From an uncultured Solirubrobacterales bacterium (GTDB lineage: Bacteria > Actinomycetota > Thermoleophilia > Solirubrobacterales > Solirubrobacteraceae): DNA of 40,000 bases. Position numbers and translations under genes: made by a program. The stretch covers positions 1,405,437 to 1,445,436 of the forward strand of contig CAWFNV010000003.1 of assembly GCA_963817345.1 (NCBI GenBank). Reading direction: 5' to 3'. This document shows positions 1-40,000 of this stretch, one piece after another (the stretch's first letter is position 1; every line of letters starts with the position of its first letter). The notes below the pieces were generated by a model that did no database searches, was not told the DNA's origin, and worked only from the letters and a program-made list of their open reading frames with translations.

Positions 1-440
1 CACACCCAGCCGGCGGCCTTCTCTGGAACCAGGCTGTGCAGAGCCGCGGGCTGGGGATCGTGGATCAGGCACACATCCCAACCGCTGGAGAGCTCGCGCG
101 CGTTCATCTCGTTGTACTGCCGCCAGGTTGCCCACTGCTCCTCGTCGAGGTCCTGCGGGGCGCCCTGTAGTGCGTTGTGCATCAGCTTGGTCGCGTTGAA
201 GAACTCCTCCCGGCCGTAGATCACCTGCCACTCGCAGTCCAGGCCGACGTCGCGCATCAGCGGTACGAGCGTGTACAGGATCTCCGAGACGCCACCGCCG
301 AACGCGGTCGCGGAGATGTGCACGACCCGCCGGCCCTTCAGCGGCTCCGCCAGCTCACGGATTTCGGCGATCAGCTCCTTGCCGCAGATGTGCGTGTAGT
401 CGGCAAGTGTCTTGTGGGCAACGGCGACGGGCTGGAGCAC
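1..440 (-). CDS. treT: Trehalose synthase-type GT4 glycosyltransferase (TreT-like), N-terminal part; the 3' end lies beyond the window start
   Basis: Absent from the ORF track because no stop lies inside the window. My reverse-strand translation from GTG (complement of 438-440) reads MLQPVAVAHKTLADYTHICGKELIAEIRELAEPLKGRRVVHISATAFGGGVSEILYTLVPLMRDVGLDCEWQVIYGREEFFNATKLMHNALQG...LIHDPQPAAL. It parallels the TreT N-terminus as I remember it (FGGGVAEIL, FFNxTKxxHNALQG, HDPQPAAL). Confidence 0.8.
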   Translation of the reverse strand, partial: MLQPVAVAHKTLADYTHICGKELIAEIRELAEPLKGRRVVHISATAFGGGVSEILYTLVPLMRDVGLDCEWQVIYGREEFFNATKLMHNALQGAPQDLDEEQWATWRQYNEMNARELSSGWDVCLIHDPQPAALHSLVPEKAAGWV

Positions 441-507
441 GCGCGGACGATAGCGGACGGTGTGCTTTTGTTCCGAGCTCCCGCCCAGAGGGTTACTGTC
501 TGGGCAG

Positions 508-2335
508 ATGCTGAACGGACGCATATACCGCGCGGCGTTCGCCCCGCTCGTGGTCGCCTTGGCTGTGGCCGCGTTCTCGCTGACCGCCCGCCCTCCGGCG
601 CTCACCTCGACGCTTGCCCCAGACGCGTTCGACGGCCAGCAGGCGCTGGGCGAAACGAAGCGGCTCGCCGCCGAATTCCCCGAACGTCGGCCAGGCAGCG
701 TGGGAGACGTTCGACTGGCCAGTCACATCGCGAGCACGATCGAAGGGCTCGGCGACACGGCCAGCGGAGGGTTCTCGGTGCACGTGAGGCGGATACGTGC
801 GCAGACGATCGACGGCGAGCAGACGCTCGAGACGGTGATCGCGCAGCGACCTGGCAGCACGGCCGAGAGTCCGATCGTGATCCTCGCCCATCGCGACGCT
901 GCCGCGCGGGAATCGACGGCGGAGTTGTCTGGGACCGGTGCGCTGATCGAGCTCGCGCGAGTGTTCGCCACGCGCCAGACCCAGCGCACGATTGTTCTCG
1001 TCTCGACCAGCGGCGGCTCCGGCGGGGACGCGGGGGCGGCGAACTTCGCCACGGAAGCGAGCCCACCGGGCCCGATCGACGCGACGATCGTGCTCGGCGA
1101 CATCGCTTCCACGCACCTGCGCAAGCCACTGGTGGTGGCGTACTCCGATGGCTACGGCAGCGCGCCGGACGAGCTGCAGCGTACGGTCACCGATTCGATT
1201 GAGCACGAAGCCGGTGTAGAACCGGGCATGCCGAGCGCGCTCGGCCAACTCGCGCACCTGGCCTTCCCATTCACTCCTGGCGAGCAGGGCGCGCTCGCAG
1301 CGGGGGGGCTGCCGGCCGTGCTTGTGCAGGTGAGCGGCGAACGTGGCCCGGGCGGAGGGGGATCTTCGTCAGATGCGGTGAGCGCGGAACGGATGGAAGG
1401 CTTTGGCAAGGCCGTGCTCAGCGCGGTGGATGCCCTCGATGTTGCCCCCGACATCGAAGCGGCGCCGCAGACCGGCCTCGTACTCGCCCACCAGATCGTC
1501 CCTGTATGGGCGCTGCGCCTGCTGATCGGCATGCTGCTCGTTCCTCCACTGATCGTGCTCCTCGACGGCCTCGCGCGCGCCCGCCGCCGCCAAGAGCCGG
1601 TCGTGCGCTGGATGCTGTGGGCGCTCTCATGCGCGATTCCGTTCTTTGCGTGCGGCCTGTTTGTGCTGATGTTGGGCGCCTTTGGCGCCCTCGCGGCTAC
1701 GCCACTGGAGCCCGTCTTGCCCGGCGCGCTTCCCTTCGACGGTGGCGCGGCACGGGCGGTGCTCGCCTGCGCGCTGGTGCTCGGCCTATCCTGGCTGGCA
1801 TGGCCGACGCTCGTGCGGCGCGGCGGTCTGAGCGTGCGCCCGCTGTCTGGAGACGCTGGGACTGATGCCGCTCCGATCGCGACGCTGCTCGTACTGCTGG
1901 CGGTTGCGGTTGCAGTGTGGACGGTCAACCCGTACGCAGCAATGCTGATTGTGCCGGGGCTACACCTGCTGCTTCCAGTCGCTTCGTCCGAGCGCCGTCC
2001 ACGCCCGCTCGTGGCGCTGGGGCTCCTGGCGCTCGCGCTGGTGCCGTTCGCGCTGCTGGTTGCCTTCTACGCCCACCAGCTCGGGCTACGGCCCGGGTGG
2101 GGTGGCCTGGACAGCGGTACTGCTGATCGCCGGCGGGCATGTGGGATTGCTCGCGGCGGCGCTGTGGAGTGTGGGCCTTGGCTGCGGCGTGGCGATGGCG
2201 CTGCTCGCCTGCACCCCGCCCGCCGACCCTGTTGGCTCAAGCCCGGACGAACGTACGGAGGTCACAATCAGGGGTCCGCTGTCCTATGCCGGTCCCGGTT
2301 CGCTCGGCGGAACCGAGTCGGCTCTGCGACGATAA
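508..2335 (+). CDS. M28-peptidase-like polytopic membrane protein; reading frame interrupted (net +1) at about 2083-2105
   Basis: ORF 460..2427 with likely start ATG 508 (MLNGRIYRAAF followed by a TM helix). An M28-like block (PIVILAHRDAA...SGTGALIELARVF...TIVLVSTSGG) is followed by many TM helices. After about 2090 frame 1 becomes Arg/Cys-rich with poor GC3. Frame 2 (ORF 1949..2335) continues as a TM helix, VAWTAVLLIAGGHVGLLAAALWSVGLGCGVAMALLAC, with high GC3, and stops 14 nt before the sortase ATG. Confidence 0.6.
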
Positions 2336-2348
2336 CTGGAGTTCCAGC

Positions 2349-3119
2349 ATGTCCGAAGTCCTGTTTACGACCAGACCACCCCGCCGCTCTCACCCACGCG
2401 CCCTGCGCGTGCTCGGGTACACGCTGATCGCGATCGGAGCGCTCGCACTCCTCGACGCGGGGGTGACGCTCGTGTGGCAGGAGCCGCTGTCGGCGCTATA
2501 CGCCAAATTCCGCCAGGACGAGCTCCATAGTGCGCTGGCGAAGGTCGAACGTGTGGTGCCGACCCCCGCCGAGCGTAACGTCCTCGCACATCTGCCCAAC
2601 GAGGCACGGCGCATCGAACTGCTTGCACGTGAGTTCGAGCGACACGCCAAGGACGGCAGCCCCGTCGGTGAGATCCACATTCCCAAGATCGATGCCAACT
2701 ACGTCTTCGTCAAGGGCACCGGCACCTCCGAATTGGAGAGCGGACCCGGGACCTATGCCGGGACCAGGTTCCCCGGCATCCCCGGGACGACGTCGATCGC
2801 CGGACACAGGACGACCTATCTGGCGCCGTTTCACAACATCAACGAACTGCGACGGGGCGAGAAGATCTACCTCGACATGCCCTACGCGCACTTCGCCTAC
2901 ACCGTCACCGGTCAGCGCACGGTCTATCCCAACAATGTCCGCGCGGCGACCTCGGAGGTCGGATACAGCCGACTCGTCCTCTCCGCCTGCACACCCCTGT
3001 TCAGCGCCGAAAAGCGTCTGCTGGTCTACGCGCGCCTGAACGGCATCGTTCCCACGCCCCAGGCTGGCGGCGCGATGCGCTTGAGCACCGCCACGAACAC
3101 GGTGGCCCGGGGCGCGTAG
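2349..3119 (+). CDS. Class E-type sortase (membrane-anchored cysteine transpeptidase)
   Basis: Inside ORF 2139..3119; ATG 2349 gives MSEVLFTTRPPRR followed by TM helix LRVLGYTLIAIGALALL. Catalytic-type motifs TSIAGHRTTY (His) and LVLSACTP (Cys) are present, and the overall layout is typical of actinobacterial SrtE. Confidence 0.8.
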   Translation: MSEVLFTTRPPRRSHPRALRVLGYTLIAIGALALLDAGVTLVWQEPLSALYAKFRQDELHSALAKVERVVPTPAERNVLAHLPNEARRIELLAREFERHAKDGSPVGEIHIPKIDANYVFVKGTGTSELESGPGTYAGTRFPGIPGTTSIAGHRTTYLAPFHNINELRRGEKIYLDMPYAHFAYTVTGQRTVYPNNVRAATSEVGYSRLVLSACTPLFSAEKRLLVYARLNGIVPTPQAGGAMRLSTATNTVARGA

Positions 3120-3148
3120 GCTCGCTCGAGCTGGGCACCCGGCCGCGC

Positions 3149-4084
3149 TCACCAGCGGTGCTCATAGCCCTCCAGCCGGCGCTCCTCGCCGTGCGCGTCG
3201 AGCAACCTCGCCCCCGGCGGCCCGTCGCTGACGTGGCCGATCCAGGTGAGCTGCGCGCCGCCGGCCTCGCGCAGGCCCTCCTCCACGCGGGCGCGAGCGG
3301 AGGAGGGCACGGTGAAGCACAGCTCATAGTCTTCCCCGGCGCTCACCGCCCACTCGTAGCCGGGCACGCCCCCCCCGCGCCCGGCCGCGTCCGCGTTCCA
3401 GCCCGGCGCGCCCTCGTCGAGCGGCAATCGCTCCAGCTCGATTTCGAGGCTCACCTCGCTGGCATCGCCAATGTGCCGCGCGTCGGCGGCGAGGCCGTCG
3501 GAGATGTCGATCATCGCGCTCGCCTCCGCTCGCGCGAGCGCCTGGCCCTCGCGAAGGCGAGGGATGGGGCGGGTCGGCCTGCCGCCGAGGCGGCCCGTCA
3601 CCCCCACGAGGTCCCCGGTCCGCGCGCCGTCTCGCCCCACCAGTTCAGAGGCGGAGTCGGCCCAGCCGACGACAGTCACGCAGGCCGTGAGGACCGGCGC
3701 GGTGACCACGTCGCCGCCCGCGAGCACGGTCTCCGTCGCCGCGGCGATCTCCAAGGCGCCGCGCACTAGCTCGAGCGCCGGCTGCTCGCCGACCGCGGCA
3801 GAGACCCCGAGCGCGATGTACGCCTCGCCCGTCCTCGCGCCCATCGCGGCGAGATCGGAGAGCGCCCCCGCGAGCGCGCGCCAGCCGACATCGTAGGGGC
3901 TGGAGGAGCCGCCGCCGTCGAGCCGGAAGTGCACGCCCTCGACCATCGTGTCGACGGAGGTCACGCACAGCTCCCCTCCCACACGCACGACCGCGGCGTC
4001 GTCGCCGACACCGCGCACGATCCGCGACCCCCCGCCCCCCGCGGGCAGCGCGGCCGCGATCGAGTCGATCAATGAGCGCTCCAT
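3149..4084 (-). CDS. thiL: Thiamine-monophosphate kinase
   Basis: ORF 3149..4084, 311 aa. The N-terminus GVGDDAAVV...[13 protein letters not shown] and the AIR-synthase-like layout are typical of ThiL. Confidence 0.85.
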
Positions 4085-4123
4085 GTTCGTCTCGGGGCCT
4101 TTCCCCGCCCCGCCTACTTCGAG

Positions 4124-4342
4124 CTAGCGGTGGCGGTAGACGATTCTCGCGCGGTCGAGGTCGTAGGGGGAGAGCTCGCAGCGGACGCGGTCCCCGGGGA
4201 GGATGCGGATGCGGAAGCGGCGCATCTTGCCGGCGACATGTCCGAGCACGACGTGGTCGTTGTCGAGCTTGACCCTGAACATCGCGTTCGGCAGCGCCTC
4301 GATTACCTCGCCCTCGAATTCGACCTTGTCTTCCTTTGCCAC
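4124..4342 (-). CDS. infA: Translation initiation factor IF-1
   Basis: 72-aa [75 protein letters not shown], an unmistakable IF-1 S1-fold sequence. Confidence 0.95.
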
Positions 4343-4378
4343 GAATCTAACCTACCAGCGCGGGCCGTTAGACGGCGC

Positions 4379-6616
4379 TCACGGGTTCGGTTCGGCCCCG
4401 CCGGTCGGTGAGACCGCTGGGCCGCCTTTCCTCGTGGGCGGCTGCGTGGCGGGTTCGCTTGGAGCGTGGGTCGGGGCCGCGGGTGCTTCATGGGCTTCAC
4501 CGGATTCATGGGGTTCATGTGGTTCGCCGGCTTCGTGCGTGGGCGCATGCTGGGCGCTGTGGTGAGACTGCTTCTTGGCAGGGCCCTTTGCGGCCTGTTC
4601 GCTGCTGGTCTGTGTTGCCTGCAGGGACTCGCCGGTGCTCGCAAACTTGCCGAAGAATGGCTCGTAGGAGATCGTTTCCTTGGGTTGGGGGAACGGCACG
4701 CACGGCTTGCCTTCGGTGACTGAAGCCATGTAGTCGTGCCAGATTTCCGCCGGCAGGTAGCCGCCCTGCTGGGGCTCACCGTGGACATCGGTCATCGAGA
4801 CACGCTTGTTCGGATAGCCCATCCAGACGACCGTCGCGTAGTTCGGCGTGTACCCATCCAGCCAGGCGTCAACGAGTTCTGAGGTCGTGCCTGTCTTGGC
4901 GGCTGTCGGGCAGTTGATCGCCGAGCGCGTTGCCGTGCCGCTCTGGACGTTCTGCTCGAGGATGCTGGTCTCCTCGGCGGTCACCGCTTCGCTCAGCACT
5001 TTCACGCGGTGTGGCTCACCCCAATTGCTGTCGACGTGCCCGTCTGGGAAGACGACCTTGGTGATTGCGATCGGGGTGTTGCGGTAGCCGCCGTCGGCGA
5101 GGGTCGCGTAGACATCGGCCATTTCCAGCGGCGTAACCCCGAGTGTCAGCCCGCCGAGCGCTTCCGCGGGGTAGCTGGAGAGATGAGTTTTGACGCCCAT
5201 CTTGTGGGCCATTTCGGTGACCGTCTGCTCGCCGAGGTCCGCGGCGAGCTGCGCATAGACGGTGTTGTCGGAGGTCAGTGTCGCGTTGACGAGGTTGATC
5301 GACTTGTTCAGGGAGGTGCCCTCGAATGTCTTGACTTCGTAGGTGGGATACGTGGGCAACCAGCCGGGCTCGAGCGTGTGCGAGAAGTAATAGGTGGAGT
5401 TCGGGTCGATGCCCCGTGTGAGCGCATCGGCAAGGTCGATCGCCTTGAAGGTCGAGCCGGGTTGGCGGTGTCCGTCTGCTGCGAGGTTGTACTGGGACTG
5501 CTCGTATGTCTCGGACTCGGCCATCGCTTCGATATCACCGTTGGTGGGGTTCAGCGTGACGATCGCCGAAGCCGGGTCTTCGGGCTCGTTGAGTACTTCT
5601 GCGATCGCTTTGCGCGCGAGTCGCTGCTTGTCGAGGTCGATCGTTGTGTAGACCTTCAGGCCGCCCTGTTCGACGGCTTTTGCGCCATAGCGGTCGGCCA
5701 GCTGTTCGCGGACGTATTCGAAGAAGAACGGTTCGCTGCGCTGCGAGTAGAAGGTGCCGAGATGAACCTCCAGCGGAGCGGCCTCGGTGGCCGCTGCCTG
5801 CGCGGGAGTGATGTAGTGCAGTTCGGCCATCTTCGCGAGCACCTCGTTGCGCCGTTCGCGGGCGGCGGCGGGATCGCGGAAGGGGTTGTACTGCGAGGGT
5901 GCCTGCGGCAGCCCGGCGAGCAGCGCTGACTGCTCGAGATTCAGCTGCGAGACAGGCTCATCAAAGAAGATGCGCGCGGCTGCCTGCACGCCAATCGCGG
6001 TCTGCCCACCGACCGTCCCGTAGGGGACGCTGTTGAGATAGCTGGTGAGGATCGAGCGCTTTGAGTGGTGTTCGTTGTACTCGATTGCGAGCTTGGCCTC
6101 GACGATCTTCTGCTTGAGCGTGTGCTGGTCGCCGCCCAGGTAGAGGTTGCGGATCAGCTGCATCGTGATCGTCGAGCCGCCCTGCAGGGCGGCACCGTGG
6201 GTAATGTCCTTGACCGCCGAGCGGAAGATGGCGGTGAGGTCGACGCCGTCGTTTTTGTAGAAGCGCTGGTCCTCGATCGCAACGGTTGCGTTCTTGAGGT
6301 CGTCCGGTATTTCGCTCCATCCGACGGGGCTGCGTACTTCGTCGGACTGGATGAAGCCGAGGCGGGTGCCGTCGGCAGCGAACACCTGTGAGGAGCCGTC
6401 TGAGAGGATCGGGTGCAGCGTCGCGAGCGCCGGCGCCGTGGCGGCCACGTGCAGGACATAGCCGACCGCTGCGATCACGCTGAGCACGAGCGCCGCGGCG
6501 ACCACGCCGCCGCCGACGAGCAGAATCCGTGTGGGGCCGGCGCGGTTGTGCCTGCGCCGGCGCTGTCGTGCTTGCCGCGACATCTGTTGAGCATCGAGAT
6601 TACCGTGCAGCGTCAT
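4379..6616 (-). CDS. Class A penicillin-binding protein (GT51 glycosyltransferase plus transpeptidase) with a His/Glu/Pro-rich C-terminal tail
   Basis: ORF 4379..6817. The likely start is ATG 6616 (MTLHGNLDAQQMSRQARQRRRRH followed by a TM helix), because the upstream part overlaps the better-coding opposite-strand gene. GT51 motifs are present (AIEDQRFYKNDGVD, GGSTITMQL, RKxxE-type KIVEAKLA), and the transpeptidase region contains STFK. Confidence 0.9.
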   Translation of the reverse strand: MTLHGNLDAQQMSRQARQRRRRHNRAGPTRILLVGGGVVAAALVLSVIAAVGYVLHVAATAPALATLHPILSDGSSQVFAADGTRLGFIQSDEVRSPVGWSEIPDDLKNATVAIEDQRFYKNDGVDLTAIFRSAVKDITHGAALQGGSTITMQLIRNLYLGGDQHTLKQKIVEAKLAIEYNEHHSKRSILTSYLNSVPYGTVGGQTAIGVQAAARIFFDEPVSQLNLEQSALLAGLPQAPSQYNPFRDPAAARERRNEVLAKMAELHYITPAQAAATEAAPLEVHLGTFYSQRSEPFFFEYVREQLADRYGAKAVEQGGLKVYTTIDLDKQRLARKAIAEVLNEPEDPASAIVTLNPTNGDIEAMAESETYEQSQYNLAADGHRQPGSTFKAIDLADALTRGIDPNSTYYFSHTLEPGWLPTYPTYEVKTFEGTSLNKSINLVNATLTSDNTVYAQLAADLGEQTVTEMAHKMGVKTHLSSYPAEALGGLTLGVTPLEMADVYATLADGGYRNTPIAITKVVFPDGHVDSNWGEPHRVKVLSEAVTAEETSILEQNVQSGTATRSAINCPTAAKTGTTSELVDAWLDGYTPNYATVVWMGYPNKRVSMTDVHGEPQQGGYLPAEIWHDYMASVTEGKPCVPFPQPKETISYEPFFGKFASTGESLQATQTSSEQAAKGPAKKQSHHSAQHAPTHEAGEPHEPHESGEAHEAPAAPTHAPSEPATQPPTRKGGPAVSPTGGAEPNP

Positions 6617-6701
6617 GAGCTCCGACACAGCAAGTGAGCTGGCGTCCCCATTCGAGTCGCGGGTGGGCTGGTGGACGCGTTTGCGCGCGGATGGTGCGCG
6701 C

Positions 6702-7995
6702 ATGACGGCGGTGCGCGAGTGCTGGCGGGCGCTGTGGCTGTCGCGCCTGTTGGTGTGGGCTGCCGGGGTGGGCACGGTGCTGGCATTTGGCTTCGGTCCC
6801 GTGCGCAATGCGTTCAACCCTCCCGGGGTGACGCGGGGGTTTGGCTGGCTCGGCGACCTGCTGGCGGCTCCGGCCGCACGCTGGGACTCGGTCTGGTATC
6901 TCGTGATCGCCCACTACGGCTACCGCCCCGACCTCGGCGCCTACACCTCCTCGCGCACCGCCTTCTTTCCGCTGTATCCGCTTGGCCTGCACGCGCTGTC
7001 AGACCTTGGCCTGCCGGCGGTGTTGGCGGGGGTTTTGTTCTCGCTGCTCGCGTTCGCGGCGGCGCTGTACGGCATCCATCGCCTGACCACGCTGGAGCTG
7101 ACACGTCTCGCGCGCTCGTCGCTCGCCGAGGATCGCGTCGCCGACGCGGCGCGCTTGGCAGTGATGCTCACGGCATTTGCGCCGATGGCGTTCTTTTTCT
7201 CGGCGGTTTACTCGGAGTCGCTGTACCTGGCTCTGTCGGTGGGACTGTTCTGGTGCGCGCGCAATGGGCGCTGGGCATTGGTGGGCATGCTCGGCGCGCT
7301 CGCGTGCGCCACGCGCAGCACCGGGGTGGTGCTCGTACTGCCGGCGCTGATGCTTTACCTGTACGGCCCACGCGAGGATCGACCACCAGATCTGAAGATG
7401 TTGATGGGCAGGCTGCGCCCGTGTTACCGGCTGCGCCGAGATGTTCTTTGGCTGGCGCTGCTGCCGGCGGGACTCGCCGCATATATGGGCTATCTGGCGC
7501 TGTCCGGCGGCGACGCGCTGGCGCCGTTTCACGCCCAGGACGTGTGGGGCAGGCACTTCGCGGGGCCGTACGTGGGCGTGTGGGACGGCGTGAAAGCGGC
7601 GTTTGACGGCGCACGCCAGACTGCTGTCCTTTCAGCGTCATCACGTCTACTTCCCGATTGCCGGGGGCAGTCCGTTCGTGAGCGCTGGGCATAACCTGAT
7701 GCTGCTCGTGTTCCTGTTTGCTGCCGTGCCGCTGCTCGTCGGGGTCCTGCGCATGCTTCCGCTCGCTTACGGTTCCTACGTGATCGCTGCGCTTGCCCTG
7801 CCGCTGTCCTATCCGGTGGCGCCACAGCCGCTGATGTCGTTGCCACGCTTCCTGCTGGTGCTGTTCCCGCTGGTGATCTGGCTCGCGGCGTGGCTGAGCG
7901 AGCATCCGCGCGCCCAGAAACCGGCACTCGTGCTGTCGGCTTCACTGATGGTGTTGTTCGTCGGCCAGTTCGCTACCTGGCATTGGGTGGCCTAG
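6702..7995 (+). CDS. PIG-V/GT-C-type mannosyltransferase-like integral membrane protein; reading frame interrupted (net +1) at about 7620
   Basis: ORF 6615..7694 (alternative start ATG 6615; I prefer ATG 6702, MTAVRECWRALWLSRLL) carries ARWDSVWYLVIAHYGY...AFFPLYPL, typical of the PIG-V mannosyltransferase family. After cag(7617-7619)+a(7620) frame 0 loses GC3 bias. Frame 1 (ORF 7603..7995) continues as LLSFQRHHVYFP...LMLLVFLFAAVPLLVGVL with TM helices and ends at 7995. Confidence 0.6.
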
Positions 7996-8877
7996 ATGGC
8001 TGACCCCATGCCGACGGAGGCGGAGCGGTCCCGCTCGCCGAGCCCCGGATGGCCGCCGTGGACGGCGCCGCTCGCGCTGTTCGGAGGGGTCGTACTGGCT
8101 GCGGTGGGCGCAGTTGTGATTGACATCCCGGCGCTTGTCCTGGGGGTGAAGATCTCGAGCTCGCACACGCCACCTGGGCTGACGATCGCCGACACGGTGG
8201 TACAGGACATCGGCTTCGTGCTCGCGGCTGTGTATTGCGCACGCATCGGTGGACGGGCGGTGCGCTCGTGGCAGTTCGGCCTGCGCCCTCCAGCTGCAGG
8301 CTGGCGGTCTGCCATTGGCATGATCCTGACGCTGCTGGTCGCCTTCATCGTCCTCAGCGTCGTGTGGTCGGGAATCGTGCACCCCGAAAAAGAGAAGACG
8401 CTCGAACAGCTAGGATCCAACGAAGGCGCCGTGCTGCTGGTGCTCAGCGCCGCGTTGACATGCGTGGTGGCGCCTATGTGCGAGGAGTTCCTGTTTCGCG
8501 GCTACATGTTCACGGCGCTGCGCAACTGGAGGGGGACGCTGCCGGCGGCAGTGATCACTGGGCTGGTGTTCGGCGGCGTGCATGCCGAGTCGGCGCCCGT
8601 CCTCGACCTCGTTCCGCTTGCCCTGCTCGGCTTTGGCCTGTGCCTGCTGTACCGCTACACGGGCTCGCTGTATCCGGGCATCGCGGCGCACTCACTGAAC
8701 AACTCAATCGCGTTCGCAAGCCTCGAGGGCTGGGGCTGGCAAACACCCGTGTTGATCGTTGGCGCGCTGACCGGGATCGCTGTCATCGTGCTTGCGTGCA
8801 AGCGCATCGGTTTGATCACGCCCGAGCTATTGCCGCTCATGCCCAAGGCGTACGCCGTCGGCACAGGGACGTCCTAA
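7996..8877 (+). CDS. CPBP (CAAX/Abi) family intramembrane glutamic endopeptidase
   Basis: ORF 7996..8877. It is multi-TM with family motifs CEEFLFRGY (EExxxR), FGGVH (FxxxH) and HSLNN (HxxxN). Confidence 0.8.
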   Translation: MADPMPTEAERSRSPSPGWPPWTAPLALFGGVVLAAVGAVVIDIPALVLGVKISSSHTPPGLTIADTVVQDIGFVLAAVYCARIGGRAVRSWQFGLRPPAAGWRSAIGMILTLLVAFIVLSVVWSGIVHPEKEKTLEQLGSNEGAVLLVLSAALTCVVAPMCEEFLFRGYMFTALRNWRGTLPAAVITGLVFGGVHAESAPVLDLVPLALLGFGLCLLYRYTGSLYPGIAAHSLNNSIAFASLEGWGWQTPVLIVGALTGIAVIVLACKRIGLITPELLPLMPKAYAVGTGTS

Positions 8878-9218
8878 ACCCTGACGCGGATCACGCGCGC
8901 GAGGAAACCGAGAGCGAAGCCGTAGACGATTAGGGTGAGCAGCAGCTTGACGCCGCGGATCGCCCATTGACTGCTCCACCCCGAGGTGATGCTCGAGAAC
9001 GGCGAGGTGAGCTTGTTGGAGGCTTCGTCGATCGTTTTATGCAGGGTGCCCTCATGGGATGAGGTCTTGGATGAGGTCGATCCGCCGGTGAGCTCTTCCT
9101 GCTGGTGAGTGGATGCGCTGCTGGTTTGGTTGACCACGAAGATCGCAAACGAGGCGATCACGATCAAGCAGATAACCACAGAAGCTAGACGCATCAGGCT
9201 AGCGATGAAGGAGAGCAC
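8874..9218 (-). CDS. Small membrane protein of unknown function (two TM helices flanking a Ser/Thr-rich loop)
   Basis: ORF 8874..9218, 114 aa, with an N-terminal helix LASVVICLIVIASFAIFVV and a C-terminal helix LLLTLIVYGFALGFLA. G+C is visibly lower than in the neighbours. No family recognised. Confidence 0.45.
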   Translation of the reverse strand: MLSFIASLMRLASVVICLIVIASFAIFVVNQTSSASTHQQEELTGGSTSSKTSSHEGTLHKTIDEASNKLTSPFSSITSGWSSQWAIRGVKLLLTLIVYGFALGFLARVIRVRV

Positions 9219-9239
9219 ATCGCTAGATTAGATCTCCCT

Positions 9240-9833
9240 ATGGACATCCCGGCCGAATATGGGAGCGACGATGTCGCCCGTGCCCGCAAGCGCCTGATCG
9301 AAGAACTGCGCGAGCACGCGCTCGTGATCGGTGAGGTGACGCTGACGAGCGGGCGAAAAGCTCAGTACTACGTGGACGCCAAGCGCGCGATCCTGCTGCA
9401 CAGGACGTTCATGGCGCTCGGACTGCTTGTCGCGGAGCGTGCCCGGGCATGCGGCGCGAGCGCGGTCGGCGGTGTGCCCGTGAGCGCGATCCCGGTCGCC
9501 TGCGCCGCGCTCGCCGCGCCCGATCCCCCAGCAAAGATGTTCATCGTGCGCAAAGAGCGCAAGGAGCATGGGTTGCAGCGCTGGATCGAGGGCCCGCCGC
9601 TGCAGGAGGGCGAGCGCTGTGTGCTCGTCGAGGATGTGGTCACGACCGGTGGCTCGACGATCGAAGCAGTGGAGCGGGTGCGCAGCGAGGGCTTGATAGT
9701 CGCGGGTGTGGTGAGCGTGCTCGACCGTCTCGCAGGCGGCGGTGAGGCGATCCAGGCAGCGATTGGCGGCGACGCCTCCTACACGGCGCTGAGCACGATC
9801 GACGAGGTCTACCCCGACCGCCCAGATCGCTGA
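9240..9833 (+). CDS. pyrE: Orotate phosphoribosyltransferase
   Basis: ORF 9240..9833. It has the PRPP-binding loop VLVEDVVTTGGS and the N-terminal FTLTSGR-like motif VTLTSGRKAQYYVD. Confidence 0.9.
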   Translation: MDIPAEYGSDDVARARKRLIEELREHALVIGEVTLTSGRKAQYYVDAKRAILLHRTFMALGLLVAERARACGASAVGGVPVSAIPVACAALAAPDPPAKMFIVRKERKEHGLQRWIEGPPLQEGERCVLVEDVVTTGGSTIEAVERVRSEGLIVAGVVSVLDRLAGGGEAIQAAIGGDASYTALSTIDEVYPDRPDR

Positions 9834-9909
9834 CAGCGAGCAGACGCCATGTTGTGGCAGGCCAGTCGCCGGTAGCCTTCTCGGCGACCCTCAAGCACCG
9901 ATGGGCCGC

Positions 9910-9981
9910 GCCCTCGTAGTCCAATGGATAAGACGACCGCCTCCTAAGCGGTAGATCCAGGTTCGACTCCCGGCGGGGGCA
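9910..9981 (+). tRNA. tRNA-Arg (anticodon CCU)
   Basis: Manual fold. Acceptor GCCCTCG/CGGGGGC (one G-U pair); D arm GTCC-AATGGATA-AGAC; anticodon stem ACCGC/GCGGT with loop CTCCTAA (anticodon CCT); variable loop AGAT; T arm CCAGG-TTCGACT-CCCGG (one A-C mismatch); discriminator A. CCA is not encoded. It aligns position by position with E. coli argW as I remember it. Confidence 0.85.
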
Positions 9982-9991
9982 CTGCAGCGCG

Positions 9992-10084
9992 ATCATTTCG
10001 ATCTTCCACAAGTCCGAGCATTACTACGAGGTCGTAGACGGCCAGCAGCGCCTGCGTACGTCAGCGACGCTGATGGGACATGTA
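9992..10084 (+). pseudogene. 5'-truncated remnant of a ParB-fold DGQQR-motif gene (DUF262-, DndB- or DpdB-like)
   Basis: The frame-2 translation immediately after the tRNA reads IISIFHKSEHYYEVVDGQQRLRTSATLMGHV. It has no upstream start, since the frame runs open into the tRNA, and it decays into an AT-rich tract. YExxDGQQRLxT is the hallmark block of DUF262/DGQHR proteins. Confidence 0.4.
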
Positions 10085-10260
10085 TTTTTTCTACTTCGTA
10101 TTACCATAGTTACACCAAGTTTTATTTTTATATCGACCCCCCGCCCTTTGCCCAAACACCGCCCGTGGGCCCCAAGTACCCGTTGTGGGCGCCGTCAGGA
10201 CGCCGGCAAGCACCGGACGGGCCTTACGTAACGGACATACGGCGTAGTAGCCTCTCCAGC

Positions 10261-10812
10261 ATGGGAGTGCTCCAAGAGCTGGCGGCTGATCTCGATGTCG
10301 AGGAGCGCACGTTGCGTAGGGCTGCCTCTCAGGGCACCTTGCGAGCCACCCGGATCGGACCGCGGCGGCTACGGCTTGCGTCAGGCGAGCGCGAGTATCT
10401 CCAGGCTCATTGGTCGCTGCTCTCCTGGCTTCGCCGGGCGCTGCGTACCGAGCCTGGCGTTCGTCTGGCCGTCCTCTATGGCTCGCTGGCGCGGGGCGAC
10501 GAGGACGCCGACTCGGATCTCGACCTGCTGTTCTCGTTTGCCGACGATCGTCCCTCGGCGGGCGTCGAGTTGGCTGTCCGCTTGCAACGAGTCAGCGGCC
10601 GTCAGATTGACATAGCCGACCTGCGACGAGTTGAGGTCCGGGCTCCGCTTCTCCTGGACCGGGTCCTTGACGAGGGCCGTGTCCTGGTGGACCGAGATGG
10701 GCAGTGGTGTCTGCTGCGTGAGCGCCACGACGCGATCCGCGCGCGCGCTAGTCGTGATTACCGCCGCCAGATGACCGGTGCAGCCCGCGCGATCGAAGAG
10801 CTGACTCGGTGA
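10261..10812 (+). CDS. HTH plus minimal nucleotidyltransferase (MNT-type) protein, putative antitoxin
   Basis: Within ORF 10165..10812; ATG 10261 (MGVLQELAADL). The N-terminal HTH is EERTLRRAASQGTLRATRIGPRRLRL. The NTase signature is LYGSLARGDEDADSDLDLL (GS-x9-DxD). Confidence 0.7.
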   Translation: MGVLQELAADLDVEERTLRRAASQGTLRATRIGPRRLRLASGEREYLQAHWSLLSWLRRALRTEPGVRLAVLYGSLARGDEDADSDLDLLFSFADDRPSAGVELAVRLQRVSGRQIDIADLRRVEVRAPLLLDRVLDEGRVLVDRDGQWCLLRERHDAIRARASRDYRRQMTGAARAIEELTR

Positions 10813-11342
10813 ACGACTCGGCGCCTTCGAGGATCGAACCTCACATTCTCAAGGCCGAGCAGGCTCGGCTGGCGCGCTTCTTCCAGAGCATCAACAAGCA
10901 CCGCAAGGCCATCGACCTGGCGATCGAGGAGGACTTCGGCGGCGCGCTCGACCCGGTCGAATGGAGAAGCGCCTTCGAGTCCTCAGAGCCCCGCGATGCG
11001 AACCGCACAATGGTCGTCACTGGCGATCACTCGGCCATGCTCAACGCCTATGTCGAGATCCTCAAGGCCAGCGCCGGCGCCCGTCTGATTGGCCTACTCC
11101 CGCACCGTCGCCCACACGCCAGCCAAGTATTCGATGCGCTTGTCGCAGACGGTGGGCTGGGCAAAGAGCAGGCGGCGCTGCTGGACGAGCTCTACGTCCT
11201 CGAGGGCCGACTGGAGCACGCCTCACCGGACGTCGATGCCGAGGAGGTTCGCGCTGCTGTCGAGCGACTCCGCCAAGCACTCCCGGATTTGATCGAGAGC
11301 ACCCACACCTGGCTGCGCCGCCACGGCGTCGAGCTTCGGTAA
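10809..11342 (+). CDS. Cognate partner of the NTase, possible HEPN-like toxin (assignment weak)
   Basis: ORF 10809..11342. Its GTG start overlaps the upstream stop (GTGA), indicating coupling. The protein is helical, and the only HEPN-like element is ARLIGLLPH (R-x6-H). No family firmly recognised. Confidence 0.4.
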   Translation: MNDSAPSRIEPHILKAEQARLARFFQSINKHRKAIDLAIEEDFGGALDPVEWRSAFESSEPRDANRTMVVTGDHSAMLNAYVEILKASAGARLIGLLPHRRPHASQVFDALVADGGLGKEQAALLDELYVLEGRLEHASPDVDAEEVRAAVERLRQALPDLIESTHTWLRRHGVELR

Positions 11343-11348
11343 AGATCT

Positions 11349-11371
11349 CCCGCCAGTGCAGCCCTGGCGGG
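11349..11371. terminator. GC-rich hairpin between convergent genes (possible bidirectional terminator)
   Basis: cccgccag-tgcagcc-ctggcggg forms an 8-bp perfect stem with a 7-nt loop. It lies 7 nt after the stop at 11342 and 22 nt from the MFS stop at 11393. There is no clear U-tract. Confidence 0.5.
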
Positions 11372-11392
11372 GCAGGGCTTGAATAGGCAGCC

Positions 11393-12835
11393 TCAGGTGG
11401 GGGCGTACCCTGCCCGGTCGCTCAACTGCTCTCCACACCGTTGCGCGGTGTGCTGTGCCCATTGCCCAGTGGTTGCTACGCCAATTGCGAGTACGAGCGC
11501 ACCGCAACCTGCGATCAGCCACCACGCCGGGTGGCTCGCCGATGCGAGCTGCGTTCCGATGCCGCTCCCGACGCTCGCGCCGAGAATAGATCCGATCACC
11601 GCCACCCCGAGTGCCGCGCCGACCTGCCTGCTCGTTGACGCGATCGCGGCGGCGACGCCAGCCTGGTTGTTGGGCATGCCCGACACAGCCGTGTAGGTGA
11701 TCGGCGGGTTGACCCAGCCGAAGCCGATGCCGAAGACGGCGTACATCGCGAGCAGCAGCGCCAGCGGCGTCGTGGGCGTTAGCGCTGTCAACACCAGCGC
11801 GCTCGCGACCATGAAGCTGCCGGCGATGCACAGCGGGAGACGAGGCCCACGGCGGCTCAGCACCCGCCCCGACAACGGGCTGCAAATGAGCGCCGCCGCA
11901 GCCATCGGCAGCGTGCAGAGCCCGGCCTGCAGCGCGGAATAGCCGCGGACGTCCTGCAGGTAGAGAGTGTTGATCAGCAGAAACCCGCTAAACCCGGCGA
12001 ACGCGCTGATTGCGATCAGTGTCGCGCCGGAGAACGGTGCGCTGCGGAAGAAGCGCAGATCGATCAGCGGGTCCACTCGGCGTGGCTCGTACAGCACTAG
12101 CGCCACGAGCGCGAGCACCGACAGCGCGAACGTGCCGATCGTCTGTGCCGAGGGCCAGCCGGCGGACGGTCCGTCGATGATCGCGTATGTCAGCGACGCG
12201 AGCGCCACGATCACGAGCACCTGGCCGACGGGATCGATCCGCCGCGGGCGCGGCGCGCGCGACTCGGGCACGAACAGTGCCGTCAGGACGACCGCCGCCA
12301 GCCCGATCGGCACGTTGATCCAGAAGATCGCGCGCCAGTCGATCGCGACCAGCGCACCGCCCACGACCGGACCGAGGCCGAGGCTGATGCCCACCACCGC
12401 TCCCCACGCGCCGATCGCCCGGGCGCGCTCGCGCGGCTCGGTGAACACGTTCGTGATGATCGACATCGCCACCGGGTTCAGCATCGAGCCGCCGACGCCC
12501 TGCAGCGCGCGCGCTGCGATCAGCCAGCCGAGCGTCGGCGCGAAGCTGCATAGCAGCGACCCACCGACGAATACCAGCAGCCCCACCTGGAAGGTGCGCC
12601 GCCGCCCCAGGCGGTCGGCCGTCGAGCCGGACAGCAGCAGCAGGCTTGCCAGGACGATCACATACGCGTCGATCGTCCACTGCAAACCCGACAGCGACGC
12701 GTGCAGGTCGCGATGGATCGACGGCAGCGCGACGTTCACGATCGTGCTGTCCATCGCCACGATCAGCAGGCTCATGCAGCAGATCGCGAGGATCACCAGC
12801 CGCCGGCGGTCGCTGAGCTGCGGTGTGTCGTTCAC
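11393..12835 (-). CDS. MFS transporter, DHA2 (14-TMS drug:H+ antiporter, EmrB/QacA-like) type
   Basis: ORF 11393..12904; I prefer GTG 12835 (VNDTPQLSDRRRLVILAICCMSLLIVAMDSTIVNVALPSI). Typical DHA2 blocks are present (LSGSTADRLGRRRTF, many TM helices). Host-like high G+C. Confidence 0.85.
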   Translation of the reverse strand: MNDTPQLSDRRRLVILAICCMSLLIVAMDSTIVNVALPSIHRDLHASLSGLQWTIDAYVIVLASLLLLSGSTADRLGRRRTFQVGLLVFVGGSLLCSFAPTLGWLIAARALQGVGGSMLNPVAMSIITNVFTEPRERARAIGAWGAVVGISLGLGPVVGGALVAIDWRAIFWINVPIGLAAVVLTALFVPESRAPRPRRIDPVGQVLVIVALASLTYAIIDGPSAGWPSAQTIGTFALSVLALVALVLYEPRRVDPLIDLRFFRSAPFSGATLIAISAFAGFSGFLLINTLYLQDVRGYSALQAGLCTLPMAAAALICSPLSGRVLSRRGPRLPLCIAGSFMVASALVLTALTPTTPLALLLAMYAVFGIGFGWVNPPITYTAVSGMPNNQAGVAAAIASTSRQVGAALGVAVIGSILGASVGSGIGTQLASASHPAWWLIAGCGALVLAIGVATTGQWAQHTAQRCGEQLSDRAGYAPT

Positions 12836-12880
12836 CTCGATAGTTCTAGCGTCATGACCACAGTTCGCGATCTGTCCGCA

Positions 12881-12920
12881 CCATGGGAGACCATGACTGG
12901 CCATGACAGATCATGAACAC
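12881..12920 (+). repeat. Four tandem 10-bp YCATG-phased direct repeats (candidate operator array)
   Basis: ccatgggaga / ccatgactgg / ccatgacaga / tcatgaacac occupy exactly 12881, 12891, 12901 and 12911. A fifth tcatgacca sits at 12852. The array lies between the divergent MFS and HTH-queC genes. Confidence 0.6.
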
Positions 12921-12962
12921 CAAGAGAAGGACAGCTTTGCTACACAGGAGGAAGGCGTGGAT

Positions 12963-13856
12963 ATGCTCTCAGTGCGGCGTGTCGCTAAGCACCTCGGCAT
13001 CTCGGAAAGCGGCGTCTATCGTCTCATAGACGCCGGTGACCTGTCCAAGCTGAAGGTGGGCACTCGTACCGTGTTTGAGCCAGCGGAGGTTGAGCGATAT
13101 ATCGCTCGATGTCGCGCGGCGTCTCGCACTGAGCAAGAAAGCAACTGGTCCGGGGAAGGACGCAGGGCCGTCGTCTTGCTGTCAGGCGGCCTCGACTCGG
13201 CCACCGTCTTGGCAATCGCTCAGAACCAGGGCTACGAGGCATACGCGATCTCCTTCCGCTACGGCCAGCGTCATGCAATCGAGCTTGATGCGGCCCGTGC
13301 GGTCGCGAGAGCCGCTGGGATACAGCCTCCTGTAGTCACAGAGATCAACCTTGGGATCTTTGGTGGATCTGCCCTTACGGCAGATATCGTGGTGCCGAAG
13401 CACGACTCAGTCGCAGAACTCGGAGAGGACATCCCATCGACCTACGTGCCGGCTCGAAACACGATCTTCCTCTCCTGCGCTTTCGGATACGCAGAGACCC
13501 TTGAGGCCGACGACATTTTTATCGGCGTAAACGCACTCGACTACAGCGGCTACCCCGACTGTCGCCCTGAGTACATCAATCACATCGAAGGCACTTTCAA
13601 TGTTGCTTCCAAGCGCACCGTGGAAGGCCATAGACTCCGTATCCACACTCCGCTGATCGACATCACAAAGGGCGAGACCGTCCGTCGCGGAATCGAGCTC
13701 GGGGTCGACTACTCACTCACGCGCTCCTGCTATGACCCAGCGCTTGCGGGCGAGGCATGCGGGCATTGCGACTCTTGCCTGCTGAGACTGCGTGCGTTCG
13801 CCGAAAATGACCTTGAGGACCCGATCTCCTACCAAGGCCAGAAGCTGGCGGCCTAG
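12963..13856 (+). CDS. queC: 7-cyano-7-deazaguanine (preQ0) synthase fused to an N-terminal excisionase/MerR-type HTH domain
   Basis: ORF 12903..13856. I prefer ATG 12963, which is preceded by aggaggaagg and avoids the CATG repeat array. The HTH is [47 protein letters not shown]. The QueC core has [11 protein letters not shown] (PP-loop), YVPARNTIF and the Zn motif [10 protein letters not shown]. Confidence 0.85.
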
Positions 13857-13858
13857 TT

Positions 13859-14620
13859 GTGCTCGCTTCGGCACCATGCTTGAGCGACTCGAGCGCTTTG
13901 GACGATGCGACTTTCCCCGTGGTCGAGATCTTTGGCCCCACAGTTCAGGGAGAGGGTCCAGAGGCGGGTCGTCCGGCGTACTTCGTGCGCTTCGGTGGGT
14001 GCGACTATCGCTGTAGTTGGTGTGACTCGATGCACGCAGTCGAGCCAGGCCTTGTGCGTGCTGCAGAGCGTCTCAGCGCGACCGATGTGATCGCTCGGCT
14101 GCGGGATAGACCCTCGGGCCCCGATCTCGTGGTGCTCAGCGGAGGCAATCCGGCTCTATTGGAGCTAGGTCAACTCGTAGAAGAGTTGCAGCGCGAGGGC
14201 AGGCAGGTCGCCGTCGAGACTCAAGGGAGCGTGTGGCGGGACTGGCTTGGCCGTGTAGACAGTCTTGTCATTTCGCCAAAGGGCCCGTCGTCGGGCATGG
14301 TCAACAGCAAGCATGCCAAGCAATTCCGAGCTTTTATGGGCAAGGCGTGTTCTGCCGGAGCATCTCTAGCACTGAAGATCGTCGTTTTTGATGGCGAAGA
14401 TCTCGACTGGGCTCGGCAGACCGCTGGCGATTACTCCGAGATCCCTTTGTATCTGTCCGCAGGCACCGACGTGGACCTCTCCGAGGAGCAGACCATCAAT
14501 CGTCTTCGTGACCGCTACCGCTGGCTGTGCGAAGCAGTCTCCACTAATGCTGATCTTCGCCATGCACGAGTGCTCCCACAGCTGCACGTGATCGCCTGGG
14601 GAACGGCACTGGGGGTCTGA
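13859..14620 (+). CDS. queE: 7-carboxy-7-deazaguanine synthase (radical SAM)
   Basis: ORF 13859..14620 (GTG start). It has [11 protein letters not shown] and the radical-SAM cluster [10 protein letters not shown]. It begins 3 nt after the queC stop. Confidence 0.85.
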
Positions 14621-14621
14621 C

Positions 14622-14990
14622 ATGGAGCTCTACAAGGAATTCACTTTCGAGGCGGCTCACCGTCTACCCAATGTTGCACCAGAGCACAAGTGCGCCCGCC
14701 TGCACGGTCACTCCTACCGTGTGATCATTCACATAAGCGGAGAGGTCGACCCGCAAACCGGCATGGTCATGGACTTTGCCGACATCAAGGCCGCATTCAA
14801 GCCGATCGTTGCAGGGCAACTGGATCACTACTACTTGAATGAGGTAGAGGGCCTAGAGAATCCAACCTCGGAGAACCTCGCACAGTGGATCTGGCAAAGG
14901 CTTCAGCCTCTCTTGCCGCTGCTTTCAGCGGTGGAGGTCAGGGAGACGTGTTCCTCGGGGGTGCTCTACAAGGGCGAGCGGGAGCGATGA
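14622..14990 (+). CDS. queD: 6-carboxy-5,6,7,8-tetrahydropterin synthase
   Basis: 122-aa ORF: [10 protein letters not shown]...[11 protein letters not shown]...[10 protein letters not shown]. This is the typical QueD/PTPS His-triad layout. Confidence 0.9.
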
Positions 14991-15808
14991 GCCTGCTGGC
15001 AGATAAGACGCTTCCAGATGTCCAGGGCGGCAGAGACGAACGTGGCGTGGCGCTCAACGATGTCGGGATCTCGGGCCTGCGCTACCCAATCACCGCCGAA
15101 TGTGCTGATGGCAGCAGCCAACAGACAATCTGCGAGGCGCAACTCACCGTCGCATTGGCCGCTCAGGCTCGGGGCACCCACATGAGCCGATTCGTCGAGG
15201 CTTTGCATGAGCAACACGACTCGCATGCAGTTTCCCCGGCAAGCACCCTGAGGATGGCACGAGAACTCGCGAGTCGTCTCGATACTGACGAAGCCGCAAT
15301 CAATCTCAGCTTTCCCTTGTTCATCCAGCGCAAGGCTCCGGTCACCGAGCATACGGCCCTACTGGGTATCGACTGCACGCTCAGCGCGCGTGCCGGGAAC
15401 TGCGGAGTGAGCCTACAGATTGGTGCCCGTGTCCCAGTCACGAGTCTCTGTCCCTGCTCCAAGGAGATCGCTGACTACAGCGCCCATTCTCAGCGCGGTT
15501 ACGTGACGATAGACGCGCTGGATGGCTGCTGGGCTAAGGGAGGCGACGGGATATGGCCAGAGGAGTTGCTTACCGTCTGTGATCAGGCAGCCTCGGCTCC
15601 GATCTATCCACTACTCAAGCGTCCCGATGAGCGTCACGTGACGATGCTTGCTTACGACCGTCCCGCGTTTGTCGAGGACCTGGCGCGCGAAGTCGCGACC
15701 GCACTACAAGCAGACGAGCGGATTGCGGGCTTTGACCTCGAGGTCGTCAACCAAGAGAGCATCCATGATCATCAAGCACTGGCACGATTGCAATGGAGGC
15801 GCTCGTGA
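14987..15808 (+). CDS. folE2: GTP cyclohydrolase I type 2 (GCYH-IB, FolE2)
   Basis: Within ORF 14885..15808. ATG 14987 overlaps the queD stop (ATGA). Motifs ARGTHMSRF and [21 protein letters not shown] are characteristic of FolE2/MptA. Confidence 0.8.
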
Positions 15809-16480
15809 GTCGGGAGATCCTCATTGTGAGTTCGTGTACGGCTACTAAGGTCCAGACGGCCGATGGGCAACCGCGTTGGGCCGAGTCGCTGTATGCCGGC
15901 CAGCAGCATGTGCGCCTTATGCGAGGTATAGATCGATACCGGCAGGCTGGAAAGCCAGCAGGTGAGTTGAGCTTTCGCATCCTGTCTGCATTTCATGGGC
16001 TCGTTCGGCCACGTAAGTCGGTCTCCTCGTACGATCACTCGTTTTCCGGTCTACCGACAGCTTGCTATCCAGCGCCAAGGCCGCGAAAAGAACGTACCCC
16101 AAGACATCCGCAAGCTCCTAAACAAGCCATTTGACCTTGGGGTGCTGATGCTTGGGGATCCGTACTTGAGAGCCTGCGACCTTGACTGCGACGTCAAACT
16201 CGGTGGTCCGACGATCGTATTCTGCTCCCCGAAAGTCGCGAGGTGGCTCCCCGATCTTGACGGGTCGCGGCTCGTACAGTTGACCAATCACGAGGCACGC
16301 CGATTCTCCTGTGGGCTGATAGCGCTCAAGGGCGAGCTAGGCGGCCGTATCCTTATCGCGCTCTCCCAGCAGTCGGCGATTCTGAGCACGTTGATAAGCC
16401 CCGACATTGATTTGCTGGATTGGCTGGAGGCAATGCCACCGACCTCCTTGCCCGAACATCAACTGCTAGCAGCCGGGTAA
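15805..16480 (+). CDS. YaaA/DUF328-like protein, candidate DpdC; reading frame interrupted (net +1) within about 16042-16060
   Basis: ORFs 15793..16134 (frame 1) and 15995..16480 (frame 2) read as one protein. GTG 15805 overlaps the folE2 stop (GTGA). ILIVSSCTATK, ILSAFHGLVRPRKSVSSYDHSF and SCGLIALKGELGGRILI parallel the E. coli YaaA blocks [29 protein letters not shown] and YAKKARGLMSRFII, which I quote from memory. Removing one T from the T4 run at 16042-16045 restores ...YDHSFPVYRQLAIQ.... Confidence 0.5.
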
Positions 16481-17742
16481 TGGACTTCTACTTCCCTGAT
16501 AGTCAGGATCAAATTGATCCCAGATATTGCTTTGACGTTGAGGAGCATCCACCTCACCACGTTCGCCAGCGCGATGACTACTACGCGCACGAGGCGCACT
16601 TTCAGCCGCCATACACAGGCATGCTCGTATCAAAGACAATGGTCGATGGCTATCAAGACACAGGACGCTACACGCCTGCTCAACGTCATCGGCTCTACCG
16701 CCTAGGCGTCCATGACTTCTTTCGTCTGCCAGTCGGGATGAACACACTGGGTGACTGTGGCGCATTCTCATATGTCGCCGAGCAAGATCCACCCATCACC
16801 GTCGATGAAGTCATCGACTTCTACGAGGGTTGCGGGTTCGATCTCGGTATCTCCGTCGACCACGTGATTCTCGACTACCGTGCAGACGCCGAGGAGTCTG
16901 GCGAGATCGACCCTCGATGGATAGAACGACAGGAGACCACCCTTCGATGCGCTGGCGAGTTTCTAGAGCGCCACGCTGAACGTGGTTGCAGCTTTACACC
17001 TGTCGGGGCAGCCCAGGGCTGGAGTCCTCAGTCCTATGCTTACTGTGTAGAGGAGCTCCAGCGCCTTGGCTACAAGCGGATTGCCCTAGGGGGAATGGTC
17101 CCGCTAAAGACCATGCAAATCATGGCTTGCCTCAAGGCTGTTCACAAGGTGCGTAACAAGAATACGCAGTTCCACCTACTTGGCGTAACCAGGACCGAGT
17201 ATGTAGTGAACTTCGCAGCTTTTGGGGTCACTAGCTTTGATTCGACCTCTCCGTTTCGCCAAGCGTTCAAGGACGACAAGGACAACTACTGGACGAAGGA
17301 CCACAAGTACGTGGCGCTTCGTATTCCCCCAAGCGAAGGCAATGCCAAACTTCAAGCTCTTATCCGTGCTGGACAACTCGACCAACGCGAGGTACGCAGC
17401 CTCGAGGTCGCGTGTCTTACCGCCTTGCGGGCATATGATCGTGGCGACAGGACGCTAATGGGAGCAATCACCGCTCTTCGGGACTATGAGCAACTGGTTA
17501 GTCCAGAAAAGGACCACACACAGGCCTACCAGCGAATGCTCGAGGATGCTCCCTGGCAGCGCTGCCCATGTGCGGTTTGTAAAACCGACGGCATTGAGGT
17601 AGCCATTTTCAGGGGAACTGAGCGCAACAAGCGTCGCGGCTTTCACAACCTGTGGGTCTTTAATCAGACATTGCAAGGATACATCGCCGGAGGCGAGTCA
17701 GTTAATGCTATGACAGAGGAGATAATCGGTGAACGCGTCTGA
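16480..17742 (+). CDS. dpdA: DpdA-type TGT-family transglycosylase (predicted DNA-guanine to preQ0 exchange)
   Basis: Within ORF 16420..17742. ATG 16480 overlaps the upstream TAA (TAATG). The TIM-barrel TGT-like core includes GISVDHV, ALGGMVP and TSFDSTSP. The Zn motif is CPCAVCK, followed by FRGTERNKRRGFHN, as I remember for the DpdA/TgtA5 family. Confidence 0.75.
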   Translation: MDFYFPDSQDQIDPRYCFDVEEHPPHHVRQRDDYYAHEAHFQPPYTGMLVSKTMVDGYQDTGRYTPAQRHRLYRLGVHDFFRLPVGMNTLGDCGAFSYVAEQDPPITVDEVIDFYEGCGFDLGISVDHVILDYRADAEESGEIDPRWIERQETTLRCAGEFLERHAERGCSFTPVGAAQGWSPQSYAYCVEELQRLGYKRIALGGMVPLKTMQIMACLKAVHKVRNKNTQFHLLGVTRTEYVVNFAAFGVTSFDSTSPFRQAFKDDKDNYWTKDHKYVALRIPPSEGNAKLQALIRAGQLDQREVRSLEVACLTALRAYDRGDRTLMGAITALRDYEQLVSPEKDHTQAYQRMLEDAPWQRCPCAVCKTDGIEVAIFRGTERNKRRGFHNLWVFNQTLQGYIAGGESVNAMTEEIIGERV

Positions 17743-18871
17743 GTTGCGTCTGCCGGCACTTGAGGTTCGGCAAGGTGATCGGCGCCTGTATCAGTTCGCA
17801 TTGGACGGCAAGCAATTGGCCGATGTAACCACAGTGTCGCGGATCAATCGTAACGACGCTGGTCACATTGGCGGGTACCAGCGCCCCGAGGCCCTCAAGC
17901 ACGTCAAGGCTATACGCACCTACCTAGAGAGCCCAGCGGCCCTGATGGCAAATGCTCTAGTGGTTGCATTTGACACACGGGTCCGCTTTGAGCCCGCAGG
18001 CAGACGTTCCCCCAAGGCCTACTCAACGATCGGGACGCTGATCCTACCCGTGGTGCAAGGCGCGGCCGACGAGGACAAGCTGGGCTGGGTTGTAGATGGC
18101 CAGCAGCGGTCCGCTGCATTGCGTGACGCTGACCTTGATCGATTTCCCGTGCCAGTAGTTGCCTTCATCGCCGATGATCTCCGAGAGCAGCGAGCCCAGT
18201 TCATCCTCGTCAACAACACCAAGCCGTTGCCAAAGGGGCTGATTCACGAGCTGCTGCCGTCTACAGACGGCGAGTTGCCCGCCGCACTTGCGCGCAAGCG
18301 CTACCCGGCGAAGCTTCTGGAACTGCTCAACTATCTCCCCGGTTCACCGATGGAGCGCGCTATTCGCACTCCCACGATGCCGGAGGGGCGAATCAAGGAC
18401 AACTCAGTATTGAAGATGCTGGAGTGCTCGATCAGCGATGGTGCGCTCTACCGCTTTCGAGATCCCGAGACCGGAGAAGGCGACACGAGCAAGATGATCG
18501 AGACACTCTGCAACTTCTGGACCGCTGTCAGAGAAACGTGGCCAGACGCGTGGGATTTGTCGCCTCGCAAGTCGCGCCTCATACACGGCGTGGGCATCAG
18601 CGCGCTTGGCTTCATCATGGACGACATCACCGAACGGCGATCGAGACGACAGGCCGTCCCAAGCACCGAGACCTACAAGGAAGACCTACAGTACTTGGAT
18701 TCCGTCTGCGCCTGGACCGAGGGCTATTGGGACCTTGGCCTCGGGCAAAAGCGTCGATGGGATGGACTACAAAACACCCCCAAGGACATCGCTCTACTTG
18801 CCGACTTCTTGGTTCGCCACTACCGCGCTTGTGCGGATGGGGCGGAGCGTACCAAGCAAGAAGCTGCATAA
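17729..18871 (+). CDS. dpdB: DGQHR-domain ParB-like protein (DpdB-type), DGQQR variant
   Basis: ORF 17729..18871 (GTG start, 14-nt overlap with dpdA). It has YQRPEALKHVKAIRTYL, WVVDGQQRSAAL and VVAFIADDLREQRAQFILVNNTKPLPKGL, which is the DndB/DGQHR QxFxxxN block. Confidence 0.75.
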   Translation: MNASELRLPALEVRQGDRRLYQFALDGKQLADVTTVSRINRNDAGHIGGYQRPEALKHVKAIRTYLESPAALMANALVVAFDTRVRFEPAGRRSPKAYSTIGTLILPVVQGAADEDKLGWVVDGQQRSAALRDADLDRFPVPVVAFIADDLREQRAQFILVNNTKPLPKGLIHELLPSTDGELPAALARKRYPAKLLELLNYLPGSPMERAIRTPTMPEGRIKDNSVLKMLECSISDGALYRFRDPETGEGDTSKMIETLCNFWTAVRETWPDAWDLSPRKSRLIHGVGISALGFIMDDITERRSRRQAVPSTETYKEDLQYLDSVCAWTEGYWDLGLGQKRRWDGLQNTPKDIALLADFLVRHYRACADGAERTKQEAA

Positions 18872-18878
18872 CCGCTAC

Positions 18879-19109
18879 TTATGCATCTACATCCAGCGCG
18901 CTGAGAATATGATCGGCTTGGATCTCGAAGCTGGCACGTTCTACCAGTGGAGTACGACGCCACTGTTCGATCAGCACGGCGCGAAGCCACAGTTGATCGA
19001 GTCGTCGTCGCTCGCCTAGACTTCCACGTGCCTTCAAGAGATACTCGCTCAGCGACAGACCGTCCGTAGACGACATTCCAAATCTAATCGGCGGCGGGCA
19101 GCGACTCAT
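18879..19109 (-). CDS. Small hypothetical protein at the convergence point (weak call)
   Basis: ORF 18879..19109, 76 aa (an internal ATG gives MSSTDGLSLSEYLL...). Codon usage resembles the island genes. No family recognised. Confidence 0.3.
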   Translation of the reverse strand: MSRCPPPIRFGMSSTDGLSLSEYLLKARGSLGERRRLDQLWLRAVLIEQWRRTPLVERASFEIQADHILSALDVDA

Positions 19110-19147
19110 ATCTCAGTACTCTCGCCTGCAACGGAGAGGACGCCGTC

Positions 19148-20008
19148 CTATTCCACGTTCAGCCCAGCCTTTTGGACGAGGTAGTGGTACGCGGCATCGC
19201 GTGTCTGGCGCGTGCTGCTCAGGCTCCAACCGTTTGGTTTGCCGGTCTGGTCGAACTGCTGGATCAGGATCTTGCCATGCCAGTCCGGGTTGCCTTCGAC
19301 GAGGTTTCCATCCTCGTCGTAGTGGTCGCGCGCCATCAGCGTCACGGTGACGCTCTTACCCTCACGCCTGGTCTTTACGTTGCCTGCCAACTTGGCGAGT
19401 GCATCCTTCCACTCGTTCTCGGAGCGCCAGTCCGTGCCGCTCATCGCGTACTTCTGCCAGAGCTCAAACGCAAGCCTGAATATCGGGAAGTACATGATGT
19501 TGGACATCGCGAAGGATCTCTCGCGAAGCAACTGCCGTGACTTACCCGATGCGGTTGGCTTGAACTCGGGGTAGAGCGAGGCCCACTCGGTGTAGAAGTG
19601 TGAGAAGAAGTTGACCAAGTCGGCGTATTTGGCCTTGTCTTTCTGTACCTCGAGGAGCTGCTTCTGGAACGGCTTGATCGCAGAGTCTAGGGTCGCGAGC
19701 GTAGTGAGCTTTCGCGAAGCCTTTGCGATCGTCGACGCGCGGATCTCGATCTCCTCTCGGTCGAAGATCGGACATTGTTTGATCAACGCCATGACGAACT
19801 TCCTCGACGCCGTCTTGTTCGGGTGCATGTCGATCGCCGCACCCACAGTGGGCCGCTTGCCCTCGACGTTGTACTCGTCAAACAAGCGTCCCTCGAACAT
19901 CGGTGTGATGTTGAAAATCGTCACGAACATGCAGGCGTTTTCTTCATCGAAGGGGTCGAACTTAGCGAGCAGCTTCAGAAGCAAGAGCGCGTTGAACGGC
20001 CTGACCAT
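19148..20008 (-). CDS. C-terminal portion of a second DndB/DGQHR-like protein
   Basis: ORF 19148..20008. VTIFNITPMFEGRLFDEYNVEGKRPTVGAAIDM matches the DndB-type block (xxF...QxFxDxN...kPt) also seen in dpdB here. A long helical C-terminal region follows. Confidence 0.6.
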   Translation of the reverse strand: MVRPFNALLLLKLLAKFDPFDEENACMFVTIFNITPMFEGRLFDEYNVEGKRPTVGAAIDMHPNKTASRKFVMALIKQCPIFDREEIEIRASTIAKASRKLTTLATLDSAIKPFQKQLLEVQKDKAKYADLVNFFSHFYTEWASLYPEFKPTASGKSRQLLRERSFAMSNIMYFPIFRLAFELWQKYAMSGTDWRSENEWKDALAKLAGNVKTRREGKSVTVTLMARDHYDEDGNLVEGNPDWHGKILIQQFDQTGKPNGWSLSSTRQTRDAAYHYLVQKAGLNVE

Positions 20009-20507
20009 CGGGCGCGATCTCCACCTCGTCAGGGATCTTGGTCGTGTCGTCCTTCCACTCGTTGAGGAGGTAGTGCAGGTAGTGGCGGTGGGCGCTGTCG
20101 GGGATCGTGAGCGTGGAGTGCACAGTGAGCCTGCGCTTCGCAGCGTCGTAGGTGATCTCCTGTCTACCGTTCTTGCGAGCGTTCCAGGTGATGTCAGGGT
20201 TGAAGAACTCGTGGCTCTCTTCAGGGTCTTTGTTGGAGCTGTCGAGGCCTAGTAGGAACTTTGCCGCCATCGACGCAGCACGCTTGGGGTCGATGTCGAG
20301 TTCGACGTTCGTGACGTCCAGTAGCGTCTTCTCGTCGAACGGCTCCTTGGCACCACGCTGGTACTTTGGGGCGTACTTCAGGTTGCCGTCGATCAAGCCT
20401 TGGGCTAGATCACCGGAGGAGATCTTTCCCTTGTAGATCGGCCCGACGCCTGGCCGGCAGATGCGGTCAACGTCCTCGATAACAATGTTCTTGACAAACT
20501 TAGGCAT
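19962..20507 (-). CDS. N-terminal ParB-fold portion of the second DndB/DGQHR-like protein (DSAHR variant)
   Basis: Within ORF 19962..20621. ATG 20507 is preceded by aggaga. YKGKISSGDLAQGLIDGNLKYAPKYQRG...KRAASMAAKFL...LTIPDSAHRHYLHYL follows the DndB/ParB N-terminal domain layout. It overlaps the next ORF by 47 nt in a frame offset equivalent to +1 nt. Confidence 0.6.
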   Translation of the reverse strand: MPKFVKNIVIEDVDRICRPGVGPIYKGKISSGDLAQGLIDGNLKYAPKYQRGAKEPFDEKTLLDVTNVELDIDPKRAASMAAKFLLGLDSSNKDPEESHEFFNPDITWNARKNGRQEITYDAAKRRLTVHSTLTIPDSAHRHYLHYLLNEWKDDTTKIPDEVEIAPDGQAVQRALASEAAR

Positions 20508-20536
20508 GTGGTATCTCCTGGTGAATTGGTTGTCGG

Positions 20537-21001
20537 TTATCCGGCGATCCGGGCAAGCATCGGCGGACCAGACCGCCCCGTCGCGAGTTGATAGCGGCGC
20601 GACAGTTGCGCAAAGCCCCAAACGTCGATGCGCTGTTGGTGGCGACTGATACGGTTATGCGCTGCCGCGACACGCTCGGCGACGCGCCGCTCGATGACCT
20701 CAGCGGACAATCCCTCGCGAAGTGCCCCGCGCCGGATCTCCGCGTCGTTGATAATGAGTATGCCTAGAGCTGGGCTGATCTCGGCGAGCGTGTCGATGCT
20801 CCCTCGGAGGGCCTTTGGCCCCTCGCTGACCGCGACCTCAAGGGCGACCGCAGGGACCTCCGGCAGTGCGTACCCGTCACCGGGCAGCAGCCACACGCCG
20901 TCGGTGGGCAGCTCCCGTGACCACATCAGGCGTGTCCTGTAGCCGAGCGCCTTGCCGATCTCCAAGAACATGTATTGCGCGTCAGCGTGTCCGGGTCGCA
21001 C
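20537..21001 (-). CDS. Hypothetical protein with a restriction-endonuclease-like motif pattern
   Basis: ORF 20537..21001, 154 aa. HADAQYMFLEIGKALGYRT...TDGVWLL...PAVALEVAVSEGPKALRGSIDTLAEI resembles the small H..E..G / D.vW / aFEVe..t nuclease-like module I remember attached to R-M and defence proteins. This is not a firm family call. Confidence 0.35.
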   Translation of the reverse strand: MRPGHADAQYMFLEIGKALGYRTRLMWSRELPTDGVWLLPGDGYALPEVPAVALEVAVSEGPKALRGSIDTLAEISPALGILIINDAEIRRGALREGLSAEVIERRVAERVAAAHNRISRHQQRIDVWGFAQLSRRYQLATGRSGPPMLARIAG

Positions 21002-21261
21002 TTTGTAATCCTTCGGTCACAGTTTTGGCACATATCTACGAATATCCTGCGAAAGGCTAGCGTACTATCTGAGCGATTGCAACGAAGAGTCGTAGTAATT
21101 CGTCGTCTCTGTCCGAATGAGCCCCGCAATTTCCGGCCTTCTGCCCAGATGTGCGTCGAAGCGTTCCTGCGTGCTGCCCGGTTGCTGCACTGCCGACGAG
21201 GCTGGCATGTCCTTTCTAATTCGGGCTTGATTCTAGAAAGTCATGATGCTAGGCTGATGGC

Positions 21262-21699
21262 ATGGGTAAGCGTGACGCACAATCTGTGACGCTGGCGCTG
21301 ATCTCGCTGGACGACGCCCGTGATGCACTGGCTAGCGGCAGCCAGGACGCGGCGATACGCGCCATGGAGGAAGCTCACCAGACGCTCGAGGGGATCAGAC
21401 ATGCCGCTGGCGTACCGGTCGCGCGTGCCGCGCGACGGCTCGGCGTGTCTGTGCCAACCGTGCGCTCATGGATAGAGCGTGGCGCGCTGCGCGCGATCAA
21501 GGGCTCGAGCCCCGTGGAGATTCAACCGGAGAGTCTGCGAAGCGTGAGCCGGGCGCTAGACGAGCTGCGTGAGCGCGGCCAGGACCGCGAGTGGCTCCAG
21601 GCGCTCGTCGACTATCTCGATGACCGCGAGGCACGCCAAAGCCCCGCACTCAAAGAGGGCCTACAGCAGCTCAAGCGCGGGGAACTCGAACCGGCCTGA
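21262..21699 (+). CDS. Excisionase/MerR-type HTH protein, antitoxin-like
   Basis: ORF 21262..21699. The HTH is VPVARAARRLGVSVPTVRSWIERGALRAIKG. Its stop overlaps the next start (TGATG). Confidence 0.55.
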   Translation: MGKRDAQSVTLALISLDDARDALASGSQDAAIRAMEEAHQTLEGIRHAAGVPVARAARRLGVSVPTVRSWIERGALRAIKGSSPVEIQPESLRSVSRALDELRERGQDREWLQALVDYLDDREARQSPALKEGLQQLKRGELEPA

Positions 21700-22070
21700 T
21701 GGCCTTCGAAGTCCTCCGCACACCGCAGGTGCGCGACGCGGTGGCGCAGCAAATGAGCCGAACCGAGCGAGCCAGCTACGAGGCGGCCCGCGACGAGCTC
21801 GGCGGACGCGGATGCGTCGCCGGCGGCTACAAGCTCGCCGCGACCGACGGAGGTGACTATCCGCTGTGCGCCCGCCACCTCGCAAACGCGTGGCGCATGT
21901 ACACCGCATACCCAGATGACGCGCGCGTTGTGATCGTTGCCCTCGACCAGCTAGGCGGTGCGCTGCTTGGCGCGATCGCGCAAGGCCTAAAAGGAGTGTC
22001 TCACCAGGGCGCGCCGCCGCTGGCCTGCAGCTCATTGCTCGGCACGCGGAACATGTTGTCGGCTCGCTGA
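21699..22070 (+). CDS. RelE/ParE-like toxin candidate
   Basis: ORF 21699..22070. GGYKLAATDGGDYPLCARHLANAWRMYTAYPDDARVVIVALD follows the RelE/ParE pattern kl.g....r.r.g.yRi.Y...d..v.v.i. The C-terminal about 35 aa are uninformative. Confidence 0.4.
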   Translation: MAFEVLRTPQVRDAVAQQMSRTERASYEAARDELGGRGCVAGGYKLAATDGGDYPLCARHLANAWRMYTAYPDDARVVIVALDQLGGALLGAIAQGLKGVSHQGAPPLACSSLLGTRNMLSAR

Positions 22071-22147
22071 CGATGCTCAGCATGTAGATACATAAGAGCA
22101 CATAAAACGAAATTTGGAATACACAACCCCGAGGCCCAAACGACCTC

Positions 22148-22807
22148 TCACCCCTCCTCGCCTGCATAAAGCGACTCCTGCGCAAGCTCTCGGCCCTTGC
22201 CGTCGAACAACTTGATCTCGAGCAGGTCGTGGCGGTAGTCATCGGGTGCGATCAGCGTGAAGCGCTCCTCGATCAGCTCGCATTGGTCTACCGCGAGGTC
22301 GGCCAGCTCGGCGGTGACGATCCGCCCGCCGGAGACGAGTGGCCGCCCCCACACGAGCGTCATCGCCGCTGTAGCCCCTGACTCCCCGCGCCATGCGCCG
22401 ATGATCTCCTCGCACAGGTCGAGCTTCCAGTCGGGGTTGCGCTCGGCTGTCTCATCGGTGAAGTCGACGTATGCGGAGAGCTCGCTCGGCTCGCCCTCAT
22501 CGGTCCCCGACAAGAAGCGCACGTAGCCGAACAGCTCGTAGCCGTTGGCTGTGATCGTGGTCCCTGGGACGTACGTGTGTCCATGCCACGTGCGGTCCGG
22601 ATACCACCGAACCTCACTTGGCTCACCGAGATTCTCTCTGTCGCCATCAAGCACCAGACAGGCTGCGAGGAACTCTGCGGTCAGCCGCTCAGCCCAGCGG
22701 CCGTACGGCAGCCCCTCGTGCGGAGGCTCGGCGGCGAACCGGGGTAGGACACGTTCCTCGGGAGGCACGTTCGGCAGACTATGCCTTGCGCAGCCTGGCC
22801 GCGGCAT
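22148..22807 (-). CDS. Hypothetical protein
   Basis: ORF 22148..22807 with host-like G+C and good GC3. No family recognised. The start is uncertain because of the 29-nt overlap with the galT stop. Confidence 0.5.
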   Translation of the reverse strand: MPRPGCARHSLPNVPPEERVLPRFAAEPPHEGLPYGRWAERLTAEFLAACLVLDGDRENLGEPSEVRWYPDRTWHGHTYVPGTTITANGYELFGYVRFLSGTDEGEPSELSAYVDFTDETAERNPDWKLDLCEEIIGAWRGESGATAAMTLVWGRPLVSGGRIVTAELADLAVDQCELIEERFTLIAPDDYRHDLLEIKLFDGKGRELAQESLYAGEEG

Positions 22808-23795
22808 CCTCTGGGGCGACGATGTTCATGTTCAAGCCCGTCGAGAGCTCAAGCCCTGCGAGGTGGGTGAGCCGCGGCAGGATGTCGATGCGCCAGCAGA
22901 AGTGCTCTGCGCCTCGAGGCGCCGTGCGCACCCACAGGTTCAGTGGAGGGCTTGAGCCGAGCAGGTGTGCCAGCCGACACAGGCCGTCGTGCAGCAGCGC
23001 TGCGCCGACATCGTCCTGCTCGAAGCGCGCGCAGGGTATGCGCGGGGCGAGCATCAGCTGGAAGGGAAGCATTGAGGCGTAGGGCGCCAGCAGCACGGCC
23101 TGCTCATCGATCGCCACCACGCGTTCTCCGAGGCGTACCTCTTCAGCGACGAGATCCTCGAGCAGATCGTGACCCATCGTGCGGGTTGCATAGGCGCCAC
23201 AGCGCTCGCGCTCGCGCGCGACCGAGGCAGGCACGAAGTCGAGCGCATACAGCTGCGCGTGCGTGTGCGGCAGCGACGCTCCCGCCTCGCGGCGCTCGTT
23301 GACAATCAGCTGCAGATAGGCGCTGCCAGCATGCGCGCGCATGCGCTCGCGCCAGACCTCCACTGCGGCTATCGCCTGCGCGGTGTCCATATCGGCCAGG
23401 GATGTCACCGGGCTGGGTCCGTTGATGATGACCTCGTGCGCGCCAGTTGCGGGAATCGCTACAAACAGCTCCTGCGCGCCACCAGCACGCGGCGCGCGCA
23501 CGACTACCTGCGCGCTGTCATCCGTGCTCCCGTCTTCCGCGGCAGGAGTGAGTGCGGGGTACAGATTGGGCACCACTCGCACCGTCCAGCCCGGCGAGTT
23601 GGGCGGCCCTCCGCCTGGGCGCACGGCGTACAGCTCCGGCGGCGTGCGATCCTCGTGGCCCTCAGCGAACGGGTCCTGATTCCGGTCAATCGGCTCTGGA
23701 GGCGCGCAGGTCGGCTCTCCGCCGGGTCGGCGCGAGCGCTCGCCCGCCACTATCGTCTTGTGCCCGCTGAGCGGATCGATCCGGATCTCGGGCAA
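22779..23795 (-). CDS. galT: Galactose-1-phosphate uridylyltransferase (HIT superfamily)
   Basis: ORF 22779..23795. The N-terminus is IRIDPLSGHKTIVAGERSRRP and the histidine-triad-type active site is LPHTHAQLYAL. Confidence 0.75.
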   Translation of the reverse strand: MPEIRIDPLSGHKTIVAGERSRRPGGEPTCAPPEPIDRNQDPFAEGHEDRTPPELYAVRPGGGPPNSPGWTVRVVPNLYPALTPAAEDGSTDDSAQVVVRAPRAGGAQELFVAIPATGAHEVIINGPSPVTSLADMDTAQAIAAVEVWRERMRAHAGSAYLQLIVNERREAGASLPHTHAQLYALDFVPASVARERERCGAYATRTMGHDLLEDLVAEEVRLGERVVAIDEQAVLLAPYASMLPFQLMLAPRIPCARFEQDDVGAALLHDGLCRLAHLLGSSPPLNLWVRTAPRGAEHFCWRIDILPRLTHLAGLELSTGLNMNIVAPEDAAARLRKA

Positions 23796-23798
23796 GGC

Positions 23799-24401
23799 TC
23801 ACGCATCCAGCGCGTAGCGCCGGATGTCCCGTTCCAGCTTTGCGGCGCTCGGGTAGGGCCCCTGGTGGATGTACTCGTGGCCGGCGCGGTCGTAGAAGAT
23901 GGTGACCGGCGTAAAGCTCGAGTCGGTGATGGCTTCTCCGAGCTGTCCGCTCTGGTCGTAGTAGCTCGGGTAGCCGACGGGGAACGAGCGCAGGAATGCG
24001 CGTGCGTCGCTGAGGCTCGTATCACCGGAGTCGATGCCGACGAACGCGACCGTGCGCCCGAGCGTGGCGGACGCGCGCTGGAAGGCGCTGCGCTCGGTCT
24101 GACAGGGCACGCACCAGGAGGCCCACTTGTTGATCACGAGCGGATAGCCGTGCAGCGAGGCCAGACGCTGGTGCAGGGCACTCGCACCACCCGACAGGAT
24201 CTTGCTGGCCTGCGCGTGTAGCGCTGCCAGCGGCACCGGTGAGCCCTCGAGGCGTGCGCGGATCTGTGCGAGCGTGAGCTGCGAGCTGCCAGTCGACGGC
24301 GAGGATGAGCGCGCAAGCTGTACGAGGCCAACGACGAGCAGGACGATCATGGCGGTAGCGGCGACGCATGCGAGCAAGCGCGTGGAGGCGATCCCGGTCA
24401 T
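23799..24401 (-). CDS. Membrane-anchored TlpA/ResA-like thiol:disulfide oxidoreductase
   Basis: ORF 23799..24401. It has an N-terminal TM helix and the thioredoxin motif KWASWCVPCQTE (CxxC). Confidence 0.8.
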   Translation of the reverse strand: MTGIASTRLLACVAATAMIVLLVVGLVQLARSSSPSTGSSQLTLAQIRARLEGSPVPLAALHAQASKILSGGASALHQRLASLHGYPLVINKWASWCVPCQTERSAFQRASATLGRTVAFVGIDSGDTSLSDARAFLRSFPVGYPSYYDQSGQLGEAITDSSFTPVTIFYDRAGHEYIHQGPYPSAAKLERDIRRYALDA

Positions 24402-24522
24402 CGTTGCTAAGGGTGTCAGATGATGGGTCCTTCAATCAGACCGCGACGTGTTATATGATGCTCAAAGCATCTCAGAGCCCAGCTCTGAGTATCCGGCAAC
24501 CTAGCTGGCCAAAGCGTCGGCA

Positions 24523-27500
24523 GTGCCGAGTGCCGCCGAAGCCACTTCTACGGCGGCTCTGTCTCGAAGTCCAGAGCCCTTGATGGCCGAGTCCACTCCA
24601 GTGGCCCTCGCGGCCGCGCCTACGCCCACTTCCGCCGAAATTGCTCGCGCGGAGAAGTTCGTGCGCGATCGCTTCCTACACGAGGGCGAGGATCCCGCCG
24701 TTGCGCTGGGCTCTGGTTCCCCGCGCAGGCGCGCGCTGGAGCAGGCGCTGGCGGAGCTGGACAGCGGTGCCAAGTACCCATCGACTGCTTGGCGGCGGGA
24801 CTTCTCGCTGCTGCTGGGGCTGGAGCGGCTGCTGTCTGAGGACGAGCCAAAGCTGGCGGACGGCACTGTGCTCTCAGCACACCAGGTGGACGCCCTGTCA
24901 GGAACGCTGACAGCGCTGCTTGCTGAGGCTCAGCGCACGTCCTGGAACGGTGACGGTCGCGCTGCTGCCACCACGGCCTCGCCTGAGCTGCTGGCGTCCG
25001 CGGCGATCCTCGGCCCGGACGATGAGCCACCGGCGGACTCTGCAAGTCTCGCCAACGGGAGTGCACATGGTGCTGATTCGCGCGCGGACCCCGACTCGGC
25101 AGATGACGCCTATGAGGCTGACGAGGAGGACGTTGACGAGGACGACGAGGAGGAGTCCGAGGACGAGGACGACGACGAGCTCGGCCCGGTCCAGCGGGCG
25201 GCCCCCGATGAGGACGATGAGGACGAGGAGGAGGACGAGCTCGAGGAGGAGGACGACGAGGTCCTGGAGGAGGAGGCCGAAGAGGAGCTTCAGGGCGACT
25301 CCGAGGAGGAGCCTCGCGACTGGGTCGATGAGGAGGAGGATGAGGAGGAGTCGCTCGCCGAGCAGCCCGAGGACCCAAATGCGGCGAAGCGGTTCTGGTT
25401 CGAGCACGCGACCGGCGCAGGCAAGACAGTCGCCGCGCTTGGATTCGTAGAGGCGTCGCAGACCGGTGGGATCCTGATCCTCACGCACCGGCGCAACCTC
25501 GTTGACCAATTCCATGGCGAGCTGCGCGCGCGGGGGTATGCAAAGCGCATCTCGAAGGCGCTGCTGAAAGGCGAGGACTCGGTCAAAGGGGGTGGGCGGG
25601 GGGGTGGGTGGGGCCCTGTAACTGTTGAGACCTACCAATGGTTCGTGCGCAACGCGGGCAAGATCTCGAGCGCCTACACGATCGTCATCTGCGACGAGGC
25701 GCACACCGCGCTGGGTGAGAAGACGAGCGGCGCGATCCGCGAATGGACGGGGCCGATCTTCATCGGCATGACCGCCACGGGCGCGCTGATCGCCCGCCAC
25801 GTCACCGACCTGTTCCCCACCCAGACCTCGCGCTTCGATCTCGCCCAGGCCGCCCGGCGCGGCGTGATTGCGCCGCTACGCTGCGTGCGCATTTCACCTG
25901 GTGTGGGCGTGCGCACGATCGCCAAGGTGCCCCTGCGCCGTGGCGAGGTGGACACCGAGTTCGATCAGGACGAGCTGGCGAAACTTCTCGACCAGGACCC
26001 ATTCAACATGGCGGCCGCGAACCTGTATAAGACCCGCTTCAACGGCGTGCCGGGGGTCGTGTATGCGGCAGGCGTGCGCCACGCGTACAACCTCGCCGAG
26101 GCGTTTCGCGCCGAAGGACTGAAGGCGCAGGCCGTTTCCGGCGAGACGCCCAAGCGTGAGCTCGCGGAGATCCTCGCGCGCTACGAGCGCGGCGACATCG
26201 ACGTGCTGATCAACGCACAGCTGCTGGCCGAGGGCTGGAACAGCCCGCGAGCAACCGTCTGTGTCCACCTCGCGCCGACGGCGTCAAAACGCATCTACCA
26301 GCAGCGCGTCGGGCGCGTCACCCGCCGGCACCCTGGCAAGGAGGCGGGGCTGGTTGTCGACTTCGTGCACCCGGCCACCAAGAACGACGACCCGGTCGTG
26401 ACGCTGCACTCGTTGCTCGACCGCGACGTGTACAGGGGCGGGGCAATCGTCGTCGGGCCCATTCGCCGCGGACGCGGCCGGCGGATGCGCGTGGAGCGCC
26501 GTGTGCTGCCGGTGTGTGTGGAGGAGGAGCGGCGGTTCGCTGTGTTCGAGCGCGAGCTGTGGCGGATCGCGGTCGAGCATCTCGACTACGGCGAGCAGCA
26601 CCTGTGGGCGGCGCTCGCTGGCGCGCGCGTGACCCCCAACGGCTGGCGCAGGGCACGGGCGATGCTGCACTTTGATCGGGCCGGCGAGCTCAAGAGCCGG
26701 TTCTTGATCACTGCGGTGGAAAGAAATCCGAACGCGCAGCTGCGACTGCGCGCTCTGACCGACATCGCTGCGGCGAAGGACCCGGATGCGTTTGACACGG
26801 CGATCGACATCATCGGCGGCTGGCCGCGCGAGGAGCGCAGAGAGGCATCGAAGATCATGCTGCGCGCGATGGTGGAGCGGCGCATCGGCCGTCGTGACCA
26901 GGCCAACGCTTGGATCTGGCGCCTGGCCGAGTACACGCGTGAGATCCACGAGGAGTACGCAGTGCAGCGCTGGCCTGAGACCAAGCGGCTGCTCGGCCTG
27001 CTGGTGAACTCTTCGGGAGGCGCGCACGCCCGCAACGCCAGACGACTGATCCACGCTGCGCGCAAGCAGGACCGGCGGCTGGCGGCTGCGCTGCTAGCGG
27101 CCGCGCTCGCACACACACCCGAGGCCGAGGAGGCCCTGCGCGGTGCGCGCACGCGCATGGCGCGCAAGCCCCCGGCGCTGGCTCGCGAGCTGCTGCGCAA
27201 CTTCCCCAAGCGCCGTGCCCGCAACAACCGGCGCAGGCGCAAAGGCAGCGCCAAGGGTGGCGCCGGGGACAATATGGAGGGGGTGGCGCAGACGGCGGCC
27301 GCGGCGACGGGTACCGATCGTCGAGACGTAGACACGGACGTGGCCACTCCGAAGTCCGCGGGCAGGCGTAGAGGTCGGGGGAGCAAACGCGGCAAGCAGG
27401 CCCAGGAGCCGAACGACGCAGTTCTGGACGAGGCGCTGACGAGCGAGGCGATGGCGTCTGCGAGCACGAACGGCAGCGGGTTGGCGCCGGCGGAAGAGGG

Positions 27501-27552
27501 CAAGCTGGACCGCGACGTCGCTGAGGCGCTGGATCACGCGCAGAAGCAGTGA
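24523..27552 (+). CDS. Large SF2 (ResIII/DEAH-type) helicase with an acidic insert and a basic C-terminal tail
   Basis: ORF 24523..27552 (GTG; alternative ATG 24583). Motifs: LSAHQVDAL, Walker A HATGAGKT, DEAH box VICDEAHTA, GMTATG, and helicase-C motifs LLAEGWNSP and QQRVGRVTR. An acidic tract of about 100 aa separates HQVDAL from Walker A. Confidence 0.8.
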   Translation: MPSAAEATSTAALSRSPEPLMAESTPVALAAAPTPTSAEIARAEKFVRDRFLHEGEDPAVALGSGSPRRRALEQALAELDSGAKYPSTAWRRDFSLLLGLERLLSEDEPKLADGTVLSAHQVDALSGTLTALLAEAQRTSWNGDGRAAATTASPELLASAAILGPDDEPPADSASLANGSAHGADSRADPDSADDAYEADEEDVDEDDEEESEDEDDDELGPVQRAAPDEDDEDEEEDELEEEDDEVLEEEAEEELQGDSEEEPRDWVDEEEDEEESLAEQPEDPNAAKRFWFEHATGAGKTVAALGFVEASQTGGILILTHRRNLVDQFHGELRARGYAKRISKALLKGEDSVKGGGRGGGWGPVTVETYQWFVRNAGKISSAYTIVICDEAHTALGEKTSGAIREWTGPIFIGMTATGALIARHVTDLFPTQTSRFDLAQAARRGVIAPLRCVRISPGVGVRTIAKVPLRRGEVDTEFDQDELAKLLDQDPFNMAAANLYKTRFNGVPGVVYAAGVRHAYNLAEAFRAEGLKAQAVSGETPKRELAEILARYERGDIDVLINAQLLAEGWNSPRATVCVHLAPTASKRIYQQRVGRVTRRHPGKEAGLVVDFVHPATKNDDPVVTLHSLLDRDVYRGGAIVVGPIRRGRGRRMRVERRVLPVCVEEERRFAVFERELWRIAVEHLDYGEQHLWAALAGARVTPNGWRRARAMLHFDRAGELKSRFLITAVERNPNAQLRLRALTDIAAAKDPDAFDTAIDIIGGWPREERREASKIMLRAMVERRIGRRDQANAWIWRLAEYTREIHEEYAVQRWPETKRLLGLLVNSSGGAHARNARRLIHAARKQDRRLAAALLAAALAHTPEAEEALRGARTRMARKPPALARELLRNFPKRRARNNRRRRKGSAKGGAGDNMEGVAQTAAAATGTDRRDVDTDVATPKSAGRRRGRGSKRGKQAQEPNDAVLDEALTSEAMASASTNGSGLAPAEEGKLDRDVAEALDHAQKQ
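25084..25377 (+). repeat. GAG/GAC-rich low-complexity coding tract (poly-Asp/Glu)
   Basis: Nearly uninterrupted gag/gac/gaa codons encoding DSADDAYEADEEDVDEDDEEESEDEDDDE...DEDDEDEEEDELEEEDDEVLEEEAEEE...DEEEDEEES. Confidence 0.8.
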
Positions 27553-27567
27553 TTTTTGGGCAGTGTC

Positions 27568-28302
27568 TCAGTGGGCGAGCTTGAGGTGGACTTCCCCTGC
27601 GTCGAGCATGATATGGCCCCCATCGGGGAGCTTGACGAGTAGACGTCCTGTGCCGTCGATCCCCGCGGCGCGCCCGCTGCCCTTGGCCCAAGTTACGTCC
27701 TGTCCGCGCAGGACGTCGCGCGCGCGCCAGGCGTCGAGGATCTGCGCAGTCGGCTCGCTGAGGCGACGTCCGAGCGCGGTGAGCAACTGGGCGAGCAGCG
27801 GCTCGATCGCCTTCCGTGGCTGTCCTAGGGTGGCGGCGGTGGGGCGCAGCTCCGCAGGCAGATCTTCGAGCTGGACGGCGACGTTCAGGCCGATGCCGAG
27901 CACGGCCCAGCCGTCCTGGGGGCGCCCCTCAGCGAGGATGCCCGCGAGCTTTGCCAGCCCGCGCTCAGGCGCGGGCGATTCCACGACGATGTCGTTGGGC
28001 CACTTGATCTGCGCCTGCTTGCCGGCGACGTCGCACACTGCCACGGCCGCGATCAGCGGCAGCAGCGGCGGAGGGCAGCGCAGCACCAACGACATCAACA
28101 GCGAGCTGTCCGGCGGCGCCGACCAGCGCCGGCCCTGACGCCCGCGCCCGGCGGTCTGCTCGGAGGCGGTGACGAGCGTCCCGTGCGGTGCCCCTGAAAT
28201 TGCGAGCGCGCGTGCGTGGTCGTTAGTCGAAGCGGTGAGGCGCAGGTGCAGGCGCGGATGCCCCAGTGACCCGAGCGCGCCAGCTGGCGACAGGACGTTC
28301 AA
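27568..28302 (-). CDS. birA: Biotin--[acetyl-CoA-carboxylase] ligase (group I, no HTH)
   Basis: ORF 27568..28302 with the signature QTAGRGRQGRRWSAP and the KWPND block IKWPNDIV. Confidence 0.85.
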   Translation of the reverse strand: MNVLSPAGALGSLGHPRLHLRLTASTNDHARALAISGAPHGTLVTASEQTAGRGRQGRRWSAPPDSSLLMSLVLRCPPPLLPLIAAVAVCDVAGKQAQIKWPNDIVVESPAPERGLAKLAGILAEGRPQDGWAVLGIGLNVAVQLEDLPAELRPTAATLGQPRKAIEPLLAQLLTALGRRLSEPTAQILDAWRARDVLRGQDVTWAKGSGRAAGIDGTGRLLVKLPDGGHIMLDAGEVHLKLAH

Positions 28303-28326
28303 AGCAGCGATCTCATCGTGTAGGTC

Positions 28327-29919
28327 CTACGCGCGCTCGCGCGCGCCCGCGTCCGCGAGCAGCGCGTCGATCACGCCATCGATGTCATGGCGCTTGGCTT
28401 CGATGTGAGGCTCGAGGCCGTACTCGCGCAGAGTCTGGCTTGTTACGGGGCCGATTGAGACGATCCGCGTCGCGGGCGAGAGGCCCGCCTCGTCGCCGGC
28501 GGCCTGTAGGAAGAAGCGCACGGTGGAGGAGGAGGTGAACGTGATGTAGTCGGCCGCGAGCGCTTCGCGCAGGATGTGCGCGGGCGGCGCCTGTGCGACC
28601 GTCTCATACAGCGCGAGCACGTACACCTCGGCGCCCTGTGCACGTAGCGCGTCTCCCAGCACCTCGCGTCCCTCGCGCGCACGGGCGATCAGCGCGCGGC
28701 GGACGGGTGGTTGCACGTGTGCGAGCGCGGCGACGAGCCCCTCCGCGAGGAAGCGCTCGGGCACGATGTCCGCGAGGATCCCGCGCTCGGCCAGGGCCGC
28801 GGCCGTGCCGGGGCCGATCGCGGCCACGCGCGTAGTCGCCAGCGCGCGCGCGTCCAGGCCGGCGGTGCGCAGGCGCTCGAACAGCGCATCCACGCCCGCG
28901 GGGCTCGTCAGGCAGAGCAGGTCATACGACGCCAGATCGGGCGCGGGGTGGGTGGGATCTGATAGCGGCACGATGCGGATCACGGGCGCCTGCACGACGC
29001 GGGCGCCGAGCGATTCCAAGCGCGTGGCGAGTCCACTGGCCGAGGTGCGCGCGCGGGTCACGGCGACCGTCAGCCCGGCCAGCGGTGCGGGGGTAAGCCA
29101 CGACAGCTCACCGGCCAACTCGGCGACGGGACCGACGACAGTGATCGATGGGGCACGCACGTTCTCCGCCTGGGCGAGGTCGGCGATCGTGGCGAGCGTG
29201 CCGGAGACGGTGCGCTGGTCGGGGAGCGTGCCGCGTTCCACGATCGCCACGGGCTCCTCGGCCGGGCGTCCGGCGGCGATCAGCGACCCCGCGATCTGAG
29301 GTAGACGTCGGACGCCCATGTAGAATACGAGCGTCCCCGGGAACGCTGCGAGCGCTGCCCAATCGAGGTTCGTCTCGGCTTGGGCTGGGTCTCCGGCGGC
29401 CGTTTCTCTGCTCGCGGTGTCCAGGGCGTCATCGGTGCGGGTATGCCCGGTGACGAACGCCACTGCGGTTGCGAGCCCGCGGTGGGTGACGGGGATGCCC
29501 GCGTAGGCCGCGGCGGCCACGCCGGAAGTGATGCCGGGCACCACCTCGAAGGGGATCCCGGCCTCGCGCAGCGTAAGTGCCTCCTCACCGCCGCGTCCGA
29601 ACACGAACGGGTCTCCGCCCTTCAGGCGCACGACGGTCTTGCCGGCTAGGGCGCGCTGCACCATCAGCCCCTCGGTCTGTTCCTGTAGGATGGATTCCCC
29701 GCCACCCTCCTTGCCCACGAAGAGGACCTCGGCGTCGGCTCGCACGCCGTCGAGCGCCGCGGTGGGGATCAGGCGGTCGTAGAGGATCACGTCCGCGCTA
29801 GCGATCAGCTCCAGCGCGCGCGTGGTCAGCAGGCCTGGGTCGCCGGGCCCGGCGCCGACCAGGTAGACGCGCCCCGGTGCGCCAGCGGCCTCCTCCCCGG
29901 ATTGCTCAGGCGGGCTCAA
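28327..29919 (-). CDS. Uroporphyrinogen-III C-methyltransferase / uroporphyrinogen-III synthase fusion
   Basis: ORF 28327..29919. The N-terminal SUMT domain has VYLVGAGPGDPGLLT and VVRLKGGDPFVFGRGGEE. The C-terminal HemD-like half has VTRA...TSPAGV...FTSSSTV. Confidence 0.85.
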   Translation of the reverse strand: MSPPEQSGEEAAGAPGRVYLVGAGPGDPGLLTTRALELIASADVILYDRLIPTAALDGVRADAEVLFVGKEGGGESILQEQTEGLMVQRALAGKTVVRLKGGDPFVFGRGGEEALTLREAGIPFEVVPGITSGVAAAAYAGIPVTHRGLATAVAFVTGHTRTDDALDTASRETAAGDPAQAETNLDWAALAAFPGTLVFYMGVRRLPQIAGSLIAAGRPAEEPVAIVERGTLPDQRTVSGTLATIADLAQAENVRAPSITVVGPVAELAGELSWLTPAPLAGLTVAVTRARTSASGLATRLESLGARVVQAPVIRIVPLSDPTHPAPDLASYDLLCLTSPAGVDALFERLRTAGLDARALATTRVAAIGPGTAAALAERGILADIVPERFLAEGLVAALAHVQPPVRRALIARAREGREVLGDALRAQGAEVYVLALYETVAQAPPAHILREALAADYITFTSSSTVRFFLQAAGDEAGLSPATRIVSIGPVTSQTLREYGLEPHIEAKRHDIDGVIDALLADAGARERA

Positions 29920-30817
29920 CGGTCATCTCCCGCGCCCGCGAGAGCAGCTCCCCGGCTCCGGCCGCCTGCATCCGCTCGGCCACGCGTCGCCCGAGCGCCT
30001 CGGGGTCGTAGAAGCCACCGAGCAGCTCATCTGAGACCCAGGCCGAGCCGTCGGGCAGCCCGACCCAGGCGCGCAGGTTCATGCAGCCGCAACCCGCGGG
30101 CACGGCGTACGCGCCGAGCGGCGTGTGGCAGCTCGCGCTCAGCGCGCTTGCGACGGCGCGCTCGGCGCGCAGGCAGGCGAATGTGTCCGCGTCGGTGATC
30201 GCCGCTACTGCTTCTTCGGCGTGCGCATCCCCGGCGCGTCCCTCCAGTGCGAGCACGCCCTGGCCGGGGGCGGGCACGAACCACACCGGGTCGAGGATCG
30301 CGCCGATCGCGTCCTCACGGCCGAGCCTCGAGAGGCCGGCGCGCGCGAGCACGAGCGCGTGCAGGCTATCCTCGGTCTTCCGATCGCCGAGCCGTCTCAG
30401 GCGCGTATCGACGTTGCCGCCGATCGTCACCACCCGCAGGTCCGCGCGCGCCGCGCGCAACTGTGCCGCACGCCGCAAGCTGCTGGTGCCCACGCGTGCG
30501 CCCTCAGGGAGAGCGTCCAGGGCAGGCGCGCCACACAGCACATCCTCGGCGGGCGCCCGTGCGGGCGCGCCCAGCAGCGACAACCCTCCGGCCAGCTCGC
30601 CCGGCACGTCCTTGGCGGAGTGCACCGCCAGGTCGATCTCGCCGGCCAGCAGCGCCTGCTCGATCGTGTTGACCCAGCGCGACTTGTCCTCGCCACCCGC
30701 CCGGTCGCCGGTCGTCGCGATCGTGACCAGCTCCGCGGGTGGGTGGGCTGCCAATGATCTGGCGACATCGCCCGCCTGCGCGAGCGCGAGCGCGCTCCCG
30801 CGGGTTCCGATTCGCAT
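29906..30817 (-). CDS. hemC: Porphobilinogen deaminase (hydroxymethylbilane synthase)
   Basis: ORF 29906..30817: MRIGTRGSALALAQA...AVHSAKDVP...RGNVDTRL-type blocks (GGNVDTRLRRL). Confidence 0.9.
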   Translation of the reverse strand: MRIGTRGSALALAQAGDVARSLAAHPPAELVTIATTGDRAGGEDKSRWVNTIEQALLAGEIDLAVHSAKDVPGELAGGLSLLGAPARAPAEDVLCGAPALDALPEGARVGTSSLRRAAQLRAARADLRVVTIGGNVDTRLRRLGDRKTEDSLHALVLARAGLSRLGREDAIGAILDPVWFVPAPGQGVLALEGRAGDAHAEEAVAAITDADTFACLRAERAVASALSASCHTPLGAYAVPAGCGCMNLRAWVGLPDGSAWVSDELLGGFYDPEALGRRVAERMQAAGAGELLSRAREMTVEPA

Positions 30818-32178
30818 CAGCCCTGGCGACGACGCTGGAGGTCGTGGACCTCGGCGAGCGCCGATTCGGCGGACTCTAGAGCCCCCCCGGCGGTCTCGTC
30901 GTCGTCGCGCAGCCCGAACAGCTCGCGCACGAGCTCGAGGCTCGCGTGACCGCGGTCTTCACTGAGGCTGCGCAGACGGATGGTCGGCTCGTGCAGCAGC
31001 CGGCCCATCACGGCTCTGGCGATCGCCTCCACGCGCGCGAGGTCGCGCTCGGACGCGGACTCCCAGCGCCCCGAGTTCTCGGCCAGCACCTGCCCGACGA
31101 TGTCGTCGCCGTGGGCGCGTAGGGCGCTGACCGTCGGCAGCGCGTCGAGCTGGCCCAGCCAGCGGGCGAAGCGCTGGATCTCCTGCTCGACGATCTCAAG
31201 TGCCCGCGGGGTCTCCTCCGCGCGGGTGCTCAGGTTGCGCGCGACGACTGCCTGCAGGTCGTCGATGTCGTACAGGCTGACGCCCTCCAGCTCGCCGCAC
31301 GCGGGGTCGACGTCGCGCGGCACGGCGATGTCGATCAGCAGGAGAGCCCGTCCGTCGCGCTCACGCATCACCAGCTCGAGCTCCTCGCGGCCGACGATCG
31401 GATGGGGTGAGGAGGTCGAGCACAGGACGATGTCGGCGTGCACGAGCTGGTCGGGGAGTTTGTCCAGGCCGACGACCGATCCGCCGAAGCGCTGGGCGAG
31501 GCTGAGCGCGCGGTCGGCGTGGCGGTTGGCGACGAAGATCGTGCCCACACCCTGCTCGGCGAGCGCACGCGCGGTCAGTTCGCTCGTTTCGCCCGCGCCG
31601 AGAATCACCACGTGACGCTTTTCCAGGTCGCCGAGAACGCTCAGTGCGAGGTCCACGGCCACCGACGGGACGCTTACGCGGCTGGCGCCGATCCCGGTCT
31701 CCGAGCGCACGCGCTTGCCCGTCGTCAGCGCCGCCGCGAACAAGCGGTTGGATAGCGGCCCGGTGCAGCTCGCGCGCATCGCCGTCTCATGCGCGCGCTT
31801 GACCTGGCCCTGAATCTCTGCCTCGCCGATGATCATCGACTCGAGACCCGCGGTCACTCGGTAGAGCTGGCGCGCAGCGTCGCAGTTGCGCGGCGAGTAG
31901 ATCTCCTGCGCCAGCTCGGTGGGGCGAATATCTGCGCGCCGGGCAAGCAGGCTGAGCACATCGCCCTCGGCTTTGACAAGAGCCCCACCCCCCCCGACGA
32001 CGACGAGATAGACCTCGGTGCGGTTGCACGTTGAGATTACGACTGCCTCGCGCACCTCCTCGGTGGCTGTCGCCTGGCGCGCAAAGTCGATCGCCTCACC
32101 CTCGCTGAACGCGAGGCGCTCGCGCAGCGCCACGGGCGCCGTCTTGTGGGAGATGCCGAGCGCCAGCAGCTCGCTCAT
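30817..32178 (-). CDS. hemA: Glutamyl-tRNA reductase
   Basis: Within ORF 30817..32493. ATG 32178 (MSELLALGISHKTAPVALRERLAF) overlaps the upstream stop (ATGA). It has the signature VISTCNRTEVY and the NADPH site ILGAGETSE. Confidence 0.9.
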   Translation of the reverse strand: MSELLALGISHKTAPVALRERLAFSEGEAIDFARQATATEEVREAVVISTCNRTEVYLVVVGGGGALVKAEGDVLSLLARRADIRPTELAQEIYSPRNCDAARQLYRVTAGLESMIIGEAEIQGQVKRAHETAMRASCTGPLSNRLFAAALTTGKRVRSETGIGASRVSVPSVAVDLALSVLGDLEKRHVVILGAGETSELTARALAEQGVGTIFVANRHADRALSLAQRFGGSVVGLDKLPDQLVHADIVLCSTSSPHPIVGREELELVMRERDGRALLLIDIAVPRDVDPACGELEGVSLYDIDDLQAVVARNLSTRAEETPRALEIVEQEIQRFARWLGQLDALPTVSALRAHGDDIVGQVLAENSGRWESASERDLARVEAIARAVMGRLLHEPTIRLRSLSEDRGHASLELVRELFGLRDDDETAGGALESAESALAEVHDLQRRRQG

Positions 32179-32429
32179 ACCGTCTCGTGCTCCCGCTGGC
32201 TTGGTGCCTCGTCTCCGACTCCGTGTCGGAGCGTCTCGCCCTGTCTGGCCTCGTCTCCTCCGGGCCGCTGCGCGCGCTCGCTCAGCTCCCGCAGGCTGCG
32301 CTCCACGCGGCTTAGGCGGATCGCCATGATCACCACATAGCTCAGAACGATTGCGAAGAACACGATGTAGGCGGCCGCCACGTAGCCGGAACCGGTGTTC
32401 TGAGGGAGGGTGCTGGCCAGCGCGCTCAT
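32175..32429 (-). CDS. Small single-TM protein in the CcmD position (haem exporter protein D-like)
   Basis: ORF 32175..32429 with TM helix YVAAAYIVFFAIVLSYVVIMAI. ATGA overlaps occur at both ends (ccmC stop and hemA start). The assignment rests on position and size only. Confidence 0.5.
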   Translation of the reverse strand: MSALASTLPQNTGSGYVAAAYIVFFAIVLSYVVIMAIRLSRVERSLRELSERAQRPGGDEARQGETLRHGVGDEAPSQREHETV

Positions 32430-33106
32430 CGGTAGCCGAGGATCCTGCTGCGCGCTTTGAGCAGTATGCGCGTGCGCTTGGCAGTGAGCTCATATGAGCA
32501 GAGCGTCGCGAACAACAGTGCCATCGCCGCCAACGACACCAGGAATGTGAGCCACATCGATCCCGGCAGATTAGATGTGCTGCCGAGCACGCGTGGATGC
32601 AGATAGGCGGTCGAGAGATTGACCGCCATGTAGTTCAGCGGCACGAACGCCCCGGCGGTGATCGCGAACACCGACGCGTAGCGCGCCTGGCGCTCGGGGT
32701 CCTCGATCGCAAAGCGCAGCGGCTGGTAGGTCGCATACAGCAGCATGATGATCAGAAACGACACGAGCGTCGGCTCGCTCCACACCCACCAGTGCCCCCA
32801 CGAACCGCGCGCCCAGATCGAGCCGGTGATCAGCGTGCCGACGCCGAAGATCAGGCTCATATGGATCGCTACGTAGGAGCGCAGGTCCCAGCGCTGATCG
32901 CGAGTGCGCAGCTGCATGATCGCCATGATCCCGCCGATTACGAACCCGCACAGCGTGACGATCGCCAGCGGCACATGCAGGTAGAAGATCTTTTGCAGAA
33001 ACCCTTCTTCAGCTTCGATCGGTGCGTAGAAGAACACCAGCGCGAGGGCGATGCCCATCGCGGCTACCGTGGCGATGCTCAGTGTGCGAAGGCCCCGTCC
33101 GTGCAT
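32426..33106 (-). CDS. ccmC: Haem exporter protein C / cytochrome c assembly protein
   Basis: ORF 32426..33106. It is multi-TM with a Trp-rich motif WGHWWVWSEPTL (variant of WGxxWxWDxRL) and conserved His residues. Confidence 0.75.
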   Translation of the reverse strand: MHGRGLRTLSIATVAAMGIALALVFFYAPIEAEEGFLQKIFYLHVPLAIVTLCGFVIGGIMAIMQLRTRDQRWDLRSYVAIHMSLIFGVGTLITGSIWARGSWGHWWVWSEPTLVSFLIIMLLYATYQPLRFAIEDPERQARYASVFAITAGAFVPLNYMAVNLSTAYLHPRVLGSTSNLPGSMWLTFLVSLAAMALLFATLCSYELTAKRTRILLKARSRILGYR

Positions 33107-33115
33107 GGGAGAGTC

Positions 33116-33895
33116 CTAGTCCTCCAAGAGGAAGTCGAAAACGGCGTAGGCGATCAGCCCGAACACCAGATCATAGAGCCCCAATGTCTCAAGCCAGCGC
33201 ACCGGCAGACCGTCCGCATGGGACAGCCCAAACAGCGGCGCGGTGGCCCGTGCGCCGCCGATCACCACCGGCACGAGCAGCGGAAGCGCCAGCAGCGGCC
33301 CCAGCAGGTCGCGCGCACGGGTGCGCACTGCCAGCGCCGCGACAAGCGTGCCAATCGCCGCAATCCCAACATCGGCGAGCGCGAGCACGACCAACAGGTC
33401 CGGCAGCGCCTGGTGAAGCGGTGGTGCAAGCAGCAGCAGTCCGAAGGCCGGCACCGCGACCAGCTCGAGCACCACAAGATAGGCGAACAGCGCGAGCGCC
33501 TTTGCCAGCAGCATCGCGCTGCGTTCGACCGGCGCGAGCAGGAAGGCGTCGAATCCACCTTGATCCTGGTCGGCGACGAACAGACGGTTGACGCCGAGCA
33601 TCGCAGCGAACAGCAGTGTCACCCACAGGATGCCCGCGGCCTCGTCCCCGCTGACGCTGTTTTGGTTGAGCGCGAAGTGGAACACGACGAACGTCGTCAC
33701 CGCGAACAGCGCCATCCCCGGCACGGACTCCAAAGTGCGCAGCTCCACGAGCAGCTCCTTGCGCAGCAGTGCGCCGACGGTCGCCCAGATACTCGGTGGC
33801 CCATTCAGCGCTGCAACCGGCGTCGCTTGCCCGACGGCCGCCTCCGCTGGCGGAGCCTCGGGCGCGTCGCTGGAGCGCTCAGTCAGCGCACTCAC
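33116..33895 (-). CDS. ccmB: Haem exporter protein B (ABC permease)
   Basis: ORF 33116..33895 (the GTG start overlaps the ccmA stop, GTGA). It is a six-TM CcmB-like permease sitting between ccmA and ccmC. Confidence 0.7.
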   Translation of the reverse strand: MSALTERSSDAPEAPPAEAAVGQATPVAALNGPPSIWATVGALLRKELLVELRTLESVPGMALFAVTTFVVFHFALNQNSVSGDEAAGILWVTLLFAAMLGVNRLFVADQDQGGFDAFLLAPVERSAMLLAKALALFAYLVVLELVAVPAFGLLLLAPPLHQALPDLLVVLALADVGIAAIGTLVAALAVRTRARDLLGPLLALPLLVPVVIGGARATAPLFGLSHADGLPVRWLETLGLYDLVFGLIAYAVFDFLLED

Positions 33896-34575
33896 CTGTA
33901 CAGCTCCGTTATCTGTCCTGAGTCGATGTCTGCGACCTCCCGCAGCAGTGCCGCCCGCCCGTCGCGCAGGCCGAGCACCAGGTCAGCTTCGCTGCACCCG
34001 CCGCCGGGATCATGGCTCGAGATCACTCGAGTACGGAGCCCGCTCGGGCCAGTTCCTGCGCCGATCAGCGGCTCGACCAGCTCCCGCGCCGCTGGATCGA
34101 GGTTCGCCCACGGCTCGTCGAGCAAAAGCAGTTCGGGATCGTGCAGCACAGCGCGGCAGATCGCCACGCGCTGCACCATTCCGCGGGACAGCGTCTTCAA
34201 TGGCTCATCGGCGCGATCTGCGAGCGTCACGGCCGCGAGCAACTCCTCGACGCGTGCTTCCCCAACGCCGTGCAGACGCGCGTGAAAGCGCAGGTTCTCG
34301 CGCGCGGTCAGCTCGCGGTACAGCAGCGGCTCGTGGCTGAGCAGCCCGACTCGCCCGCGTACGGCCCACGCCTCGTCCGGCAGGCTCTTGCCGAGCACAT
34401 GGACACTGCCTGAGTGAGGGCGCAGCAGCGTCGAGAGGACTCGCAGCAGCGTTGTCTTGCCGGCGCCGTTCGGCCCGAACACGACCAGTGTCTGTCCGGC
34501 GGTGAGCGACAGCGATACGTCGCTCAGAGCCTCACGTTCACCGTAACGGCGGACGAGCCCGTCTAGCTCGATCAC
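33892..34575 (-). CDS. ccmA: Haem exporter ATP-binding protein
   Basis: Within ORF 33892..34908. GTG 34575 ([12 protein letters not shown]) overlaps the upstream stop (GTGA). Walker A is [11 protein letters not shown], the signature is LSRGMVQR and Walker B is LLLLDEP. Confidence 0.8.
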
Positions 34576-35252
34576 ACGCCCGAGGTCTGTCGTTCGTGCC
34601 GGCTCTGGGACCGTGCGATCAGCTCGCGCACGGCGTCCTCGTCGCCGGCTCGCAGCAGCTCGATGGGATCGGGGTCGCCATTCACTATCCCCTCGAAGAA
34701 CTCCTTGCGATCCTGGTAGGTCGGCAGCGTGCTCTTGGCCCAGCCGCGCACCTCGTTGAGCAGCACCGCCAGACGCGCGTAGGGCTCGCCGAACTGGCTT
34801 TCGATCTCGCGCTTCATGCGCTTGGCCAGCGCGGGTGAGGCGCCGGCCGTGGAGATCGCGATCGCGAGCGGCCCGGTGCGCACAATCGCCGGCAGGATGA
34901 AGTTGCACAGCGGCGGCACGTCGACGACGTTGACGAGCATCGCCCGCCGCTCGGCGTCCTCGTACACGGCGATGTTGACGTCGGTGTCGTCGGTCGCCGC
35001 GATCGCCATGAACGCACCGTCCAGGTCGGCCGCTCCCGCGTAGGCACGCCGCTCCCAGTGGATCGAGCCCTCGCGTGCGTACTCTTCGAGCGCGGGCTCC
35101 GCGTCGGGGGCGATCAGCGTGACCTCACCGTCGCAGGCGAGCAGGCCCTCGACCTTCTCCAAGCCGATCTCGCCGCCGCCGATCACCAGGCAGCGCCGGG
35201 CGGGCGGGCCTGAAAGTTTCAGGCAGGCGATGTAGAAGGGGGTGTCGAGCAT
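34572..35252 (-). CDS. Precorrin-2 dehydrogenase / sirohydrochlorin ferrochelatase (sirohaem synthase N-terminal domain type)
   Basis: Within ORF 34572..35339; start at ATG 35252 ([13 protein letters not shown]). The Rossmann motif is [14 protein letters not shown] and the SirC/Met8-like block is [15 protein letters not shown]. Confidence 0.75.
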
Positions 35253-35375
35253 CCCCTGCACACAGCTCTGATCGCAGATCCCCCTGCGCAGCTGACACAC
35301 GCACTCCTTGCCTGCATAGGCCTGGGCGGGCATGCTCACAGCGTAGCCGCGACGCGGCTGGGCCGCATGAGCCAG

Positions 35376-36965
35376 CTATCGCGGCAGTCCCCGCCCGAAT
35401 GTCCGCGCTCCCACCCGCGCTAGCCCGACCGCGCCCTCGCGCCAGGCGCGTCTGTGATCTCCCTCGCGCGTCGAGCGCATTCGCGCCATCGTCCTTGCTG
35501 CGCGTGTAGTCGCCTCGTCGTATGGACCCCACCACAGTCCGCGCAGCCCCGAGGGGTTCCACGCGATCAGCTTCTCCTGGGCGCACGCTCGCAGCCCGCT
35601 CTCGCCCAAGGTCTTACCGAGGCCACCGCCCGCCGCTGGCCCCCACGGTCCGCGCGAGAGGATCGGTCCGGGTAGATGGTCGTTGAGCCACACCATCCCC
35701 GCTCGCAGCTCGTGCGCGATCCGTATCCCCCGGTAGCGATCGGCCGTCCACACCGACGCGCCGAGGCCGTAGTCGCCGCCGTTGGCCGCGGCGATCGCCT
35801 CGTCGATCGAGTCCACCGCCGTGACCACCAGCACCGGTCCGTCGATCGGCTCGCGCTGCACGCGTGTCTGCGGGCTCGCGTCGGTGATCACCGCGGGCGC
35901 GTAGAAGGCACCGGTCACGCAGCCGGCGGGCGTGACCGGCCCGCCGCAATGCAGCACCGCGCCCTGCGTGACAGCCTCCTCCACCAGCGCGCGGACGTGC
36001 TCGGCGCGGCGCGCGGAGGCCAATGGGCCGATCTGCACGCGGGGGTCGCTCGGGTTTCCGACTGCCAGCGCCCGTGCGCCGGCAACGAGGCCCGTGAGGA
36101 AGCGCTCGTAGACCTCGCGCGCGACATACACACGCTCGACCGCGCCGCGTGCTTGCCCGGCGCCTGCGCAACCAGCCCACAGCGCGCCGTCCACGGCCTT
36201 GGCGAGGTCAGCGTCGGCGAGCACGAGCATCGCGTCCTTGCCGCCGAGCTCGACCGTGACCTCCTTCTCACGCGAGACGCAAGCCCGCGCGACCACCCGT
36301 CCGACCGCGGGCGAGCCGGTGAACAGGACCTTGCCCACATGCGCCTTCGCCAGCGCCACGCCCACGTCCGCGCCGCCGTGCACGACTCGCACGAGCCCCT
36401 CCGGCAATCCCGCCTTTGCCAGCACCCGCACGATCGCCTCGCCAGCCAGACATGCTCGCTGGGCGGGCTTGAACACGACGCCGTTGCCCGCCAGCAGCGC
36501 TCCCGCGATCTGGCCGAGCGGTTGCGCAAACGGTGCGCTGCCCGCGCCGATCACCGCGATCGTTCCGTACGGCTCGTATGCGACCCGTGCGCGCTTGGCG
36601 AGCGTGAGCGAGTGGTGTGTCGCCACCCGTTGACCGCCTAGCACCTGCGCTCCCTCCTGCGCGATCCAGATCAGCGCGTCGATTGCGCTCAGCAGCTCGA
36701 GCGTTGCCACCTCTGCACGCGGCCTGCCCTGCTCGCGCGCGATCGTCTCTGTGAGCGCGTCGAGCTCATCCACGATCGCCTGCGCCATCCGGCGCATGTA
36801 GCGCGCGCGGTCCTGTACTCGCAGCAGCGCCCACAGCGGCTGCACCTTGGCCACGTCCTGCACCACCTCGTCTACCCGCTCAGGCGCCACCGTCTCCACG
36901 CTGCCCAGCAGCTCACCCGTGGCCGGGTCGTGCGCGAGCAGTATGGGCTCCTCAGCCTTGTTCAT
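35376..36965 (-). CDS. NAD(P)-dependent aldehyde dehydrogenase family protein
   Basis: Within ORF 35376..37172; start at ATG 36965 (MNKAEEPILLAHDP). ALDH blocks FTGSPAVGR and VTVELGGKDAMLV are present, with a C-terminal extension. Confidence 0.8.
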   Translation of the reverse strand: MNKAEEPILLAHDPATGELLGSVETVAPERVDEVVQDVAKVQPLWALLRVQDRARYMRRMAQAIVDELDALTETIAREQGRPRAEVATLELLSAIDALIWIAQEGAQVLGGQRVATHHSLTLAKRARVAYEPYGTIAVIGAGSAPFAQPLGQIAGALLAGNGVVFKPAQRACLAGEAIVRVLAKAGLPEGLVRVVHGGADVGVALAKAHVGKVLFTGSPAVGRVVARACVSREKEVTVELGGKDAMLVLADADLAKAVDGALWAGCAGAGQARGAVERVYVAREVYERFLTGLVAGARALAVGNPSDPRVQIGPLASARRAEHVRALVEEAVTQGAVLHCGGPVTPAGCVTGAFYAPAVITDASPQTRVQREPIDGPVLVVTAVDSIDEAIAAANGGDYGLGASVWTADRYRGIRIAHELRAGMVWLNDHLPGPILSRGPWGPAAGGGLGKTLGESGLRACAQEKLIAWNPSGLRGLWWGPYDEATTRAARTMARMRSTREGDHRRAWREGAVGLARVGARTFGRGLPR

Positions 36966-36972
36966 CGTGCGA

Positions 36973-38304
36973 TTATCGCCCACGCATCCTGCGCACCTGC
37001 TCCAACCGTTGCGCCAGCTGCGCTTCGGCCTCGCCCGGCTTGAAGAACCGCTCCCCCAGGACGCTATCTGGCAGTAGCTCCTGTGGCGACACCCGCCCCG
37101 GATGCTCGTGCGGGTAGTCGTAGATGAGAGCCCGCCCACCCGGGCTCTCATCATCCTGGCCCGGCCTCGCACCCGGCCTCAACCACCCGGGAACGGACGC
37201 CGCCCCGTGCTCGCGCACGTGCGTGACCGCTGCGCCCAGCGCCCGGCCGGCGGCGTTGGACTTAGGGGCCAGCGACAGGTATATAGCAGCCTGCGCGAGC
37301 GCGAATTTGGCCTCGGGCATGCCGGCGTGCTCGACCGCTTGCGCTGCTGCGACAGCTACCTCGAGCGCGCCAGGGTCGGCGTTACCGATGTCCTCGGAGG
37401 CGAGGATCACCATCCGCCGCACGATGAAGCGCGGGTCCTCGCCGCCCTCCAGCATCACCGCCAGGTAGTACAGCGACGCGTCCGGGTCCGAGCCGCGCGT
37501 GGCCTTGATCCAGGCCGAGATGTAGTCGTAGTGGCGGTCGCCCTTTTTGTCGTACAGCACCGCCCTGCGCTGCAGCGCGTCCTCTGCCCGCTCGATACTC
37601 ACCTGGGCCTCTCCCAGCCCCTCTGCGGTCTCGAGCGCCAGCTCCAGCGCGTTCAGCGCCGTGCGCGCGTCGCCCGCGCTGCGTGCGGCCAAGAATTCGA
37701 TCGCCTCCTCGTCGACGGCCGCATCCGCCGCCGCGCGGCGCAGCACAGTTGCCACCTCCTGGGCGCTCAGCTCCTGCAGCGCATACACGCGCATGCGCGA
37801 GAGCAGCGCGCCGTTGACCTCGAACGCAGGGTTCTCGGTGGTCGCGCCGATCAGCGTGATCAGCCCCTCCTCCACTGCTCCCAGCAGCGTGTCCTGCTGG
37901 GCCTTGTTGAAGCGGTGGATCTCATCGAGGAACAGCACAGTCTGCTGTTGCCCGTTCATCTTGCGCCGATGGGTGGCGCGCTCGATCACCGCGCGCACCT
38001 CCGCGCGCCCTGCCTGCACGGCGCTCAGCTCCTCGAATACCGCTTGCGAATGAGTTGCCACCATCCGCGCCAGCGTCGTCTTGCCCGACCCCGGAGGGCC
38101 GTACAGGATCATCGAATGCGGTTTTCCCTGCTCGATCGCCGTCCGCAGCGAAGAGCCCTCGCCCAGCAGATGACTCTGCCCGACCAACTCCTCCAGGCGC
38201 GCCGGGCGCATCCGCACTGCCAGCGGGCGTGCCCCTGCCGGTGCCCCGTCTGACTCTGTGCCCTGCGTTCGCCCGGAGGGATCGTCCTCGAACAGCGTCT
38301 CCAC
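36973..38304 (-). CDS. rarA: Replication-associated recombination protein A (AAA+ ATPase)
   Basis: ORF 36973..38397. I prefer GTG 38304 (VETLFEDD...PLAVRMRPARLEELVGQSHLLG), which matches the usual RarA N-terminus. Walker A is ILYGPPGSGKTTLA, followed by FLDEIHRFNKAQQD and the MgsA C-terminal domain. Confidence 0.85.
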   Translation of the reverse strand: METLFEDDPSGRTQGTESDGAPAGARPLAVRMRPARLEELVGQSHLLGEGSSLRTAIEQGKPHSMILYGPPGSGKTTLARMVATHSQAVFEELSAVQAGRAEVRAVIERATHRRKMNGQQQTVLFLDEIHRFNKAQQDTLLGAVEEGLITLIGATTENPAFEVNGALLSRMRVYALQELSAQEVATVLRRAAADAAVDEEAIEFLAARSAGDARTALNALELALETAEGLGEAQVSIERAEDALQRRAVLYDKKGDRHYDYISAWIKATRGSDPDASLYYLAVMLEGGEDPRFIVRRMVILASEDIGNADPGALEVAVAAAQAVEHAGMPEAKFALAQAAIYLSLAPKSNAAGRALGAAVTHVREHGAASVPGWLRPGARPGQDDESPGGRALIYDYPHEHPGRVSPQELLPDSVLGERFFKPGEAEAQLAQRLEQVRRMRGR

Positions 38305-38426
38305 GCCTTCAGTATTCCGCCTATTGCGGGTGCATCCGTTCAGGTTTGCCGGCAGGTTGCCGACGAGTGCGTGTCGAACCTGTATTCGGTGGTTCATGTG
38401 ATGGCTAACCCGCGGGTAACCGCGCG

Positions 38427-39414
38427 ATGAGCGTCGGCGCTGCCGAGCTGCTGCCCGGTGCCGGTGGCGGACGCCTGGACTTCGACTTTTCCGACCCCGT
38501 TGGCGCGCTTGTTGCGCGCTCGCCCTTGCAGCTATTCTGGCGGCGCTTGCGCCAGGATCGCGTCGCGCTCGCCTCGCTCGCGTTCATCGTGTTCCTGATC
38601 GTGATTGCGATCGCGGCACCGCTCGTTGTCAGCCTGCTCGGCCTGCCTGGGCCGAACGTGCAGAACTCCAACCTCACGAACTCCTTCGGCAGTCCGCTCG
38701 GGCCCAGCTCGGCACATCCCTTTGGCGTTGATCCGCTCGGGCAGGACGTCGCCTCGCGCGTTATCTACGGCACCCGTGTTTCGTTGGAGGTCGGCATCAT
38801 CGGCACCGCCATCGCCACGTTTATCGGCGTGCTTGTCGGCCTGCTCGCCGGCTTCTACCGCGGTTGGGTCGACACTCTGCTCTCGCGCCTCGTTCGACGT
38901 TGTCCTGTCGATTCCGATCCTGTTCCTCGGCCTCGGCCTCGGCGCCGCCTGCGAGGTTCGCGGCTGCCTCGGCGGACACGTCCAGTCCGGTCTCGGTGTG
39001 ATCATCTTCCTGATTGCGCTCGCCAACTGGACGTACATCGCGCGCATCGTCCGCGGCCTTGTGCTGTCCTTGCGCGAGCAGGAGTTCGTGGCGGCCGCGC
39101 GCTCGCTTGGTGCCTCTGACGCGCGCATCATGCTGCGCGAGATCCTGCCCAATCTGGTTGCGCCAATCATCGTCTACTCGAGCCTGCTGATACCGCAGAA
39201 CATTCTGTTCGAGGCCGCCCTGTCGTACCTGGGCGTGGGTATCCGCCCACCCACCGCCAGCTGGGGCCAGATGATTGCCGCCGCCACCCCGATCTTCAAC
39301 ACGGCCTGGTGGTACATGGCCTTCCCCGGCCTCGCCCTGCTGCTGACCGTGCTTGCGTTCAACCTGCTCGGCGACGGCCTGCAGGACGCTCTCAATCCAA
39401 GGATCGCCCGGTGA
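38427..39414 (+). CDS. Peptide/nickel ABC transporter permease (DppC/OppC-like); reading frame interrupted (net +1) at about 38892-38896
   Basis: ORF 38427..39119 (frame 0) gives ...GFYRGWVDTLLSRLV and then junk. ORF 38605..39414 (frame 1) continues DVVLSIPILFLGLGL...ARSLGASDARIMLREILPNLVAPIIV. The sequence ctc gtt c gac gtt gtc shows one extra base. Confidence 0.75.
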
Positions 39415-39453
39415 ATCGCGCGATCGACATGACAGCCAGAGGAGGCGCCGCAT

Positions 39454-40000
39454 GAGGTCGCACAGAATGCTCGAGACGATTACGCCGGCGGCGCTTGCAG
39501 GAATGCTCGCTCTCGGGCTCGCTGCGTGTGGCTCCAGCAGTGGCGGGGCGGGCGGGATCGAATCTCACTCCAGCGCCATCAAGGTCCCGCCCGGGATCCA
39601 GACCCCCGCGACAGAGGCCCAAAGTGGGGGAATCCGCGGCGGCACGCTGACCGTGCTTGACCACACCGACTTCGAACACCTCGACCCCGGCCAGGCCTAT
39701 TCCGCCGTCGACTACGAGGCGATGTACGCGACCCAACGTCCGCTCTATTCCCACAAGCCGAACTCGGTCGAGCCCATTCCTGACATGGCAGCCGATATGC
39801 CGGAAATCTCTAAAGACAACAAGACCGTCACCGTGCACCTCAAGGAAGGCGTCCACTTCAGCCCTCCTGTCAACCGCGAAGTCACATCGGCCGACGTTGC
39901 CTACGCGATGGAGCGCGGTCTCAACGCGAATGTGGCCAACCCATACTTCAAGAGCTATTTCAGCTCGCTCGTAGGCGCGAAGGAAGCCGAAAAGAAGGAA
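39454..40000 (+). CDS. ABC transporter family-5 (peptide/nickel) substrate-binding lipoprotein, N-terminal part; continues beyond the window
   Basis: Absent from the ORF track because there is no stop. ATG 39454 is preceded by gaggagg. My translation is MRSHRMLETITPAALAGMLALGLAACGSSSGG (lipobox LAAC), then GGTLTVLDHTDFEHLDPGQAYS...KTVTVHLKEGVHFSPP, typical of SBP family 5. Confidence 0.75.

Follow-up and report, generated by a model that had tools for sequence, protein, structure and literature searches.

The window (the whole 40-kb stretch of DNA analysed) carries a compact Dpd-type island for 7-deazaguanine modification of DNA, in which two adjoining genes, a small one termed c1 and a DndB-family gene, rather probably serve as the functional partner. 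An earlier suggestion, made in a first-pass annotation, that the system was “differently armed” was sensible, given that a conserved pair of genes is found repeatedly next to dpdB. In the proposed mechanism, FolE2, QueD, QueE and QueC would turn GTP into preQ0, DpdA and DpdB would replace guanine by preQ0 at specific positions of the host's own DNA, and hydration of dPreQ0 to dADG may then fall to the DpdC-like protein, these last two steps being modelled on the biochemistry of Salmonella enterica serovar Montevideo. The c1/DndB-family pair, present in place of dpdD-K, would have been inherited with the operon as its functional partner. Most likely the pair is an effector, or a sensor telling marked from unmarked DNA; a DndB-style regulator of modification is less likely. 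The pair may thus replace the usual Dpd restriction genes.

The modification operon

Positions 12963-18871 (+) form a translationally coupled operon of seven genes:

12963..13856 (+): HTH_17-QueC fusion (7-cyano-7-deazaguanine synthase); TIGR00364 199.6 bits vs. cut-off 150, PF12728 (HTH_17) 41.6 bits
13859..14620 (+): QueE (radical-SAM 7-carboxy-7-deazaguanine synthase); TIGR03365 249.5 bits vs. 206
14622..14990 (+): QueD (6-carboxytetrahydropterin synthase); TIGR03367 115 bits vs. 89, PF01242 133 bits
14987..15808 (+): FolE2 (GTP cyclohydrolase IB), 273 aa; NF010200 248.4 bits vs. 215
15805..16480 (+): short DpdC-like gene (DUF6884 type, about 224 aa); hhalign against canonical DpdC
16480..17742 (+): DpdA (predicted DNA-guanine transglycosylase), 420 aa; NF041059 565.3 bits vs. 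200, PADLOC DpdA 562 bits
17729..18871 (+): DpdB (ParB/DGQHR-type ATPase), 380 aa, motif DGQQR; NF041060 473.2 bits vs. 300, PADLOC DpdB 474.6 bits

All seven co-directional genes described in the first-pass annotation were found, and six of them exceeded the curated model cut-offs in profile searches (the DpdC-like gene was the exception). Their stop and start codons mostly overlapped, as had been noted: neighbouring genes were either 1-2 nt apart or overlapped by 1, 4, 4 and 14 nt, the longest overlap being between the end of dpdA and the start of dpdB. The full preQ0 pathway proposed earlier was borne out by the scores of FolE2, QueD, QueE and QueC, all above their equivalog cut-offs, and the operon encodes the entire route from GTP to preQ0. 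The 273-aa gene call for FolE2 was taken from sister contigs. The start of queC is probably the ATG at 12963, preceded by AGGAGG; position 12903, where the open reading frame opens, was considered a less likely start. The HTH-QueC fusion was also present in loci L031 and L035, and no HTH_17 match was recorded for the QueC of L042.

The identification of the TGT-like protein as DpdA was strengthened by its residues: D92, F96, D127, L234, D254 and F263 correspond to D95, F99, D130, L236, D256 and F265 of S. Montevideo DpdA, the catalytic aspartate pair (D92 and D254, equivalent to Asp95 and Asp256) being among those retained. A CxCxxC motif was located at residue 362. The position of S. Montevideo His181 was occupied by Gln, as in 19 of the 25 DpdAs sampled. 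Assignment to the tRNA enzymes Tgt or ArcTGT was rejected (TIGR00430, 17.6 bits vs. 306.75; TIGR00432, 24.7 bits vs. 350). The following gene, earlier called dpdB from its DGQ(Q)R motif, was a genuine DpdB. The seven compact-type DpdAs with intact open reading frames grouped in one neighbour-joining clade, and the compact type, which comes from Solirubrobacterales-like soil bacteria, is a DpdA clade of its own.

The fifth gene had been labelled “YaaA-like”, a label that has to be replaced: it is a remote, C-terminally shortened homologue of DpdC. Its family (more than 200 homologues) aligned with canonical DpdC with an hhalign probability of 98.2% (E 2.8e-14, 188 columns), and the invariant motifs CTxxK, LY.G and SAG.GL were common to both families. 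The C-terminal ~80 residues of DpdC were missing, and the PADLOC DpdC models did not recognise the gene (14 bits).

A probable two-gene partner beside dpdB

Downstream of dpdB, a three-gene “convergent operon of unknown function” had been described. There were really two genes, since ORFs 19962-20621 and 19148-20008 were halves of a single one:

19148..20507 (-): DndB-family partner, 452 aa after removal of an extra base at 19995; Pfam DndB 36.1 bits vs. 29.1, in the C-terminal half
20537..21001 (-): small partner c1, 154 aa; always directly upstream of the DndB-family gene

The DndB-family protein was collinear with an intact 437-aa protein of L019 and showed the conserved motifs YQRG and PD(S/T)AHRH. 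Its AlphaFold model (pLDDT 92.6) gave no significant fold match in the PDB, and no profile similarity to DpdB was detected. For c1, 41 homologues were collected, in which D34, E55, E60 and K63 were invariant. There was no Pfam match, and fold matches were weak, none of them significant; the predicted model (pLDDT 85.9) had an alpha-beta-beta-beta-alpha-beta topology, which would be nuclease-like and is that of the core of the PD-(D/E)XK nuclease superfamily, to which c1 may belong.

The pair adjoined dpdB in 6 of 13 informative compact islands (the window, L019, where it lies on the same strand, L031/32, L035, L042 and L058), in differing genomic contexts and in both orientations. The c1 tree was congruent with the DndB-family tree, and the split in both (window and L042 vs. 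L031 and L035) mirrored that of the DpdA tree. The pair was also found with no dpd gene nearby in Mycobacterium asiaticum, one Blastococcus genome and two metagenome contigs, that is, in 4 of 10 distinct contexts, suggesting that it can work, or at least persist, independently of this modification module. Its GC3 was host-like (0.76-0.81 vs. 0.59-0.72 for the dpd operon), a mismatch that hints at separate histories.

These last observations bear on a rather unlikely alternative, namely that the operon is a modification-only (“orphan”) module whose dPreQ0/dADG marks the chromosome against other nucleases or epigenetically, the pair acting independently of it, in defence or as an accessory system, and sharing no more than the defence-island neighbourhood. 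The stand-alone pairs and the divergent GC3 agree with it, as do the compact islands lacking recognisable cargo, the catalogued class of islands without a restriction operon and the defence hot spot that follows tRNA-Arg (the last three described below). Nevertheless, six pairs placed directly beside dpdB amid varied flanks, together with a phylogeny parallel to that of DpdA, exceed what a casual neighbourhood predicts.

A regulatory role of the DndB-family protein, acting on the transcription or the activity of the dpd operon, with c1 as an accessory and without any restriction arm, is in turn improbable. Membership of the Pfam family DndB, the repression of phosphorothioate modification by Salmonella DndB (PMC4507180) and the position of the pair next to the operon it would control are in keeping with regulation, but the stand-alone pairs have no dpd operon as a target, and the obligatory small partner with its invariant acidic and Lys residues would be left unexplained. 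Moreover, the protein was rejected as a DndB equivalog: it scored 18.5 bits vs. a cut-off of 328 with the NCBIfam model TIGR03233, passing the broad Pfam domain alone, and the window had no dnd genes.

Frameshifts, absence of dpdD-K and alternative cargo

Two genes were frameshifted in the window sequence. The DpdC-like gene was split into ORFs 15793-16134 and 15995-16480 by one additional base at about 16059-16062, and the DndB-family gene by the extra base mentioned above. The former was intact in relatives (220-231 aa), as it was in the short-read contig L124 (99.7% DNA identity) and protein P0243, and the latter was uninterrupted in the short-read contigs L039 and L040 and, at 452 aa, in L038; both partner genes were intact in near-identical short-read contigs. 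Since such contigs were intact at both sites, the frameshifts are most likely assembly artefacts.

That the locus derives by decay from a canonical Dpd restriction-modification island, with dpdD-K lost and dpdC and its neighbour now frameshifting away, is thus very improbable. The two lesions would fit such decay, as would the full dpdC-K sets carried by relatives whose DpdA is 50-56% identical. They are countered by short-read contigs that are 99.7-99.85% identical and lack the extra base at either site, by the second long-read contig (L038), which has a different indel at the DpdC-like site, and by the conservation of the compact architecture, with intact open reading frames, across the DpdA clade and the DpdC-like homologues.

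The absence of canonical dpdD-K genes was upheld: tblastn with DpdC-K of the canonical cluster L030 (Enterobacter cloacae pPOL9A) found none in the whole 40 kb, the same search matching just DpdA and DpdB, and none occurred within 10 kb of compact-type relatives, except in L046, where two helicases resembled DpdE and DpdF (28-30% identity). The statement that no helicase follows was correct for the island itself but not for the window, which has a 1009-aa superfamily-2 helicase at 24523-27552, beyond the island boundary and with host-like GC3.

Other cargo accompanied the same DpdA clade: a GHKL ATPase in L001, L002 and L046; a second DpdB (DpdB2) with HerA/AAA/PLD proteins in L020; and UvrD with a PD-(D/E)XK nuclease in L031. 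Three informative compact islands (L047, L049 and L051) had neither the pair nor other recognised cargo. This variety suggests one modification module combined with interchangeable effector modules. Tentatively, the compact Dpd operon could be the marking half of a modular 7-deazaguanine immune family whose reading half is interchangeable: here the reader would be a two-gene module sparing preQ0/ADG-marked DNA and attacking unmarked DNA, and the GHKL ATPase, HerA/AAA/PLD or UvrD/PD-(D/E)XK proteins of the sister islands would do the same job. If so, a small nuclease-like protein and a DndB/ParB-family protein would make up a previously unnamed two-gene reader module.

Island extent and mobility

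The practical extent of the island was given by a block shared with L038 and L041, which contained further genes on both sides of the operon and the pair:

9910..9982 (+): tRNA-Arg (CCT); ARAGORN, Rfam 58.9 bits; left edge of the variable/mobile region
9938..22160: 12.2-kb near-identical block; blastn of L038/L041 against the window
10165..11342 (+): Pol-beta-type nucleotidyltransferase (215 aa) and overlapping 177-aa gene; Pfam Polbeta / NTP_transf_2
11393..12904 (-): MFS transporter; Pfam MFS_1 207.8 bits
21262..22070 (+): HTH protein (145 aa) and overlapping 123-aa gene; Pfam HTH_23/HTH_17, PADLOC mad1 24 bits

The block was 99.8% identical in L038/L041 (21 differing positions, 17 events), divergence began sharply at 22163, and the flanks were ~78-90% identical (about 85-90% on the right, 77.6% at 8047-8874). 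The sister genome L041 had a 4.7-kb GmrSD/RES element inserted at tRNA-Arg, with a 44-nt repeat of the tRNA 3' end on its borders; GmrSD and RES/Xre genes follow the tRNA there. The island thus appears to have been recently exchanged, beside a tRNA-Arg integration hot spot; the view that it was old or fixed in place does not survive this near-identity between differing flanks and its abutment on an integration site.

The lower G+C of the block reported earlier was reproduced (0.56-0.60 across 13-20 kb vs. 0.64-0.73 in the flanks), and the GC3 of the seven operon genes was 0.59-0.72 vs. 0.79-0.87 for host genes. The MFS gene, divergent from the dpd operon and inside the conserved block, had a host-like GC3 (0.86). 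The nucleotidyltransferase and the 177-aa gene, whose product had no family match, formed an accessory pair inside the block. The 145-aa HTH and 123-aa genes lay at its right end; the former also adjoined c1 in L039 and L040.

Comparison with known systems

With the Dpd system of S. Montevideo (reference L030; DpdA 47% and DpdB 46% identical), the window shared the catalytic Asp pair, the base-stacking Phe and the Phe265 equivalent of DpdA, and a DpdC-family gene directly upstream of dpdA. It differed in lacking dpdD, E, F, G, H, I, J and K, in a DpdC homologue that has 18% identity, falls about 60 residues short and has no C-terminal domain, in an operon that itself supplies the complete preQ0 pathway and has QueC fused to an HTH domain, and in the c1/DndB-family neighbours.

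Alternative restriction modules are familiar from phosphorothioate systems, in which DndABCDE is found with DndFGH, PbeABCD or SspE. The resemblance, by analogy only, consists of a conserved modification module, a DndB-family protein and swappable neighbouring effectors; the window, in contrast, would exchange a base rather than introduce backbone sulphur, has no dndA/C/D/E genes and failed the DndB equivalog model.

The novelty claimed earlier has to be reduced: the window does lack dpdD-K, but Dpd islands that have no restriction operon, some of them with dpdC and some not, were already catalogued in the 2025 GATOR-GC survey (PMC12235509), which drew on isolate genera such as Agrobacterium, Archangium and Acidovorax. 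Those islands likewise combine dpdA and dpdB without dpdD-K, often with co-located preQ0 genes and commonly with extra DndB-type genes; the survey, as consulted here, gives gene compositions and names no replacement effector. The window type differs from them in its distinct DpdA clade and recurrent two-gene partner.

A TGT-family enzyme proposed to mark DNA with 7-deazaguanine has also been coupled to non-Dpd effectors in BREX-related systems centred on HerA/FtsK (PMC12839542). In the window, unlike in those systems, DpdA is a separate protein accompanied by DpdB, and HerA, NurA and UvrD are absent. Distant relatives of the DpdC-like gene were located in TGT-containing HerA/FtsK operons, as in L106, which encodes a DUF6884-TGT fusion together with NurA-like, HerA/FtsK, UvrD and PD-(D/E)XK proteins.

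The modification operon

Seven closely packed genes on the + strand (12.9-18.9 kb) made up the modification operon; they are coupled, neighbouring genes lying 1-2 nt apart or overlapping by 1-14 nt. The start of queC is likely the ATG at 12963, with AGGAGG just upstream. Six of the products matched curated models:

12963-18871, + strand, queC-queE-queD-folE2-dpdC-like-dpdA-dpdB
HTH_17-QueC, + strand, TIGR00364, 199.6 bits (cut-off 150)
QueE, + strand, TIGR03365, 249.5 bits (cut-off 206)
QueD, + strand, TIGR03367, 115 bits (cut-off 89)
FolE2, + strand, NF010200, 248.4 bits (cut-off 215)
DpdA, + strand, NF041059, 565.3 bits (cut-off 200); PADLOC DpdA, 562 bits
DpdB, + strand, NF041060, 473.2 bits (cut-off 300); PADLOC DpdB, 475 bits

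All six products, DpdA included, scored above the curated cut-offs, in agreement with the first-pass annotation. Against tRNA-type TGT models DpdA reached only 17-25 bits (cut-offs above 300), and therefore membership of the tRNA-modifying enzymes, the main ground on which its identification as DpdA could have fallen, was not found. Residues were mapped by aligning the window DpdA to that of an Enterobacter cloacae plasmid carrying a canonical dpdC-A-B/D-K cluster, which is numbered identically to the S. Montevideo enzyme. The catalytic motifs were intact: the essential pair Asp95 and Asp256 was kept, together with the equivalents of Phe99, Asp130, Leu236 and Phe265 and the CxCxxC motif. The equivalent of His181 was Gln, as in 19 of the 25 DpdAs sampled. 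The dpd region had a G+C content of 0.56-0.60 (vs. 0.64-0.73 in the flanks), and the GC3 of the operon was 0.59-0.72 (vs. 0.79-0.87 in host genes).

The gene between folE2 and dpdA

The gene that separates folE2 from dpdA had been labelled “YaaA-like”, a label that gave way to DpdC homology when profiles were compared. Pfam DUF6884 matched weakly both the window-type product and the DpdC of the reference cluster, the latter being authentic by PADLOC DpdC (470 bits). In hhalign, a profile of seven DpdC-like orthologues aligned with one of twelve canonical DpdCs over 188 columns (probability 98.2%, E 2.8e-14), and the motifs CTxxK, LY.G and SAG.GL were common to both families. The window-type protein lacked the final ~80 residues of DpdC, and its relatives of 220-230 aa numbered more than 200. 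The profile match, the common motifs and the missing C-terminus argue, at the level of sequence, for a genuine but remote, shortened DpdC homologue.

Apparent frameshifts

A reading of the island as a decaying remnant could draw on two interrupted genes: an extra base near 16060 splits the DpdC-like gene, and an extra T at 19995 splits a DndB-family gene into two ORFs convergent to the dpd operon (19962-20621 and 19148-20008). The convergent operon placed downstream of dpdB by the first-pass annotation does exist, but these two ORFs proved to be halves of one gene. Both extra bases were absent from three short-read (Logan) contigs 99.7-99.85% identical to the window (L039, L040 and L124), and a long-read contig of a sister genome (ENA contig_29034; L038/L041) was in frame at 19995 and carried a different indel at exactly the same spot of the DpdC-like gene; the pseudogene reading was rejected for both genes because of these differences.

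Contig_29034 and the window differed in 17 events, 14 of which lay no more than 3 nt from a GTYRAC, AGCT or CCWGG motif; these motifs cover 8% of the region (binomial P ~3e-13, the motifs having been picked after the data were seen). The discrepancies fell within 11545-21609 (e.g. 14748, 16858, 19734, 19995 and 21609), and at GTYRAC sites the window repeatedly read GTCGAC, against GTCAAC or GTTGAC in the short-read contigs and, usually, in contig_29034. This pattern looks like base-calling error induced by modified bases, probably methylation, though a deazaguanine motif may be another source. Both frameshifts were therefore treated as artefacts and both genes as intact (224 aa for the DpdC-like protein, 452 aa for the DndB-family protein). 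CAGCTG, the target of DpdA in S. Montevideo (PMC10164549), was also considered as the site of the DpdC-like frameshift and was ruled out: the short reads give GACCATTGC at that position.

Absence of canonical restriction genes

By its modification genes the island belongs clearly to the Dpd family. Its restriction half did not qualify for membership. Searching the 40 kb by tblastn with the reference-cluster proteins (DpdC-K included) recovered only DpdA and DpdB, in agreement with the absence of dpdD-K noted at first pass. Among 29 genomic relatives, those with DpdA 50-56% identical carried dpdC plus D/K/J or E/F/G/H, while such genes never lay within 10 kb of the compact queC-queE-queD-folE2-dpdC-like-dpdA-dpdB type. 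This architecture was conserved clade-wide: the seven DpdAs of the compact type whose ORFs are intact grouped as one clade by neighbour joining, in a tree built without support values.

The other genes of the window had host functions, among them a class A PBP with transglycosylase and transpeptidase domains, an AIR-synthase-related (AIRS-domain) protein, a sortase, BirA, HemA, HemC, HemD, cytochrome c assembly proteins, an aldehyde dehydrogenase and MgsA. One further flanking gene was considered as a candidate:

24523-27552, superfamily-2 helicase of 1009 aa (ResIII and Helicase_C)

About 280 N-terminal and 370 C-terminal residues of this protein had no assigned function, and it matched PbeA and type IV restriction enzymes weakly. 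It was rejected as an overlooked DpdE, F or J, since only generic helicase-domain matches were obtained (DpdF, 31 bits over Helicase_C), and as part of the island, its GC3 being host-like and its position in the divergent flank beyond the conserved block. An Rfam scan for RNA elements and riboswitches of the window returned only tRNA, and promoter and terminator scans were at or below chance.

Mobility of the island

A 12.2-kb block including the dpd operon (9938-22160) was 99.8% identical in contig_29034; identity dropped to ~85-90% to the right of 22163 and was 77.6% at 8047-8874. Such a block beside genes differing by 10-20% implies that the island was exchanged recently, by horizontal exchange or recombination, and the earlier suggestion that it may be old or fixed in place was abandoned. 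Features at its borders and inside it were:

9910-9982, tRNA-Arg(CCT), whose 3' part contains the left end of the block
10165-11342, Pol-beta nucleotidyltransferase and overlapping 177-aa protein
21262-22070, HTH protein (weak mad1/excisionase-like matches) and overlapping 123-aa protein

The two protein-coding gene pairs may have a regulatory role or be toxin-antitoxin-like. Between its tRNA and dpd block, the sister genome has a 4.7-kb element that encodes the type IV restriction enzyme GmrSD and the toxin pair RES/Xre and is bordered by 44-nt direct repeats of the tRNA 3' end (L041 4412-4455 and 9129-9172); tRNA-Arg(CCT) is an active integration hot spot. No integrase was found in the window, as already noted at first pass, and the right border had no att repeat matching the tRNA 3' end (up to 3 mismatches permitted); the island is thus integrase-less. 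The search for flanking direct or inverted repeats gave nothing meaningful. An IS (rve) element was inserted further upstream in the sister genome.

The partner pair and alternative cargo

Two genes, both on the strand opposite to dpdB, lay 3' of it:

19148-20507, - strand, DndB-family protein (452 aa)
20537-21001, - strand, c1 (154 aa)

The AlphaFold model of c1 (pLDDT 86) had an alpha-beta-beta-beta-alpha-beta topology; D34, E55, E60 and K63 were invariant, and the family search returned no match. The C-terminal half of the 452-aa protein (model pLDDT 93) matched Pfam DndB (36.1 bits, cut-off 29.1) and carried the motifs YQRG and PD(S/T)AHRH; a DndB-like regulator is a rival reading of its role. 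Fold searches of PDB and BFVD with both models gave nothing significant, the non-significant matches tending to restriction-endonuclease-like folds for c1 and to ParB for the 452-aa protein. Identity of the latter as a DpdB paralogue was rejected (hhalign probability 0.15%).

The pair stood next to dpdB in the window and in L019 (same strand), L031/32, L035, L042 and L058, loci of relatives whose flanks were all different; in L031/32, UvrD and PD-(D/E)XK genes intervened. The c1 and DndB-family trees were congruent, and their deepest dpd-linked split was that of the DpdA tree. The rival reading, that the pair is an unrelated neighbour, has on its side that the pair stands without dpd genes nearby in two metagenome contigs and in the genomes of M. 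asiaticum and a Blastococcus. The GC3 of the pair was host-like (0.76-0.81), its low overall G+C stemming from codon positions 1 and 2, so the pair and the operon, with its lower GC3, may differ in history within this genome. Beside the pair, L058 also encoded a second DndB-domain protein (419 aa, 74 bits) and a RelA/SpoT-domain protein (428 aa) at 15800-18231.

Thirteen compact islands had enough downstream sequence for a census of cargo: six carried the pair, three a GHKL ATPase, one a second DpdB with HerA/AAA/PLD genes, and three no recognisable cargo. The alternatives were:

L001 12434-13849, L002 12410-13930 and L046 13102-13449, convergent to dpdB, GHKL (HATPase_c) protein of 470-506 aa in place of the pair
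L046 1148-6936, upstream of queC, SNF2-type (1076 aa) and DEAD-type (923 aa) helicases, 28-30% identical to DpdE and DpdF
L020 12510-18733, convergent to dpdB, second DpdB (364 bits), 440-aa protein without a family, HerA/mad8-like ATPase, AAA ATPase and a protein with a weak PLD/DpdK-like C-terminus

Proposed mechanism and relation to known systems

By analogy with the S. Montevideo reconstitution (PMC10164549), preQ0 would be made from GTP, DpdA would swap G for preQ0 in DNA, powered by ATP hydrolysis by DpdB, and the DpdC-like protein may turn dPreQ0 into dADG. Our hypothesis is that the pair reads this mark, as effector or sensor.

The GATOR-GC catalogue of 2025 includes Dpd islands without a restriction operon, with dpdC present or absent, equates DpdC with DUF6884 and reports frequent additional DndB-type genes (PMC12235509), and the joining of TGT enzymes to non-Dpd effectors was proposed in 2026 (PMC12839542). 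Apparently new are the delimitation of the compact type as a monophyletic clade, its short form of DpdC, the two-gene partner that recurs in it and the pattern of alternative cargo.

The eight large genes of the Dpd restriction side are the least understood part of Dpd, and to our knowledge no nuclease has been clearly assigned among them. A natural version of nine genes, seven to make and insert the mark and two candidate readers, would be far easier to reconstitute and could reveal how 7-deazaguanine is sensed. In phosphorothioate systems a single modification module goes with many different effector modules, a principle that would then reach base-exchange modifications. If the pair is unrelated, the clade would still provide a clean, self-sufficient dPreQ0/dADG cassette, predicted from its genes, in high-G+C soil bacteria, and the shortened DpdC would remain useful for structure-function work.

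Related architectures

A distant second class lacked DpdB (L106 7124-20536; also L067, L068, L088, L093 and L105). In L106, all on a single strand, queC/E/D/folE2 were followed by a 686-aa fusion of DUF6884 (DpdC-like) and TGT, and then by NurA-like, HerA/FtsK, a 634-aa protein, UvrD and a PD-(D/E)XK nuclease. The TGT-containing HerA-centred systems described in PMC12839542, for which no DpdC homologue was reported, may be the same class. A second DpdB-like gene (~380 aa) was present between dpdC and dpdA in L012 (8874-10007), and an extra DpdB-like gene likewise in L008, L009, L014, L015, L017 and L024, all of them canonical actinobacterial dpd clusters, in agreement with the frequent additional dpdB copies of GATOR-GC (PMC12235509).

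Follow-up and report, generated by a model that had tools for sequence, protein, structure and literature searches.

A frame-split gene in a dpd DNA-modification island probably encodes an intact short-form DpdC-family protein, its frameshift being a likely assembly error at a CAGCTG site

Among described DNA-modifying systems, the Dpd system of Salmonella enterica serovar Montevideo (S. Montevideo) provides the main point of reference for the locus considered here. Its DpdC, a protein termed DUF328-like in the literature (PMC5699537), converts dPreQ0-DNA to dADG-DNA, and pUC19 modified by its DpdA and DpdB becomes resistant only to PvuII (CAGCTG), with a partial motif CxGCxG in which the target G is followed by C (PMC10164549). 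Such modifications also bear on sequencing itself: in a 2026 preprint, every dnd+ or dpd+ isolate is reported to have yielded an Oxford Nanopore (ONT) assembly rich in errors under one basecalling model, and 7-deazaguanine is named there as a cause of systematic errors that had so far gone unnoticed (bioRxiv 10.64898/2026.03.20.713089). Methylcytosine, in turn, typically gives G>A and C>T substitutions (PMC11610573).

The window analysed here, the whole stretch of 40,000 nucleotides, lies on a 2.7-Mb contig of a 3.04-Mb genome assembled in six contigs, and carries the following series of genes.

12903 to 13856, plus strand: HTH-QueC protein (Pfam QueC 6e-72; HTH_17)
13859 to 14620, plus strand: QueE-like radical SAM enzyme (Pfam Radical_SAM; syntenic with queE of related loci)
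14622 to 14990, plus strand: QueD, PTPS family (Pfam PTPS 6e-39)
14885 to 15808, plus strand: FolE2 GTP cyclohydrolase (Pfam GCHY-1 4e-78; NCBIfam FolE2)
15805 to 16480, plus strand: gene X, assigned to the DpdC family as a short-form member from homologs, synteny, hhalign and an AF2 model; about 224 aa on read-through
16480 to 17742, plus strand: DpdA DNA transglycosylase (NCBIfam NF041059 5e-170; PADLOC DpdA 1e-169)
17729 to 18871, plus strand: DpdB, DGQHR/DndB-family ATPase (NCBIfam NF041060 4e-142)

The order queC-queE-queD-folE2-X-dpdA recurs in 22 of 30 loci of other genomes, with dpdA directly 3' of X in 25 and dpdB following as well in 18; these comparison loci were taken from a species-representative genome collection, two isolates, Solirubrobacter soli DSM 22325 and Singulisphaera sp. 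GP187, being among the carriers. Closer to home, the island is absent from the 30 relatives searched for it (18 of the same genus), and DpdA was found in only 2 of the 41 genomes searched within the genus.

In the deposited assembly, X is represented by two ORFs, one in frame 1 (15793-16134) and one in frame 2 (15995-16480), which overlap by 140 nt. The initial annotation had described these ORFs and the net +1 offset between them correctly, as it had the Pro/Arg-rich continuation of frame 1 beyond the break, a tail in which no homology was found. The gene overlaps that it pointed out are likewise legible in the sequence: the folE2 stop TGA (15806-15808) and a GTG at 15805 share the string GTGA, and the X stop TAA (16478-16480) runs into the dpdA ATG (16480) as TAATG, an arrangement by which translation of X is probably coupled to folE2 upstream and to dpdA downstream. 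An alternative start exists at ATG 15793; GTG 15805, which yields 224 aa, is the likely start codon because most close homologs are 224 aa long and begin at its equivalent. A homolog search with a stop-free 228-aa protein, obtained by repairing the frame at a run of four T, returned 218 homologs; among the best 120 of these, nearly every one is a single ORF with a length of 214-242 aa, and about ten are shorter. The top homologs share about 80% identity (79%) with X over 98-100% of its length, and the alignment passes unbroken across the frame break. Moreover, the AF2 model of the read-through product forms a single domain (pLDDT 92.9, pTM 0.89), and the halves show no decay besides the frame break. 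Judged by these comparisons, the two ORFs together make up a single gene of about 224 aa, each contributing one half. The earlier view of a single YaaA-like protein thus stands as to the single protein, for which more than 200 full-length homologs, 221-228 aa long, exist, and only faintly as to the resemblance to YaaA.

The position of the break, in contrast, differs from that first proposed, and two features of the sequence have to be told apart.

16042 to 16045, plus strand: T4 run (tttt), real, but not the break point
16058 to 16064, plus strand: true +1 break, CAGCTTG, with a surplus base relative to all homologs; removal of one T gives CAGCTG

The initial annotation had assigned the break to the T4 run, which does exist at that place. 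When every single-base deletion and insertion was scored against 57 homologs, however, the best repair fell within 16058-16064 for 57 of 57, at the TT of 16062/16063 for 33 of them, and at the T4 run for none. Beyond the T4 run, another six codons of frame 1 agree with the family (SYDHSFSGLPTA), and frame 2 resumes the family match at AIQRQGREKNVP, the homolog consensus over the junction being SYDHSFSGLPTAAIRRQGREKNVP. Repair at the T4 run is stop-free, yet it leaves seven residues (PVYRQLA) that disagree with every homolog and was rejected. When GCT-T is taken as a single step, the protein reads ...SGLPTAAIQRQ... and the family consensus PTAAI is restored; together with the scan of the 57 homologs, this identifies the lesion as a +1 insertion that lies outside a homopolymer.

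Assemblies of a near-identical strain provide a direct comparison. In clustering at 90%, the 161-aa ORF groups with a 224-aa protein that is identical to the X read-through at 221 of 224 positions. Two contigs cover the region, L136 from run ERR10755937, which encodes this protein (99.7% identity to window 14585-17017), and contig_29034 of assembly ERZ25039474 (L137 at the break, L177 over the longer stretch; 99.8% identity to the window); both derive from the same strain, which differs slightly from that of the window (two plain SNPs). At the break, L136 reads GACCATTGCT and is in frame, with a 224-aa ORF, L137 reads GACATTGCT and is shifted by -1, and the window reads GACAGCTTGCT and is shifted by +1, so that three assemblies give three readings of 3-5 bases (16059-16063) between otherwise identical flanks. 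CAGCTG is shown at the break site by none of the three, and the Ile that L136 encodes there is carried by 0 of the 57 homologs. Over the 11.4 kb that the window and L177 have in common, 17 places are discordant, distributed as follows.

GTCGAC-type sites: 7 discordant places, namely all 4 GTCGAC of the window and GTTGAC or GTCAAC variants
AGCT-core sites: 6 discordant places, both CAGCTG sites among them
Plain SNPs or homopolymer differences: 4 discordant places

Within the same 11.4 kb, none of the 98 other TCGA sites and none of the 5 CTGCAG sites is discordant. Two further features of the island belong to this pattern.

14578 to 14583, plus strand: sole intact CAGCTG of the shared island; L177 reads CAAGTTG here, which breaks its queE
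19148 to 20621, minus strand: second split gene, DndB-like, with a +1 break at about 19990-19996, a GTCGAC-type error site

The DndB-like gene is broken at GTTGAAC in the window, where L177 reads GTCAAC and contains a single 452-aa ORF. With one break at a GTCGAC-type site and the other, in X, at CAGCTG, both broken genes of the island are interrupted in motifs at which the assemblies disagree.

The breaks are not confined to the island. Long ORFs of same-genus relatives, filtered by GC3, were translated and compared with the genome by tblastn, and alignments continuing in adjacent frames were sought. In this assembly, which has few contigs and is long-read-like, 709 orthologs (275k aa) contained 41 frame breaks, about 1 per 20 kb; two relatives with assemblies of short-read style gave 1 doubtful frame break in 73k aa. 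About 5% of conserved genes are thus broken, including housekeeping genes and orthologs of 94-98% identity, a proportion that cannot be biological. Among the breaks mapped to the base (n=29), which lie mostly outside homopolymers, +1 insertions number 23 and the remaining 6 are -1. Removal of the extra base restores CAGCTG in 6 of the 23 insertions, and AGCTG or CAGCT in 9, the added base in the CAGCTG cases being typically A or G at CAG^CTG. Against an expectation of 0.3% per position, and with tied positions allowed for, this enrichment has P ~8e-9 (range ~1e-8 to 2e-9) for a motif picked post hoc from the first 13 sites; a second, independent set of breaks showed CAGCTG in 3 of 11. A homology-free detector of frame changes based on GC3 phase was dropped, as only 16% of positions were callable and gene boundaries dominated the signal.

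These observations can be accommodated in a simple scheme. The assembly would be a long-read one, most likely Nanopore, as suggested by its contiguity, its error profile and the relatives; CAGCTG would be modified in this organism and hence systematically misread; and the extra base would lie inside a true CAGCTG at 16058-16064, a presumed sequence that most likely encodes Thr-Ala-Ala-Ile over the site. It is very probable that the frameshift in the dpdC-like gene is an assembly artefact, and, more specifically, there is good reason to believe that one intact DpdC-family protein of about 224 aa is encoded at 15805-16480 and that the frameshift is a long-read consensus or basecalling error in CAGCTG.

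The principal competing view is that the +1 is a real and recent mutation, that the dpdC-like gene has only lately become a pseudogene, and that preQ0 would be inserted into DNA with no conversion to ADG. The break does stand in the deposited consensus, the sister assembly L137 is likewise out of frame here, and the strain behind L136 and L177 differs slightly, by two plain SNPs, which leaves room for a strain-specific event. Pseudogenes do accumulate in defence islands, and a second island gene is split too, as in a decaying island; that DndB-like gene is, however, intact in L177, and neither half of X has decayed further. Against a real mutation, moreover, stand the similar +1 breaks, not all of which can be genuine, in about 5% of conserved housekeeping orthologs, the location of the break in the most error-enriched motif, and the three different sequences that three assemblies give at the same 3-5 bases, one of them in frame. 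A real mutation is therefore considered improbable, though still far ahead of a functional split of X, by programmed +1 frameshifting or as a true two-subunit protein, which has next to nothing to recommend it. Only the two overlapping ORFs (140 nt) themselves speak for such a split; the site contains no conserved slippery or shift-prone motif, and ATG 15995 of the downstream ORF falls within the conserved N-terminal domain. Since the homologs (nearly all single ORFs among the best 120 of 218) and the 99% identical strain, with its single 224-aa ORF, have one ORF, the programmed-frameshift and two-subunit readings were rejected. In all likelihood the split of X is not a genuine feature; the compact cassette for dpd modification, its short-form DpdC-family gene intact, is regarded as real. 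Between the two outcomes that the initial annotation had left side by side, the assembly-wide breaks and the discordant assemblies thus favour a sequencing error with the dpdABC set intact over a real break that leaves DNA at the dPreQ0 stage.

Equally important is whether X, once read through, is a DpdC. Canonical DpdC was represented by an alignment of 32 sequences, Ilumatobacter fluminis BDK89_0143 and 31 relatives; BDK89_0143, which served as control, matches the PADLOC DpdC model at 1.5e-64, and its gene adjoins DpdB. Profile-profile comparison by hhalign aligned the X family with these 32 sequences at 98% probability (E 1.7e-13, 138 columns), pairing X residues 5-146 with canonical residues 3-188. 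Pairwise BLASTP between X and canonical DpdC reached 3e-6, and tblastn with canonical DpdC queries matched X-family genes down to 3e-11; in the 30 loci these queries found X only, and no second DpdC was found with them elsewhere in the genome. The curated models tell a different story: none of the 11 PADLOC DpdC models (PDLC02813-02823) accepted X, the best E-values being 0.006-0.04, and NCBIfam assigned it to no family. Because the curated DpdC HMMs failed and the canonical C-terminal part is absent, DpdC activity of X can only be inferred.

Among Pfam families, DUF6884 (PF21818) lies nearest. X itself scores 24.3 bits (E 3.6e-5) against a gathering cut-off of 30, over residues 14-116 only, and all 58 aligned X-family members match (E<=0.01, best 8e-9), as do 24 of the 32 canonical DpdC proteins, of which 3 match YaaA. 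The YaaA/DUF328 model (PF03883), by comparison, gives X 11.6 bits (E 0.2), below its gathering cut-off of 29.6, and weakly matches 8 of the 58 X-family members, the best at 5.6e-5. A Foldseek search with the AF2 model returned E. coli YaaA (5CAJ) as the top solved structure (probability 0.99, E 1.1e-3), although the superposition is weak (TM 0.34-0.38, rmsd 8.2, 12% identity). YaaA is a peroxide-stress protein, and to our knowledge it has no link to dpd genes. The description DUF328-like therefore holds a distant truth for DpdC, the nearer Pfam family being DUF6884, and X is concluded to belong to a short-form subfamily of the DpdC family that currently goes without annotation.

From position and homology, X would be the DpdC of the island. 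In the corresponding mechanism, DpdA and DpdB would swap guanine for preQ0 in DNA, and X would then hydrate the 7-cyano to the 7-amido group, taking dPreQ0 to dADG, with the invariant Cys15 and Lys19 as candidates for a catalytic role. The proposal of X as a DpdC candidate is borne out by its place in the dpdC slot in 22-25 of the 30 loci and by the hhalign match, and the activity that the initial annotation gave for DpdC, hydration of preQ0-DNA to dADG, agrees with the published conversion of dPreQ0-DNA to dADG-DNA (PMC10164549). Comparison of the repaired protein with profile models came out divided, the 98% profile-profile match to DpdC standing beside the failure to reach the curated DpdC HMMs and the DUF328 cut-off. 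The DUF328/YaaA label fared similarly: the literature does call DpdC DUF328-like, but X is nearer to DUF6884 in Pfam, and its agreement with YaaA amounts to E 0.2 and a TM of 0.38.

A further question concerns what makes CAGCTG error-prone. Modification within CAGCTG has been reported for S. Montevideo DpdAB, and the error may accordingly stem from what the island itself produces. As a special case of the artefact explanation, a non-canonical base in CAGCTG, here 7-deazaguanine placed by DpdA and DpdB, the copy in the dpdC-like gene included, would lead a Nanopore basecaller or polisher to add a base. Such a cause is put forward tentatively, as somewhat less than an even prospect; alternatively, a PvuII-type methyltransferase may methylate cytosine there. 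The protection from PvuII conferred by S. Montevideo DpdA/B (PMC10164549) and the systematic ONT assembly errors in dpd+ isolates (bioRxiv 10.64898/2026.03.20.713089) both fit a Dpd origin, as does the distribution of breaks among four long-read metagenome-assembled genomes (MAGs) of the genus.

The genome of the window, DpdA present: 23 +1 insertions, 6 at CAGCTG
G327, DpdA present: 11 +1 insertions, 3 at CAGCTG
G005, DpdA absent: 8 breaks, mostly -1 deletions, some near homopolymers, 0 at CAGCTG
G333, DpdA absent: 5 breaks, mostly -1 deletions, some near homopolymers, 0 at CAGCTG

Insertions of +1 at CAGCTG thus occur in both DpdA-positive MAGs and in 0 of 13 mapped breaks of the two DpdA-negative ones, whose examined stretches contain 295 and 180 CAGCTG sites, although the comparison is one of 2 genomes against 2. 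Other observations fit a Dpd origin poorly, and the case for it is weak. Neither GTCGAC nor GAGCTC, both error-prone here, conforms to a G-then-C CxGCxG site, which makes it certain that further modifications exist; the substitutions at AGCT and GTCGAC (G>A or C>T) are typical of methylcytosine (PMC11610573); and four genes for N6/N4 methyltransferases are present in the genome. In three other Dpd-positive MFD MAGs, furthermore, the breaks in dpdA and dpdB are all +1, one of them at a GAGCTC-like site and none at CAGCTG, which shows that the link to this motif is not universal. A search for a PvuII-like endonuclease (PF09225) gave no match in the genome, but its control likewise matched nowhere, so that the absence carries no weight.

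Altogether, these results suggest that the island is to be scored as a complete dpdA-dpdB-dpdC module rather than as one arrested at dPreQ0, and that pseudogene calls in this assembly, where about 1 in 20 conserved genes is affected, are not trustworthy. The short DpdC form of about 224 aa escapes the PADLOC and NCBIfam models; since it does so, annotation will show DpdC as missing from the Dpd islands of Solirubrobacterales, Planctomycetota, Myxococcota and others. In addition, the clustering of errors on CAGCTG, the sole site published for a DpdA, offers a cheap lead for mapping 7-deazaguanine from Nanopore data. If the Dpd origin of the errors were true, CAG^CTG +1 insertions in Dpd-positive Nanopore MAGs would be a footprint of the modification, and the consensus-error motifs of public long-read MAGs could disclose Dpd activity and sequence specificity in uncultured bacteria.

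Set beside known cases, the errors resemble the modification-induced ONT errors described previously (PMC11610573; bioRxiv 10.64898/2026.03.20.713089) in being tied to motifs (CAGCTG/AGCTG, GTCGAC, GAGCTC) and recurring across assemblies, and, as in those cases, the short-read assemblies of relatives are without them. They differ in that +1 insertions in the consensus, not substitutions, predominate here, with platform and modification chemistry both presumed. The locus departs from canonical Dpd systems in its gene order, folE2-X-dpdA-dpdB, and genes dpdD-K were not found nearby. X itself, at 224-228 aa against about 305-320 aa, is some 90 aa shorter than canonical DpdC, and no alignment with the C-terminal half of the latter is obtained for its last ~80 residues. 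Like the DpdC of the S. Montevideo Dpd system, however, it stands beside dpdA, dpdB and preQ0 biosynthesis genes, and with canonical DpdC it has in common an N-terminal core of about 145 residues and the motifs (S/T)CTxxK, A(E/D)SLYxG..H, SAG(Y/H)GL, (S/P)Y..FS and (D/S)PYLRAC.

Within the interval 9938-21340, every GTCGAC site differs between the window and L177, a contig from the sister assembly of a near-identical strain (ERZ25039474): one or the other of the two assemblies carries G>A at the fourth base or C>T at the third. None of the 98 other TCGA sites is discordant, which suggests that the organism modifies SalI-type sites. The genome carries four N6/N4-type DNA methyltransferase genes (PF01555; contig positions 1862251, 510649, 828050 and 647582), which are candidates for the putative source of the motif modifications. 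One gene within this interval is itself disrupted at such a site:

19148-20621, minus strand: split DndB-like gene, convergent with dpdB

Here, a +1 insertion lies at a GTCGAC-type site near 19990-19996, where the window reads GTTGAAC and L177 reads GTCAAC. Because the sister assembly holds a single 452-aa ORF, the split in the DndB-like gene, like that in the short DpdC-family gene of the cassette, is most likely an assembly error and not a two-part protein.

Across the conserved coding sequence of the genome, approximately one frame break occurs per 20 kb, with +1 insertions constituting 23 of the 29 mapped breaks and CAG^CTG and GAG^CTG(CAG) recurring as contexts (examples at contig positions 612375, 2381628, 2149044, 1954406, 1086880 and 2480780). 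This assembly is not a reliable basis for calling pseudogenes. In G327, the sole further DpdA-positive genome found in the genus, three of 11 +1 insertions (C3, L144-L156) fall at CAGCTG; the breaks in two DpdA-negative long-read genomes of the genus, G005 (L003-L022) and G333 (L157-L176), are mostly -1 deletions, some of which lie close to homopolymer runs, and CAGCTG is not among their sites. Three other Dpd-positive long-read MAGs, from Microflora Danica, have dpdA or dpdB split by +1 insertions:

L066, near 7117: dpdA or dpdB split
L070, near 7214: dpdA or dpdB split
L072, near 8474: dpdA or dpdB split

Among the 30 loci, those from short-read MAGs and from isolates showed no split of this kind.

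Downstream of the island, the 99.8% identity between the window and L177 gives way sharply to about 90% or lower (window beyond ~21550, compared with L177 15400-20333), and the ResIII/helicase gene in this stretch is a diverged allele; the island is thus a mosaic or a unit of recombination. On the upstream side, GmrSD and RES-domain genes are present in L177.

Canonical dpdD-K genes were not detected among the ORFs scanned, and close to the cassette just one helicase-like protein is a candidate for a restriction arm, the product of this diverged gene, which bears weak similarity to DpdF and PbeA:

24523-27552, plus strand: ResIII/Helicase_C protein, 1009 aa

Follow-up and report, generated by a model that had tools for sequence, protein, structure and literature searches.

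A two-gene cassette beside a short 7-deazaguanine DNA-modification island as a candidate compact restriction or effector module

Many islands that encode dpdA and dpdB, with or without dpdC, have no dpdD-K genes and are regarded as modification-only, and we know of no account of how the canonical DpdD-K proteins discriminate 7-deazaguanine. Such an island lies in the window, the stretch of 40,000 nucleotides from an uncultured Solirubrobacterales bacterium analysed here, and a minus-strand cassette next to its modification genes raises the question of what these islands may carry in place of dpdD-K. We regard it as a real possibility, somewhat short of an even chance, that this cassette serves as a compact restriction or effector module, one able to read the 7-deazaguanine mark. 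More specifically, and tentatively, it could be an unrecognised minimal two-protein restriction arm for dPreQ0 or dADG, in which a ParB-fold NTPase licenses a small PD-(D/E)xK nuclease; such an arm would stand in for the eight-gene dpdD-K in the 'modification-only' dpd islands found in Actinomycetota, Chloroflexota, Alphaproteobacteria and other groups. The pair is the best candidate we have for a compact restriction arm of deazaguanine islands. The genes of the island are as follows.

12903-13856, plus strand: HTH-queC, a preQ0 synthesis gene (NCBIfam QueC, 4e-59)
13859-14620, plus strand: queE, a preQ0 synthesis gene (NCBIfam QueE, 3e-74)
14622-14990, plus strand: queD, a preQ0 synthesis gene (NCBIfam QueD, 1.5e-33)
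14885-15808, plus strand: folE2, a preQ0 synthesis gene (Pfam GCHY-1, 4e-78)
15793-16471, plus strand: short dpdC-like (DUF6884-like) gene, out of frame near 16060 in the window assembly
16420-17742, plus strand: dpdA, DNA guanine transglycosylase (PADLOC DpdA, 1e-169; Pfam TGT)
17729-18871, plus strand: dpdB, ParB-like ATPase and DpdA partner (PADLOC DpdB, 4e-143; Pfam DndB, 2e-28)
19148-20507, minus strand: gene 2 of the cassette, DndB-like, about 452 aa, split here into ORFs 19962-20507 and 19148-20008
19990-19997, minus strand: apparent +1 frameshift at a GTYRAC hexamer, with one extra base at 19993-19995
20537-21001, minus strand: gene 1 of the cassette, small protein of 154 aa, an ORF with a GTG start behind AAGGA
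21262-22070, plus strand: HTH protein (145 aa, HTH_23/MerR-type matches) and a 123-aa ORF, divergent from the cassette

The island stands out by its GC content, which is 56-62% over about 13-21 kb and 65-73% in the flanks. The block of 99.8% identity that it shares with other assemblies stops at about 22050, so that the HTH protein and the 123-aa ORF, both kept in L008 and L009, are its last part; the right border showed no att-like repeat. Of the Dpd modification genes, the island has dpdA, dpdB and a weak dpdC-like gene, two reading frames of which are matched by a 225-aa orthologue from L001 in tblastn. That orthologue is itself only weakly similar to DUF6884 (4e-4) and to the PADLOC DpdC model. 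DpdC is unambiguous in L003 (1e-77) and L006 (2e-65), whereas the window lineage is weakly DUF6884/DpdC-like. As the preliminary description had it, the minus-strand ORFs face the 3' end of dpdB, which comes after dpdA, and they sit where dpdD-K would be expected; no dpdD-K operon was found in the window island and no dpdD-K-type gene in the Pfam lists of any related locus. The sole helicase in the window, a 1009-aa protein at 24523-27552, was considered as DpdE, DpdF or DpdJ and set aside: it lies outside the island, in a core region of about 80% identity, and has generic helicase matches only, that to DpdF being partial and confined to the generic helicase C-terminal domain (1.7e-8).

Three minus-strand ORFs had been described here, and all are present, but the last two are one gene, leaving a cassette of two. 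The middle ORF, 19962-20621, has its true ATG at 20507, preceded by GGAG, and the last, 19148-20008, encodes 286 aa; homologues of 440-460 aa span 100% of the fused 181-aa and 286-aa sequences, and L008 has an intact 452-aa copy. The split is almost certainly an artefact of base calling or assembly. The hexamer reads GTTCAAC in the window, GTTGAC in L008, GTCAAC in L009 and GTCGAC in L010, in surrounding DNA that is at least 99.8% identical; four readings of one GTYRAC motif in four assemblies are characteristic of motif-specific errors in base calling, and in L008, L009 and L010, all assemblies of the same sequence, the gene is in frame. That the frameshift is real, with the DndB-like gene a pseudogene in a cassette decaying in this organism, agrees with the +1 shift in the window sequence as given, with the public gene call of separate 181-aa and 286-aa products, and with a dpdC-like gene that is out of frame too, but we consider it highly improbable. 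The same DNA is in frame in three further assemblies, the hexamer is the only place where the four disagree, and each half of the gene is otherwise intact. Furthermore, 11 of the 17 differences between assemblies across the 11.4-kb island sit on GTYRAC or AGCT motifs, and at the CAGCT(T)G site of the dpdC-like gene the errors are opposite in sign, +1 in the window and -1 in L093 relative to the in-frame reading. Such motif-specific assembly errors suggest that the modification motif leaves a trace that can be read in long-read MAGs.

Judged by its sequence, the large protein is a divergent member of the DndB/DGQHR (ParB-fold) superfamily. Seven family members reach 30.4-52.4 bits with Pfam DndB (PF14072), which has a cutoff of 29.1, in matches limited to the helical half (model positions ~110-338, mostly 140-300), and the NCBIfam models TIGR03187 (21.8 bits, cutoff 58.85) and TIGR03233, the DndB equivalog (18.5 bits, cutoff 328), fall below threshold. 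Across 51 sequences with 33-84% identity, Q50-R51, D137/H140/R141 and N213 are invariant, the last in the context LFDEYN. All three positions that define the DGQHR domain, namely the QR pair, DGQHR and FxxxN (PMC4619093), are thus kept as QR, D-x-x-H-R and FxxxN, although the DGQHR pentapeptide is replaced by P-D-[ST]-[AG]-H-R-H, a variant in which the G and the Q are substituted. The preliminary description had used the YQRG and DSAHRH motifs to distinguish this protein from DpdB, but they correspond to GYQRP (the QR pair) and DGQQR in DpdB, just as FDEYN is the FxxxN motif. The distinction from DpdB itself holds on other grounds: the PADLOC DpdB models do not match the large protein, BLASTP against DpdB is non-significant, and hhalign against a DpdB alignment gives a probability of 0.1. 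The AlphaFold2 model of the large protein (pLDDT 91) has SspE (E 0.21) and ParB (E 0.42, TM 0.41 on the target) as its best Foldseek matches in the PDB, neither of them significant. Beyond the predicted ParB-fold part, a long helical region makes up the middle of the protein, and its C-terminus is a beta domain in which an SSTRxTR motif is invariant; a HEPN Rx4-6H motif considered in the segment SSTRxTRDAAYH was rejected, the His not being conserved in P0052 or P0085. There was no match to DUF262, DUF1524 or GmrSD Pfam models in seven members and no EHxxP motif in six full-length proteins, and profile searches of both cassette families against PDB sequences gave nothing meaningful.

The small protein is suggestive, on the strength of a predicted structure, of a restriction-endonuclease-like (PD-(D/E)xK-like) fold. 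Its AlphaFold2 model (pLDDT 87, pTM 0.83) predicts a helix at residues 3-18, strands at 22-24, 35-38 and 50-57, a helix at 62-75 and a strand at 79-84, an alpha-beta-beta-beta-alpha-beta core. Among 53 diverse members D34 is invariant and E55, K63, G67 and S68 are at least 90% conserved. P32-x-D34 (within P-T-D-G-V-W) lies just before or at the start of strand 2 and E55 within strand 3, both conserved, while K63 opens helix 2; the spacing is E-x7-K, and a canonical (D/E)xK triplet is not seen. The motifs quoted earlier for this protein are present, though in the proposed H..E..G pattern E14 is not conserved, and the conserved polar residues are D34, E55 and K63. The best Foldseek match among viral proteins is annotated 'Restriction endonuclease' (E 0.029, probability 0.98) and the other top viral matches are a second phage restriction endonuclease, a DUF2726 protein and a PD-(D/E)XK nuclease; the best in the PDB include RPB5, a SPARDA filament chain and a tRNA-splicing endonuclease chain, which we take to be restriction-endonuclease-like folds. 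A nuclease fold had been proposed for this protein, and while PD-(D/E)xK is compatible with both the predicted topology and the D/E/K triad, Foldseek gave no match at E<=0.001, the restriction endonucleases being best but sub-significant. Nothing was found for it in Pfam, NCBIfam, PADLOC, PHROGs or PDB sequences, and Pfam scans of each of the 53 members returned sporadic fusion domains only. In one relative, a HARE-HTH ('restriction endonuclease HTH') domain is part of the same polypeptide. With 95 representatives (50% identity clusters) among 1.8 billion proteins, the small protein would define a rare and so far unannotated nuclease-like family.

The two genes form a tight operon that is conserved in about 19 independent loci, with the small gene first and gaps of -4 to 30 nt where these were compared (L001, L003-L008). 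The small family was detected in 19 of 22 clustered loci, and 41 of its close homologues share contigs with DndB-like homologues. Beside the large gene of the Brevundimonas loci (L002, L012, L013, L028) and of L032 the small partner was not detected, and a distant member of the small family, P0198, has a different neighbour partner, not of the DndB type. A survey of gene neighbourhoods bore out the suspected linkage to dpdA and queC: the cassette is linked to dpd genes in 16 of 21 informative loci, with dpdA/dpdB, dpdC or a dpdC-like gene, and queC/D/E/folE2. dpdA and/or dpdB stand beside it in the window/L008, L001, L003, L004, L006, L007, L016, L026, L032, L033, L035, L037, L038, L042 and L043, and in L013 queC, queD and dpdB are about 8 kb from the large gene; the linked loci include Alphaproteobacteria, Chloroflexota and Solirubrobacterales. 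Orientation relative to the dpd genes may be convergent, divergent or co-directional but adjacency is retained, as expected of a separable functional module. All-versus-all clustering of neighbours in the 22 loci showed no recurrent partner beyond dpdA/B/C and queC/D/E/folE2, no dnd gene was found in the window or any related locus, and neither protein had a tblastn match among 72,556 plasmids and 50,697 phage genomes. DpdA and DpdB co-diverge (0.83, Mantel p 0.0005), whereas the DndB-like protein does not follow them (Spearman -0.05), both with n=11 and identities near saturation. This fits a module that reads a chemical product and does not dock on the modification enzymes.

If the cassette is a restriction or effector module, it would be an accessory of 'short' 7-deazaguanine islands, those with dpdA, dpdB, dpdC or a dpdC-like gene and preQ0 genes and without dpdD-K, and would serve as their discriminating or effector arm. 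Bound to DNA, the ParB-fold protein would rely on its putative NTP-binding motifs (QR, D-x-x-H-R, FxxxN) in scanning for or sensing 7-deazaguanine, as the DUF262 domains of SspE and GmrSD do with other marks, and cleavage of mark-free DNA would fall to a PD-(D/E)xK-type active site (D34, E55, K63) in the small protein. In this scheme we infer the NTPase and nuclease activities of the cassette proteins, the physical interaction between them, and the direction of discrimination between unmodified and modified DNA. The pairing falls within the known theme of a ParB NTPase with a nuclease (SspE, GmrSD), and fusions of ParB/COG1479 domains to HNH, PD-(D/E)xK or HEPN nucleases, tied to DNA-modification systems, are well established (PMC3632139). 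Counting against an effector role are the noncanonical E-x7-K spacing and the loci in which the small partner went undetected. The canonical member of the family, DndB, is moreover a regulator and not an effector. Five long-flank loci have no dpd gene in reach, L005, L018 and L034 with the pair and L002 and L012 with the large gene alone, which weakens a model of obligate restriction of unmodified DNA: a nuclease against unmodified DNA should not occur without modification, unless dpd genes lie elsewhere in those genomes.

These same five loci are the starting point for a different reading, that of an autonomous defence module, type IV-like (modification-dependent) or an abortive-infection ParB-nuclease, which would move in the mobile defence islands that dpd also occupies and have no mechanistic dependence on 7-deazaguanine. 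It gains from the integrases, serine recombinases and relaxase that neighbour several loci, as well as a UvrD-family helicase (for which GajB is the best PADLOC match), a RelA/SpoT protein and an extra DndB paralogue, and from the absence of co-divergence with DpdA or DpdB. Precedents exist in GmrSD, the nearest architectural analogue, which is modification-dependent (PMC4619093), and in the COG1479/AbiU1 ParB-nuclease proteins, which are abortive-infection factors (PMC3632139). We nevertheless think it unlikely: apart from dpd, no defence gene recurs next to the pair in the 22 loci, the link of 16 of 21 loci to a single rare system greatly exceeds what generic co-residence in islands would give, and a sensor of modified guanine would be self-toxic in a dpd host.

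The cassette might alternatively be involved in modification itself, at the level of either control or catalysis. A DndB-style regulator, perhaps with the small protein as co-factor, would bind DNA and tune dpd/preQ0 transcription or the level of modification, the role that DndB has in phosphorothioation, and DndB is indeed the only curated family matched (PF14072 and PADLOC DndB); it is a negative regulator whose DNA binding is modulated by ATP (PMC4507180; cited in PMC10164549). In L007, L026 and L033 the pair and the dpd operon diverge from each other and could have a control region in common, but in about half of the linked loci (window, L001, L035, L037, L038, L042, L043, L006, L016) it is convergent with or downstream of that operon, which leaves no common promoter. 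No 9-mer or operator-like repeat is common to the regions upstream of the cassette and of queC, the island already has an HTH of its own fused to QueC, the equivalog model for DndB stays far below its cutoff, and a regulator leaves unexplained why there should be an obligate partner bearing the conserved D/E/K triad, which together make this quite unlikely. Less plausible again, and in our view very unlikely, is a modification accessory, in which a third DpdB-like NTPase and a DNA-distorting or nicking helper would alter the target choice or efficiency of DpdA. DpdB, a DndB-family ATPase, is needed for DpdA activity (PMC10164549), dpd islands commonly contain additional dpdB-like copies (n=801; 10.1101/2025.02.24.639861), and a dpdB-dpdA-dpdB order is already present in several of the linked loci. 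However, the large protein is matched neither by the PADLOC DpdB models nor, significantly, in profile-profile comparison with DpdB, it does not co-diverge with DpdA and DpdB, which track each other tightly, and the pair or the large gene occurs without dpd in some loci; in addition, the Salmonella DpdA/DpdB reaction requires no nuclease (PMC10164549).

Our preferred reading remains that of a compact restriction or effector module. The recurrence of the pair beside short islands makes it a tractable candidate reader or effector, small enough for reconstitution in vitro, and we came across no account of this pairing in the literature searched, in line with the earlier suggestion that it was new.

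How the cassette compares with known systems depends on which half is considered. The small protein resembles PD-(D/E)xK/Mrr-like proteins in its predicted core, its strand-2 Asp and strand-3 Glu, its HARE-HTH relative and its best fold matches, which are annotated as restriction endonucleases; it differs in a Lys seven residues past the Glu (E55...K63) in place of ExK, in having no sequence-profile or significant structural match, and in the tiny size of its family. The large protein has DndB as its sole curated family match, and each accompanies a DNA-modification cluster, but it is about 100 aa longer, its match is partial, it has no dnd genes nearby, and DndB has no such small partner. With DpdB it shares superfamily, islands and the motif order QR, D-x-x-x-R, FxxxN, and it differs in motif spacing, with an insertion of about 35 residues, in showing no pairwise or profile-profile similarity, and in its independence from DpdA divergence. 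DpdD-K comprises some eight proteins, among them SNF2/DEAD helicases and a PLD nuclease (10.1101/2025.02.24.639861). The cassette occupies the equivalent place beside dpdABC in dPreQ0/dADG islands and is a candidate for the restriction phenotype, although it is not homologous and consists of two proteins, neither with a helicase or PLD domain.

The closest parallels in architecture are SspE and GmrSD. SspE is a modification-sensing ParB-fold NTPase with a nuclease, structurally similar to DpdB (PMC10164549), and in both SspE and GmrSD the NTPase part is the sensor and has a ParB/Srx fold with QR, DGQ(Q/H)R and FxxxN motifs (PMC10164549, PMC4619093). The cassette would share with them the combination of such an NTPase with a nuclease, tied to the modification state of DNA. 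Their nuclease is of the HNH-type DUF1524 (EHxxP / D-H-N) and part of one polypeptide, whereas the candidate nuclease here is a separate protein of about 150 aa, and the large protein has D[ST][AG]HR where they have DGQQR. Their marks are phosphorothioate or glucosyl-hmC, whereas that of the cassette would be 7-deazaguanine. If this is true, deazapurines would join phosphorothioate (SspE) and glucosyl-hmC (GmrSD) as marks within the theme of a ParB-fold sensor with a nuclease.

The preliminary description placed three convergent minus-strand ORFs beside dpdB. All three are present, but they amount to two genes, a small one and a large DndB-like one made up of the middle and third ORFs. The features discussed are these.

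Features of the island and its surroundings (window coordinates)
9910-9982: tRNA-Arg(CCT); the island begins immediately after
10165-11342: nucleotidyltransferase (NTP_transf_2/Polbeta; PADLOC candidate PDC-S09), then a 177-aa ORF; left end of the island
12903-15808: HTH-queC, queE, queD and folE2, upstream of dpdA/dpdB
15793-16471: short dpdC-like gene (weak DUF6884) between folE2 and dpdA, split across two frames near 16060
16420-17742: dpdA (PADLOC DpdA 1e-169), directly preceding dpdB
17729-18871: dpdB (PADLOC DpdB 4e-143), on which the three ORFs converge
19148-20008, minus strand: third ORF; with the middle ORF, the large gene
19962-20621, minus strand: middle ORF; real ATG at 20507, GGAG upstream, 29 nt past the stop of the 154-aa gene
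20537-21001, minus strand: small gene, 154 aa; GTG start, AAGGA upstream
21262-22070: HTH protein, 145 aa (HTH_23/MerR-like; weak PADLOC mad1 match), and overlapping 123-aa ORF without family match; divergent from the cassette
24523-27552: helicase, 1009 aa, ResIII/DEAD-box; 2.5 kb beyond the island, in the core region of ~80% identity
19993-19995, 16060, 11636, 13700-13711, 14580, 14748, 16858, 17055, 18863, 19612, 19734, 21609: sites of difference from the near-identical assemblies L008/L093, L009 and L010

The fused translation of the two downstream ORFs has 91 homologues, most of 440-460 aa, with 100% query coverage and best identities of 77-79%, and a metagenome contig with the same DNA (contig_29034 of ENA ERZ25039474, L008/L093; 1996/2000 identity) holds an intact 452-aa large gene. 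At the frameshift site the window has GTTCAACG and L008/L093 has GTTGACG; the frame is likewise intact in two other independent assemblies, and this single hexamer has four readings in four assemblies (GTTCAAC, GTTGAC, GTCAAC and GTCGAC). Nearly all differences among the four island assemblies of at least 99.8% identity fall on GTCGAC/GTYRAC or AGCT/CAGCTG, as G<->A or C<->T exchanges or 1-2-nt indels. Across the 11.4 kb common to the window and L093, 11 of 17 difference clusters lie on GTYRAC or AGCT, which make up 2-3% of alignment columns (binomial about 3e-13, with the motifs chosen post hoc), and the L009 and L010 differences are also on GTCGAC, except for one G/A difference at 21342. The pattern looks like base-calling error from DNA modification at these motifs, as in long-read data, and we therefore treat the large-gene frameshift as an artefact; that it is real seems highly improbable. 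The dpdC-like gene loses its frame at a CAGCT(T)G site, where, measured against the in-frame reading, the window has one base too many (+1) and L093 one too few (-1); its frameshift is probably an artefact too, because a near-identical contig errs the other way at this position. Since the Salmonella DpdA site is CAG|CTG (target G then C; PMC10164549), the AGCT-class errors may be a footprint of the 7-deazaguanine marks dPreQ0/dADG; ordinary methylation is an equally possible source. The window has about 2-fold fewer CAGCTG and about 1.4-fold fewer GTCGAC sites than expected, and an excess of GTTGAC and GTCAAC.

The two genes travel as a pair. The 154-aa protein has 41 homologues, on the same contigs as large-protein homologues, and in every locus with both genes called (L001, L003-L008) the small gene precedes the large one, the two being separated by -4 to 30 nt. 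An exhaustive HMM search found only 95 small-family members among 1.8 billion cluster representatives, and searches of 72,556 plasmids and 50,697 phage genomes gave no relative of either protein. Loci were drawn from encoding-contig look-ups, one GTDB-genome scan and one metagenome scan, and were scanned with HMMs of both cassette families and of the window's dpd and que proteins. The association with dpdA/queC raised in the preliminary description is borne out in these neighbourhoods: 16 of 21 informative loci are dpd-linked, in Alphaproteobacteria, Chloroflexota and Solirubrobacterales, among others. dpdA and/or dpdB adjoin the cassette in most of them (window/L008, L001, L003, L004, L006, L007, L016, L026, L032, L033, L035, L037, L038, L042 and L043), and in L013 queC/queD/dpdB lie about 8 kb from the cassette gene. 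Five long-flank loci have no dpd gene within reach: L034, L005 (Lolliginicoccus; beside an integrase and a terminase fragment), L018 (Archangium), and L002 and L012 (both Brevundimonas), where the small gene is absent too.

All-versus-all clustering of every ORF within 9 kb gave as recurrent neighbours only dpdA, dpdB, dpdC/dpdC-like, queC, queD, queE and folE2, and none of the loci examined has genes of the dpdD-K type, the canonical restriction operon. Eight loci have the pair convergent with dpd and three have it divergent; in another three it lies downstream of dpdB and points the same way. Divergence in DpdA is matched by divergence in DpdB (Spearman 0.83, Mantel p 0.0005), whereas the DndB-like protein tracks neither (-0.05, n=11); in these sequence comparisons the cassette thus behaves as a separable module, apparently recombined with different dpd cores. 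The helicase at 24523-27552 was considered as a DpdE/F/J candidate and rejected, as it lies outside the island and has only partial generic matches (PbeA, DpdF, type IV enzymes).

A second dpd cluster type, dpdB-dpdA-dpdB, with two DpdB paralogues around DpdA, also carries the cassette (L003, L004, L007, L033, L037, L038), along with full-length dpdC and queC/queD where flanks are available. Full-length DpdC-family genes occur in L003, L004, L006, L007, L033 and L038, and PADLOC confirms DpdC in L003 and L006. A UvrD-family helicase adjoins the cassette in L003 and L033, and L003 also has a Cas4-like PD-(D/E)xK protein. In L035 (6919-9443) the cassette is immediately preceded by genes for a RelA/SpoT-domain protein and one more DndB-family paralogue (Pfam DndB 1.5e-20), and a large serine recombinase lies close by.

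Seven large-family members score 30-52 bits against Pfam DndB (PF14072; gathering score 29.1), the match on the large protein being confined to the helical half of the model. The protein has no match to the dedicated DndB equivalog or DpdB models, and both BLASTP and hhalign against DpdB were non-significant. The motifs that define DGQHR domains (a QR pair, DGQHR and FxxxN; PMC4619093) are present in order and invariant, as Q50-R51, D137-x-x-H140-R141 and F209-x-x-x-N213. The window DpdB carries the same series (GYQRP, DGQQR, FILVN), so the YQRG...DSAHRH pattern, earlier taken to set the large protein apart from DpdB, is no distinguishing feature but an NTP-binding signature common to both. 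An AF2 model of P0001, a full-length homologue 79% identical (pLDDT 91), has an N-terminal beta/alpha domain with the motifs, a helical middle and a C-terminal beta domain ending in an invariant SSTRxTR helix; its best Foldseek PDB matches are SspE and ParB, neither significant. A distant DndB-like family (L019-L024, L052-L092), ~23% identical and scoring 80-90 bits with the family HMM, occurs among the titled loci in Acidobacteriota and in one deltaproteobacterial MAG; it shares the SSTR/PDxxHR search patterns and has neither the small partner nor dpd neighbours.

The small protein was modelled with AlphaFold2 from a 38-sequence alignment (pLDDT 87, pTM 0.83), with a predicted core of H3-18, E22-24, E35-38, E50-57, H62-75 and E79-84. 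Among 53 divergent family members D34 is invariant, and G16, G20, W37, P50, E55, K63, G67 and S68 are at least 90% conserved. In the model P32 and then D34 stand at the start of strand 2, E55 lies within strand 3 and K63 opens the next helix, a predicted arrangement that resembles a PD-(D/E)xK-like site with a displaced lysine. The family has no profile match in Pfam, NCBIfam, PADLOC, PHROG or PDB sequences, and Foldseek gave no match at E<=0.001 against PDB or BFVD. Below that threshold, the top of both lists is enriched for proteins annotated or recognised as restriction-endonuclease-fold: in the PDB, RPB5, a SPARDA filament chain and a tRNA-splicing endonuclease chain, all of which we take to have this fold, and in BFVD a 'Restriction endonuclease' (E 0.029, prob 0.98, TMq 0.46), another phage restriction endonuclease, a DUF2726 and a PD-(D/E)XK protein. 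One distant relative has an N-terminal HARE-HTH domain (Pfam: restriction-endonuclease HTH). We consider it probable from the model that the small protein has a restriction-endonuclease-like fold, and any catalysis by it is putative; the predicted topology and the conserved D34, E55 and K63 are suggestive of the PD-(D/E)xK-like module first proposed from sequence motifs. In L094 (2726-4644) and L095, a conserved unknown protein of 354 aa precedes a distant member that is extended at its C terminus by a winged helix (LexA-like). The locus further contains an integrase, an EVE-domain protein and a type IIG restriction-modification enzyme, so the small domain also serves in defence-like settings of other kinds.

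From 9938 to about 22050 the window is 99.8% identical to contig_29034, whereas the syntenic flanking chromosome is only 78-82% identical, which indicates that related hosts have recently exchanged the whole island with its cassette, by transfer or recombination. These hosts probably belong to Solirubrobacterales, since Solirubrobacteraceae MAGs supply the only named relatives of the window MgsA (75-78% identity). This block of ~12 kb runs from tRNA-Arg(CCT) through the MNT-like nucleotidyltransferase, the 177-aa ORF, an MFS transporter, the whole dpd/preQ0 set and the cassette to the HTH gene and 123-aa ORF. GC content is 56-62% across the cassette/dpd/que stretch, against 65-73% in the flanks. 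In L093 the tRNA is separated from a 44-bp repeat of its own 3' end by an extra ~4.7-kb insert (4380-9172) that encodes a GmrSD type IV enzyme and a RES-domain toxin, and the tRNA therefore looks like an integration hot spot; a matching repeat was looked for at the right border of the dpd island and not found. The nucleotidyltransferase and 177-aa ORF look like an MNT/HEPN-type toxin-antitoxin or defence pair. The 145-aa HTH protein and 123-aa ORF, both within the shared island, could serve in cassette regulation or island excision. QueC (12903-13856) has an N-terminal excisionase/MerR-type HTH (NCBIfam 'excise' 4e-7), and several CCATGAC/CATGAC repeats in the short region upstream of queC (12880-12965) may form an operator through which the dpd/preQ0 operon is autoregulated.

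DNA-modification systems are known to be accompanied by ParB-fold DGQHR/DUF262 domains linked to HNH, PD-(D/E)xK or HEPN nucleases (PMC3632139). SspE, a ParB-fold NTPase and nuclease that senses phosphorothioate, resembles DpdB in structure (PMC10164549), and GmrSD reads glucosyl-hmC (PMC4619093). The analogy to SspE/GmrSD, and the fact that the pair is linked specifically to short dpd islands lacking dpdD-K, lead us to propose, tentatively, that it forms their reader and effector arm: NTP-dependent sensing of the 7-deazaguanine state of DNA would fall to the large protein, and the cutting of DNA to the small one. The loci without dpd, the non-canonical active-site spacing and an activity that is putative only temper our confidence in this proposal. 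The pair could instead be an autonomous ParB-nuclease defence module merely sharing islands with dpd, which we think unlikely.

A DndB-like regulator is a doubtful alternative, as the orientation of the pair relative to dpd varies and a search for shared operator motifs found none. A role as a modification accessory is improbable given that the large protein neither co-diverges with DpdA or DpdB nor resembles DpdB, and a real pseudogene would be very improbable. The preliminary description knew of no dpd system with this pairing, and our full-text literature searches likewise returned no description of it. In the GATOR-GC survey, dpdB-like genes account for the largest number of extra copies within dpd islands (n=801), and the restriction operon is absent from some islands (10.1101/2025.02.24.639861). 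The large protein is a member neither of DndB proper nor of DpdB. The cassette does not belong to SspE/GmrSD, with no DUF262/DUF1524 match on seven members and no EHxxP motif seen in six full-length sequences, but by analogy it would work like a split version of these systems.
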